Origin: Anaeramoeba ignava BMAN | Lineage: Eukaryota > Protista > Anaeramoebae | DNA length: 64,000 nucleotides | Assembly (NCBI GenBank): GCA_028826165.1 | Contig: JAPDFW010000053.1 | Coordinates: 1-64,000 of the forward strand | Reading direction: 5' to 3' | Shown: positions 1 to 64,000 of the stretch, one piece after another | How positions within the stretch are numbered: position 1 is the stretch's first letter | How the letters are laid out: each line of letters opens with the position of its first letter | Notes under the pieces: model-generated | Databases searched by the model: none | Told to the model about the DNA's origin: nothing | The model's input: only the letters and a program-made list of their open reading frames with translations | Position numbers and translations under genes: made by a program

Positions 1-1100
1 GTATGAAGTGCTTAGTAAGTAGCTGAAGCTTGAGCAAGCAGGCGGCGGCAAAAATTTTGGGCAAAGGCAGCAATACAGTTTTGGAAGTACAAAGCAAGGC
101 ATAAGCAAAGAGCAAGCGGCAAAGAGGCGGTAAAGCAGTAGCTATAAAGGCATAAAGGATTCCGTTCCCTGTTCCAGATCCTGTTCCTCCTTCCCTGTTC
201 CCTTCCTTCCAGGAAGAGTATAAGGCTTAAAGCAAAGGGTATATATGGAGAGGAGAGAAAGAGAGCAGGCAGTGAGCAGCAGAAGCAGGCTGCAAAGAAA
301 AAGCAAAATTAATTCTAAATGAGAAAAAGATTAAATTTCAAACATTAGGGTGATTAATTTCGTTCTGATTCAACCAAAAGTTTAATAATATCAATTGAAA
401 CATGATTTTTTAAAGCTGTATGTAAAGTTGAATTCTTCTAAATTATTTAGAAAAATCAATAAGACAATTTATTCTGAAAAAGAAGAAAATGCTTTTTCTG
501 TTAATTTACTTGCCTAAAATTTTGAGAATTAATTTTAAATTTTTGGAAATGAGAAAATGAAAAATTTTTCTTTAAATGTTTACTTTCTAAATTTTAAATT
601 GAATTTATTTAATATTGCTAAAAATAAAATAAAATTGGAAAATACATCAATATCATTGATATTAAGTTTTAATTTAAAATTTTTGGAAAAATCTTTTTGA
701 AACATTTTCTCGACATAAATAATGAATAAATGGAATTTCTTCTTTCTATTTATTTGGGAAAATTTAAGAAAATTTGAATTTGGAAAAAGGAGAAAATAAA
801 AACAATAAAACATTTTGATTTGATCATTTTGCTTCAGATTTTATTAAAAATTTTAAGAATTTAATATTAATTTGTTCTAATGGCTTTTTAACTTCAGAAA
901 AAGTCTTTTGTTTCGCTTCAATTAAATCCTTTAAAATTTTAAAAATTTGCAAAAATTTGTTTAAAATTGAAGAGGAAAAAGAAATTCTTTTTAAATTTAC
1001 AGTTGGTTCTAAAGATTTTTGTGAGAATTTTCAAAAATAATTTTTGAATTCATTTAAAAAGGAAAAATGAAATTTAATTTTTCATTTTTGACATTTAAAA

Positions 1101-4100
1101 GATGAAAAAGTATTTATTGCTGGAACAAATCACAATCATGCTCTTCTTATTGAAGATAATTTATCAATGATTTATAAAAACCTGTTGATACTTCAAGAAT
1201 AATTGGGGGAACATAGAAAAGAAAAGAAGAAATTAAATTGATTTCTTGTGGATCTTCAATTACTTTGTTTTTGATTCAGGAAAAATTTTTAATTTGGGGA
1301 ATTCTTTAACAATCCGAAAATTTCATTGATTCAAAAGAAAAAGAAAAGAATGAAAAATTTCAATTCAAAAAAAAATAGTTGAAAAAAGAGCAAAATTAAT
1401 TTTGAAAATTAGTGATTTTGAAGGAATGGATGTTCAAATGATTAGTTGTGGTTCTTTTTCTGTTTTAGTTCTTGTGAATGGAAAAGTATTTTTAAGAGAA
1501 TTTTCCATTTTAAATCCGAAGAAAAAATCTAAATTTGAAGAAGTGAAATTAGAAAAGGAAATTAGTTTAATTGCTTGTTCAAGTTCTTCTTATTATGTTT
1601 GTGATAATGAGTATGAATTTAATTTTAATTTTAATTTTAATTTTAATTTTGAATTTAATTTTAATTTTGAATTTAATTTTAATTTTGAATTTAATTTTAA
1701 TTTTGAATTTAATTTTAATTTTGAATTTAATTTTAATTTTAATTTTAATTTTGATTTTGATTTTTAATTTTGAATTTAATTTTAATTTTGAATTTAATTT
1801 TAATTTTGAATTTAATTTAAATTTTAATTTTGATTTTGAATTTAAATTTTGATTTTTAATTTTAATTTTGATTTTGAATTTAAATTTTGATTTTGATTTT
1901 AATTTTGAATTTAAATTTGATTTTGATTTTAATTTTGAATTTAAATTTGATTTTAATTTTGAATTTTGAATTTAATTTTCATTTTGATTTTGATTTTAAA
2001 TTTGAATTTGAATTTGAATTTTAATTTTAATTTTAATTTTGATTTTGATTTTGATTTTGATTTGAATTTTGAATTTTGGATTTTGATTTTGATTTTGATT
2101 TTGATTTTGATTTTGAATTTGAATTTGATTTTAATTTAATTTTGAATTTAAATTTGATTTTGAATTTGATTTTGAATTTAATTTTTGAATTTGAATTTAA
2201 ATTTTAATTTTAATTTTGATTTTAATTTTAATTTTAATTTTCATTTTAATTTTAATTTTAATTTGAATTTAATTTTAATTTTGAATTTAAATTTGAATTT
2301 GAATTTGAATTTTAATTTGAATTTGATTTTGAATTTTGATTTTGAATTTAAATTTGAATTTGAATTTTAATTTTGAATTTGATTTTTAATTTTAATTTTA
2401 ATTTTCATTTTAATTTTGATTTTGAATTTGATTTTAATTTTAATTTAAATTTAAATTTTGAATTTGAATTTTAATTTTAATTTGAATTTGAATTTGAATT
2501 TGAATTTAATTTTGATTTTGATTTTGATTTTGAATTTTAATTTAAATTTAAATTTTGATTTTGATTTTAATTTTGATTTTGATTTTGATTTTGATTTTGA
2601 TTTTAATTTTAATTTGAATTTTGAATTTTTAATTTTAATTTGATTTTAATTTAAAGTGGAAATCTCTTTTCATGGGGAGAAAATTCTAATGGACAACTTG
2701 GTCATGGAGATGATATTCCAAGAGATAAACCAACTTTAATTGAAAAATTGAAAGAAAGTGTAATGAAAATTTCAGGAGGTGCTTTTCATTTTGTTGCGTT
2801 AACAAAGAATCACGAAATATTTGTATGTGGAAAAAACAAGAATGGACAATTAGGATTAGGAGATTTTGAAGATCGGAAATTTCCTGAAAAAATTAATTTC
2901 ATAGAAAAATTTGGGTTAATAATCCAAATTGTTTGTGGAGATGAACAAACAGTCATTTTAAATGAAAAAGGAGAAGTGTATTTTTGTGGAAGACTTGGTT
3001 CACAAAAAGAGAGAATCAAGAGGAATTTAATCGGATTATTATTCCAGAAAGAAATGCCATATCAAAAATATTTGCAAGTGGAGGATATGGAGGAAGTTAT
3101 ATAATTTGTGTAGATATAAATGGAAGAGGATATTCAGTTGGATCAAATAGTTTTTGGTCAATTAGGAATTGGAATCTCAAATTCAAAAACCAAATTGAAA
3201 CAACCACACAAAAAATTGATTTCAATGATAATATTGTTATTCATGATTGTGCTTGTGGATGGATTCATTCTTGTTTTGTTGTTTCACAAATTCCACAAGA
3301 AAATGAAACAGTTTTAATTGAAAACATAGATAATCAAGAAGATTTTATTAGAGAAGAACAAAAAAGAATTTCTGAATCTTTGGGTGATTTTGAGGTTTTA
3401 CCGATAGAACTCATTTATGAAATCTTTTCCTATTTGGAAATTGATTCGTTAGTAAGATTATCGTTCACTTCTTCAGAAATGAACTTTTTGTCATCTTATG
3501 ATTGGATTTGGAAATCAATTTTCGAAAGGAACTGCCGTTCAATTTCCAAAAGACAACAAAATATTTTAAATAACCCAAGAAGAATAAATACAAAATACAA
3601 ACAAGCATATATGGAAAGAGTTGTTATTGATGGAGATGCCATTTTCCATCCAAGTGCTATTGCAATAGGAAAAGAAGAGGATATTCCAAAAAAACCATTT
3701 TGGAAGAAGAAGAAAGAAATTAAAATACTCATGCAAGGATTAGATGCATCAGGAAAAACAGCGATGCTATATAATATAAAACTGAAGGAAATAGTAACAA
3801 CAATACCAACAGTTGGTAATGAAATCAAAACAAATGAAATCAAACGATTAAATTGTTAATGTGAATTATTTGGTGATTTTTGTTAGGATTCAATGTTGAA
3901 GTGGTTGAACTACCAGATTTCTATCATAAACTTATGCTTTGGGATGTGGGAGGAGCTGATAGAGTACGTCGCCTTTGGCGTCATTATATCCCTGTTTTTG
4001 CAATGATAATAGTGATAGATTCGAATGGAGATGAAGATAGAATGGAACAAGCAAAAGAAGAAATGCTAGAAAGAATGAATGATCCTGTTACAAAAAATTG

Positions 4101-4305
4101 CATATTTTTGATTTTTTGTTCTAAACAAGATTTGCCCTATGCAAAAAATACTTTGAAGGTTGTTAAAATGCTTGGATTGGATGAAGTCGATAAATGTTGG
4201 GCTGCTTTCCCTTGTTCAGCTTATTTGAGATCAAGTTTGATTCGTGGATTAAGATGGCTTGATTATCAATTTTATATTTCAAATCCAGAAAAAAATCAAA
4301 AATAA
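1101..4305 (+). CDS. RCC1-repeat + F-box + Arf-family GTPase fusion protein (spliced; 5' end uncertain; several indels)
   Basis: RCC1 repeats ([41 protein letters not shown]), F-box ([29 protein letters not shown]) and Arf motifs [13 protein letters not shown]|FNVE, WDVGG, SKQD, CSA. GT-AG introns at 1611-2656 and 3816-3886 join the frames. Confidence 0.85.
1611..2656 (+). repeat. Intron filled with degenerate hexamer repeat (TTTAAT/TTTGAT/TTTGAA)n
   Basis: GTATGA donor at 1611 and TAAAG acceptor at 2656; splicing restores DND-GNLFSWG. Confidence 0.9.
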
Positions 4306-4351
4306 ACTTCAAATCAATTCAAAAAAAAAAATTGAGAACAAAATGATTTCT

Positions 4352-5593
4352 TTATTTTATTAATTCTTCTTGTTTTTTTTTGGAAAAATCAACAAATTGA
4401 GAAGGATTATTATTTGGGATTGAACAATTTGTTTGATGATAAATGAAAAAACGAAATGTTTGTAATGAGAGATTGAGAGGTTTGCCTAAAATTGTATTTT
4501 GCTTGATACTATTTTGAGGGAAAATATTTTTCTGGATATCATTTTTTGGAATGATATATTTATGAATATTTTTCTGGATATTTTCAAAAGAATAACAAGG
4601 AGAACTTAAAATGGTTTGATTAACATTTTGAAACTTAGTTGCGTTTTTGAGATCAAATTCATTCCATTTTTCAATAATTGCTTCATATACAATAAATGAA
4701 AGTATTGTTGATGGTAATAATCCAGAAAGTCGTGAGCCAAGTCCCTTTACAAATCCTATAATGCCATTTTCTTTGTAAATAGATTGAATTGCTTTGAGAA
4801 TATTTTGATATTTTTGAGTTCCATCTTGAACTAAATGCCGAGTTTGGAGTTTTGTTTTAATAACATCAATAGGAATAGTGGCAGTAGTTGAAACAAGAGT
4901 AGCAACAGTTGCAGAAATCATATGATTGATTGGACCCAATTTTTTGGCATTTTTTTTGGGAATTTTTTCTGATTGATTTTTTTTGGGAAATGTAAAAAGT
5001 GAAAATTTGGATTGCAAGTTTTTGGCATAATCATAACTCATCCAATAAAGTGGCGTAGAAATTGAGTCTCTGAGAATATAAGCAGAATATCCCGTAAACA
5101 ATCCACTGAATCCAGCTTCTTTGTATCGCTGAAAAATGATTTCAAAAAGTCCCATATGTTTTGTATTAAGTGTTGGTTCAAGTTGTATTCTTTGTCTCGC
5201 AATCTCAATAGGATTTCTCATCGCAAGAACTCCTGCACGGAGAAGTGATGCCTCAATGATGGGGCGATATCTTGGGATAAATGCTCTTGTTTGCCACGAA
5301 AAAATTCGGTTTTCTTGAGATTTTGATTCTGTTATTTTTTTGGATGAATTTTGTGATTTTTTCGTTTTGATATGATGATAAATAAAAAATGAAACTGCGC
5401 TACTTGGAACTGTGGAAATGATTCCTGCAACTAAACCTCGATAATATCCTTGTGCTTTTGGATCTTTACCATGAAATTGGATTCTTGTTTTTTTACTATC
5501 AAGTGCAACAGTACATGCAATACTTACAAAACGTGAAATAGCTCCAGCAATTAAATGGCGGAAAGGATGATATTCTTCTTTTTTTTCTTCCAT
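4352..5593 (-). CDS. Mitochondrial carrier family (SLC25) protein with C-terminal extension
   Basis: Three carrier repeats with Px[DE]xx[KR] signatures (ALDSKKTRIQ, PIEIARQRIQ, PIDVIKTKLQ) and GxxGxx[KR]G-type motifs (GYYRG, GLFTGY, GFVKGL); intronless. Confidence 0.9.
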   Translation of the reverse strand: MEEKKEEYHPFRHLIAGAISRFVSIACTVALDSKKTRIQFHGKDPKAQGYYRGLVAGIISTVPSSAVSFFIYHHIKTKKSQNSSKKITESKSQENRIFSWQTRAFIPRYRPIIEASLLRAGVLAMRNPIEIARQRIQLEPTLNTKHMGLFEIIFQRYKEAGFSGLFTGYSAYILRDSISTPLYWMSYDYAKNLQSKFSLFTFPKKNQSEKIPKKNAKKLGPINHMISATVATLVSTTATIPIDVIKTKLQTRHLVQDGTQKYQNILKAIQSIYKENGIIGFVKGLGSRLSGLLPSTILSFIVYEAIIEKWNEFDLKNATKFQNVNQTILSSPCYSFENIQKNIHKYIIPKNDIQKNIFPQNSIKQNTILGKPLNLSLQTFRFFIYHQTNCSIPNNNPSQFVDFSKKKQEELIK

Positions 5594-5661
5594 TTTTTTT
5601 TTGTTTTACAAATTGTTTTAGTTCTGAAAAAATTTGTTTTCTTGAAATGAAAAAAATGAAA

Positions 5662-5955
5662 AATTTTAATTTTAATTTTTATTTTAATTTTAATTTTAAT
5701 TTTAATTTTAATTTTGATTTTAATTTTAATTTTAATTTTAATTTTGATTTTGATTTTAATTTTAATTTTAATTTTAATTTTAAATTTTAATTATTAAATT
5801 TGATTTTAATTTTGATTTTGATTTTAATTTTGATTTTGATTTTAATTTTAATTTTGATTTTAATTTTAATTTTAATTTTAATTTTGATTTTGATTTTGAT
5901 TTTGATTTTGATTTTGATTTTGATTTTAATTTTCATTTTCATTTTGATTTTGATT
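5662..5955. repeat. (TTTAAT/TTTGAT)n tract in the divergent intergenic region
   Basis: Direct hexamer tandem repeat between the head-to-head SLC25 and RNF213-like genes. Confidence 0.85.
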
Positions 5956-6033
5956 TTTAAATTCAGGAAAAAAATTTTTTTTTCCTGTTTTTCAATTTTC
6001 ATTTTTTTTCTTTCAAAACAATTTATTTTTAAA

Positions 6034-9000
6034 ATGGAAACAAGTGAAAAAACAAACACAAATACAAATACAAACACAAACACAAACACAAATACAAACA
6101 CAAACACAAACACAAACACAAACACAAACACAAATACAGAAACAAACACAAAATCAAAACCAAAACCAAAATCAAAATCAAAATCAAAATCAAAACCAAA
6201 ATCAAAATCAAATTCCAATTCCAATTCTAATTCTAATTCCAATTCTAATTCAAAATCAAAATCAAAATCAAATTCAAAATCAAAATCAAAATTAAAATCA
6301 AATTCAAAATCAAAATCAAATTCAAAACCAAATTCAAAATTAAAATCAAAACCAAAATCAAATTCAAAACCAAAATCAAATTCAAAACCAAAATCAAAAC
6401 CAAAACCAAAATCAAAACCAAAACCAAAATCAAAATCAAAATCAAAATCAAATTCCAATTCCAATTCTAATTCTAATTCCAATTCTAATTCAAAATCAAA
6501 ACCAAAACCAAAATCAAAACCAAAACCAAAATCAAAATCAAAATCAAATTCAAAACCAAAATCAAAATCAAAATCAAAATCAAAACCAAATTCAGAAAAT
6601 GAAAATGAAAATGAAAAGAAAAAAGAAAAAGGAAAAGATAAAGAAAAAGGAAAAGAAAAAGATAATGAAAATAAAAATGAAAATGAAAAAGAAAAAGAAA
6701 AAGAAATTTTGTTCATTTTATTTGCTCAAAAAGAAACACAAAAACCAAAACTTTATATTTTAGAACCTGAAAGAAAAGAAGCTGAAAATGTTTTTACTTA
6801 TAAAAATGTTTATTTTTTCAATTTTATTTCTTCTTCAAAAAATATTTCTTATTCAATCAATAATCAAGAATCCAAACAAATTCAAATTCAAATTCAAAAT
6901 CAAAATCAAAATCCAAAAACAATTATTTATGATTTAAGTGAAAAAGAGAAAAAAAAAGGAGCAAGAATAATTGATGCTATTATTAATTATACAATTCAAA
7001 AAGAATACATTTCAGATTTTGAATATTTTCTGCAACTTCTTGATCAATTCCAAAAACAAAAACTTGAAAATAAAGAGAAAACTCAACTTATTTTCAAATC
7101 AAATCCTGAAATTCTTGCAAGAATGTTATTTGTTATTGGATTAAGATATAGTGAATCTTCTGTTTCCAAAATTTTTAATGAATACACACAACAAGATTTT
7201 CAAAAAGCAAATGAAATTATTATTTCTTCTCATCAAAATACTCAAAATCAAAATATTTTTTCATTTTTAAATCAATTTCTTTATAATTATAATACAAAAT
7301 GTATTGATAATTCAAATCTTGAATTTCTTCCTCTTTACATCCATTTTAATCAAGAATTTACACCATCAAAAGAAAATATCCAAAATTCTCATATTAAAAA
7401 TATCATTTCATTTTATCTTCAATCAAAAACAAAAATCAATTTAACAAATCAAATTTTAGAATTAATTTTCTCAAACAAATTCAGTTATAAAAACAAAATT
7501 TGGTTTGATTTTATTTATTCAAAGTTCTTTCAAAAATCAAAAGTTTATCTTATTTTAAATCCAGATTTCCAAAATAAGTTAAAAATTACAAAATTTCCAA
7601 ATTTATTAGAATGTTTTCGATTTTGGATGGAATGTTTCCTTAGTTTTAAAAAAAATGAATATAAATGGAATAGACATGAAATAATTCAAGTTGCAACTAT
7701 TATTCCAAATGTGATTAATGATTCAATTTTAAATCAACCTTCCTTTAAAAAAAATAATTATTCTTATCTCCAAAAGATTTTAAATTCAATTTCAATTTTC
7801 AAATCTGAAGAATTCCAAAATTATAATAATAATGCAATTCAAAAAGATCAAGCAAGAGCAGAATTTATTGAAAAGTTTGAAAATCAAATCCAAGAATTAT
7901 GTGAAAATGATTCAATAAATGATTTCCAAAATTTAATGAGAATTGATTTTATAAAATATCTTCCTTTATCAATTCAATTAGAAATTTGGAGAAAAAAATT
8001 GAATTACCAAAATCAAAATAAAAATCAAAATAAAAGAAAAAAGAAAAAGAAAAATCAAAATCAAAATCAAAAAATTACTTGGATTGATATTTTTAAAGAA
8101 AATGGAAAACTTCAAGAGTTATGGAGAAAATCAATAATTTGGTTTTTAAACTTTCAAAAAAGTAAACCTATAAACAAATATTTACCAAATAATATTTCAG
8201 AAGATACTAAAAAATTTCATGAAGAACTGAAAAATTATCAAAAAGAATTATATCAATATTTCCAAAAATTAAAATCACCTGAAAAAGCAACAATATCTGA
8301 TTTTAATTTTTATCTTATTAATGAAAATAAATTTAATGAAATATTCAATTTATTTAATGAAATTGAAGAAAAAAAAGAACAAAATCAAAATGAAATTGAA
8401 AAAAACAAAAAGGAATCGAATAGTTTAAATCATAAATTTTCTAAAATGAAGGAATTTTTTGATAATTTTGGAGATGAAAAAATAAATGAAGAATTTAAAG
8501 ATTGGAAAAAAATCAAATCAGGAGAAATAACCTTAAATGAATTTTCAAATTTTTTCCAAAATATTAAAAACAGAAAAATCAATTCAATTTATTTATTTCA
8601 TCAAAATTTATTTTTTAGAGAACAATTTCAAGAATTTCTTCAAAATCAATATCAAGAAATCAAAAAATTATCAATTCTAAAAATTTGTAATAAAGTAGAA
8701 TCAAATTGGCAAAAATGGAAAAATAGTATTAATATAGAAACAAAATTGGAAGAATTAAATGAAAAATTCCCATTAAACAAAGAACAATTCGTTTCTGAAT
8801 TATTAACAAAAAATAATTTCCCAAAAATTGAAGAAATTCAAAAAATCAAAACAAAAATCTTAAAATTTTTCCAAATTAGAAAAATAATTAATAATATAAA
8901 TTCAATTACTAATTTCCTTAATATTTTTTTGGAAATAAATGGAAATAATTCAAATCAAACCAAAGAAATTGAACAATTACAAAATATTTGGAAAGAAAAG

Positions 9001-12000
9001 AAAATTAATCAAATAAATGATTTTGAAAAAGAAATGAATCAAAAAATTAATATTGATTATAAAATTCTTGAATTCATCATTGAATTATTTCCATCAAATA
9101 ATAATTCTCAACAAATATCAAGTAGTGAAAAAATCTTAATTTGGTTAAAATCAAAAAATGAAAAAGAAATTCAGAATGAAATGAAAAAATTAAAATCAAT
9201 TGATTTTATTCTATACAAAGAATTTAAAAAATCTTTAATTAATCTCAAAAATATTTTAAAACCAATACTTTTATCAAACAAATTTAATGATCTTCATTCT
9301 TTACAAAATGAAATTAAGAAAATAAAATTTCAAGAAAAAACAAAAGAAGAAATTGATGTAAAATTATTGATTAAATATTTCCCATTACTCGATATTAAAT
9401 ATAAACAATTTACATATTCATCTACAAATTTACTTCAAGATATTTTCAATATTTTTGAAAAAGGATGCAAATTGATTTTTTATTTGAAAGAACCATTATT
9501 TAAATGTATTATTCAAACAAAAAAATCAAATGAAAGAAATATTGAAGATTTTATCAATATGTTAAGTGTTGCATTAGATAAAAAACCAAAAATTATTTTC
9601 GGAGATAATCAAGAAAATCAATCAAAAAATCGAAAAAAAGAATATATTTTAATTCAACAATATGAGCAATTATTTAAAATTATTGATAAAATTTATCAAA
9701 ATTTGAAAAGATTTATTCCAATTCAATATTATCAAAAAATTCAAGAAATTGATAAACCTTTTAAAATCAAACAAAACTCAAAAAAATCAAAAAAACTTGA
9801 TTATTCCGAAGAATTAAACCAATTTAATAACAAAATTGAAAAAAATCTTAAAAATGGAAAGAAGATGAAGAAAAATTAAAAAGAAATACCTTTAAAAAGG
9901 AATTTTAATCAAAAATCAACAAAAACTTCTTTTTTTTTTTTAATTTATCAAAATCAAAATCAAAATCAAAATCAAAATCAAAATCAAAATCAAAATCAAA
10001 ATCAAAATTTTAAAATCAATTATCAGATTAATTAATGGAGAAAAAAGAACTAACGAAATAAATTTTATGGAATATATAAATCCAGAATTTGAAAAAATTG
10101 ATTTAATTGATTTTTCAAAATCTTTTTTTCAAAAAATTGAAAAAGGTTTCTCCTTAAAATTTATTCAAGATCCCATTTCCAAAATAAAATTATCAATTAT
10201 AGAAAAAAACATAAATCTTCAAGAAATCCAATTTAAATTGAAAAAACAAATCGATGAAAAAGATGGATCAATTCGAAATCCAAAAATATTTATTATAAAA
10301 ATTACAGAAAATTCAAAAATATTGAATTATGTTACAATGATTTATTATTTATATTCAAAATATTTTCCATTAAGAGAACAAATTTTGATTTGTAATTCAA
10401 ATACAAAACCTGAAGATATAATTAATTTTTTCTCAATTTATAAATATTATAATGAAATACAAGAAAATAATTATTCATTTTCATTATTATTTTCAATAAT
10501 TCATGCTGATAGATTATCTCAAAAATGTCAAAATATTCTAATTTCTGAAACAAATTCAATTGATTTCGTTACAAAAATACCAATGATAATATTTGAATTT
10601 TATCAAAAACAAGAAAAAACATTTTTATCTTCTTTACTTCAAGAAGGAGAATTAAATATTGATTTTGGAGATGAAATTAACAAAAATCTGAAACAAATTA
10701 TCGAATGTTCACCAATTTATCGCAATATTTATGTTTTTTATTCAAATTTTACAGGTGAAGGAAAAAGTTTTCAAATTAGAAAATTTTGTTTTGATTTTAA
10801 AGGAAAAACAAATAATTATAAATATCAAATTATTCAACTTAATAAAGGAACAATTTCTGAAATGATTTCTAAATTAAATCAAATTACAAATCAATTAAAA
10901 GAAAAAGAAAAAGAAAAAGAAACAATATTCATTCATATTGAATTTCCAAATAAATGTTCTATTGAAATTTCAGATGCAATTTGGCAACTTACAATGTGGG
11001 GATCTATTGAAAATTCAAATCCAAAATCATCAAAATCTCTTTGTTGGAATATTCAATCAAACATAATTCTTTTATTTGAAATTCCTAATAAACAAGAAAA
11101 GTATCAAAATCAAAATCAAAATCAAAATCAAAATCAAAATCAAAATCAAATTCAAATTCAAAATCAAATTCAAATTCAAAATCAAAATCAAAATCAAAAT
11201 CAAAATCAAAATCAAAATCAAAATCAAAATCAAAATCAAAATCAAAATCAAAATCAAAATCAAAATCAAAATCAAAATCAAAATCAAAATCAAAATCAAA
11301 ATCAAAATCAAAATCAAAATCAAAATCAAAATCAAAATCAAAATCAAAATCAAATTCAAAATCAAAATCAAAATGAAAATCGAAATGAAAAAATGTGGAA
11401 TTCTTTTTATCCACTTTATCAATTTAATTTACATTATTTAAATTATAACAAAGATTCTTTTGTTTTCCAAAATTATAAAATTGATTCAAATCAAAAAATA
11501 ATTGAAAAAGAAGATGAAAAATTAAAAAAAGTTGCAAATTTAATGATAAAATTAGAAGATAAACTATTTAACAACCAATTAGATGCAAATCAATCCGAAA
11601 CTATTAAAGAAATATTAGAAAAAGATGATAAACCAAATCCAAAAAGATTTATTGAATTAATTGAAAAAAATATTTCTATTGTTTTAAATCAATTTAATAG
11701 AGGAAATATGAAAAATATTTACACATTTAGATTATTATCACAATTTTGGAATTCATTAAAAGTATTTATTAATTTAATATTAAAATGGGATTTTCTAAAA
11801 CTCCAAAAAAAGAAATCGAAAAAATTAACAAGATCAATCCTTAAAAGTTGGTTTCTTTCAATTTCAAGATTTATTTTATTTCCTTTATTATCAGAAAACA
11901 AAAATATTTTTGATAATTTTTATACTTTTCTTCCCAAATTGAAATTTAAAAATGAAAATGAAAATATTATTCCAATTTCAATTAAATCAAGAAACAAACA

Positions 12001-15000
12001 AAAATTAGATCATTTTCTTTCAGGATTTGGAATATTTACAAAAAAATATTCAAAAAATTCTCCCTTATTAGATAATCCTGAAAAGATAACAATAAATTTA
12101 GGTTTAGTAGAATCAAAATTTTCTGATACTTTCAATTCTAAAGAAGAAATTGAAAGAATTTTCCAATTTTTCTCTACTCTTAATCCAAAAGAAATTGATA
12201 AAGAATTAATTGAAGAACATAAAAAAGGAAAATCAAAATATGTTCTTACTTTTGATAATGTTTCTAAAATGCTATTTCTTCAATTCAGAAATTTTGTTAA
12301 TCTTCCAACAATTATAAGTGGAGAAACTGGATGTGGAAAAACTTCATTAATTGAATATTTATTTGAAACTATTTTGGAAGAAAAAATCAAAACATTAAAT
12401 GTTAATAATTCTATAAAGAAAAAAGATATTCAAAATTTAATTGAAGAAGGAGAAAAATATTTTCCAAAACCATTTATAATACTTTTTGATGAATTAAATA
12501 CAGCTCCAAAATCTTTTATTCCAATTTTCAAATATTTATTTATTGATAAAATGTTTAATGAGAAAAAGATATCAACAAATATAAGATTAATAGCAGCAAT
12601 TAATCCATATAGAAAAAGAAGTGAAATGGATAGAAAAGAATATGAAAGATTTGGATTATTTTATCAAAAAGATGATGAAAATGAAGAAAATAAGAAAATT
12701 CAAAAATCAGTTTATAGAGTTCAAAAACTTCCAGATTCTTTACAAAAACAAATATTAAATTTTAATTCACTTCAAAAAGAACAAGAATTACCTTATATTG
12801 AAAAAATGGTTAAAAATACATTTGATTCTATTTTTAAAAAAGAAGAAGATATTAAAAGATCCAAAGAAATTATGGAAAATTTTATTGAATATATTAAAAA
12901 ATCTCATCAATATATTAGAGAAGAAGAAAATCAAAATCAAAATCAAAATGAAAAAAAGAATTTAGCTTCAAAAGTTTCGCTTAGAGATATTTCAAGAACT
13001 CTTAGAATATTTAGATGGATTTATGAATCAAGATCAAGAGCTGGTATAATTTTATTAAAAGATAAAATTGATTTAAAACAAATTGATTTAAAACAGATTA
13101 AAGAGCAAAAAGAAGAAATTGGAATAATAATTCAAAAAGCAATTTATTTATCTCTTTTTGTTTGTTATGAAGTTAGAGAAAAAAATCAAGAAAAAAGAAA
13201 AAAATATTCAATTAAAATTTTTGGAAATGGAAAATCAAAAGATTATAAAGAAATAATTGAAAATGCTAAAACAAATTTAATTGAAAATTTAGATTATAAT
13301 TTTAAAGAAAAAATGATTGCAAAAAATACAGCATTAAAAGAAAATTGTTTATTGCTTTATATTTCAATTTATACTCAAATACCTTTATTTATTATTGGGA
13401 AACCAGGTAAAAAATTATAATTAAAAATTAAAAATTTAAATTTAAAATTAAAATTAAAATTAATAAATAATAAATAGGAACTTCAAAATCAATTTCTCTT
13501 GAAGTCATTTTAAAATCTTTTAAACCACCATTTGAAATTAATGAATTATTAAAAAAACTTAATCTTAGATCTCTTTATCAATCTTTTATTCAATGTTCAC
13601 AAATAACAACAAATAAAGAAATTGAAGAAGTTTTCAAATTAGCTAAACAAAATACAAAAAATGAAAATAATTTAGGAGTTGTTGTTCTTGATGAAATTGC
13701 ACTTGCAGAATGGAGTTCTGAATTTCCACTTAAAACACTTCATTCAAAACTTGAAGAATCAGAAAAAGAATTATCAAAAAGACTTCAAAAAAGATTTAAA
13801 CAAAATCAAAATCAAAATCAAAATCAAAATCAAAATCAAAATCAAAATCAAAATCAAAATCAAAATGAAAAATTAGAAGATATTTTAAAAGAAATGAAAA
13901 CAGTTTCAGTTGTTTCAATATCAAATTGGATTTTAGATCCAAGTAATATGAATAGAGGAATTCTTATTTATAGAGATTCAATAACAAAAATTGAAACAAC
14001 AGCTCAACAAATATTATGTTCAGAAAATACAGGAATGAATTCTAAAATCCCAGAACTATTTGTAGATAGTCTTTCAAGAATTTACAAAAATATTATCAGA
14101 AATCAAAAAGAAAAAGATTCAGAATGGAAACCTTATTTTGGACTTAGAGATTTTTATTATTTTGTTAAAATGATTGGATATTCTTATATAACTCATAACA
14201 TTTCTTATAATAATGAAAGTTTAATTTCAAATGCTTTATTAAGAAATTTTAATTCCAAACCAGAAATTATTCAAAATATTTCTCAATTTCAAAATGAATC
14301 CAATTCATTAAATTTAATATCATTAACAAAAATAACAACAAAAGAACTCATTTATCAAAATATTCAAAAAAGAATATTTGAAAATTATGGATTAAATAAT
14401 CCAAATAAAATTTCAGATTTTTCAAGAAATATGATGATTTTAATTGATGAAACTTTAAATTTACCAATTATTTTACAAATTATTGAAAGTTTAATTGAAG
14501 AAGAAGGAAGAAAAATTAGTGTTGTTTTTGGAAATTCTTTCCCAAAAGATCAAACAAAAGTTAAAATTATTAAAGATTTACATAAAGTTGAAAATTCAAT
14601 AAGAAAAGGAGAAATAATTATTTTATATAATAATAACGATTTATTTCTACCTTTATATGATTTATTAAATCAAAATTATATCAAAGAAGGAAATAATCTT
14701 TATGCACAAATTTCAATGGGAAATATTGGAAATTTAATTAAAATTGATCCTAATTTCAGATTAATTTCAATTTGTGATAAAAGTAATGCTTATCATAATG
14801 AAACACCAGCTATTTTAAATAGATTTGAAAAATATTTATTGAAATTAGATGAATTTATTGAATTTGGAATTATTCGAAAATTTTATGAACAACAAAAAGA
14901 AATAATCAAAAAAATTTGTGAATATTCAAAAATTAAAGAAGAAGATTTATTTGTTTCTTATCATTCTGGATTATTTCCATCACTTGCAATAAAACTTCAA

Positions 15001-18000
15001 GAAATAATTTCAAAAAAAAAAGAAAATAAGAATGAAAGGAAAATAGAACAATTTTTGATTTTTGAAGGAGTTAATATGTGGATGAAAGTTTGTAATTTTG
15101 AAAATATTTTTTTAATACAACAAAAAATTCAACAATTTAAATCCAAAATTCGAAAAAATCAAAATAAAAATAAAAAAGAAAAAGAAAATAAAAATCAAAA
15201 TCAAAATCAAAATCAAAATCAAAATCAAAAGGAAAATGAAAAAGAAAATGAAATAGAAATGGAAAATGAAAAAGAAAATGAATTAGAAATGGGAATAAAT
15301 GAATATTTATATTTAAAATATTTTTGTGAAAGATATAATAGTTTATATCATAATAATTTAAATGAATTAATTCAAAATGAATTAAAACCAAAGAAAATTC
15401 AAAAATCAATCATTTTAACATTATCATCATTAAAATCAAAATCAAAAAATATTGAGATTAAAGGATTTAATATTGAAGAATTAAATATTTCTGAATTTGA
15501 TAATGAAAAAGATTTCAAAAAGAAAATTAAAGATATTCTTGGAATATTTCCTCAAAAACCAAATCAAAATAATCAAATGAATAAGAATCAAAGAAAAAAA
15601 GATCCAAATTTCATTTTAATTATTCATTTTACACCAACAAGAAATTTATCAGAAAAAATATTTTATCAATTCAAATATTTAATTGAAAATATAATTGAAA
15701 AAGAAAAAGAAGAAATTAAATGCTTTCTTATGTTTATTGTTCATATTTCATCAAATCAAGAACAAACAAATACATTCCATTTTTCATTTGAAAAAAATTT
15801 TGAATATTATTATATTGATGATATTTTCCAATATGATTTTGAAATGAATATTAATTTGAAAACAACATTCCCTGGAAATTATTTAGAAAAAGTTATTGAA
15901 GAAAATTGGGAAAAAATATTTGAATTAATTATTCCAATTTCTATTCTTAAATTTTTAAATTTAAAAGAAAAAATTGAAAAACCAAAAAATTTTTGAAGAA
16001 ATGAAATTATCAAAAACAAAAAATTTTAATGAAAAAAATAAGAGAAATGATCCAAAAAGGAAAAAATAAAAATATCAAATTATATGAATGGAATATTAAT
16101 GAATTAATTAATGAAAAATTTGAAAAGAAAAGAAGAAATGAATCATTAACTTCATTTATTCAATTTAAATTTAAAGAAAAATTAGAAACTATATTTGCTA
16201 TTTTATTCAGTAATATTATGATTAATGATAATTTCAAACTTTTTCCTATTAATCAAAAAAACACCAATGAAATTCAAAAATTATGGAAAAAGATATTCAA
16301 AAATTTAACAATTCCACATTTCCAAAATATTCTTACTTATCAATTTAATAATTCAAATTTCCCATTTTTCCAATATTTTTATTCCAAATTATTTGAAGAA
16401 ACAAAACAACAAGAAGAAGAAAACGAAATAATTCAAGAAATTATAGAAAAACCTATTATTAAATGGTCTGAAAGATATTCAACTAATCCTAAAATAGGTT
16501 CACAAATATTTCTAGAAGCATTTATGAGTGATTTTACAAAAATATCTTTTACAAAAGAAGAACAAAAGTTTTTAGAAGAATATATTGGAAATATTTCTGA
16601 TTTCATTTATCAATTTGAAAAAAATGAAGATTTAACAAATTTATCATTAAAAGAAATTTCACAAAAAATTAATTGGAATATATTTCAAAAAATTTATGAA
16701 ATTTATAAATATTGTTTGAATATTGATAAAAGATATTTAAAAAAGAAAGAAAATGAAATAGAAATAGAAAAAGAAATTCAAATCCAAATTCAAATTCAAA
16801 AAGAAAATCTAATTTCAAAATTTATCGAAAAACAAATTGAAATTATTGAAAATTATTTAAATAATCATAATTTATCAAATGATTTAACAATTATTTCAAT
16901 TCCACTTGATAAAATTTATGAATTTATAATTGAAATGAAAAAAATGAAAGAATTTGAAAAAGATTTTAAAAAAGATTTTAAAAAATTGTTTGATAAATGG
17001 ATGGAAATTTACATATTATTTCTCAACAAATATAATTTACAAGAAATTAATCAAACTCAAGAATTTCAAAATTTATTTCAAAATTTTAAACTTTCCAAAA
17101 ATGATAAACATTCAAAATCTATTATTGATATTTCTCAATTATGTAAAAATCAAAATGAAAAAATTAATTTATTTGAAAATTATTTCCAAATTATTATAAA
17201 ACAAATTCAAAAAAAAGGAAAAATAAATTCATTGTTGAACAATTTCAGAATTATTACAAAAAAATTCTTTTATCAAAATCAAAATCAAAATCAAAATCAA
17301 AATCAAAATCAAATTTTTGGAATAGATCAAAATGAATTTCAATTTCCAAATTTATTTTCAATATTATTTAGTTATATTTTGAAATTATTAGAAAAAGATG
17401 AAAATTTAAGAAAAATATTTTCAATTATTTAAAAGATTATTTTCCATTTAAAGAAAATGATTTAAAATGGATGAGTTTCACATTTTTATTAACTTTTTTC
17501 CAATACACAAATGATTTTGATTTAACAAAAAAACAAAACAAATTTATTATCAATGAAAAAAGATTCTTTCCAGAAATTGAACAAATAAATGATTTATTTG
17601 AAGAATATCAAAATTTTATTTTAAATATTCATTATATTATTCAAGATTCAAACAAATATTCAAAAATTAAAAATGAAGAAATTCAAAAATATATTTCAGA
17701 ACAAATATTTCAAGAATATGATTTTTTTACAATAAAACATTTGGAAAATATTCAAGAAAAAGAACAAATTAAAAAGAAATTTGATAAAATTTTCAAAATG
17801 GATATTCAAGAAAATGAAGAACAAAATAAGATATTAAATCCAGATGGATATTATTATGGATATTTTGTTTATTTTTTAAATAATCAAGTAGAAGATTTAA
17901 CAAGAATTTTTAATTGGATTACTTCTAAATTAACAAATGATAAAAAAATTGTAGATCAACAAGAAAATATAAAGAATTCTGTTTATAAAATTTGCAGAGA

Positions 18001-20021
18001 TATTGAAACAATAAATGAAGATTTTGAAAAAGTTCTAATTATTATTATAGAAACAGCAGAAAAATATTTAATGAATAAAAATATTGCATTACCAATATTT
18101 AATGATGAAATGAATAATTTCCCAAATAACAGAAATTTAATTTGTGAAAATATTTTAGGAATTAACAATTATCCAGAACCAAATCCAATTTTTACTTTAT
18201 CTGATATTAATTTTATTATTCCAACAAGAATTGCAAGAATTATTCATTATTCATTATTATTTTTATTATTAAAAAATGAAACAAATTCAAAAAATTTAAA
18301 TGAAAAATTAATTTATCATGAAATTAAAAGTTTATCAATTATATTAAATTTATCAATAACAAATACAAAAATTTATTATATTCTTTTCTTAAAAGAAATT
18401 ATCAAAATTCAAGATAAACAAATTCAACTTGGAAAACTTAGTAAACAAATTGATAATTGGAAAGAAGCTTTATATAAAATTTACAGAGAAAAACATGAAA
18501 ATATTCTTTCAAAAATTGAAATTTCAACTTTCAAAAAACCATTTAAAGCAACAAATTTATTATTAACAAATCCAATTTCAATTTCAAATTTAATTTCAAA
18601 TTTCTTAAAAAAATCAAAAAATATTGAAAATAACATTCAAAAATATCCATTAATTTCATTTTTTATTCAAAATTATTTGAAATTTAAAATGATTTATTTA
18701 TTCCCATCATTTATCAAATTTTCAAGTTTTATCAATATCAAATATAATGGGAAAATTACTTTAAAACAATCACAAAAAATTAATATTGAAGATTTATTTA
18801 AAGATTCAAAAGAAAAAGAAATTGAAAAATTAAATGAAGAAGAAATTAAGATATTAGAAAATTGGGAAGATGATTTTAATGAATGTTGGATAATTTCATT
18901 AAGTCAAATCAATAATGATAAAGTCAAGAAATTCAATATAAATAATTTAAATGAACTTGATCAAGAAAACAATCAAATTCCACAAATTATTGATAAAATT
19001 GAACCAATAACAAGAAAATCATTTATCAAAGAAATTCTTTCAAATCAAGAAAAAAAACTAAATATTGCATATTTAATTAAATATATTTCGAAAGAAAAAA
19101 GAATATTAAAGAATGAAATACAAAAATTATTCAATCAAAATCAAATTCAAAATCAAGATCAAGATGAAATAAAAATATCTTTCCCATTTAAAACAGGATT
19201 AAATAAACCCATTTAGAAGAATGATTGATTTATCTTTTGAATTTAATTTGAAAAGAATAGAAGATTATATTAAATTTCATAATATAAAAGATAATTTTGA
19301 TGAATTAGAAAAAAAGATAAATGAAGTTTTTCAAATATTTATTGAAACTGAAAATATTTCAATTATTATCAATAATTTTCAATTTAAAGATAAAATCATT
19401 TTAAATACTTCATTTCTTGATGAATCAAAATGGAAACAAATTAATCTTTCACAAGATACATGGGATGAAATAATTAAAGAACTTTTAGAAAATTTTGCTA
19501 TTCTTATTTTCCAAAAATTTTATCAAAATATTATTCAATTTTGTTCCAATTTAAAAGATGAAAAATTAATTAAAGTTGATCAAACACTTATTGAATTTGC
19601 AAAAGAAAACATGATTCCATTTGAATTAGAAAATATTAAATCAATTAAAAAACTTAAAATTCAACATTTAAGATTTATTCACAATAATATCTCACAACAT
19701 TTTGAATCAATTATTAATAAAATAGATAATCAATATAAAAATCAAATTCCAACAACTTTCTTAAATCAATTAGATTCCTTTTTTGAAAAAATTTCAATTA
19801 CAAATTTGATATTAATTTTCCAAAGTTTCTTTTCAAAAGAATTAATTCAAAAAAATTATTCTCCAGAACAAGAACTTTTAAATAATTTAGTAAATATTGG
19901 AGATTTATTGAATCTTAAAACAGAATCAGAAACTATTCAAAAACATTTTCCTCAAAATTTAACACTTAAATATTCTGTTTCAGTTTATCTTCTTTGTTTA
20001 GATAAACTGAAAAAAAATTAA
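6034..20021 (+). CDS. Giant RNF213/mysterin-like multi-AAA+ protein (~4,600 aa after one intron and correction of ~5 frameshifts)
   Basis: ATG at 6034 and intron 13407-13477. RNF213-type motifs in order: TGEGKS, GETGCGKT, LFDELNT, AAINPYR, VSLRDI, IPLFIIGKPG|TSKS, VVVLDEIALAE..PLKTLH, ISNWILDPSNMNRG, FGLRDFYYFVK, LRNF, FGNSFPKDQ, LYDLLNQNY, LNRFEK. C-terminal FPQNLTLKYSVSVY resembles the RNF213 C-terminus. Confidence 0.88.
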
Positions 20022-20221
20022 TCAAAAATTTTAAATTCAAAAAATAAAATTGATTTGAGATAAAATTGAATTGAATTAAAATAAAATTGAATTGAATTAA
20101 AATAAAATTGAATTGAATTAAAATAAAATTGAATTATGAAATAAAATAAAATTGAATTATGAAATAAAATTGAATTGAATTAAAATTGAATTATGAAATA
20201 AAATAAAAAATTGAAAATGAA

Positions 20222-20600
20222 ATGAAAAATTTAGAAAAAAAAGTAACAAAAAATTTAATTAAAGATTATTCAAACCTTTTAAATGGAAATTCATTTAAAG
20301 ATTTTTCAATTTTTGTTGAGAATAAATCAAATCCTTTTGAAATTAAAGTTCATAAATCAATTTTATCTTCAAGATCTCCTTTTTTTAATGAGTCATTAAG
20401 GCAAGAATCTCTTTCTATTTCTTTAAATCAATTTAATAAAAAAGAAATGGAATCAATTTTGAGTTATATTTATTATGGAAATATTTCTTTTGAGAATCAA
20501 GAAAATCTTCTTCAATTATTGGAAATTTCAATTTATTTTAAATTAAATTTATTGAAAGAAATTATTCAAAAAAACAATTTCAAATTCAATTAATTATTCA
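20222..20600 (+). pseudogene. Truncated BTB/POZ-domain gene, near-identical to the 5' part of the BTB-TLDc gene at 57149-57560
   Basis: BTB motif FKDFSIFV..EIKVHKSILSSRSPFF..ILSYIYYG. The nucleotide sequence matches the reverse complement of ~57170-57560 and the ORF ends just after the BTB domain. Confidence 0.75.
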
Positions 20601-20685
20601 AATTTTTTCCAATTTTTTTTCAAATAATAAATAACCGATAATCAAATCTAATCATAGTAAATATTTCTAAATTAATCAAAAATGT

Positions 20686-21305
20686 ATTTATAAATTAAAT
20701 GTTAAATTAAATTAATTCTCATTTTTTATATTTATATGTTTAATATTTAAATAATAAAATATTTAAATTTAAAACAATAAATTATTATTTTAATAATAAA
20801 ATTAAATATTAAATTATATTTTTAAATTAATTTATAAATTAAATATTAAATTAAATCTATTTCCATTTTTTATATTTATATGTTTAATATTTAAATAATA
20901 AAATATTTAAATCTAAAACAATAAATTATTATTTTAATAATAAAATTAAATATTAAATTATATTTCTAAATTAATTTATAAATTAAATGTTAAATTAAAT
21001 TAATTCTCATTTTTATATTTATATGTTAAATATTTAAATAATAAAATATTTAAATCTAAAACATTAAATTATCATTTTAATAATAAAATTAAATATTAAA
21101 TTATATTTTTAAATTAATTTATAAATTAAATATTAAATTAAATCTATTCTCATTTTTTATATTTATATGTTAAATATTTAAATAATAAAATATTTAAATC
21201 TAAAACAATAAATTATTATTTTAATAATAAAATTAAATACTAAATTATATTTTTAAATTAATTTATAAATTAAATATTAAATTAAATCAATTTCCATTTT
21301 TTATA
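20686..21305 (+). repeat. Tandem array of ~144-bp AT-rich unit (~4.3 copies), same family as the arrays at 52362-53521 and 57996-58975
   Basis: Period measured from 21121 to 21265; unit contains AAATCTATTCTCATTTTTTATATTTATATGTTAAATATTTAAATAATAAAATATTTAAATCTAAAACAATAA. Confidence 0.9.
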
Positions 21306-21361
21306 TTTTTTTTCATTTTTTTTTTCATTTTCATTTTTTTTTTTTGAATTTTTTTTTTTAA

Positions 21362-24300
21362 ATGGAAATTCAAATTGGAGGAAAATATAAATTTTCTCAA
21401 GAATTTTGTACAGTTAAATTTGAAGGAGAAACACATTTTGCACCAGGTTTATGGGTTGGAATTGAATTATTTGAACCAAGTAAAAAATTTAAATTTTAAA
21501 AAAAAAAAAGCAAAAAAAAAAAAAACTAATTTCAAAATTTAACTGAAAAAAAAACAATAAGATGGCAAATCAGATGGAACTATTGATGGAATTAAATATT
21601 TTGATTGCAAACCAAAACATGGAATTTTTATTAGAAAATCCCAATTAAAACCGTTATCTTCTGAAGAAAATTATCAAAATATTTATTCACATTTAATTGG
21701 TAAAAAATTTAAAAAATTTAATTTAAAAATAATTTTAAATTTAAATTAAAATTAAAATTCAAAAAAAAAGATACAATTTATTCAAGAAAAAGAAATATTA
21801 TCCATCATCATTCATTTATTTCTGAAAAATTATCTTCTGATTTAAATATGAAGAAAAATAAATTAGAAACTCTTGAAAGTTATTTAAAAGATTCAACATC
21901 AGTTAATCCTTTAGAAAATCCAGAAGAAATAATTGAACCTTTAGAAAAAGAAATTGAATCATTAACAAAAATACTTGAAAAAAAAACTAATTCAACCAAA
22001 AAATATCAAGAAGAAATTGATGTACTTTTCATGTTTAAAAAAATTTTTCTTTCTTTCAAATTTTTTTATAAGAATTTTTTTTTTTGGAATTTTTTTAGAA
22101 ACTTTCAAAAGATGTTGAAAGTAAAAAACAAAATGTTCAAGTTCAAAGTGATATTGGATTAAAAAATCAAATTGATGATTTAAATCAAGAATTAACAACA
22201 GAAAAGAATCGGCAGGCAAATCTTCAACAAGAAAGTGAAAAACTTCAAAATGAAATTATATCAATGCAAGAAAAAATCTTAAAAGAAAATGGTAATTAAA
22301 AAAGCAATATATTTTAATATTTTAATATTTAATAATTTAATATTTTAATAATTTAATATTTTAATAATTTAATAATTTAATATTTTAATAATTTAATATT
22401 TTAATAATTTAATATTTTAATATTTTAATATTTAATTTTAATATTTAATATTTTAATAATTTAATATTTTAATATTTTATATTTTAATAATTTAATAATT
22501 TAATAATTTATTATTTTAATATTTTAATATTTAATATTTTAATATTTTAATATTTTAATAATTTAATAATTTAATATTTTATATTTTAATAATTTAATAA
22601 TTTAATAATTTATTATTTTAATATTTTAATATTTAATATTTTAATATTTTAATATTTTAATATTTTAATAATTTAATAATTTAATATTTTAATAATTTAA
22701 TATTTTAATATTTTAATATTTTAATTTTAGAATCTTTAAAAAGAAGAATTGAAAGAAGAGAAAGAAAAATTAAAAGATTAGAAAGATCTCAACATAGAAT
22801 TCTTAGAAGTTTTGCAAATTTTGATGGAGTTTATGAAAAAAATCAAGAGAAAGATAAAGAAGAACAAGATAATAAAGAAAGACAACAACTTCAAGAAATC
22901 AAAGAAAAATTGAAGAAAAAAAACAAATCACTCACAGAATTACTTGAACAAGAAAAAACAAAGAACGAGTATAAAGTTGAATTAGGAGAAGGTTAATTTT
23001 TGACTGCATTTTTATATTGAAAAAAAATGAATGATTTTGAAAATTTTAAAATTGAATATTTTTATTTTATTCATTTTCATTATTAGTTCTTCCTGTTGAA
23101 GATCAAACAAATCGAGCTTTATGGATTGCTAAATTATTTAAAAAACACACAAAAATTTTGGAATTACGTGAAAGATTAAACAAAATTATCAAAAAATTTA
23201 CTTTTGCAAGATTTTGTCAAAATTCTAAAACTGAAGTTCCTGATGTTTTATCTAAAGATATTGTTGATTCTTTAATTATTCAATATTTTCATTTTACGAA
23301 AAAAGAAGAAATTGCAAATTTTCTTTCTGAAGAAACTGGAGTTGATCGTATTTTTTCTTTAAAATTAAAAATTAAAAATTAAAATTAAAATCAAAATTTA
23401 AAATTAAAATTAAAATTAAAATTAAAATTAAAATTAAAATTAAAATTAAAATCAAAATTAAAATTAAAATTAAAATTAAAATTAAAATTAAAATTAAAAT
23501 TAAAATTAAAATTAAAATTAAAATTAAAATTAAAATTAAAATTAAAATTAAAATTAATATTAAAATCAAAATTAAAATCAAAATCAAAATGAAAATTAAA
23601 ATTAATATTAAAATTAAAATTAAAATCAAAATTAAAATCAAAATTAATATTAATATTAAAATTAAAATAAAAATTAAAATTAATATTAAAATTAAAATTA
23701 AAATTAATTTTTGATTTAATTTTATTTATTAGTTCAAAAAGAATTAGCTCAAGAAGAAACAAAACTTGTTGAATTATTAAGATTAGGAATTCTTGATATG
23801 GAACATTTATGGGATTCAGTTATTGATGAAAAAGCTCGATTTGGTGAAAATGTCGATTTAGAATTCAATAGAAATCGAGATAAATTTGGTTTTGAATTAT
23901 TAAGTAATGATTTGAAATCAAAATAAATATTTAAATTTCATAATTCATTTTGTATTTTAATTCTTTTTTTTTTTTAGTTGAGGGAGATACTTATATTTGG
24001 GATGAACCAGAAGATAATCCTTCTAATATTCGTTATAATCAAGAACTAGTTGAAAAATTAAATGGAGATCCTTCTAAAAACTTTCTTAATACAATTCAAG
24101 CAGCAAATATTAATAAATTACTTGAAAAATTAACATATGAAAAATCAACAGGTCTGAATAGATATTAAAATAATTAAATATTAAAATAATAAAATATTAA
24201 AATAATTAAAATATTAAAATATTAAAATATTAAAATATTAAAATATTTAAATATTAAAATATTAATAAATATTAAAATATTAAAATATTATTAAAATATT

Positions 24301-25530
24301 ATTAAAATATTATTGAAATATTAAAATAATAAAATATTAAATAATTAAAATATTAAATTAATTAAAATATTTAAATATTAAAATATTAAAATATTTAATT
24401 AAATAGATATGCAATTCATTGAAGCCTTTTTAAGTACTTATCAAACAATAATCACACCAGAATTTTTTCTATACAAATTAATTCAAAGATTTCGAGTACC
24501 CAAAATGACTGAAACAGAAGACTTTCAAGAATGGAACACAAAAAGAATCAACATACAAACAAAAGTAGCGGAAGTGATACGTTTATGGATTGAGAAATAT
24601 TTAGATGAATTTGAGCCTAAATTAATATCACATTTAGAAACATTTTTTGATCGAGTTGTTGGATTAGAAAATCCAAAGCTTTCCAAAAAGTTGAAAAGTA
24701 TCTTAAAAGTTCAAAAGCTAATTCAAAGTGGGGTTGTAGCAAGAAAGAGGAAAGTTTTTCAAGAGCCACCTGAAGATCCTAAAGTTCCCAAAAACATTTT
24801 TGCAAGGGATTTCCAATTATCTGATCTTTCCGAAGAAGAATTTGCAAAACAAACAACCATTTTTATATCCCAAATTTACAAAAAAATATCACCAACTGAG
24901 CTTGTGACTCAGGCATGGTCGAAAGAAAGACTTCATTCAAAAGCGCCAAACGTTCTTTTATTGATCAAGAAATTCAACGAAATAGTTGGATATATTTCGA
25001 CCCAAATATTGATACCGAAAAAAGCCAAACAAAGAGCAAAACAGATGATAAGATTTATCAAGATTGCGGAGCTTTTTTTCAACATGAAGAACTTCGACTG
25101 TACAATGGCAATTATGGCAGCATTTATTAATTCATCCATTAGTCGACTAACTTCGACCAAAGATGAAGTTTCTGAAAAATACTGGAAAATTTTCCAAAAT
25201 TTGGATCAAGCTCTGAGTTCAGATAATGGATATCGAGAATACCGTTCTCTTCTTAAAAGAACGGAGCCTCCAGGTATCCCATATCTTGGTGTTTTTCTTA
25301 CTGAAATTACCGCTATTTCTGATGGCTCAGAAAATAAGATTGATGGTTTGTTTAATTTTTCAATGAGGAAATTATTAGCAAATACTATTAATGAAATTCA
25401 AAAATTCCAACAAGCTGATTATAATTTCATTGCTGTTGATCAAGTTCAGAATCTTTTTGCAAAACCTCTTCCTTTAAAAGATTCAAATGCTCTTTATAAA
25501 AAATCTTTGAAACGCGAACCAAGAAAATGA
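21362..25530 (+). CDS. CAP-Gly + coiled-coil + LisH + REM/CDC25 Ras guanine-nucleotide exchange factor (multi-exon)
   Basis: CAP-Gly (GETHFAPGLWVGIEL..NGKSDGTIDGIKYF..GIF, intron 21480-21561), LisH-like (IVDSLIIQYF..EIANFLSEE), REM (FIEAFLSTYQTIITP) and CDC25 domain (NFDCTMAIMAAFINSSISRL, PPGIPYLGVFLTE). Confidence 0.88.
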
Positions 25531-25819
25531 TTCTTTTTTTTTTTTTCTTGTATTTTGCTTTTTTTTTTTTTAATTCAAATTCAATTTAGAATTCAATTTA
25601 GAATTCAATTCAAATTTAAAATTCAAATTTAATTCAAATTCAATTTAGAATTCAAATTTAGAATTCAAATTCAATTTAGAATTCAATTTAAAATTCAATT
25701 CAAAATTCAATTCAAAATTCAAAATCAAATTTAATTCTTTTTCATTTCTTTCTTCTTCTTTTAAAAAATAAATCAAAAAAAATTAATTAAATAATTAATT
25801 AATGAAATTCTTTTCCTTT

Positions 25820-26690
25820 TTAATTATTTAGATTATTTAGATTATTTTAATTATTTTAATTATTTTAATTATTTTAATTATTTTGATTATTTTAATTATT
25901 TAGATTATTTTAATTATTTTAATTATTTTAATTATTTTAATTATTTTAATTATTTTAATTATTTTGATTATTTTAATTATTTTAATTATTTTAATTATTT
26001 TAATTATTTTTAATTATTTTAATTATTTTAATTATTTTTAGATTATTTTGATTATTTTGATTATTTTGATTATTTTAATTATTTTAATTAATTTGATTAT
26101 TTTGATTATTTTATTATTTTAATTATTTTAATTATTTTAATTATTTTAATTATTTTGATTATTTTAATTATTTTAATTATTTTAATTATTTTGATTATTT
26201 TAATTATTTTAATTATTTTAATTATTTTGATTATTTTAATTATTTTAATTATTTTGATTATTTTGATTATTTTAATTATTTTAATTATTTTAATTATTTT
26301 GATTATTTTAATTATTTTAGATTATTTTAATTATTTTGATTATTTTTAATTATTTTAATTATTTTAATTATTTTGATTATTTTAATTATTTTGATTATTT
26401 TAATTATTTTAATTATTTTAATTATTTTAATTATTTTAATTATTTTTGATTATTTTTATTTAGATTATTTTAATTTATTTTTAATTATTTTGATTATTTT
26501 TGATTATTTTTAATTATTTTAATTATTTTAATTATTTTGATTATTTTAATTATTTTGATTATTTTGATTATTTTAATTATTTTAATTATTTTAATTATTT
26601 TAATTATTTTGATTATTTTGATTATTTTAATTATTTTAATTATTTTAATTATTTTGATTATTTTGATTATTTTGATTATTTTGATTATTT
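25820..26690. repeat. 9-bp tandem repeat (TTATTTT[A/G]A)n between convergent genes
   Basis: Direct inspection; about 870 bp. It produces the spurious IIL/FNY ORFs. Confidence 0.9.
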
Positions 26691-27559
26691 TTTCCTTTTA
26701 ATATCCCATGAACTTAATTCAGGATCATTTGGATCAAAAAATGGATCATATAAATTTTTCAAAGTGATTTGACCACAAATAATGCAATCTCTCATCACAA
26801 TCTTATTCAATTTAAACTGAAGATCGTCAATTGTTTGTTGAATTTGTTTTGGTGTAATTGAATCACTTGATTCATCAAGAATTTGAATTTTATCATCATT
26901 TTCATCATTTTCATCATTTTCATTTTGTTTTGAAGTTTCTTTCTTTTTGAGAATATCATTTAAATTCATTGTAATAATTTTATTTTGTTCGTTTGTATTT
27001 TGTTTTTGGATATTTTGAGGGTGTTTTTGGAAGTGTTTGAATTCTTTGAGTTTTTTTGTTTCTTGTTGAATTTTTGCTTCGAGTTCAACCATTAGTTTTT
27101 TTTCACCTTGACTTAAAAATTGTGATTTCATTGTTTCTATAAGACAACTATAATGGAAAACATGTCCACAAGGAAAAATCACAAAATTTTCTGATAAAAT
27201 TGGTTTTTCACACCAATCACATTGTTTGTTTGCTTCAATTTCAATATATCTTTCTCTTAATGAACTTAAATCTCGCTTTATATTTTCTGCATTTCTTGTG
27301 ATATGTCGAATTTCTTCTTGATAAACTTTCTCTTGTGATTGATAATCCTCAATTGCTGTTTGAATCGGTGCACGAAATCCATCAATTTTTGCATCTGTGG
27401 GGAAAATAATCGAGAATATCCTCCAATCCAAGTTTAATTTCATTTGAATGAAATTGAGCAATGTTCATTAATTCAATTATTTGAGTAATTGAATCTTTTG
27501 AATCATTTTGAGTTTCAATATTTTCAATATTTTCATTATTATTATTATTATTATCATTA

Positions 27560-27590
<31 letters not shown>

Positions 27591-30500
27591 CATTGTTATC
27601 ATTATTATTATTATTATCATTTTCATCATTTTCATCATTTTCATCATTTTCATTCTTCTTCTTTTTCTCTTCTTTCTCTTCTTTCTCTTTTTTCTCTTTT
27701 TGATATATAAATTCTGCAATTTTGATCCAAAGTTCCTTTCTTAATTTATCATCATGAGGTTTATTTGCATATTTTTCAGCACAATCAATACTAACTTTTA
27801 AAGCCATATCAACAGCCTTTGAAAAAAGATCCATTTTGCTGTAAATAAATGCGCAAGCCTCAATTTTTTGGTGATTTTTACACAATCTAAGCGCATATTT
27901 ATTATCATATTTGGCTTTTGGATGCTCTACATATGTAAGTAATCTTGAATCATTACCCAACTCCAAAAACAAAACTAACAAATAATTGTGGATCACTTTG
28001 TCATCCACTTGATAAAAATGCACGCATCTTTCCAAATACTTAATTGCGTGCGGAAGAGCTTCTTTTGGATTTTTACAGAATTTATATCTCATAATTGCTG
28101 GTAAAAGTTTGACATGATCCATTTTTTCTTCCCTTGAAGTTAAATTTTCAACAAATTCTTCGGGAATATGTTGCATTAAAATTGGTGCGTATTTGTAAAG
28201 AAGATAGTTGTCTTTTTCTGGTAATCGGGTAACAAATTCAAGTGTTTCTTCAAATTGTGAATTTTCAATATAATAATAAATAATTCTTTCATATTCTCCA
28301 ATAAGTCTTGTGAAATGAATCAATTCTTCAACTAATCCATGCGATGCAATCAAATCAAAAGTTGTTTTTCTATTCAATGTTTGATAATTTTGTGAAATGA
28401 ATGTACGAAATTTTTCGCATTGAATCTCTTTTTTGAGTTACTTCTCCCGATATTTTTTTTTGTTTTTTTTCACTTTCAATTTCTCCATTCAATTCGGAAA
28501 TTCTTTGAAGATAAAGAGAAATTAGCCAAGTTGAGATCATTAATTTTTGCATTTTAAATTCAATTCTTAGATTTGTAAAGAAGTATTCTAAATATGCAAT
28601 AAGTGGTTCTTTTTCTGATAATCTGAGGAATTTCAATGCAATTGTTTCAAATGGAGCTGTTGTTTTTGCATAAACTTCAGCTGCTTTTAAATATTCTTTT
28701 TGAGCAAAAAGAAATTTTGCTTGTTCTCTATAAACTTGGTCTTTTTGGGATTGTTTCTAATATTATTTTTAATTTAAATATTATTTTTAATTTAAATATT
28801 ATTTTTAATTTAAATATTATTTTTAATTTAAATATTTACAAATATTTACATCACAATATTTTAAAGCATTTTCAAACTCGTTTTTTTGTAAATAAACACT
28901 CCAAACTCTTCGATATTCTGAATTAATTGTAATTTTCTGAATCTTATTTTTAAAATAAACCCAAATCTCATTTGTTTCTGGATCACGAGTTAATCCATAA
29001 ATTTCACCATAACTTTCCTAAAATAATAAAAATAATAAAAATAATAATAAAAATAATAAATTTTCCAATTTAAATCATTTTAAAAATTATTTTAATTGTC
29101 AAAATTTACTGGAAAAATATCTTCAAGTATTACATCATCAAGTCGAGAAACATATAAAATTGTATGTTCATAAGCAAGTAAAAAATGAAATTCTGTTAAA
29201 ATAACGGAAATTGGAAAATGTTTATCTTCAAAAATCTCGTTATCTTTTGAATAATCAATTGATTGAAGACTAAATAACTAAATTATGTTTTTTTTTTGAC
29301 AAAATCATAATTTCCATTTAAATTCAATTAAATCAATCATTCAAATTTTTTGATTTACATTTTTATCTGTGTCAGGTTCTTTAAAATCCTCATTACGCAT
29401 GAAAAAAAATGCGGTCTTATCAAAAACAAAAATGAGTGATTGAATTCCACTTTCTGATTTTATTGGTTTGAATATTGATAGTAATGATTTTTGTGATGGA
29501 TAAGTAATTAATCCTGATGTTTGACTTCGACCTTTATAATCGTCAAATATCCTTTCAAATGATCCTTTTCCCAGAAAAATATATAATGTATCTACTGTTG
29601 ATGCTAATACATATGTTTGTCCTTCTGGTAATTTTTCTGAATATAGATTTAGTATTGCTTCTGGATTTTGTTGATCTGGATTTTTTCCTGAGCGTGCAAG
29701 TTGGAATAAATCCTTAATTTTTTAAATTTTTTGAATTAAATTTTTTAAATTAAATTTTTTAAATTAAATTTTTTAAATTAAATTTTTTAAATTGAATTTT
29801 TTAAATTGAATTTTTTGAATTGAATTTTTTAAATTAAATTTTTTAAATTGAATTTTTTAAATTAAATTTTTTACAGTTTTTTGTAATTTTTTATCAATTG
29901 TTAATTGACAAATTGTTCCGTTTCTTGTTCCTAATAATGCTAAACTTGTAATTTCTTCTGTTTTACACCAAGCAACTGATTCAATTTCGATTGGTGGATT
30001 CTTAAATTAAATTGAATTGAATTTAATTTTGAATTTAATTTTGAATTTGAATTGAATTTAATTTAATTTTAAATTTGAATTGAATTTAATTTTGAATTGA
30101 ATTTAATTTTGAATTGAATTTAAATTAATTTTGAATTGAATTGAATTTAAATTAAATTGAATTAAATTGAATTAAATTTAATTTTGAATTTAATTTTGAA
30201 TTGAGTTGAATTTAATTTTGAATTGAATTTAATTTTGAATTAAATTTAATTTTGAATTGAATTTAATTTAATTATGAATTGAATTTTAAATTTGAATTGA
30301 ATTTTGAATTGAATTTTGAATTTAATTTTGAATTGAATTTAATTTTGAATTGAATTGAATTTTGAATTTAAATTTGAATTGAATTTTGAATTTAATTTTG
30401 AATTGAATTTAATTTTGAATTGAATTTAATTTTGAATTGAATTTAATTTAATTTTGAATTTAATTTAATTTTGAATTGAATTGAATTTAATTTTGAATTG

Positions 30501-31447
30501 AATTGAATTTAATTTTGAATTGAATTGAATTTAATTATGAATTGAATTTAATTTTGAATTGAATTTAATTATGAATTGAATTTAATTATTTATTTACAAT
30601 TTTTATAAGTTTTCTTTTCTTTGCGGGAATATTGCAATGATAATTAACTGCTTTTTCACAACAAACAATTAAATCAACACCTGAAGGACTTAAAAACATT
30701 GTTCTTATTTGAGGAAAAGTTGGATTTTTTGCAAGAGCTTTTATTAATTTTAATTTGAATTTGAATTTTAATTTTAATTTTAATTTTAATTTTAATTTTA
30801 ATTTTAATTTTAATTTTAATTTTAATTTTAATTTTAATTTTAATTTTAAATTTTAATTTTGGTTTTGATTTTGATTTTAATTTTAAAATGAATTTTAATT
30901 TTATAAATGAATTTTAATTTTATAAATGAATTTTAATTTTGATTTTAATTTTGATTATAATTTTAATTTTAATTTTAATTTTAATTTTAATTTTAATTTT
31001 AATTTTAATTTTAATTTTTATTTTAATTTTAATTTTAATTTTAATTTTAATTTTGATTATAAATTGATTTTTTATAAATTTTGCTCACTTTCTCTTTCTT
31101 TATTTTTTTGATAGAAAAAAATTCTTGTTGAAAAAGCAATAACAATAATTCCTTTTGCAACTCTAACACATCGAATATGATCCTCTTCAGGTAAATTAAA
31201 TCCTGAATCAGTTATTGAAGTAAAAGGAAGATCTTCTTCTTCTCCTTCATCTTCTAATGCAGTTTGAATGCTAATTAATTCCTTTTTTTTCATTCAAAAT
31301 TTTTATTTTAAATTTAATTTTTTTTTAAATTTAATTTTTAATTTTTTTTTTTTAAATTTAATTTACATTCGTTTCTTTTTTAAATAAATTTGGATCTTGG
31401 AAATCAGGAGAAAGAGTTTTTTCAAAAGCTTGGAAAAAATCTGTCAT
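26685..31447 (-). CDS. VPS18: Vacuolar protein sorting 18 (Pep3; HOPS/CORVET core), multi-exon
   Basis: First exon MTDFFQAFEK.. (ATG 31447); Pep3-like N-terminus (TEFHFLLAY); solenoid motifs (IHNYLL, YALRLC, AVDMAL, RKELWIKIA, LEDILDYF); split RING CDWC..PCGHVFHYSC..DCIICG; ends ..SSWDI. Confidence 0.9.
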
Positions 31448-31451
31448 TTTA

Positions 31452-31510
31452 AATTGAAAAATGAAAAATGAAAAATGAAAAATGAAAAATGAAAAATTAA
31501 AAATGAAAAT
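31452..31510 (-). promoter_or_regulatory. Tandem TTTTTCA (initiator-like TCATTT) array just upstream of the VPS18 ATG
   Basis: The minus strand reads (TTTTTCA)n..TTTTTCAATTTAAAATG within the 86-bp intergenic gap; the same motif precedes most ATGs in the window. Confidence 0.55.
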
Positions 31511-31533
31511 TAAATTTTTTCCCTTTTTTCATT

Positions 31534-34228
31534 TTATTTATTATTTTCAAGTTTTTGATTAAAAAAAGTTTCATAATATTGTTTAAAATATTGTTTGTAA
31601 TATTGTTTGTAATAATTTTTATAATACTGCTTATAATATTGCTTATAATACTGCTTAATATTTTCAAATTGATTTTCAAATTGATTTTGGAATTGATTTT
31701 GATTTTCAAATTGATTTTGGAATTGATTTTGATTTATATTTTCAAATTGATTTTGGAATTGATTTTGATTTTCAAATTGATTTTGATTTTGGAATTGATT
31801 TATATTTTCAAATTGATTTTGATTTTCAAATTGATTTTTATTTTCAAATTGATTTTGATTTTCAAATTGATTTTGATTTCCAAATTGATTTATATTTTCA
31901 AATTGATTTTGATTTTCAAATTGATTTTGATTTTCAAATTGATTTTGATTTTGGTTTTCAAATTGATTTTGATTTTCAAATTGATTTTGATTTTCAAATT
32001 GATTTTGATTTTCAAATTGATTTTGATTTCCAAATTGATTTATATTTTCAAATTGATTTTCAAATTGATTTTGATTTTCAAATTGATTTTGATTTTCAAA
32101 TTGATTTATATTTTCAAATTGATTTTGATTTTCAAATTGATTTTGGAATTGATTTTGGTTTTCAAATTGATTTTGATTTTCAAATTGATTTTCAAATTGA
32201 TTTTGATTTTCAAATTGATTTTGATTTATATTTTCAAATTGATTTATATTTTCAAATTGATTTTGATTTTCAAATTGATTTTGATTTTGAAATTGATTTT
32301 GATTTTGATTTTGATTTTGATTTTGATTTTGATTTTCAAGAAACATTTTCCTTTCTAATTCGAATTTATTTACAATTTCAAATTGATTTTTAACTTGTTC
32401 AATTAAAAAATTATCAGGAATTTCTTGTGAATCATAAATTTGTTGAGGATCACAATTTATTTTTTTCATAATTAGAAGAAAACTATTTAATAATTTAGGA
32501 GAAACCAAAGTAATTGCAATTCCAAAAGAACCTAAATTAAATAATAAATATTAAATATTAAATATTAAATATTAAATATTAATTAAATATTAAATATTAA
32601 ATATTAAATAAATATTAAATAAATAATAAATATTAAATATTAAATATTAAATAAATAATAAATATTAAATATTAAATATTAAATATTAAATATTAAATTA
32701 AATATTAAATAAATAGTACCAAATCTTCCTGATCTACCAACTCTATGCAAATAAACTTTTTCATCTAAAGGAATATCATAATTAATTACAAGATTAATCT
32801 TATCAACATCAACACCACGAGCAATTAAATCAGTTGAAACAATTACACGAATAGAAAAATCACGAAGTTTTGAAATAGCTTTTTCTCTTAAATCTTGAGA
32901 TTGTTGACCTGAAATTAATGATGAACTCCAACCATTTCTATTCAAAGAATTATAAATATTCATTGCTCTTCCTGAATTATTTACAAAAACAACAGCTTGA
33001 TTAAAAGAAACTGAATCCAAAATATCAAGAAGAATTTCTGTTCTTTTTTGATCTTCTTTTGAAGAGAAAATATCTTCTTTTACTTTTTTTTTGGAATTTT
33101 TAGAAAGTAAATCAAATTGTTCCGAATTCAATTTGAACTGGTCAATATTTATAAAAAATTGTTGAACTCCTTTCAAAGATAAAGCATCAGAATCTAAACG
33201 AATTTTTTGGGGTTCTCTCATGAAATTAGTAACAGAATTAAGTACAAAATCATTAAATGTTGCTGAGAAAACCATAACTTGTTTTTTTTCAGGAAGAAAT
33301 GAAATGATTGAATTGATTGAAACTCTTAAAGATGGATCTTCAATTAATTTATCAGCTTCATCAAGTATAAAAAGTTGAATTGAATCTAAATTTAGTATTT
33401 TCATTTTAATTAAATGTTCTAATCTTCCAGGTGTTCCTGAAATTATATGAGGAGGGTTTCTTAATTTTTCTTTATCTTGAGAAATATCATATCCTCCAAC
33501 AAATGAAGCAATCTAATCAATTAAATTAAATTAAATTAAATTAAATTAAAATAAAATTAAAATATTAAATTAAATTAAAATAATCAATTAAATCAAAATA
33601 TTAAATTAAATTATTAAATTAAATTAAATTAAAATATTAAATTAAATTAAATTATTAAATTAAAATCGGATAAATAATTTATAAATAAAATATTAAATTA
33701 AATAAAATTATATACTCGAAAAATTAAATCAAAATTTAAATCCATTAAATTAATAAACAGCTTCAATTTGTAAATCTTCAAAATATTGTTGGTGAAATTA
33801 TTAAAAACAAAAGTTTTATTTTGAATTTAAATTAGATTAATTTTAGATAATAATTCAAAATTAAAAATAAAATAAAACTGATAAATAACAAGTTTTTCCA
33901 GTTCCAGATTTTGATTGAGCAATTAAATCTAAATTTAAAACAAAAGTTTTATTTTGAATTTCTAGATTAAAATTTAAGTTAAATTTTTTAAGTTAAATTT
34001 TTTAAGTTAAATTTTTTAAGTTAAATTTTTTAAGTTAAATTTTTTAAGTTAAATTTTTCTTGTTTAAAAAATACCAAATCCCATTCTTCCAATAGGAATT
34101 GCTTTTAATTGAATTGGTGATGTTTTTTCATAGCCTGATTCTTTTAATGCTTGAAGAATAAATGGAGATAATAATAATTCATCAAAAGTAACTGCATCAT
34201 TAAAAATAACATCAGAAGTTCTTTTCAT
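31534..34228 (-). CDS. DDX20: DEAD-box RNA helicase DDX20/Gemin3-like
   Basis: N-terminus RTSDV..FDELLLS..SPIQLKAIPIGRMGF|DLIAQSKSGTGKT is typical of DDX20. DEAD, SAT, ARGVD and HRVGRSGRFG motifs are present, followed by a QFEN-repeat and Tyr-rich tail. The segment near 33720-33890 is garbled. Confidence 0.8.
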
Positions 34229-34319
34229 TTTTATTTTATTAATTTAAATTGAAATGAAAAAATGAAAAAATGAAAAAATGAATTTTAATTTTTAAATTTG
34301 ATTAAATTGAATTTTAATT

Positions 34320-37300
34320 TCATTTTATATTTAAATCTCTTTCTAATTTCTCTCGAAATTCTTTCATAACTAATGAAGATTGAAATTGACAAAAAACTTC
34401 TTCTTTCTGATCCAAAATTAATTTTAAAAGAGGTTTTGTTGGAGAAAATACAAAATCAATTTTTTCATAAGAAAAAACAATTTCTTCAATTGAAGTTGAA
34501 ATAATCAAACAATTTAAATCACTTGAAATGAAAATTTTATTTGAAATTTTAATTGGAATTGATGATTGCAAAATTTTGACCAAATGGAAATTATTTCGAA
34601 CTTGATTAAAATGATCAACAAACCGAATCAAATCTTGTCGCTCGAGAAATTGAAACGAAATCCTTGTTTTATCATCGCGAATTATGACAATTTTTTCTTT
34701 TTGAACAATAAATAGAAACGGATTTAAAATTCGGAACGTTTTCACAATTTTACTTCCTACTTTGCAATTAATTACATTCTGCGCATCGCAAACGACTATT
34801 CCACAAATCTTGTAATTCTTTGTAATGAAATTTGTGCTGAATACTTTGTTGTGAGGATTTGTTTCTTGATCATTTCCGTTTTTCTCGTTTTCCAATTCGT
34901 TTTCTTGATTTTTTGCCATTGTTTCTAAATCTTCCATTTCTTGTTCCTTTTCAAGTTCATCGGGATCTAAATCTGGCTCGTTTTCATCTTCCTCGATATT
35001 TAACACTTCGTTTATCGAATGATTTTGAACGAATTTTTCGATTTTGCTTTTATCTTCATTCGATTCACTAAAAAAATTCTCTTCAGTTTCTTGGTCATTT
35101 TTGTATTGATTTCCTGAATCATAAACAAAGTTTTTGAGTCGGTAAATCTCCGCGAAATGTTGAATGAACATGTGTTTGTGGGATTTTCGATTAAAAAGTA
35201 AAATAAATTCACGCGCAAAATTTGGCTTTTTTAGGCGAAGTTTTAATATTTTTGGATTTTTTAAATGGTCGAAAAAAAGTTCATTTCCAGAATAGAAAAA
35301 TTCGAAATAGGAATTGGGGAACTGATGATATGATATTGTGCCGAAGGATTCCTGTAGTTCAATTATTGCTTGATATTTTTGCGAAAGAGATATATTTGAA
35401 AAAATCTCGACTGAAAAAGATCCTGGAAATTTCAGTTTTTGTGTCTGTTCGTTGTTTTGGGCGATTGGAAGAAGAAAAGCCTTGAATTGTGTGGAGAACT
35501 CGTTAAACAATTCCAAATAGAGATTTGTTTTCTGGTTCTTCTTGTCGATAATTCTTTGGATTATTGTTCTTTTTTGGCGTGAATTCTGGCATTTTATATT
35601 GATTTCATGTTGGTAATTTTCTGAAAAAAACTTGAGCATAAAAGAGTCATTTTCATAAAAAGGAACTATGACTTCGAGCGCCTGATAGATGATCTTTCTT
35701 TGTTGCCGATGAAATTGGTAATGAATGTATGTTGGCTCTAGTTTTAGATTCATGGGTAAAATGATCTGGTTTTGAGAGACAAACAAAACCTCAAAATTAT
35801 CAAATTGCAATTTTTTTTGGACATTTTGGAGTATTTTAATAAACATTTGTTTTTCCTGAGAATCGCTGAATGCAAAATAATGGGTCTGACCTGAGTTGAG
35901 TAGCTCGAGAAAAGAAGGGTTTTGATCTGAAAAATTAGAATTTAAAACGAAGTTTTTATTGAGTTCAATTATTCTTTTGTGTTGTGTATCCGAATCAAGA
36001 ATGCCGATAATTGAGCCGACAAGAATAACATGAAGTATTGTGTCGAGTACTGCGATTTTTTCAGGATCAAAGGGATGAATTTGGAACAATTTGATGGGAA
36101 GATAAGGATCGGGAATTTGTTGAAACAAAAAGTAATTCAAGTTATTTTTAAAATTTTGAGGAAGTTTCAATTGAATTGTAAAATCAACAATATCATTGAG
36201 ATTTGCATTTTGCAGTTGATGAATAGGATTTGAGGATGAGAAATGCTTCTTTAATTTATGGAACTTCTTGAGAAATAATCTGCGTTCAAATTCTGAGTCA
36301 AATTGAAGAAATATTTTTTCGTTATCGTGAGTAAAGTAAATTTCGATATTTCGGTTGAACTCAATCAATGGATTGATTTGCGAGATGAAGAAGTCGCGCT
36401 CTCGGTTTTCCTGGCTCAGAAGGATCGAGATTGTGCGTTGCAAAGGGTTGATTTTCAATATCCCTTTGACACTGGTTGTTTGATATTGAAGTGTGATTTG
36501 AACCGGGAAAAAATCTTCATTTTTCATGATATGCGGATAGTTCTCCATCATCTGATGCGCGTTATATTTGGAGTCAAATATTTTCAGAGCGCGAATGAAC
36601 TGATGCTTGGTTTTCCAATTCAGAAATGTGAATTGTATTTCTGTTTGGATTCCCATGTTTGAGAACTTGATCTTGATTTTGCTATCTGTGTACTCATTTT
36701 CTAATTCTTCGCGGTTGAATAAATAGTATCTTGAAAATATCCCGTTATTATTCAAAACAAGAAGAAAGTCCTCGTTCAGGATTATTGTTTGTTTCCCGAT
36801 GTTTGACCCGTCTTGTGTGAGCGTTGCTGCGAATTTGTTTGATGTCTTGCGGATTCTTGAAATGAATGTATTTTGACATGAAGAAAATAAACGGAAATTT
36901 GTTTGATTTTGCTTGAGAATTTCGCGAATTTCGTCCACTTGAATTTTACTTGCAAAAATGAGGATAATGAAAAAATCATGCGACAATTTGACAAATAAAT
37001 ATTGCTCATTTTTGGAATGAACTTTGAACTTCATTGAGCGTAAATATTGGAAGTTGTAAATTCTTTTTGTTGATTTTTGCGATTGTTTTTTTGAATTGGG
37101 CTCTTGCGGCGGTAAATCAATGATGATTGAGAAAATATCGGGAGAAATGATGATTGAACAGGGTTTTATTTTTCCCTCGTTTGTTTGAATGGAGCATTTT
37201 GCAATTTTGTTGTGTTTTTTATGCGAGAACCATTGCTTAAGAAAAGGTGAAGCATGTTTTCTTTTGTTCTCAAATTGCAAGACAAAAGAAAGCGATTCTG

Positions 37301-38770
37301 CTCGTTTTCAAAGCGTAGGTTTACATAATAAAACTCATCAAATTGGAACCTAATATTGGTATCGCCAGGAAAACATGATTCAATATGAGAATAAACGGAA
37401 TATCTCCGTTTGAGAATGAATTCTGTGCTGAAAACAATCTCGAAATGATCTGAATCCAAAACAATTTGTATTTTTGGCTCAATTTGCTCTCCAAAAGAAT
37501 CGATTATTTTGGGATAAAAAGAGCATGAATCTGAACTTGTGCATTCCATTTTGTAATTGAATGAAAGAGGCAAGAAACTCAAGTTTTCTTGACTGTTGTT
37601 TTGCTCCTTATCATAGTCGTATTTACTTGTGTATTTTTGATCTGTTGATACTCCTTTTCGCAAGTAAGATTGCTGATTTAATGCCTTTGTGATTGTCGGC
37701 AAATCTGAATGTGTTGAACTTTTCACAAACAAAAGATCGTTTTCATTGATTTTTTCATTGTGGGTCTGAATTAATTTCTGGATGATTTCCGAGCGTGAGA
37801 ATAACAAATACAGATTCACTAAAATATCTCTTTGTCTCGGATTTTTCATTTCAATCAAAAAAGCATTTTTGGAATTAATTGTAATAAAAACTTCGTTTAG
37901 TTTTGTTTGGCTCAAAAAGAAGTGAGTATCCTTTTCATATGAAAATTCCTTGACTTGATTTTTTCCTTTTTTGCTTTTGATATTCATAGTAAATCCTTTA
38001 TTTGAAATGAAAATAATGCCTTTCTTTTTGTTAAATGTGTGATTTCGTGAAAAAAGTATTTTGATTGGAAGTTTTTGTTGTTTCACTAATAAAGCTTCAT
38101 AAATTTTTGATTGCAGATGAATTTTATGAGAAATGTTTGATTCGTGAAGAATCTCTGATTTGAGAATGCAATCGCTTAATTTTGCAAAAGAATATTCTAA
38201 TGTTTGAATATTTTTTGCATTTCCTTGTTCGTCAAATTGGGTATAAGTGAATATTTTCTGGAAATCACTTTTTGATATTTGATTTATTGAAGAATTTTCT
38301 TGTTTTTCTTGTTTTTCTGTGTTTTCTGAAGTTTGTTGTGAATTTGATAAAGAATTTGGTTTTAATTTCCTAAAATCCAATTTTTTATTTCTTGAAATTT
38401 CTCGAATTTTATTTATAATTTTAACAAAATGTGTATTTTTTTCAACACTTTGAATTTTTTGAGTATCAATTAAAAATTCTTCTTCAACTCCAAATTTAGA
38501 ACAAATTTTATTAACGATTATAATTAAATTTTCAAGTGAATTTCTTTTTTTTTTTAAATTAAAATTTTTTATATAATTTAATTTTAAATTTTAAATTTTA
38601 ATTTTAATTTAATTTACTCATTAATTTCATTTTGAGAAATTGAATTTGGAATAATTTTATTCATTGCTAAACATAAATTCTTAATTAATTTTAAAGGACT
38701 TTTGTTGAGGAGAAACAAGTTTTTTGGTTAAATTACTTATCCATTCAAAAGAAGAATCTTGATTAATCAT
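34320..38770 (-). CDS. Large uncharacterised protein: N-terminal calponin-homology-like segment followed by tandem PH-like modules (frameshift near 37270)
   Basis: ORFs 37166-38380 and 34320-37280 are contiguous via one indel. Upstream exons from ATG 38770 give WISN..AMNKIIPNSI..ICSKFGVEEEFL (CH-like). Recurrent 'LxF..xxR..F' helix endings resemble PH folds. The domain calls are tentative. Confidence 0.55.
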
Positions 38771-39063
38771 AATTAAAAAATTTAAATGAAAAAAAAATGA
38801 AAAAAATGAAAAAAAATTTTATTTTTGGATTTTGTTTATTTTTTCTTTTTTAAATATTTAATAAGATTAAATTTAATAAAATTTGTTATACCTTTTTTAT
38901 TTGATTTATTAGGGAAAGAAAATGAAAAATGAAAATCAAAAATGAAAATCAAAAATGAAAATTGAAAATGAAAATGAAAATTAAAAAAAAAGGTAAAGTT
39001 GCAAGGAAAAGAAAAATTGAAAAAAAAGAAGAAGAAGAAGAAAAGAGAGAAAAAAAATTTTTA

Positions 39064-42000
39064 TTAATTTTGATTTCTTGGAGAGTTTCTTGGATCCTAA
39101 TTTTAGAAAATAAATTAAAATGAAAAACAAAAATTAAATTAATTTAAAATGAAATTAAAAATAATTTGGAAAATAAAATAATTTAAAATTAAATTATAAA
39201 TAATTTGGAAAATAAAATTAAATTATAAATAATTTGGAATTAAATTATAAATAATTTGGAAAACAAAATAATAAATAATTTGGAATTGATTTAAAAATAA
39301 TTTAAAATGAAATTATAAATAAATTGAATTATAAATAAATTGAAATAAAATTATAAATAATTTGGAAAATAAAATAATTTGGAATTGAATTATAAATAAT
39401 TTGGAAAATAAATTATAAATAATTTGGAAAATAAAATAATTTGAAAATGAAATATAAATAATTTGGAATGAAATTAAAAATAATTTGAAATTAAATTATA
39501 AATAATTTAAAATAAAAATTTAAAAATAATTTGGAAAATAAAAAATAATTTAATTTAAAATAAAATAATTTAAATTGAAATTAAAAATAATTTGAAATTA
39601 AAATTATAAATAATTTAAAATTGAAATTATAAATAATTTAAAATGAGATTATAAATAATTTAGAAAATAAAATTATAAATAATTTAAAATAAAATTATAA
39701 ATAATTTGAAAATAAATTATAAATAATTTAAAATGAAATTATAAATAATTTGGAATAAAATTTAAAATAATTTGGAATGAAATTATTATAATTACCAAAG
39801 GTTGGTGATGATGTAAGTTTTGTGAAAAATTTGGCATTTGTGGATTTTCAATGTTTTGTGGCATCATTTGAGTAGTAAAATTAGAAGAATTTGGCATGTT
39901 TGGTTGCATGTTCCATTGAAAATGTGAAGGATTTTGTATTTTAGGGTAATATTGAAGGTACTAAATAATTTTAATTTTAATTTTATAAATGAATTTTAAT
40001 TTTAATTTTATATTTAAATATTAATTTTAATTTTAATTTTAATTTTAATTTTAATTTTAATTTTAATTTTAATTTTAATTTTAATTTTAATTTTAATTTT
40101 AATTTTAATTTTAATTTTAATTTTAATTTTAATTTTAATTTTAATTTTAATTTTAATTTTAATTTTAATTTTAATTTTAATTTTGATTTTAAATATGAAT
40201 TTTAATTTTAATTTTATATTTAAATTTAAATTTAATTTTAATTTTAATTTCGAATTTTATAAATGAATTTTAAATTTTAATTTTAATTTGAATTTTAATT
40301 TTAATTTAAATTTTAATTTTAATTTTAATTTTAATTTTAATTTTAAATTTTAATTTTAATTTTAATTTTAATTTTAATTTTAATTTTAATTTAATTTTGA
40401 TTTTAATTGTAATTTTAATTTTAAATTTTAATTTTAATTTTAATTTTAATAATAATTTACATTGGAATAGTTTAATTGAGGTGAAACATTAGGACTTGTT
40501 GTGGATTGATTCTTCACTTTTTTTCCAAAATGACATCTTACTTCAACTCCTTCAATTGTAGTTCTATCTAATTTTTGAATTGCCTTATTTTCAAAAAGAA
40601 AAAATTAATATCAAAAAAATAAATGAAAAAAAAAAAATATCAAAAATAAATAGAATAAATAAAATAAATGAAATACTTGAGCAGCAGATTCTTCTCCTTC
40701 AGAAGATTCAGAATAATGAACAAATCCAAAACCTCTTGGTGTGTTTCCTCTTTGTGGTAATTGAATTGTGATAACTTGTCCGAAAGCTGCGAATTTTTCT
40801 TTAAGTTTTTCTGCTGTCAATTTGTTTGCTTGTCTTGGATCAAATTCAAAATGAACTGTATTTCTTTTAATATTACCAGATCCCCATCCAATTCTAATTG
40901 GTCTTGAACCTGAAATTGTAAATTAAAAAAAAGAAAAAATATTTTTTTTTTCCTTCAATTTAAATTCTTGTTCTTTTTCTTTTAAAAATAAACCTAATTT
41001 TTGTCCATTCATTTCATTTTTTGCTTTTTTTGCATGTGCTGCATGTTTAAATCTAACAAAACCATACTTTCCATTTTTAACAAAAGTTTCATGTTCATAA
41101 ATTGGTCCAAATTTACTAATTTTAATTTTAATATTAATTTTAATTTTAATATTAATTTTGATTTTAATTTTAATATTAAATTTAATTTTAGATTTTGATT
41201 TTAATTTTAAATTTAATATTAATTTTAATTTTAATTTTAATTTTAATTTTAATATTAATATTAATTTTAATTTTAATTTTAATTTTAATTTTAAATTTTA
41301 ATTTTATAAATTAATTTTAATTTTATTTTAATTTTAATATTAATTTTAATTTTATTTTAATTTTAATATTAATTTTAATTTTAATTTTAATTTTAATTTT
41401 AATTTTAATTTTAATTTTAATTTTAATTTTAATTTTAATTTTAATTTTAATTTTTAATTTTAATTTTTTTAATTTTAATTTTAAATTTTAATTTTAATTT
41501 TAATTTTAATTTTAATTTTAATTTTAAATTTAATTTTGATTTTAATTTTAATTTTAATTTTAAATTTAATATTAATTTTAATTTTAATATTAATTTTAAT
41601 TTTAATTTTAATTTTAATTTTAATTTTAATTTTAATTTTGATTTTAATTTTAAATTTTAATTTTAATTTTAATTTAATATAATTTCAAATATTAATTTGA
41701 ATATTAATTTTAATTTTTACCTAAATATTTTTCTTAATTGTTCATCTGTAACTGAAGAATCAAGATCTCCAATAAATAAGTTAGTATGTTGCTCTGCCCA
41801 TCCTATTCTAATTTTTCTTCCATTAAGTTCTTCTCCATGTAATTTTTCTTTTGCATTAAGTGCATCTTTATGATTCTTTGATTAAAATAGAAAAATTTTA
41901 AAAATGATTTTAATTTTAATTTTAATTTTAATATTAATTTTGATTTTAATTTTAATATTAATTTTAATTTTAATTTTGATTTTGATTTTGATTTTGATTT

Positions 42001-42820
42001 TAATTTTAATTTTAATTTTAATTTTAATTTCAATTTTAATTTTAAAATGAATTTTAATTTTAATTTTAATTTTAATTTTGATTTTAATTTTAATTTTAAT
42101 TTTAATATTAATTTTGATTTTAAATTTTAATTATAATTTTAATTTTGATTTTAATTTTAATTTTAATTTTTAATTTTAATTTTAATTTTAATTTTAATTT
42201 TAATTTTAATTTTAATTTTAATTTTAATATTAATTTCGATTTTAATTATGATTTTAATTTTAATTTTAATTTTATAAATGAATTCTAAAATGAATTTGTA
42301 AATTTGTAAATTTCTTTTGATAAATTCCGCTATAAAAATAAAAATTGAGATTAGAAAAAATACTTTCATAGTAACGAAACCATAACCAAGAGAATTATGA
42401 GTTTGAGGATCTCTTTTAATTTTAACTTCACTAACTTCTCCAAAATTACCAAAAATCTTTTTCAAATTTTCCTAAAAAAAAAATTAAATATTAAAGAAAA
42501 AATTAAAGAAAATTCAATAAATTAATATTAAATATATTTTTGTTTTGATTTGATAAATTGTCAATATAATTTTTTGATTTGATTTTTAAATTAGAAAAGA
42601 AAAAATTGAAAATATTTTGAATTCAAAAAAAAATGATTAGAAAAACTTGCTTCAGTTTCATTTGGTGTTAAATCTCCAACAAAAAGTGAACCAAAATCAT
42701 TATCTTCTAGTTTTAAAAAAATTTTTTTTTTTTTTCATTTTTTTAATTGAATTTTTTTTTTTTTAAAAAGATGAAATTATTAATTATAAATTTTTTATAT
42801 TTTTAAACAATACCTTCCAT
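39064..42820 (-). CDS. Three-RRM RNA-binding protein (TIA1/Pub1/RBP45-like) with Q/N/P-rich tail
   Basis: RNP2/RNP1 motifs LFVGDL..LGYGFV, LFIGDL..KYGFV, RGFGFV and linkers GRKIRIGWA, GSRPIRIGWG. About 9 exons, including a 7-nt first coding exon and a GC-AG intron. Confidence 0.88.
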
Positions 42821-43064
42821 TGTTTTATTAATAATTTTTATTTTTTATTAAATTTTTTTTTTATTAATTTTATTATTATTAATAATTAATTAAAAAGAAA
42901 AATGAAAAAAAATTTTTTTTGCTTTTTAAATTAAAAATTAAAAATAAAAATAATTACTAATTTATTGGTTTTTAAAAAATTTTATTTTAAATTAAATTAA
43001 AAACAAAATTTTTCATTTTTCATTTTTCTATTTTTCTAAATTTCTTAAAAAATATTTTAATTTA

Positions 43065-44475
43065 AAAAACATAAAACACATAAACTTTAAAAAAATCAAA
43101 AACATAAATATAAAATTAAACAAAACTTAAAAAACAAAAAACATAAAACAAAAAAAAACAAAAACAAAAACAAAAAAAACATAAAAAAAAAACATAAATA
43201 CAAAAACAAAACACAAAACATATAAAAACATTAAAACAAAACAAAACAAAAACAAAAAAACATAAAAAAACACAAAACAAACAAAATACAAAAACACAAA
43301 TACAAAAGAAAAAAACACAAACATAAAACATAAAAACATAAAAAACAAAAAACAAAAACATGAAAACAAACAAAACATAAAAAACAAAACATAAAACATA
43401 AAAACAAAACAAAACAAAAAAACAAAAACAAAAAGGCACAAAATAAAACACAAAACAAAAAAAAACAAAACAAAACAAAAAACAAAAATATCAAAAACAA
43501 AACATAAAAAAACAAAAACAATAAAAACAAAACAAAACATTAAAACAAAACAAAAACAAACAAAAACAAAACATAAAAACAAAAACCTAAATAAAACATA
43601 AAAAAACAAAATAAACAAAAACAAAACACAAAAACAATAAACACAAACAAAACACAAAATAAAATAAAACAAAAACATAAAAACAAAAAAAAAAACATAA
43701 AAAATAAAAAAATATAAAAACAAAAACAAAAATAAAAACAAAAATAAAACACAAAACAAAAAAAACATAAAACATAAAAACATAAAAATACAAAACTGAC
43801 AAAAAAACATAAAATGATAAAAAATATAAACACAAAACAAAACACAAAACAAAAACAAAACATAAAACAAAATACAGGGGCCTGAAACACAAATACAGGC
43901 AAACATAAACAAAAACACTAATACAAAAAATAAAAACACTACAAAACAGAATAAATATCAAACAAAAACATAAATAAAAAAACATAAAACACAAAAACAT
44001 AAAAAAAACACAAAACAAAAACATAAAAACATAAATACAAAAAAAACACAAATAAAAACAATAAAACAAAAACATAAAAAAAAAAAACAAAAAATAACAA
44101 AAACAAAACAAAAACTAAAAACAAAAAAAACAAACAAAACATAAAACAAAAGGGAAAAAAAAACAAAAACAAAACATAAATACAAAACATAAATACAAAA
44201 CACAATACATAAAACAAAACATAAATACAAAACATAAAATAAAAACATAATAAAAACAAAAAAATACAAATACAAAAACACAAAACATAAATACAAAACA
44301 CAAAACATAAATACAAAACATAAATACAAAACATAAAACATAAAACAAAACAAAACAAAACATAAATACAAAACATAAATACAAAACACAAAACATAAAA
44401 CACAAATACAAAACATAAAACATAAATATAAAACAAAATAAAACACAAAACATAAAACAAATACAAAACAAATCA
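43065..44475. repeat. Degenerate A/C-rich low-complexity tract (AAAAC/AAACAT/AAATAC), almost G-free on the + strand
   Basis: Direct inspection; source of the many spurious F/C/V-rich minus-strand ORFs. Confidence 0.85.
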
Positions 44476-44558
44476 AATTTTCAAATTATTTATTTTTATT
44501 TTTATTTTTATTTTTATTTTTATTTTTATTTTTATTTTTCTTCTTTTTTTTTTGTAGA

Positions 44559-45647
44559 TTTTTTTCTCCAAAAAGATGATTCTCAAAAACAACCTCAACC
44601 AGTAAATCAACAACAAGAAGAAAACCAATTAATTGACCAAGAAAACGATACAAATTCATCAAACGAATCAGATGATGATGAACAAGTTGAAAAAAGTTCA
44701 GAAAGTTCTGATAACGAACAACCAAATCAAATGTCAAAAGATAATCAAGACAATGATAACCAAAATGACAGTGACAACAATGAAAATGAAAATGAAAATG
44801 AAAATGAAAATGAAAATGAAAATGAAAATGACAATGATAATGATAATGATGATGATAATGTTGAACAAAGTGACAGTGATAATGAAAATCAAAATGCAAA
44901 TCAAAATCAAATTGAACAAGATTTTGACATTGATAATCAAGATGATGCTTATCAAGCATTTAATCAAATTCAAAGAGATGATGAAATTCCACTTGCAATC
45001 AAGTAAAAAATTAAAATAAAAATTAATATTAATATTAAAATTAAAATTAAAATTCAAAATTAAAATTAAAATTCATTTTGAATTTAAAATTGAAATTAAA
45101 ATTAAAATTAAAATTAAAATTAAAATTCATTTTGAATTTAAAATTGAAATTAAAATTAAAATTAAAATTAAAATTAAAATTAAAATTAAAATTGAAATTA
45201 AAATTAAAATTAAAATTCATTTTGAATTTAAAATTGAAATTAAAATTAAAATTAAAATTTAAAAAAAGGAAATGGAAACAAGCAAAAGATAAAGAAATTG
45301 AAGAACAAGAACAAAATTCAACAGAAAAAAGAAAAGAAAATCAAGAAGTTGCAAAAGAAGAAAAAGAAAAATGGTATAAAGAAAGAACTGAAGTGAATGA
45401 AAAAACAATGAAAAGAAACAAGTAAATTTTTAATAAAAATTTAAATTGAAATTTAAAATTTAAAATAAAAATTAATTTAAAATTTTTTAGAGAATTAGAA
45501 AAAGAGTTTAAAGATCAAAGAGATTCTGTTCTTGCAGGTGAAAATTCATGGGAAAAAGTTCATTCTTTTATTGATATTGCAAAAAATGATGGAAGAGAAA
45601 AAGATGTTTCTCGTCTTCGTTCAGTTTTACTTTTATTAAAGCATTAA
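44559..45647 (+). CDS. Clathrin light chain (first exon not located)
   Basis: Acidic N-terminal half, helical KWKQ..EKWYKER..KRNK segment and C-terminal SWEKVHSFID..KDVSRLRSVLLLLKH. Begins at a TGTAG acceptor (44558); two further introns. Confidence 0.88.
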
Positions 45648-46132
45648 AACTTTCATTTTTAATTTCAAATCCAATTTCAATTTTAATTTTAATCCAATTT
45701 CAATTTTAATTTTAATCCAATTTTAATTTTAATTTCAATTTTAATTCGAATTTTTTAGAACTTAATTTTTAAACAACAAAATCGGAAAAAAATTTAAATT
45801 TAATTTTAAATTTAAGAAAAACAAGAAGAATTTTAATGAAAATTAAATAATTAATTATTAAGAAAAAGAAAAAGAAAAATTCGAAAAAAAAATTTTTTTT
45901 TTTTAATAATAAAAATAAGCAAAACAAAAACAAGAAAAAGAAAAAGAAAATTTTTTTTTGATTTTTTTTTTGATTAAAATTTGATGAAAAAAAAATTATA
46001 TTTAATTTATATTTAATTTAGATTTAATTTAGATTTAATTTATGATTTAATTTTAGATTTAATTTATATTTAAAATTTTAAAAGATGAATCATTATTAAA
46101 AATGAAATTAAAAAGAAAAAGAAAAAGAAAAA

Positions 46133-46177
46133 TTTTTTCATTTTTTCATTTTTCATTTTTTTCAATTTTTTCAATTT
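46133..46177 (+). promoter_or_regulatory. Tandem TCATTT/TCAATT initiator-like motifs upstream of the nitroreductase gene
   Basis: Repeated TTTTTTCATTT and TTTTCAATT motifs lie 20-65 nt before ATG 46198. Confidence 0.5.
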
Positions 46178-46197
46178 GTTAAAATAATAAAAAAAAA

Positions 46198-46881
46198 ATG
46201 CTTAGTATAATTTCCAAAATCAATTCAAGTAACAAATTAAGTGAAATAGTACAACATAAATTAAAAGAAACAATCAAACCATTATTTCGAAAGGGGGAGT
46301 ATTCAACAAAAGAAGAAACAAACGAAGTTTTAGAAACAATAAAAACGCGACGATCAACACGAGCATTTGAACGGAAACAAATCAAGAAAAACGAGATCGA
46401 AAAGATACTTGAAGTAGCAAAAAACACACCATCAGCGATGAACAAACAACCCTGGAAAGTATATGTAGTTCAAAAGGAAGAATTGATAAGAAAAATTGGA
46501 GGCGAAATTTCGGAAGTTTTAACGCCTCAAATGACTTTTTTACAAAGAGCTAAAAAACAGCTTCAAGTTCCTGATCCTATTCTTTATGATGCTCCAACCG
46601 TCCTCTTTATTACTACTAAAAAGGAACGTTCTATGCCTCTTTTTATTGATATCGATGTCGGGATTTATCTCGCAAATCTTAATCTTGCTGCTGAATCTTT
46701 GGGTATTAATTCCGTTATTGTCGGTTTGACTAAAATGCATGAAGAACCTGTTCTGAAATTTCTTAATATTCCTGATGATGAAACTTTTAAAATTGCTTTG
46801 GCTTTGGGTTATCGTGATTCGAATCGTCATCCTCCTGAAAAAAAAGAAATTGTTACAGGAAATATTAAATGGATTGATTAA
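46198..46881 (+). CDS. FMN-dependent nitroreductase with N-terminal presequence-like extension
   Basis: RRSTRAF, TPSAMNKQPW, DAP, D.G....NL.LAAESLGI and LALGY motifs; intronless. Confidence 0.9.
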   Translation: MLSIISKINSSNKLSEIVQHKLKETIKPLFRKGEYSTKEETNEVLETIKTRRSTRAFERKQIKKNEIEKILEVAKNTPSAMNKQPWKVYVVQKEELIRKIGGEISEVLTPQMTFLQRAKKQLQVPDPILYDAPTVLFITTKKERSMPLFIDIDVGIYLANLNLAAESLGINSVIVGLTKMHEEPVLKFLNIPDDETFKIALALGYRDSNRHPPEKKEIVTGNIKWID

Positions 46882-47476
46882 ATTCCCTTTCTTTCTTTTT
46901 CTTTCTTTTCTGAAATTTTTTGCTTTCTTTTTTTTCTTTTTCTTTTCTTTTTCTTTTTTTTTTTTTGCGGTTTGATTTGGTTTCTAAAAAGAAAATTTTG
47001 CTTTTAAATTTGATTTTTTTTATTTTTTATTTTAAAAAGAAAAACACAACAAAAATCTTAATTTAATTTAAATCAATTTTTAATCAAATTCAATTTTAAT
47101 TTTAATTTTAAATTAATTTAATTTTAATTTTAAATTAATTTAATTTTAATTTTAAATTAATTTAATTTTAATTTTAATAAATCAATTCTAATTCAATTTA
47201 AATCAATTTTAAATTTAATTTTAATTTTAAATCAATTTTAAAAAGAAAAATTTGGTTGAATTAAAAACAAAAATCTTCATTTCATTTCAATTTTAATTTT
47301 ATTTTCAATTTTAATTTTTAATTTTATTTTTAAATCAATTTTAATCAATTTAATTTTAATTTAATTTTAAATTATTTTAATTTTAATTTTAATTTGAATT
47401 TAAATCAATTTTAAATCAGGTTAATTTTGATTTTTTGTTATTTTGATTTTGATTTTGAATTTTAAAAAATCAATTT

Positions 47477-48514
47477 TTAATCAATTTTAATTTTTTGAAT
47501 TTTCAATAATTTTGGGTTGATTTTCATTTTCATTTTCATTTTCATTTTCATTTTCATTTTCATTTTCATTTTAATTTTATTTTCATTTGAATTTTCATTT
47601 GAATTTTCATTTGAATTTTCATTTGAAATTCCTGAAGAAATTGATAAAGCAATTAAATCATAAAAAGATTGCCTCAAAAAATGAGGAACTGAAGTTTGAA
47701 CAGGAATATTAATAGCCAAACTAAGAGCAGTTAAATCCTGAGCAGTTTTCTTAAGCTTTTGCTGGAGTTCATCCTTTGTAATATCAAGAATTTTTGGAAG
47801 ATAAAGAAAACCTTGATCATAAATCCAAACAATTTTCATTGAATATATAAAAGGTAAAAGATCCAATTTAGCAAGAACCGAAGCTTCACTTGTTCCGACT
47901 TTCTCGCCCTTTGAAACGAGAAGAAAATCTTTGATAATTTCAATCTTGCCTTTTGATATACGAGTGGGAACATGAAGTGACTGGAACAAAAAATGAAATC
48001 GCGATTCAACATTTGTTTGTCCAGCTTTAATAACAACGTCGTTAGGCGAAATGCTCCCTGCTTTTGCTGAAGTTGAAAGTGTAAGGCCAGAAAGCAACTC
48101 GCGAAGCTGATTTAGATTTTCGTTCGTAAAAAGTAATCCAACATTTCCTTTTATAACTTTCAGTAATTGTTCTAATTTTGGATTGCTCGATATTTTCGTT
48201 CTAATCGCTTTTTTCATCAACGTCTGCCAATGATTTTATGTTTGTTTTGTTTTTTTCGTGATTTTTTCATCTGCCGTTAATTTTTTAAATTGTTTTATTG
48301 TGAATTTTTTTTTCTTGTTTTTTTTTTGTACATTTTTCCCCATTAAAATAACTGCTTTTCCTGTCAATGTCGTTCTAATTTGTTGAATATAAATTGAAGG
48401 TAAATTATCACAATTGACAATTACAACTTTTTTATATTGTTCAAGATAATTTGAGATTTTAACAAGATAATCATCTTTTCTTAATTTTCTTTTTCTTTCT
48501 TTTTCATTTGACAT
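47477..48514 (-). CDS. RPLP0: 60S acidic ribosomal protein P0 (uL10), divergent, lacking the acidic C-terminal tail
   Basis: QQIR..L.GKAVILMGKN|TLMKKAIR, IKGNVGLLFT, AKAG.ISP.DV, TRISKGKIEI, GEKVGTSEA; one intron after MGKN. Confidence 0.8.
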
Positions 48515-48704
48515 TGACAAAAAACTAAACAGAAATAAATTAATAAAAAGAAAAGAAAAATGAAAAATATTTTTTTCTCCTTTTTATTTTTTTTTCTCCT
48601 TTTTTAATTTAAAAATAAAAATAAAAATAAAAAAATTTTTTTTCATTTTTCAATTTTTCAATTTGAAAAACCAATTAAACATTAAAGAAACCAACAAAAA
48701 AAAA

Positions 48705-51700
48705 ATGAATTTCTTCTTTTCATTCCTAATCATTTTAACTCTTTTGTCACTTTTACAATCAAAAGTAACTGTTTTGGATAAAGGTAATTTTAAAGAAATT
48801 ATTGAAGATAGAGCAGTTACTCTTGTTAAATTTTATGCACCTTGGTGTACTCATTGCAAAGCCGTAAGTTTCTTTAATTTTATAATTATAAATATAAATA
48901 TAAATATAAATATAAATATAAATATAAATATAAATATAAATATAAATATAAATATAAATATAAATATAAATATAAATATAAATATAAATATAAATATAAA
49001 TATAAATATAAATATAAATATAAATATAAATATAAATATAAAATAAAATATAAATAAATATAAAATATAAACATAAATATATAAATATAAATATAAAATA
49101 TAAATATAAAATATAAATATAAATATAAATATAAATAAATATAAATATAAATATAAATATAAATATAAAATAAAAATCTAAATATAAATATAAATATAAA
49201 TATAAATATAAAATCTTAAATATAAATATAAATATAAATATAAAAATATAAATATAAATATAAAATATAAATATAAATATAAATATAAATATAAAATATA
49301 AATATAATTATAAAAATATAAAATATAAATATAAATATAAATATAAATATAAATATAAATATAAATATAAATATAAAAATATAAAATAAATAAAATAAAA
49401 TATAAAATAAATAAAATAAAATATAAAATATAAAATATAAATATAAATATAAATATAAATATAAATATAAATATAAAAAATATAAATATAAATATAAATA
49501 TAAAAAAATATAAATATAAATATAAATATAAATATAAATATAAATATAAATATAAATATAAATATAAATATAAATATAAATATAAATATAAATATAAATA
49601 TAAATATAAATATAAATATAAATATAAATATAAATATAAATATAAATATAATTATAAATATAAATATAAATATAAAATTAAAATTAAATTTTTGTGGAAA
49701 ATAAAGTTAGCTCCAATTTTTGAAGAAGCATCAGATAAAATTGAAGAACTTGGATTAGATGCACTTTTTGCAGATGTTGATGCAACAGCTGAAACTGAAT
49801 TAGCACAAGAATATGAAATTCGAGGATATCCAACAGTGATAGCATTCAAAAAAGGAGTTATGTATGAAAATTATCCAGGAGCTCGAACAGTTGAAGCATT
49901 AATTTCTTATGTTCAAGCGTAATTATTTAAATTCAAAAACTAAAACAAAATATATATTTTTATATATATATTTAAATTATTCATAAAATTTAATTGATTT
50001 TAATTTAGTTTGTTATTACCTCCCATTTTTAAAATTGAAGAACTTGAAAAAGCAAAACAATTTTCAAAACAATTCCCAATTAGTTTAATTGTTTTCAATG
50101 AAAATGATGATGATGAATGTGAGTAGAAAAACAAAATAATATTTTAATTTTAATAATTTTAAATTTAATTTTAATTTTAATTTTAATTTTAATTTTAAAT
50201 TTAATTTTAATTTTAATTTTAATTTTAATTTTAATTTTAATTTTAATTTTAATTTTAATTTTAATTTTAATTTTATAAATGAATTTTATAAATGGATTTG
50301 AATTTTATAAATGAATTTTATAAATGAATTTTATAAATGAATTTTATAAATGAATTTTATAAATGAATTTTATAAATGAATTTTATAAATGAATTTTAAT
50401 TTTATAAATGAATTTTATAAATGAATTTTAATTTTATAAATGAATTTTATAAATGAATTTTAATTTTATAAATGAATTTTATAAATGAATTTTAATTTTT
50501 ATTTTAATATTAATTTTATAAATGAATTTTATAAATGAATTTTATAAATGAATTTTAATTTTATAAATGAATTTTATAAATGAATTTTAATTTTATAAAT
50601 GAATTTTATAAATGAATTTTAATTTTTATTTTAATTTTAATTTTAATTTTAATTTTAATTTTAATTTTAATTTTAATTTTATTTTAATTTTAATTTTAAT
50701 TTTATAAATGAATTTTAATATTAATTTTATAAATGAATTTTATAAATGGATTTTAATTTTATAAATGAATTTTATTTTTATTTTTATTTTTAAATAGATT
50801 TCGCAGAACTTGAAACAATGGTCGAAAAAAAAGAATTCAAAAAAATGAAATGTGCATATATTCAAGACAAAGAAATTGCCAAAGAAATGGGACTTGAAAA
50901 ATTACCAGGAGCAATTTTATACCGAAATCTTGATTCACACACTGAAAAATTTGAAGGAGATGCAATTAAAGATTTAAAAAAATTTGCATTAGAAAATCAA
51001 TTACCATTATTTGAAGAACTTTCTGCACAAAATTATCAAGAATATATGAGTTCATCAACTCCTTTGATTCTTAACTTTATTGATCCAGAAACAAAAGAAC
51101 AATCCTTAGATTTAGTCGCAAAAATCGCAGCTGAATTTAAATCAAAACTCCTTTTTGTTTGGATTGATGGAAAGCAAATGAGACAATATGCTAATAATTT
51201 CGCAATCCAATCTTTTCCTGCTATGGTTATTTTTGATAAAATTAAAGAGGTTTGTTTTCTTTTTATTTTTATTTTTCTTTTTCTTTTTCTTTTTTTAATT
51301 TAGTTTTGTAATTTGTGTTTTTTTATTAGAAACGTTATTATAAATTAGATCCATCTGAAGAAGAAATTAATGAAGAATCTTATAGAACTTTCTTACAAAA
51401 GTATTTATAAAATTAATATTAAAATTTATTTTGAAAATTAAAATTTATTTTGAAAATTAATATTAAATTTAAAATTAAAATTAAAATTAAAATTAAATTT
51501 AAAATTAAAATTAAAAATAAAATTAAAATTCATTTATAAAATCAAAATCAAAATTAAAATTAAAATTAAAATTAAAATTTATTTTGAAAATTAAAATTAA
51601 AATTAAAATTAAAATCTAAAATTAAAATTAAAATCAAAATTAAAATTAAAATTAAAATTAAAATTAAAATTAAAATTAAAATTAAAATTAAAATTAAAAT

Positions 51701-52243
51701 TAAAATTAAAATTAAAATTAAAATTTATTTTGAAAATTAAAATCAAAATGAAAATTAAAATTAAATTTGAAAATTAAAATTTATTTTGAAAATTAATATT
51801 AAATTTAAAAAAGCTTCTTGGATAAGAAACTTTCATATGCAGTTAAATCTGAACCAATTCCAGAAAAAAATGATGGGCCAGTTAAGACAGTAGTTTACAA
51901 AAATTGGGATGAGATAGTTCTTGACAAAAGCAAAGATGTGATGTTAAAAATATACGCAGATTATTGTGGACATTGCAAAAAAATGGCACCAGCATATCTT
52001 GAACTTGGAGAAAAATTAGCAGAAGTAGAAACATTAACAATAGCAGAAATTGAAGGTGCAAAGAATGATGTTGGAGATAATGTCGATCTTCAAGGTTTTC
52101 CAACAGTTTTAATGTTCCCAGCTGACAATAAAGAAAATCCTATTGTTTACAGTGGTGACCGTTCTTTTGAGGATATGCTCAAATTCGTCCAAGAAAACGT
52201 TCATTTTAAATTCGAATTAAAGGGTGAAAAGAAAGAACTCTAA
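48705..52243 (+). CDS. PDI: Protein disulfide isomerase (a-b-b'-a')
   Basis: Signal peptide, [45 protein letters not shown] and C-terminal KKEL. Intron 48864-49706 is (ATATAA)n. Confidence 0.93.
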
Positions 52244-52361
52244 ATCTATTTTAGATCCTTTTTTCCTTTTCTTACTTTTTCTCTTTTTCTTTTTCTTACT
52301 TTTTACTTTTTACTTTCAATCAAAAATTAATAAAAATCCTCCATTCAAAACCATTAAACAT

Positions 52362-53521
52362 TTTAATTTAAATTATAAATTAATTTAAAAATATAATTTA
52401 ATATTTAGTTCTATTATTAAAATAATAATTTAATGTTTTAGATTTAAATATTTTATTATTTAATTATTTAACATATAAATATAAAAAATGAAAATAAATT
52501 TAATTTAATATTTAATTTATAAATTAATTTAAAAATATAATTTAATATTTAATTTTATTATTAAACTAATAATAATTTAATATTTAATTTTATGTTTAAA
52601 ATAATAATTTATTGTTTTAAATTTAAATATTTTATTATTAAAATATTTAACATATAAATATAAAAATAAGAATAGATTTAATTTAATATTTAATTTATAA
52701 ATTAATTTAAAAATATAATTTAATATTTAATTTTATTATTAAAATAATAATTTAATGTTTTTAGATTTAAATATTTTATTATCTAAATATTTAACATATA
52801 AATATAAAAAATAAGAATAGATTTAATTTAATATTTAATTTATAAATTAATTTAGAAATATAATTTAATATTTAATTTTATGTTTAAAATAATAATTTAA
52901 TGTTTTAGATTTAAATATTTTTATTATTTAAATATTTAACATAAAAATATAAAAATAAGAATAGATTTAATTTAATATTTAATTTATAAATTAATTTATA
53001 AATATAATTTAATATTTAATTCCATGTTTAAAATAATAATTTAATGTTTTAGATTTAAATATTTTATTATTTAAATATTTAGCATATAAATATAAAAATG
53101 AAAATAGATTTAATTTAATATTTAATTTATAAATCAATTTAAAAATATAATTTAATATTTAATTTTATTATTAAAATAATAATTTATTGTTTTAGATTTA
53201 AATATTTTATTATTTAAATATTTAACATATAAATATAAAAATAAGAATAAATTTAATTTAATATTTAATTTATAAATTAATTTAAAAAAATATAATTTAA
53301 TATTTAATTTTATTATTAAAATAATAATTTAATGTTTTTAGATTTAAATATTTTATTATTTAAATATTTAACATATAAATATAAAAATAAGAATAGATTT
53401 AATTTAATATTTAATTTATAAATTAATTTAAAAATATAATTTAATATTTAATTCCATGTTTTAAAATAATAATTTAATGTTTTAGATTTAAATATTTTAT
53501 TATTGAAAAATATTTTGAAAA
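52362..53521 (-). repeat. Left inverted array, ~8 copies of the ~144-bp unit
   Basis: Recurring AATAGATTTAATTTAATATTTAATTTATAAATTAATTT..GTTTTAGATTTAAATATTTTATTATTTAAATATTTAACATATAAATAT. Confidence 0.9.
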
Positions 53522-53997
53522 AATAAATGAATAAAATATTTTAATTAAATTAATTTAAAAATGGAATAAAAGATTATTAAATAATTAAATTTAAAACTAA
53601 TTTTATTTTATATATTTTATTAACATTTATTTATCTAAAATAATATAAAAATAATTCCCAATGATTTAATAAAATTGAAAAGAAAATTGTAATATTTTAA
53701 TAAAGATAAATAATGGATTTTAATAATAATTAATAATAAATTATAATTAATTGATTTCCTATTTTATATTTTATAAAATATTTTACAATTAATAATAATT
53801 AATTTATCTTTTCAATTTTTTTATTTTTTTGAAAAGAAAAATTTAAATTTAATCTTATTTTTAATCATATTTTTAAATCAAAATTAACTTAATTGAAATT
53901 ATATTTGTTTTCTTATTTATTGATTTGAAGAATTTAATTTGATTGAAAGTAAATTAAAATTGAATTAAATTTTGAAAAAAAAATTAAAAAATAATTT

Positions 53998-56900
53998 TTA
54001 AATGAAATAAGTCTCAAGTTCATCAACAACCCATTCATTAAAAGAACCAGCTAAATAACTTTTAGCTTCATTTGTATCATATTTAATTCCATTAGGTAGA
54101 TTATAACTTTGACCAAAATTTGATTCACCAGATTGTAAATCAGAATCTATCCAAATATCATCTATAAATATTTTAATAAAGATAAATAATTAATTTTAAT
54201 AATAATTAATAATAATTTAATTTAAAAATTAATTTTATTTTAAATTGAAATAATAATATTATTTATTATATTAATATTTTGGATTATTTATTAATTTTAT
54301 TTTAATTATAATAATAAATATTTATTAAATATAAATTATTTACCATCTATTTTAATAAAGATAAATAATTAATTTTAATAATAATTAATAATAATTTAAT
54401 TTAAAAATTTTATTTTATTTTAAATTAAAATAATAATATTATTTATTATATTAATATTTTGGATTATTTATTAATTTAATTTTAATTATAATAATAAATA
54501 TTTATTAAATATAAATTATTTACCAACTATTTTAATAAAAGATAAATGATTAATTTTAATTATAATTAATAATAATTTAATTTAAAATTAATTTTATTTT
54601 AAATTGAAATAATAATATTATTTATTATATTAATATTTTTGGATTTATTTATTAATTTAATTTTTAATTATAATAATAAATATTTATTAAATATAAATTA
54701 TTTACCATCTATTTTAATAAAGATAAATAATTAATTTTTAATAATTAATAATAATTTAATTTAAAATTAATTTTATTTTTAAATTGAAATAATAATATTA
54801 TTTATTATATTAATATTTTAGATTATTTATTAATTTAATTTTAATTATAATAATAAATATTTATTAAAATAATAATTATTTACCATCTATTTTTTAATAA
54901 AGATAAATAATTAATTTTTAATAATAATTAATAATAATTTAATTTAAAATTTTATTTTATTTTAAATTAAAAATAATAATATTATTTATTATATTAATAT
55001 TTTGGATTATTTATTAATTTAATTTTAATTATAATAATAAATATTTATTAAATATAAATTATTTTACCAACTATTTTAATAAAGATAAATGATTAATTTT
55101 TAATTTATAATTAATAATAATTTTAATTTAAAATTTAATTTTATTTTAAATTGAAATAATAATATTATTTATTATATTAATATTTTGGATTATTTATTAA
55201 TTTAATTTTAATTATAATAATAAATATTTATTAAATATAAATTATTTACTCCCTATTTTAATAAAGATAAATAATTAATTTTAATAATAATTAATAATAA
55301 TTTAATTTAAAAATTAATTTTATTTTAAAATTGAAATAATAATATTATTTATTATATTAATATTTTAGATTATTTATTAATTTAATTTTAATTATAATAA
55401 TAAATATTTATTAAATATAAATTATTTACCATCTATTTTAATAAAGATAAATGATTAATTTTTAATTATAATTAATAATAATTTAATTTAAAATTAATTT
55501 TTATTTTTAAATTTAAATAATAATATTATTTATTATATTAATATTTTGGATTATTTATTAATTTAATTTTAATTATAATAATAAATATTTATTAAATATA
55601 AATTATTTACTCCCTATTTTAATAAAAGATAAATAATTAATTTTAATAATAATTAATAATAATTTAATTTAAAATTTAATTTTATTTTAAATTTAAATAA
55701 TAATATTATTTATTATATTAATATTTTGGATTATTTATTAATTTAATTTTAATTATAAATAATATATATTTATTAAATATAAATTATTTACTCCCTATTT
55801 TAATAAAGATAAATAATTAATTTTAATAATAATTAATAATAATTTAATTTAAAATTTAATTTTATTTTAAATTGAAATAATAATATTATTTATTATATTA
55901 ATATTTTAGATTATTTATTAATTATAATAATATATATTTATTAAATAATAGATTATTTATATTTACATCCAAAACTTGGACCATAATCTAAATCATATTC
56001 AATTGCATATTCTTCTTCTCCTTGTTTAATTGTAAACTTTTCAGGTTTTCTATCTCCTTTATCATTTCTTAATGAAAAAATAAATGCATTTGAATCAATA
56101 ATATATCCCCAATCATAATTATCTTCTCTCCATTTTGATTTATCATTTGTCCATCCAACTTGAGTAAAACCTCCAAAAATGAAATCCTCTGTTGTTTTGA
56201 TAATAATTAATGTTTTTCCTTTATTATCAACTGCTTTATGCCAATTTTTAGAATTAAATCCATCTCTTTTTGCTGAAAATCCTTTTTTCATTTTAGAAAA
56301 AAAATTATTATCATTTATCCATTGTTTTAATTTCTTAACATATCCTTTTTCTTTAATAATTTCTGAATCTGAAAATTGAGGTAAAATCTTCAATAATTCA
56401 TTTTGGTTTTGTTTTGATTCTTCTTTTTGATTTTCTTTTTCAAATAATAATTTAATATTTTGAATTTCTTCATCTTTTTGTTTGAGAATTTTATCTTTCT
56501 TTTCATTTTCTTGTTTTTGGTTTTCATTTTCTGATTTTAAATTTTGATTTTCTTTTTCTTTCTTTTGAATTTCTTGTTTCAAATTTTGATTTTCAGATTC
56601 AAATGATTTGATTTTCTTTTCTTTCTTTTCATTTTCTTTTTCTTTCTTTACATTTTCTTGTTTGAGATTTTGATTTTCTGATTCAAATGACTTAATTTTT
56701 TTATCTTTTTCTTTGATTCTTTTTATCTCTTCTTTTAATTTTCTTTTCATTTTGTTTGATTTTCTTATCTTTTTCTTGATCTTGAATTTGAAAAATAGTT
56801 CTTTCAAAATGAATTAAAAAATAATTTGGAAGAAAAATATCAAATTGTTTTAATTTATCAAAATCTTGTTTTGAAATTGAATCTTTATCAAATAATGAAA

Positions 56901-57622
56901 AAAAAGAATGAAATAATCTTTTCTTTTCATTCATTTTGTGTTTATATTTCCTTAATTTTAATCTTTTAACTCTTTTTTCAATCCAATTATTTAAAAATTG
57001 AAAAAAATCAAATTGAAAAATTTCTTTTTTTTCTTGTTTAAATTGAATAAATTTGATAATTTCTTCTTTAGTTAAATTGAATAAATTTTCATTATTTTGA
57101 ATTTGGGAAAATTTTTGATTTATTAATTCAAAACATTTTATTTCAATTTCATTTGAATTTAAATTTCGATTTTGGAATAAAAATTGGAAAAATTTGAATA
57201 ATTAATTGAATTTGAAATTTTTGAATAATTTCTTTCAATAAATTTAATTTAAAATAAATTGAAATTTCTAATAATTGAATAAGATTTTCTTGATTCTCAA
57301 AAGAAATATTTCCATAATAAATATAACTCAAAAATTGATTCCATTTTCTTTTTATTAAATTGATTTAAAGAAATAAAAGAGATTCTTGCCTTAAAAACTC
57401 ATTAAAAAGAGATCTTGAAGATAAAATTGATTTATGAACTTTAATTTCAAAAGGATTTGATTTATTCTCAACAAAAATTGAAAAATCTTTAAATGAATTT
57501 CCATTTAAAAGGTTTGAATAATTTTCAATTAAATTTTTGTTACTTTTTCTAAATTTTTCTTTTCATTTTCATTTTCATTTTGATTTTGCATTTTGAATTT
57601 GGTTATTATTATTATTATCCAT
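53998..57622 (-). CDS. BTB - BACK-like - coiled-coil - TLDc protein (frameshifted in this consensus; possibly a pseudogene)
   Basis: ATG 57622; BTB ~57200-57540; KE/QN coiled coil; TLDc (FSAKRDGF..WHKAVDNKGKTLIIIKT..IFGGFT..DSNAFIFSL..GPSFG). Spliced from 55967 to the last exon 54161-53998 (YDIWIDSDLQ..SNFGQSY..YLAGS..VDELETYFI*). Confidence 0.8.
54162..55966 (-). repeat. Ten tandem ~180-bp GT..AG intron units separated by nine 3-nt candidate micro-exons
   Basis: GATAAAT anchor recurs at 54181, 54360, 54541, 54722, 54902, 55084, 55266, 55446, 55628 and 55808. Each junction reads TAG-NNN-GTAAA on the minus strand. Confidence 0.9.
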
Positions 57623-57995
57623 TTTGTTTTTTGTTTTTGTTTTTGTTTTTGTTTTTGTTTTAAAGAAAAAGGAAAAATGAAAAAAAATTTAAAAATTTAA
57701 AAATTGGATTTTGAAAATAAATAAAAATATAAAAATGAGAATAAATTTAAATTAATAATTAATTTAATTTTCTTTTTAATTTATTATTTTAAATTAATTT
57801 ATTAATAAATTATTATTATTTTTATTAATTTTTATTATTAAAAAAAAGGAAAATTATTTTAATTTAATTTTTAATTTAATTTTTTTTTGGAATTTAAAAA
57901 TTATTAATAAATTTAAATTTTAAAACAAATTTTCTAAATTAATATTAATTCAATTTAATTCAAAAAAAAGATAAAATTTTAATTTCAAAAATCAA

Positions 57996-58975
57996 TTTTC
58001 AAAATATTTTTAAATAATAAAATATTTAAATCTAAAACATTAAATTATTATTTTAAACATAAAATTAAATATTAAATTATATTTTTAAATTAATTTATTA
58101 AATTAAATATTAAATTAAATCTATTCTTATTTTTATATTTATATGTTAAATATTTAAATAATAAAATATTTAAATCTAAAACAATAAATTATTATTTTAA
58201 TAATAAAATTAAATATTAAATTATATTTTTAAATTGATTTATAAATTAAATATTAAATTAAATCTATTTTCATTTTTATATTTATATGTTAAATATTTAA
58301 ATAATAAAATATTTAAATTTAAAACAATAAATTATTTAATAATAAAATTAAATATTAAATTATATTTTTAAATTAATTTATAAATTAAATATTAAATTAA
58401 ATCTATTCTCATTTTTATATTTATATGTTAAATATTTAAATAATAAAAATATTTGAATCTAAAACAATAAATTATTATTTTAAACATGGAATTAAATATT
58501 AAATTAAATTTTTAAATTAATTTATAAATTAAATATTAAATTAAATCTGTTCTTATTTTTTATATTTTATATGCTAAATATTTTAAATAATAAAATATTT
58601 AAATCTAAAAAACAATAAATTATTATTTTAATAATAAAATTAAATATTAAATTATATTTTTAAATTAATTTATAATTAAATATTAAATTAAATCTATTCT
58701 TATTTTTGATATTTATATGTTAAATATTTAAATAATAAAATATTTAAATCTAAAACAATAAATTATTATTTTAATAATAGAATTAAATATTAAATTATAT
58801 TTTTAAATTAATTTATAAATTAAATATTAAATTTATTCTATTTCCATTTTTTATATTTTTATGTTAAATATTTAAATAATAAAATATTTAAATCTAAAAC
58901 AATAAATTATTATTTTAATAATAAAATTAATTATTAAATTATATTTTTAAATTAAATTATAAATATTAAATTAAA
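57996..58975 (+). repeat. Right inverted array, ~6.8 copies of the ~144-bp unit
   Basis: Same unit and orientation as 20686-21305; reverse complement of 52362-53521. Confidence 0.9.
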
Positions 58976-59123
58976 TTTCTGAATAAATTTTACAAGATTT
59001 TCAATAAAAAAAATCAATTTAAAAAAAGTGGAATTTTGAATTTTGAATTTTGATTTAATTTTGAATTATTTCTTAAACCAAAATAAACGGAAAAAAAAAG
59101 GAAAAGAAACAAAATCATTTTTC

Positions 59124-61180
59124 TCAAAAGAAAAGGAAAAAGAATAAAAGAGCCATTCCAAATAGAATTGAATTAATTGAAGCAGAAGAAGCATCAAATT
59201 GATAAGATGTTTGAAATGTATAATTTGCAATATAAGAATTAATTGTGTAGTCAAATTTTTCATTATTAATTCCTTCAACTCTCACTACAAATTGTGTTCC
59301 AACTCCTGAACTAAATGATTTAATGAAATAATTATAATCTGTTCTACTTAAATCATACCAAACTCCATTAGATTTTACTGAAATCATATTAATTCCAATT
59401 CTTGAATCTCTAACTTGAAAAGCAACCCACCTTTTTCAAATTGATTTTCATTTTGATTTTGATTTTAATTTTGATTTTCATTTTGATTTTAATTTTGATT
59501 TTAATTTTGATTTTGATTTTGATTTTGATTTTGATTTTGATTTTGATTTTAAATTTAATTTTAATTTTAATTTTAATTTTAATTTTAATTTTAATTTTAA
59601 TTTTAATTTTGATTTTAATTTTGATTTTAATTTTAATTTTGATTTTAATTTTAATTTTGATTTTGATTTTAATTTTAATTTTAATTTTGATTTTAATTTT
59701 GATTTTGATTTTGAATTTAATTTTAATATTAATTTTGAATTTAATTTTAATCTTGATTTTGATTTTAATTTTAATTTTAATTTTGAAAATTATTTACCAT
59801 TCATTTGAACCATTTTTTGTATGAATTTGAAAACCAGGAAGACCACTAACATCACAATCAACATATTCCCATGAAATATCAATTCTTCCATCTCCCATTG
59901 GAGCAAGCATTGCAAAAGCATCTTCAGATAAATCAAGATCACCAGATAAACATTCCTTTGAAATAGAATTTTATAATAATTTTTTCTCAGTTATAGATCA
60001 AAATGGAAAAAAATATATAAAAAAACACAATTTGAAACTTACTGGACATTTATCTACAATTTGAACTGTAACAGGATTTTTCTATTTTCCACAAAAATTA
60101 TTAATTGATTTAATATTTATTTAATATTGATTTAATATTGATTTAATATTGATTTAATATTTATTTAATATTTATTTAATATTGATTTAATATTTATTTA
60201 ATATTGATTTAATATTGATTTAATATTGATTAAATATTGATTTAATATTGATTTAATATTGATTTAATATTTATTTAATATTTATTTAATATTGATTTAA
60301 TATTGATTTAATATTTATTTAATATTGATTTAATATTGATTTAATATTGATTTAATATTTATTTAATATTTATTTTTAAAAATTTATTTAATATTTTATT
60401 TAATATTTGATTTAATATTGATTTAATATTGATTTAATATTGATTTTAATATTGATTTAATATTTTAAATATTGATTAAATATTGATTTATTATTTATTT
60501 AATATTTATTTAATATTTATTTAATATTAATTTAATATTGATTTAATATTTATTTAATATTTATTTAATATTGATTTAATATTAATTTAATATTGATTTA
60601 ATATTGATTTAATATTTATTTAATATTGATTTAATATTGATTTAATATTGATTTAATATTGATTTAATATTTATTTAATATTGATTTAATATTGATTTAA
60701 TATTGATTTAATATTTATTTAATATTGATTTAATATTGATTTAATATTGATTTAATATTTATTTAATATTTAATTTTGATTTAATATTGATTTAATATTT
60801 ATTTAATATTTATTTGATATTGATTTTAAATAAAATTTACATAAGAAGGATTATCTGGATAAGGTCCCCATATTTTTGCACATCTTCCACAATTATTACT
60901 TCCATCCCAATCCTTTATTAAAAAAAATTAAATTAAATTAAATTAAATTAAATTAAATTAAAAAAAATTAAATTAAATTAAATTTTGATGAAATTTTCTT
61001 ATTGAATATTTTTTTTTTAATCACTGGTTGATTTAAAGCAGCAACAAGTAATGGATTAGCATTACTTTCATCAAAAGAACAAGTTCCTCCTCCTGTTGCA
61101 TTATAAAAAGTACCATCACCTGTAAATAAACAAAATAATTGAGAAAATAAAATTACAAAAAGAAACAGTTTTAAAATCAT
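59124..61180 (-). CDS. Expansin-like (EXLX/YoaJ-type) secreted protein with hydrophobic C-terminal (GPI-like) signal
   Basis: Signal peptide; DPBB domain (GDGTFY..GTCSF..AALN..CGRC..VQIVDKCPEC..DLDLS..AF..GRIDISW); CBM63-like domain (NGSNEWWVAFQVR..RTDYNYF); tail ASSAS..LFGMALLFFFLFF. Four introns, including 60082-60840 of (ATTGATTTAAT)n. Confidence 0.88.
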
Positions 61181-61250
61181 TTTATTTTTGATTTATTTAA
61201 AAAAAGAAAAATGAAAAAATTTTTTTCTCCTTTTTTTTTTTCTTTAATTT

Positions 61251-62203
61251 TCATTTCATTTTTTCTTCAAGTTTTTCCATTTCAAATTCAATTATTTCTC
61301 GAAATTTTTCTGTCATTGTTTTTGATCTATTTTTTCCTTTATATTTTCTTTTACTTCTTATTTTTCGATTTTGATTTGGAAGATTTCTTTTTTTAAAATT
61401 TCGAAATTCTTTTGGATTATTAATTTCAAAAGTATTTTTTTGAATTGATTTTTTTGATAAATTTTTTATAAACAGTTCTTTTGATTCTTCAGTTAATTTT
61501 TGATAGAAAATTGTTTTGTTTTGAAATGAATTGAAAATATAATTGAAATATTTTGGTTCATTTTCAATTCTTTCAATTAATAATATTTTCCAAATATTCA
61601 AAGCAAATTTTTGAGAATCTAAAAAGAAAAAAAAGATAAATTATTTTATAAATAAATCACAATATTTTTTTTTTGAAATAAAGTACTTTCTTTTCCTAAA
61701 ATAGAAGAAAATATAGATTCAATTTCAAATCCATTTTTAATTTCTGATAGAAATTGAAATAACCGATTGATTTCAAAATCTGTGAAGAAATTATCAGGAA
61801 AATTATTCAATTTCATTTCATTGATTATTTTTTGATGAATTTGAAAATTTTGTTGAATTCTCATAAATCGAGAATTGCTTTCTTGATTATTTGTATTTGA
61901 ATTTAAAATGTTTTCAAGAGAAAGTTCCTGCAAATTTGTAGATTGTAATATCAATTCTTTAAGAATTTCTTTTAACTTATTTTGTGGGAAAATCGGAAAA
62001 TGATTTTCTCTTTCATAAAAAAAAATTGGATTCATTTCTTTTTGGAGATTTTCTTTGTTTTCTTGTTCATTTTGTTTTTCTAAATCATTCTTTAATTCTT
62101 TTTCATTCCAATTAAATTTTTTTAAAATATTTTGAAGAAATTTATCAATATTTTTTGAATATTTTTTAAATTCTTTAATTTCTAAATTCATTTCATTTTC
62201 CAT
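61251..62203 (-). CDS. Hypothetical protein (two exons; 3' end uncertain)
   Basis: ATG 62203 preceded by a TCATTTTT motif; ORFs 61646-62203 and 61251-61601 are linked by a short GT..AG intron near 61619-61660; no recognisable domain. Confidence 0.5.
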
Positions 62204-62481
62204 TTTTATAAATTAAATAATAAATAAAATAAAAAGAAAAAATGAAATTTTTATTTTTAATTTTTATTTTAAATTTTTATTTTAAATTTTTCTTTTTTAT
62301 TGAAACCATTTTTTTAGAATTTTGATTAATTCATTATTAAAACAAATATTCAACCCAAGAAAGAAAAATAACATTTTGATTTAAAAAAAAAATATAATAT
62401 TTGATTTCCAAAAAAAAAAGTGGAACAAAAAAAAATCAAAAAATAAATTTTCTTTTTTCTTTTTTTCTTTGTTTTTTTGTT

Positions 62482-64000
62482 TTAAAATTTTTTAAGTCCA
62501 CCAATTCCAGCAACATCTTCTTCAAAAGTAAATCCTTTAAAAGCGTTATTATCTCTTCCCATATAACTAATTTCTGGAACTGATTCTTGGATATTTTCTT
62601 GAGTAAATTCTCTGTCAAAATTACTTGTATCATAAACATTTTTTACTTTTGGTTTAAAAGGAGCTGATGTTTGTTTTGAAAATAATTTTTCCCAATCAAT
62701 TTTTTCAAAGAATTGATGTTTTTTAATCATTTCACTATCTTCTTTTCCTGATCCATATCTCTTTACTGGATCTCTAATTAATAACTGAAAAAGAAATGAA
62801 ATTGAAAATGTCAAATTATTAGAAAAAAAATTGAAATAAAATTGAGAATGTCAAGTTATTAGAAAAAAAAAAATTGAATTTTAAAAATTTTGTTTGTTTG
62901 TATTTTTTTTACACCAGATATTAAATTTCTTGCTGAACTTGAAAGTCCTGGTGGAAATTTTAATGTTGCTGTTAAAATTTTTTGATACATTAAATTGAGA
63001 TTTTCTGAATAAAATGGAGGAAGACCAACAAGCATTTCATAAATTAATATTCCAAGACTCCACCAATCAACAGGTTTTCCATATCCTTCATCTTTTAATA
63101 CTTCAGGAGCTTTTCAAGAAGAATAATTTTATTTGATTAATTTTAAATTTTAAATTTTAAATTTTAAATTTAATTTTACCAAGATATTCTGGTGTTCCAC
63201 AAAAAGTGTTTGTTTTTCCATCTTTTCTTTTCGAAATATTCATTTTAACTAATCCAAAATCAGTTATTCTAAGATGACCATCAGATCCAATTAAAATATT
63301 TTCTGGTTTTAAATCACTAAAAAATTAAAAATTAAAAATTAAAAATTAAAAATTAAAATTAAAATTAAAATTAAAAATTAAAATTAAAATAAAAAATACC
63401 GATAAACAATATCCATTTTATGAAGATGTTCTAAAGCAAGTGTAATTTCTGCTGCATAAATTCTTACAACATCTTCTGAAAAAGTTCCAAGTTTCTTTAA
63501 GTGAAAAAACAATTCTCCTCCATCAACATAATCAAGAATCATGTATAATCTTTCTTCTGTTTGAAATGAATAGTGAAGTGATACTAAAAATGGATGTGTT
63601 GTTCTCATTAATACATTTCTTTCTGACATTGTTTGTTCTATTTGTTGAGTTTCAGCTAATTTTCCTTTTTGTAATGCTTTCATTGCATAAAATTGTTGAT
63701 TGCTAATTTTTTGAACCAAATATACCTTTTTAAATTTTTGAATTTTTTTTTTATTAAAATTAATCATTCACATGAAAGGAGATAAAATTTAAATTAAAAT
63801 AAAAATTAAATTTACTTTTCCAAATGTTCCTCTTCCAATCACTCTTACTTTCTTAAAATCTTTCATACTCACTTTATCATGAACTTCTGATTTAATTACA
63901 ACTGAAATTTTCTGAATCCAATCATCTCGATCTTCATCAGAACATGCAGAAAGTAAATAAATTCTTTGGCCTGGAATTTCTAAATTAAAGCAATGTTTCT
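62482..64000 (-). CDS. PH-domain AGC kinase, Akt/PKB-like (5' end outside the window)
   Basis: PH end (DRDDWIQKI), [16 protein letters not shown]|[20 protein letters not shown]|APE, DWWSLG, PFKP and hydrophobic motif FKGFTF. Confidence 0.92.

Follow-up and report, generated by a model that had tools for sequence, protein, structure and literature searches.

Background

In the 64,000-nt stretch of the Anaeramoeba ignava genome analysed here (hereafter, the window), a BTB-TLDc gene is enclosed by two oppositely oriented arrays of a 144-bp satellite and sits in the short gap between a PDI gene and an expansin-like gene. How did it come to lie there? The initial annotation, made from the letters alone, took the arrays for the terminal inverted repeats (TIRs) of a Foldback-type transposon, mobilised in trans and carrying the gene as cargo. 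Our analysis points instead to copying of a gene module by host repair. Such copying would offer a testable route to hundreds of protist ubiquitin-adaptor genes without a transposase, with one big gene family providing the landing sites of another. It also carries a caution for repeat annotation, as recombination can leave a gene enclosed by a 1-kb inverted repeat as a mere by-product.

Results

Layout of the module in the window

The features of the module are collected in Table 1. The arrays consist of units of 143-144 bp, and the two arms are 96% alike across 972 aligned bp; the about 8 and about 6.8 inverted copies counted at first sight are real (8.0 and 6.8 units). Both inner ends do stop at the same sequence, one motif at unit phase 117, and the inner end of the 3' arm bears the 5'-type terminal variant. 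The outer ends had been assigned to the same register as well: they do occupy one region of the unit, yet their phases differ at base level (about 3-14 on the left and 2-19 on the right, varying with the scoring), so that the statement is valid only within 10-15 nt.

Table 1. Features of the BTB-TLDc module (52362-58980) and of a second, broken copy in the window
Feature	Coordinates	Strand	Remarks
144-bp satellite array, 8.0 units	52362..53516	+	3' arm of gene, opposite to 5' arm; TRF, k-mer scan
Single 145-bp repeat unit (145b), unrelated to the 144-bp unit	53525..53670	-	145b arrays sit 3' in most other copies
Conserved 3' flank	53690..53997	-	includes degenerate unit akin to 167/180-bp repeat
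Last coding exon, C-terminal part of TLDc	53998..54161	-	stop codon 53998-54000
GT..AG interval, about ten 180-bp units	54162..55966	-	within BTB-TLDc gene
Nine candidate 3-nt micro-exons	54344, 54524, 54706, 54884, 55068, 55250, 55430, 55611, 55792	-	predicted from sequence
First exon: BTB, BACK, coiled coil, most of TLDc	55967..57622	-	
Conserved upstream region	57623..58000	-	distal 300 bp about 1.4% different among copies; putative promoter
144-bp satellite array, 6.8 units	58001..58980	-	usual 5' arm of module family; TRF, k-mer scan
Broken copy: BTB 5' fragment and 144-bp array	20222..21310	fragment +, array -	same window

The identity of cargo and neighbours was confirmed. Searched exon by exon, the enclosed gene gave domain matches for BTB, a BACK-like region and TLDc. 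The PDI gene matched a thioredoxin domain, while the expansin-like exons, unnamed by Pfam, were named through PDB expansin sequences; each flanking gene is single-copy. Comparison of the window junctions yielded no target site duplication (TSD), as first noticed, the longest common words being A/T strings of 8 nt, of which one lies within the arrays. An empty PDI-expansin site was sought without success, there being no paralogue in the BMAN assembly and none in the JGI metagenomes.

Features beyond the initial annotation are the array at 20661-21310, the single 145b unit (53525-53670) and the make-up of the gene's internal 180-bp array. The first belongs to the broken copy, whose BTB 5' fragment is 93% identical and whose 4.3 array units abut the start of a CAP-Gly gene.

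That repeat-bearing pieces were joined in inverted order during assembly is hardly credible. The repeats are very A+T-rich, and the frame of the first exon is broken by several 1-4-nt indels, mainly at homopolymer runs, which betray imperfect polishing; but the arrays span only about 1 kb in an assembly made from long reads, two further loci (L021 and L024) share the inverted layout, and no other copy among the loci read has a TLDc more than 91% identical to that of the window copy.

A module family with fixed inner and ragged outer ends

Genome-wide, there are 167 occurrences of the inner-end motif, far beyond chance given none for a reversed control, and the module exists in about 150 copies. 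As anticipated, the 144-bp unit is tightly associated with BTB-TLDc genes, on dozens of contigs. We read the sequence at 30 loci; other genome-wide figures come from coordinates paired by hand for the first 100 of the 167 inner ends. The usual order is (144-bp array)n, promoter, BTB-BACK-coiled-coil-TLDc gene, 3' flank, (167-bp)n and (145b)n, with 3' ends that vary in position, some lying past the stop codon, some within the 3' flank and some inside the 145b array.

The inverted-arm layout is a minority form of this module. The 3' flank motif was found at 12 sites, as against 167 inner ends, so at most 12 of the about 150 copies can carry a 3' arm. Inverted pairs with unrelated flanks, the arrangement first envisaged for the family, are thus rare, and many copies share flanks (14 of 32 array ends). 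Could the 145b array stand in for the missing arm, making every copy an imperfect inverted-repeat element? We rejected this idea, as the 144 and 145b units have no significant similarity (z 0.3 and -0.8).

Inner ends are fixed, whereas the outer ends of 18 arrays with unique flanks lie at 16 different positions. These nevertheless bunch, 13 of the 18 within a 40-nt arc (P ~0.001), and the preferred phases are close to AT-rich palindromes of the 144-bp unit. The sequence AAATGAAA adjoins five of the 18 unique outer junctions, against a background of 4.7%. Microhomology could account for part of the bunching, and a nuclease could also produce it. Array units differ by 4.5% within arrays and 4.8% between them and hence form one pool; the two window arms, 4.4% apart, are no closer to each other than arrays elsewhere.

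These results bear directly on the proposal of a non-autonomous, MULE- or P-type Foldback, in which the arrays would be modular TIRs and a transposase encoded elsewhere would cut at a unit boundary and move the gene. The window copy looks the part. Its flanks are unique, its inverted arms measure 1 kb and their outer ends occupy one region of the unit; with Tm1, Tetris and Galileo it shares long inverted arms, a variable number of tandem units and a non-transposase middle. In Foldbacks the outer motifs or flanking domains are defined and TSDs of 8-10 bp are present (Tm1, PMC3169594; Tetris, PMC4079207), though decayed copies can be without a TSD (PMC3169594). The A. ignava module, unlike these, has a ragged outer and a fixed inner end, the reverse of a TIR; it has no TSD at the window junctions, a 3' arm in fewer than one-tenth of copies, mostly a single 144 arm, and arms that resemble each other no better than unrelated arrays do. 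The genome does hold potential enzymes (17 MULE matches, with 15 MULE domains over the cut-off, some scoring identically, together with 10 DDE_1-like and 7 recombinase matches), but neither MULE nor tyrosine-recombinase genes are enriched beside array ends. One MULE match lies near the listed array ends, 2.4 kb away on contig C106, against about 0.7 expected. With many flanks shared as well, we consider mobilisation in trans very unlikely.

A DDE_1 open reading frame adjoins a solo array at L007, near chance level; it makes an improbable autonomous partner, as the genome has 10 such matches and none of the others lies beside a listed array end. Retrocopying or a non-LTR retroelement was rejected, as copies keep their arrays, 300 bp of upstream sequence and an intron array of 1.8 kb, and their 3' ends lack poly(A). 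A Helitron, which would have a 5' TC, a fixed 3' CTRR end with a hairpin and a RepHel partner, was rejected because both module ends vary.

RCC1-BTB tails as proposed landing sites

The flank shared by many copies is the 3' tail of RCC1-BTB genes, a finding that the initial annotation had itself named as contrary to its reading. The tail motif occurs at 1,246 sites in the genome. Among the first 100 listed inner ends, a tail-to-144 junction lies just upstream in 26 and a 145b-to-tail junction 2.7-5.8 kb downstream in 24; both occur at about 12, where the tail forms a 270-bp direct repeat. By pattern, neither junction is present in over half of the copies listed. Both tails were confirmed in sequence at six loci, pairing at L015 and L026 having been completed from sequence. 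Left-hand tails pass directly into the array, while right-hand tails retain a hexamer run (L011, L012, L016 and L017) or, at L015, a longer C-terminus. At six places the coordinates put the two junctions 260-305 bp apart, in a head-to-tail arrangement.

Tails at the same locus are as far apart (5.0%) as tails of different loci (4.8%; 3.5% and 3.8% without outliers), which rules out a TSD-type or LTR-like duplication. Nor did the tails compared give any signal of a homogeneous, donor-derived half, the mark of a single founding circle. A dedicated circular element, attaching at the tail and excised and integrated in trans by a nicking enzyme or tyrosine recombinase, could produce the direct terminal repeats and head-to-tail junctions; the end phases near palindromes and six tyrosine-recombinase matches over the cut-off would also suit it. 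We nevertheless hold it to be quite unlikely, as no recombinase lies within 10 kb of any listed array end, the tails have no fixed crossover point and the ends scatter across 40 nt.

Age of the module and its hosts

Synonymous divergence among occupied RCC1-BTB hosts is 0.15 (0.11-0.20), against 0.046 in the module BACK, and the putative promoter differs by 1.4% among copies. On these sequence distances, the divergence of the hosts thus appears to be about three times that of the module's 5' part. Host and cargo distances are uncorrelated (r -0.07 and -0.43).

These ages weigh on a rival explanation, ordinary tandem or segmental duplication, in which gene conversion and purifying selection keep promoter and BTB alike and the arrays are passengers or promoter elements. 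In its favour are the shared flanks, the module clusters on contigs C35 and C114, the outer array ends that often directly precede the start of an outward-pointing gene, and a tree test in which a single clade of occupied hosts was not rejected (p-AU 0.42), so that a part of the copies may have arisen by segmental duplication of both genes together. As a general account it is unlikely: it leaves unexplained why the 270-bp tail is repeated left and right of the module with a single fixed junction, why the module is younger than its hosts, and how copies such as that in the window came to have unique DNA at either end.

The trees contain signs of exchange. An intron-bearing TLDc clade (support 100/99) mixes two N-termini that are mutually only 33% identical, and within it one sister pair has mixed N-termini (support 99/95).

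Discussion

A copying model

The explanation that we favour with moderate confidence, taken as a whole, is that this is a young, A. ignava-specific gene module which probably spreads by transposase-free, duplicative copying at the DNA level through the host's homologous and microhomology-mediated repair, and that the window copy would be a recombinant of two BTB-TLDc subfamilies. We infer every event in the model from one assembly. First, rare microhomology joins, seen in the sequence as junctions, would have fused the arrays on both sides to an RCC1-BTB gene's terminal 270 bp. Should one of the approximately 1,250 RCC1-BTB tails then break, it could be mended from an occupied donor, with strand invasion at one tail and return at the other; alternatively, a popped-out circle could re-enter through a single crossover. 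Either route would yield host gene, tail, module and tail, with the host's 3' flank displaced rightwards, and either would also yield head-to-tail dimers. If a copy thereafter breaks close to the outer end of an array, it may join unique DNA at A-rich microhomology, which would leave a ragged end without a TSD. Finally, exchange within TLDc with a second BTB-TLDc family, in which the 144 array is on the 3' side, would give hybrids with inverted arms. The window copy may be such a hybrid, placed by copying in the PDI-expansin gap. The earlier suggestion that the unit could drive expansion of BTB/TLDc genes is plausible, the array being tied to these genes and dispersed, with unique flanks in the window.

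Comparison with known systems

Campbell-type integration and accordion amplification work between direct repeats. The A. ignava loci resemble their products: the module is bordered on either side by direct repeats that differ in origin, dimers occur in tandem and the host 3' end is displaced. Gene conversion, however, yields the same product, and a circle or integrase would be hypothetical. Copying of this kind has precedents in bare satellites and in the VSG genes of trypanosomes, where an expression site is involved; our literature search found no paper on such copying of a promoter-bearing gene module, nor for Anaeramoeba.

The Rsp-like satellite of Drosophila simulans and D. mauritiana spread into 1.688 clusters, for which extrachromosomal circular DNA or interlocus gene conversion was proposed, a rare hybrid junction seeding new sites through homology to an abundant resident repeat (PMC7403614). 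Both systems have one characteristic junction, at microhomology and common to loci, and a variable one. The Rsp-like satellite moves alone and lands in another satellite, whereas in A. ignava a promoter and a protein-coding gene land in the coding tail of a 1,200-copy family. In Trypanosoma brucei, 70-bp repeats upstream of VSG cassettes supply homology for duplicative gene conversion (PMC4858185). Both are large variable gene families whose members have a dedicated upstream tandem repeat. VSG genes have an expression site and undergo switching, neither of which is known in A. ignava, where each copy has its own putative promoter and the products are predicted intracellular adaptors.

A diversifying cargo

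The enclosed gene corresponds in part to A. ignava M0811_04754, and the annotated protein P0001 links the last coding exon to the upstream open reading frame. TLDc is usually a conserved domain; in the module family it is diversifying (pN/pS 1.56, against 0 in BACK). Domain knowledge and these ratios suggest that the cargo is probably a Cullin3-type adaptor with TLDc as its variable recognition surface. In the BTB and F-box adaptor expansions of plants and nematodes, the cullin-binding part is conserved and the substrate-binding part diversifies. The A. ignava genes differ in that the variable part is TLDc and in being packaged with dedicated satellite arms.

A bolder reading, possible but doubtful, is that of a transposase-free homing cassette with the coding tail of the 1,200-gene adaptor family as attachment site and a circular form. 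Its 5' and 3' halves would be swapped via the arrays, and the TLDc repertoire, thus amplified and shuffled, would gain further variation in one loop from arrayed 3-nt micro-exons. Within the intron array, each boundary between 180-bp units reads AG, three variable bases, GT.

Layout and flanks of the window cassette

Two arrays of a 143-144-bp satellite unit (the 144 unit), 96% alike over 972 bp, enclose a BTB-BACK-coiled-coil-TLDc gene, the 3' part of which carries the annotation Anaeramoeba ignava M0811_04754; all 120 homologues among the matches listed are from A. ignava. The initial annotation had correctly described these inverted arrays, the common sequence at which both gene-facing (inner) ends stop, and their position between the 3' ends of convergent PDI and expansin-like genes. 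The common stop is phase 117 of the unit, and both flanking genes are single-copy in the assembly. The outer ends, said to stop in the same register, do share a region of the unit, but they stop at different bases. Since the PDI and expansin stop codons are only ~265 bp apart with the cassette removed, an insertion fits the locus. No target-site duplication (TSD) is present at the window junctions, as already noted, and no second strain was found, nor an empty PDI-expansin site in the assembly or the JGI metagenomes. That the cassette is a misassembly seems extremely improbable. The best PDB matches of the expansin-like gene are bacterial EXLX-type proteins, and it was possibly acquired by lateral transfer.

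Features located in the window and at other loci of the A. ignava assembly
Location	Feature	Orientation
Window 5800-20021	Very long A+T-rich coding region, several frames
Window 10067-13417	AAA_5/AAA_7 ATPase match
Window 20222-21310	Broken second module copy
Window 34320-37280	986-codon open frame
Window 52362-53516	144-unit array, 8.0 units	Opposite to other array
Window, between the two arrays	BTB-BACK-coiled-coil-TLDc gene	Minus
Window 58001-58980	144-unit array, 6.8 units	Opposite to other array
Window 59127-61192	Expansin-like gene
L007:1-558 (G000:C75:298575)	Pogo-like DDE_1 transposase ORF
L010:2208-3268	Second-family BTB gene beside 144 array
L014:6490-6816	144 array, gene-less module
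L020:1533-2478	Distantly related 144-bp array
G000:C106:33098-33382	MULE domain

A gene module with fixed inner and variable outer ends

The inner-end motif occurs at 167 sites in the 42.8-Mb assembly, against 0 for a reversed control, with a same-strand TLDc match typically following 1.3-2 kb downstream. At the 30 loci read, the usual order of what we call the module is 144-unit array, 300-bp upstream region (~1.4% substitutions among copies), gene, 3' flank, 167-bp array and an array of a 145-bp repeat (145b) unrelated to the 144 unit. A gene enclosed by an inverted pair was read in the window and at two other loci (L021 and L024), with ~4 further places likely from coordinates, and the 3' flank that accompanies the inverted arm has only 12 sites in the genome, so that fewer than one in ten copies have the window-like form. 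The window arms diverge by 4.4%, versus 4.8% between arrays generally, and each is closer to arrays of other loci than to its partner.

The initial annotation had taken the arms for terminal inverted repeats of a Foldback element. Such elements carry defined motifs at their outer ends and TSDs of 8-10 bp (PMC3169594; PMC4079207), whereas in gene-linked arrays the inner end is fixed in every case and the outer end varies: 18 outer ends in unique flanks occupy 16 positions of the unit. Thirteen of these lie inside a 40-nt arc, compared with 32% expected from random cuts aligned in the same way (P ≈ 0.001, the ends perhaps not all being independent), and a AAATGAAA motif, resembling the unit's own A-rich segment, adjoins 5 of the 18 versus 4.7% of background windows. 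The module's 3' ends also vary, falling right after the stop codon, within the 3' flank or within the 145b array. Genome matches to MULE (17), DDE_1-like (10) and tyrosine-recombinase (7) domains are not enriched by array ends (1 MULE match within 3 kb, ~0.7 expected). A Foldback element, despite the inverted arms, is thus very unlikely, and the cassette is a real feature assigned to the wrong family; searched genome-wide, inner ends do lie upstream of TLDc matches, but inverted pairs are rare and an RCC1-BTB flank recurs. Spread as a dedicated enzyme-driven circle is distinctly unlikely.

At L007, 200 bp separate the end of a pogo-like ORF, which has ~10 related matches in the genome, from a solo 144 array. 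The C106 MULE domain lies 2.4 kb inward from a module start and may have inserted into that copy. The broken window copy comprises a BTB fragment and, after it, a 144 array in inverted orientation; a short-period repeat stands in the promoter's place, and a CAP-Gly gene start directly adjoins the array. The L014 array retains 55 bp of promoter fused to 3'-flank-like sequence and is an internally deleted module; the 144-bp unit arrayed at L020 is a distant relative of the main one (z 9), a third satellite of this kind.

RCC1-BTB gene tails and probable spread by recombination

Of the 32 array ends read, 10 run straight into the 3' end of an RCC1-BTB gene. The final 270 bp of such a gene (the tail; 1,246 motif sites in the genome) recur beyond the module at six loci as a direct repeat, which begins at a single, fixed junction that shares microhomology with the 145b unit. 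For the first 100 of the 167 inner ends, manual pairing of coordinates gave 26 with an upstream tail junction, 24 with a downstream one and ~12 with both; in six head-to-tail joins the downstream junction is followed 260-305 bp on by an upstream one. Paired tails were rejected as a TSD because those of one locus differ as much as those of different loci (5.0% and 4.8%). The right-hand tail retains an apparently host-own 3' flank, and in L015 a longer C-terminus. Synonymous divergence is 0.15 in the RCC1 repeats of occupied hosts versus 0.046 in BACK, and no correlation was found between host and cargo distances, which suggests that the module entered already diverged hosts. Occupied hosts as one clade were not rejected (p-AU 0.42), and the tails, tested for descent from one founding circle, showed no signal of it.

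The observed layout, counts, end variation, direct repeats, tandem junctions and mosaic tree lead us to favour, as the probable explanation, a satellite-armed gene module spread by recombination, the inverted-repeat form being a by-product. Homologous repair between tails would copy the module, by gene conversion or by re-entry of a circle, both of which lead to an identical product; microhomology joins would place it at unique sites, and exchange inside TLDc would take place between families. Plain duplication with conversion is rather unlikely. By analogy, the closest published case is that of the Rsp-like satellite spreading to 1.688 clusters, where one microhomology junction is fixed, the other junction varies and the satellite hitchhikes on a resident repeat (PMC7403614), and the closest gene-bearing one the trypanosome VSG cassettes with their 70-bp repeat (PMC4858185); the module would work like both systems and belongs to neither. 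A term search of the main text of the genome paper (PMC11550330) found no mention of these genes or repeats.

How the inverted form may have arisen

In a second BTB-TLDc family, whose N-terminal part shares 33% identity with that of the first, a 144 array lies on the 3' side, often accompanied by a same-strand array 40-100 bp before the start codon (L018, L021, L023, L024). In the TLDc DNA tree, the intron-bearing clade (support 100/99), which includes the window gene, contains both N-termini, and one sister pair has mixed N-termini (99/95). A first-family 5' half joined to a second-family 3' half automatically yields inverted arms. The window left arm may be a separate join, since it differs from L021 and L024 in having a 5'-type terminal variant at its end and one 145b unit before it. 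At L010, the second-family gene lies on the inner side of the array, joined at a different junction.

Coding potential

Over 91 TLDc codons, the most variable loop left out, pN/pS was 1.56 (bootstrap 1.05-2.37) versus 0 in BACK, a contrast that holds even though A+T bias can inflate such ratios. Frame-breaking indels in the window gene fall mostly in homopolymer runs. Other copies show indels at the same places, while 6 of 15 lack any in this stretch; the breaks are likely assembly error. Across eight genes, a 180-bp array has exactly three bases between AG and GT at 72 of 77 unit boundaries, and these columns vary far more (0.67, 0.25, 0.67) than the remainder of the unit (0.027). The triplets fall in a loop variable in length and sequence among intronless copies, and the window frame stays open with all nine included; we regard them as candidate 3-nt micro-exons.

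Elsewhere in the window, the 986-codon frame gave no match in a Pfam search and has GC raised to 31-34%, and the ATPase match lies within the long A+T-rich coding region.

Follow-up and report, generated by a model that had tools for sequence, protein, structure and literature searches.

Tandem arrays of near-identical introns separated by candidate single-codon exons in TLDc-domain genes of Anaeramoeba ignava

Introduction

Several described systems share some features with the arrays analyzed here. Recursive-splicing ratchet points, found in the long introns of Drosophila, are zero-length exons at which an acceptor and a donor meet as AG|GT. In Dscam1-type clusters the alternative exons are ~100-300 nt long and encode whole sub-domains, and docking/selector RNA pairing, demonstrated with RNA data, imposes the choice among them. 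Micro-exons of 3 nt are known from animals, including Drosophila (PMC8042270) and the three-base exon of MAP4K5 (PMC8632122); these are isolated and conserved, and the introns around them are unrelated to each other. Introns themselves can be made by tandem genomic duplication, as in Rogers' AGGT model (Hellsten et al. 2011, PMC3265369; Ma et al. 2016, PMC4974935), and the known cases are single events in which exon sequence was duplicated. Introners and introner-like elements form another source (Collemare et al. 2013, PMC3609843; PMC4457414). They are scattered over unrelated genes and sites; fungal elements fold stably, and algal ones carry inverted ends together with target duplications.

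Anaeramoeba ignava is an anaerobic amoeba. The genome of strain BMAN is 80.65% A+T and its introns are 91.86% A+T (PMC11550330). Here we analyze a window of 64,000 nucleotides from this strain, with a G+C content of 18% that agrees with these values, in which a gene for a TLDc-domain protein is interrupted by ten tandem intron-like units separated by nucleotide triplets. A literature search found no description of such single-codon-spaced intron arrays.

Results

A ten-unit array interrupts a TLDc gene

The gene is encoded on the minus strand. Its upstream coding exon (55967..56750) is an open reading frame, also placed by tblastn, with 100% identity to the hypothetical protein M0811_04754 of Anaeramoeba ignava. 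This exon encodes a coiled-coil region and the N-terminal part of the TLDc domain, and its 3' end reads GPSFG followed by T, the first base of a split codon (nucleotides ...TTTTGGAT). The last coding exon (53998..54161, minus strand), placed by tblastn and by comparison with the public model, begins with ATGATATTTGG, in which AT provides positions 2 and 3 of the split codon and GAT ATT TGG follows. It encodes DIWIDSDLQSG...ETYFI and then a stop codon. The public gene model of M0811_04754 splices 55967 straight to 54161 to give GPSFG-YDIWIDSD, and thus skips everything in between. Exons of 3 nt are beyond the reach of gene predictors, which limits the weight of this skip-all model.

A precomputed match to PF07534 (TLDc, Pfam) is present in M0811_04754 and in all of the paralogs listed. 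The TLDc fold was confirmed by Foldseek, with the TLDc domains of 4ACJ, NCOA7, Skywalker and mEAK7 as top matches (E about 2e-9, TM 0.68-0.77). In the AlphaFold model, which has a mean pLDDT of 90.5, GPSFG forms a strand (129-133) that is followed by a turn (134-136) and the next strand (137-140). This arrangement places the array, according to the predicted structure, at the tip of a beta-hairpin of the TLDc domain.

The interruption (54162..55966, minus strand) lies in phase 1 and was resolved by sequence scan into ten tandem GT...AG units of 172-182 nt. Tandem Repeats Finder reports it as a single array at 54169-55928 (period 180, 9.7 copies, 94% matches, score 3065). All ten units begin with GTAAA and finish with TAG, the intron copies are ~177 nt long, and mutual likeness is 91-100%. 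The 5' end of the first unit is special (GTAAATATAAAT...), as is the 3' end of the last (...AAAATATTTATAG).

When the minus strand was scanned with a regular expression for TAG-NNN-GTAAA junctions, exactly nine were identified, of the form AATAG-NNN-GTAAA. The triplets on that strand, numbered from the first junction, are GGA (55792..55794, preceded by AATAG and followed by GTAAAT), GGA (55611..55613), ATG (55430..55432), GGA (55250..55252), TTG (55068..55070, with GTAAAA as the next donor), ATG (54884..54886), ATG (54706..54708), TTG (54524..54526) and ATG (54344..54346). With the codon split as GPSFG, T | AT, GAT ATT TGG, conceptual translation gives G-Y-D-I if every triplet is skipped and G-WRNGIDDVDD-DIW if every triplet is included, and both products are free of stops. 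A first-pass annotation of this DNA had proposed an array of ten ~180-bp units, the same nine triplets and coordinates, the phase and both stop-free translations. Tandem Repeats Finder and the junction scan agree fully on the units, the regular expression returns an identical list of triplets, and the phase and translations are as that annotation had them.

The gene is surrounded by other repeats. A partial intron unit corresponding to the 3' third (53693..53760, minus strand), which aligns locally and almost perfectly to unit positions ~130-176, is situated about 240-300 nt 3' of the stop codon. Two 143-bp satellite arrays occur on either side, one 3' of the gene (52538..53508) and one 5' of it (58011..58969), and they are inverted partners (inverted alignment 490 vs direct 155). 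The 143-bp satellite was considered as a relative of the intron unit and rejected, its scores of 118-123 being at noise level (shuffle maximum 119). A scan of the window for further micro-exon candidates gave seven, all weak.

Arrays recur across the TLDc family

The 180-bp unit has at least 850 matches, at 96-99% identity, in the 42.8-Mb genome. Paralogs of the TLDc exon number in the hundreds, and the unit matches listed sit just 3' of such exons. A check on paralogous TLDc genes, suggested in the first-pass annotation, found arrays in all 20 of the 20 closest, each with 2-23 units directly after GPxFG and at the same phase-1 site. Another array, on contig C137, has at least 27 units, and arrays are spread over about 20 contigs. 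Two remoter paralogs (63-67% identity) have no intron at the site and encode contiguous loops of 6 and 9 residues; loop length in public models across the TLDc family is 1-9 residues. The family statistics given below rest on 21-23 arrays and on genome-wide pattern counts.

Searched genome-wide, the strict junction pattern occurs with a spacer of 3 nt in 286 cases, 4 nt in 12 and 2 nt in one, and no junctions of 0, 1 or 5-12 nt were found with it. The reversed control pattern gave 0 matches genome-wide, compared with 286. The junction pattern is not due to chance.

The special 5' end of the first unit and the special 3' end of the last are common to nearly all sister genes, which indicates that expansion took place in the interior of the array. 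Intron bodies diverge by 2.8% within arrays and by 3.1% between arrays, whereas the exon stretches next to them, of 300 nt and 159 nt, differ by 11.2% and 14.2% between the same genes (8.5-13.7% when exon wobble positions are taken alone). The introns are therefore about four times more alike than the neighbouring exons, which means that they evolve in concert: unequal exchange or conversion has acted both between units and between genes. Units group weakly by array, the nearest neighbour being in the same array for 28% of them vs 8% expected.

Head-to-tail copies, each with its own GT and AG, are present here and in 20 sister genes, and the bases at the junctions derive from flanking exon bases. 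In the exon flanks of the paralogs, x and y of the split codon x|yT vary and the T is fixed. The repeated unit consists of one split codon and its phase-1 intron, and every junction triplet accordingly takes the form y-T-x. On these sequence comparisons we consider the family-wide tandem duplication of a split codon with its intron, together with concerted evolution, to be well supported. The first-pass annotation had offered intron multiplication by tandem duplication, caught in progress, as an alternative, on the hint that ATG equals the first three nucleotides of the last exon. The duplication is strongly supported, as a family-wide process and not as a single event caught in progress, and the hint generalises, in that the triplets are the split codon x|yT rotated to y-T-x.

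One sister gene is followed on its 3' side by a 31-monomer, 167-bp intergenic satellite, the consensus of which can be aligned to positions 14-176 of the unit (score 249, vs 93 +/- 9 for shuffles). The monomer junction of this satellite has no AG or GT and no variable spot. The splice sites and the variable spot thus go with the genic context and not with the repeat itself.

Junction triplets resemble codons

Among 133-146 interior units, the middle base of the triplet (N2) is T in 80-86%, as it is in every last exon, and the outer bases (N1 and N3) are non-consensus in 53-68%, with all four bases occurring. In base composition the triplets follow codon positions 2-3-1 of the flanking frame and not the intron body, which is 97% A+T: N3 is nearest to exon codon position 1 (G 0.37 vs 0.31), N1 to position 2 and N2 to position 3. 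Differing triplets are carried by 72 of the 82 unit pairs that have identical 177-nt bodies, and triplet mismatch is flat across body distance. No linkage of triplets with nearby variable body sites was detected; the body sites are unlinked among themselves as well, so this absence of linkage is uninformative alone.

The only other variable columns of the unit are its four C's, which are lost in 19-47% of units. The lost C's are replaced by both T and A and without linkage between sites, which looks like recurrent A+T-biased decay. By comparison, the G of the internal acceptor or internal donor is lost in 3-6% of interior units, and the G's within the AATAG and GTAAAT consensus around the triplets are conserved relative to the C's. 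In the 20 codons on either side of the array, codon positions 1 and 2 have diverged at least as fast as position 3, the mark of a hypervariable surface. Indirectly, these patterns suggest that the triplets behave like coding sequence and that the internal splice sites are under constraint, which would fit serial splicing with either constitutive or alternative inclusion of the triplets.

Reading frame and junction defects

Stops are found at 1/208 codons when the triplets are read in phase 1, at 6/193 in phase 0 and at 47/164 in phase 2. The openness of phase 1 relative to the other phases is largely due to the y-T-x form. Compared with within-array shuffles, the single phase-1 stop observed is not a significant depletion (mean 2.15, P = 0.28), and the pooled depletion of phase-1 stops is marginal (P = 0.045); stop depletion is accordingly not counted in favor of inclusion. 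The phase-1 residues (Y, D, N, F, I) correspond weakly (r = 0.23) to the G/N/S/Y-rich annotated loops of other paralogs.

Inclusion of all triplets preserves the frame in 14 genes, which together have 83 junctions. In five or six long sister arrays, whose flanking exons look intact, it is broken by a single junction of 2, 4 or 5 nt, and one sister array acquires an in-frame stop (ATT|AGG) when all triplets are included. All 13 length variants in the strict pattern are one-base changes in a base run. They may be nanopore assembly errors, the arrays being unpolishable by short reads, or real slippage. The strict genome-wide pattern has no junctions of 6 or 9 nt, which would record intron loss via spliced cDNA, and a search with the last exon for transcript-derived protein fragments gave no match.

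Discussion

We favor an explanation in which this ten-copy intron array is spliced one unit at a time, with the triplets as single-codon exons and with a loop that has been diversified by evolution; taken as a whole, it has in our judgement a slightly better than even chance of being correct. One complete spliceosomal intron and its split codon have been multiplied in tandem at the tip of the TLDc hairpin. Unequal recombination or gene conversion keeps the intron bodies near-identical across genes, and the triplets escape this homogenisation. Each unit would be removed as an intron in its own right, and on inclusion of the triplets the one-residue turn (Y) would be replaced by ten residues (WRNGIDDVDD). 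Through the identical 177-nt spacers, unequal crossing-over could insert, remove and rearrange single codons, and over evolutionary time the loop would become hypervariable among paralogs and probably also among alleles. The more limited proposition that the internal splice sites are used, so that single-codon exons lengthen and diversify the hairpin-tip loop over evolutionary time, appears reasonably probable from the genomic data.

An alternative is that the array is an inert intronic satellite, produced incidentally by tandem duplication where satellites abound. It would be removed entirely, as a single 1.8-kb intron or by skipping of the joined triplets, so that the triplets never reach the mRNA and the turn keeps its single residue. 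We regard this as unlikely, although it accounts for several observations. It agrees with the public model M0811_04754, which is the skip-all form, and the skip-all protein is intact and conserved in every gene, even where the include-all product is frameshifted or stopped; yet the loops of 1-2 residues that result from skipping are the shortest in the family (2-9 elsewhere). The length of the junctions has no clear protection beyond a defect rate of ~4%, and the stop test is not significant. Neutral intronic spacers, however, would be expected to match the body in A+T content and in homogenisation, and the diversity of N1 and N3 is saturated, with 21-45% G+C vs about 3% for the body. The gene is flanked by inverted satellite arrays and an intergenic satellite of 167 bp has the unit body in common with the introns, but this unspliced satellite is without a variable spot, and the G's of the internal GT and AG sites are retained 3-14 times better than the C's of the unit. 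The splicing machinery would also have to ignore nine pairs of strong consensus sites.

A second alternative places the diversification at the transcript level, where stochastic or regulated skipping, combinatorial or mutually exclusive, would generate many loop isoforms from each gene. The first-pass annotation had held that every subset of triplets stays in frame and free of stops. This is true at the locus studied here, and with N2 being T in about 85% of cases almost any pairing of triplets is stop-free. It does not extend to all sister arrays: one contains the ATT|AGG stop, ~4% of junctions have a length of 2 or 4 nt, and in some arrays T-ending triplets occur 5' of AG-starting ones, with the result that certain subsets include a stop. 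Arrays with a defective junction could still give in-frame products by skipping the unit concerned, and, from general knowledge of splicing, a 3-nt exon might cause steric interference between its acceptor and the next donor. However, constitutive removal is the rule for short introns that have consensus sites. There is also no docking/selector structure, the RNA fold of the one unit that was folded having z = +0.73 vs shuffles. We consider this alternative doubtful.

An extended version of the favored explanation combines evolutionary codon shuffling with stochastic skipping of units. It would treat the locus as a diversity generator with a CDR-like loop assembled from one-codon exons, in a BTB/coiled-coil-TLDc receptor-like family of a symbiont-bearing amoeba. 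The cloned introns would serve as 177-nt recombination spacers by which codons of the hairpin-tip loop are rapidly added, lost and permuted in the germ line, and skipping during splicing would then yield many loop isoforms per gene. This version is speculative, and we give it as little credence as the transcript-level reading just described.

It is very improbable that the 177-nt unit is a mobile introner, that is, an intron-generating transposable unit that inserts beside its own copies and leaves the triplet as a target-site product. Hundreds of near-identical copies that are more alike than their host exons, and identical bodies flanked by differing triplets, would be in keeping with this mechanism. 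Nevertheless, all copies among the matches listed are placed at one homologous site in one gene family, terminal inverted repeats do not rise above the 70-76% noise of A+T-rich sequence, and no stable RNA fold was detected. Adjacent triplets are not preferentially identical, unlike those expected from a 3-bp target duplication, and first and last units with their own conserved ends fit interior expansion instead. An assembly artefact has almost negligible probability, given that each unit has its own variants and that the layout is found at about 35 loci.

If the triplets are spliced in, the spliceosome of A. ignava would routinely handle long chains of one-codon exons, and introns and codons would be gained together by repeated copying of an "intron plus codon" module. 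Introns would in that case act as recombination spacers that allow a loop to vary one residue per step, and the current A. ignava gene models would be wrong for dozens of proteins. Even without inclusion, introns that are 4x more alike than exons, with one tiny spot that is not homogenised, are unusual. The locus could be used as a natural system for the study of concerted evolution and splice-site selection.

Among the known systems, tandem-duplication intron gain resembles the arrays in that a local duplication supplies its own GT and AG and no transposon is needed. Instead of a single duplication of exon sequence, in A. ignava an existing intron has been copied along with one codon. The copies number up to 27 or more, occupy one shared site in each of dozens of paralogs and are kept alike across genes. 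As with introners, there are many near-identical spliceosomal introns per genome that are more alike than the host exons, but the A. ignava unit is arranged in tandem, at one site of one family among the matches listed, and lacks both a stable fold and inverted ends.

Like the 3-nt micro-exons of animals, each triplet would form one codon between two introns and add one residue to a surface loop. The triplets, unlike those micro-exons, are hypervariable, number up to dozens per gene and are bounded by cloned introns. The arrays are similar to Dscam1-type clusters in that candidate alternative coding units stand in tandem at a single position within a domain of the recognition type; they differ in that the units are 3 nt long, are known from genomic sequence and, for the one unit folded, are without docking/selector structure. 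Ratchet points likewise juxtapose an acceptor and a donor inside a long interruption that could be removed stepwise. Because the spacing here is 3 nt, at 286 junctions, and never 0, the triplets would remain in the mRNA after removal in steps. Finally, like satellites under concerted evolution, the tandem units of 180 bp have been homogenised both within a locus and from one locus to another, but, unlike satellites, each is bounded by consensus splice sites, the arrays occupy one coding position, and a codon-like spot that escapes homogenisation separates neighbouring units.

Relatives of the intron unit outside the arrays

Sequence related to the roughly 177-nt intron unit of the TLDc gene is also found outside the intron arrays. 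A 167-bp intergenic satellite of at least 31 monomers lies 3' of the sister TLDc gene at locus L022 (2043-7368 in gene orientation, corresponding to about 162.3-167.6k on contig C137 of the A. ignava genome, G000), and it shares homology with the intron unit over unit positions 14-176 but has no splice-site junction. Weaker arrays of this kind occur 3' of the genes in sister loci L012, L013 and L017. In the window, a partial copy comprising the 3' third of the unit (53693-53760) is located in the 3' flank of the TLDc gene, about 240-300 nt from the stop codon.

The junction motif, with variable triplets, is also present at G000:C1:942542-1073180, adjoining another TLDc subfamily. The motif recurs there at uneven intervals of about 150-300 nt, suggesting that these arrays are built of a different or degraded intron unit.

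TLDc paralogs and family turnover

Two more distant TLDc paralogs adjoin the array-bearing gene in L017 (3484-4002, plus strand; 5290-5826, minus strand). Both are without an intron at the hairpin tip, the beta-hairpin turn after GPxFG; one has a loop of 6 residues and the other a loop of 9, each encoded contiguously. Several sister genes look decayed: the last exon is frameshifted in L024 and L028, truncated in L020, and absent from L026 and from the first gene of L013. Turnover in the TLDc family appears to proceed through gene birth and death.

Gene structure and flanks in the window

BTB-like ORF pieces in other frames occur upstream of the TLDc gene (57149-57600, minus strand). Because the public model for this gene (P0001, M0811_04754) starts downstream of these pieces, the true 5' structure, potentially BTB, coiled coil and TLDc, may be mis-annotated or decayed. 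On the plus strand, a candidate 4-nt micro-exon (51304-51307), TTTT between TTTAG and GTAATT, falls between the two large ORFs (50818-51303 and 51818-52243) of a thioredoxin/PDI-like gene.

The TLDc gene is flanked on one side by a 143-bp satellite array at 52538-53508 and on the other by one at 58011-58969. The two are mutually inverted (alignment score 490 inverted versus 155 direct) and enclose the gene in a foldback-like frame.
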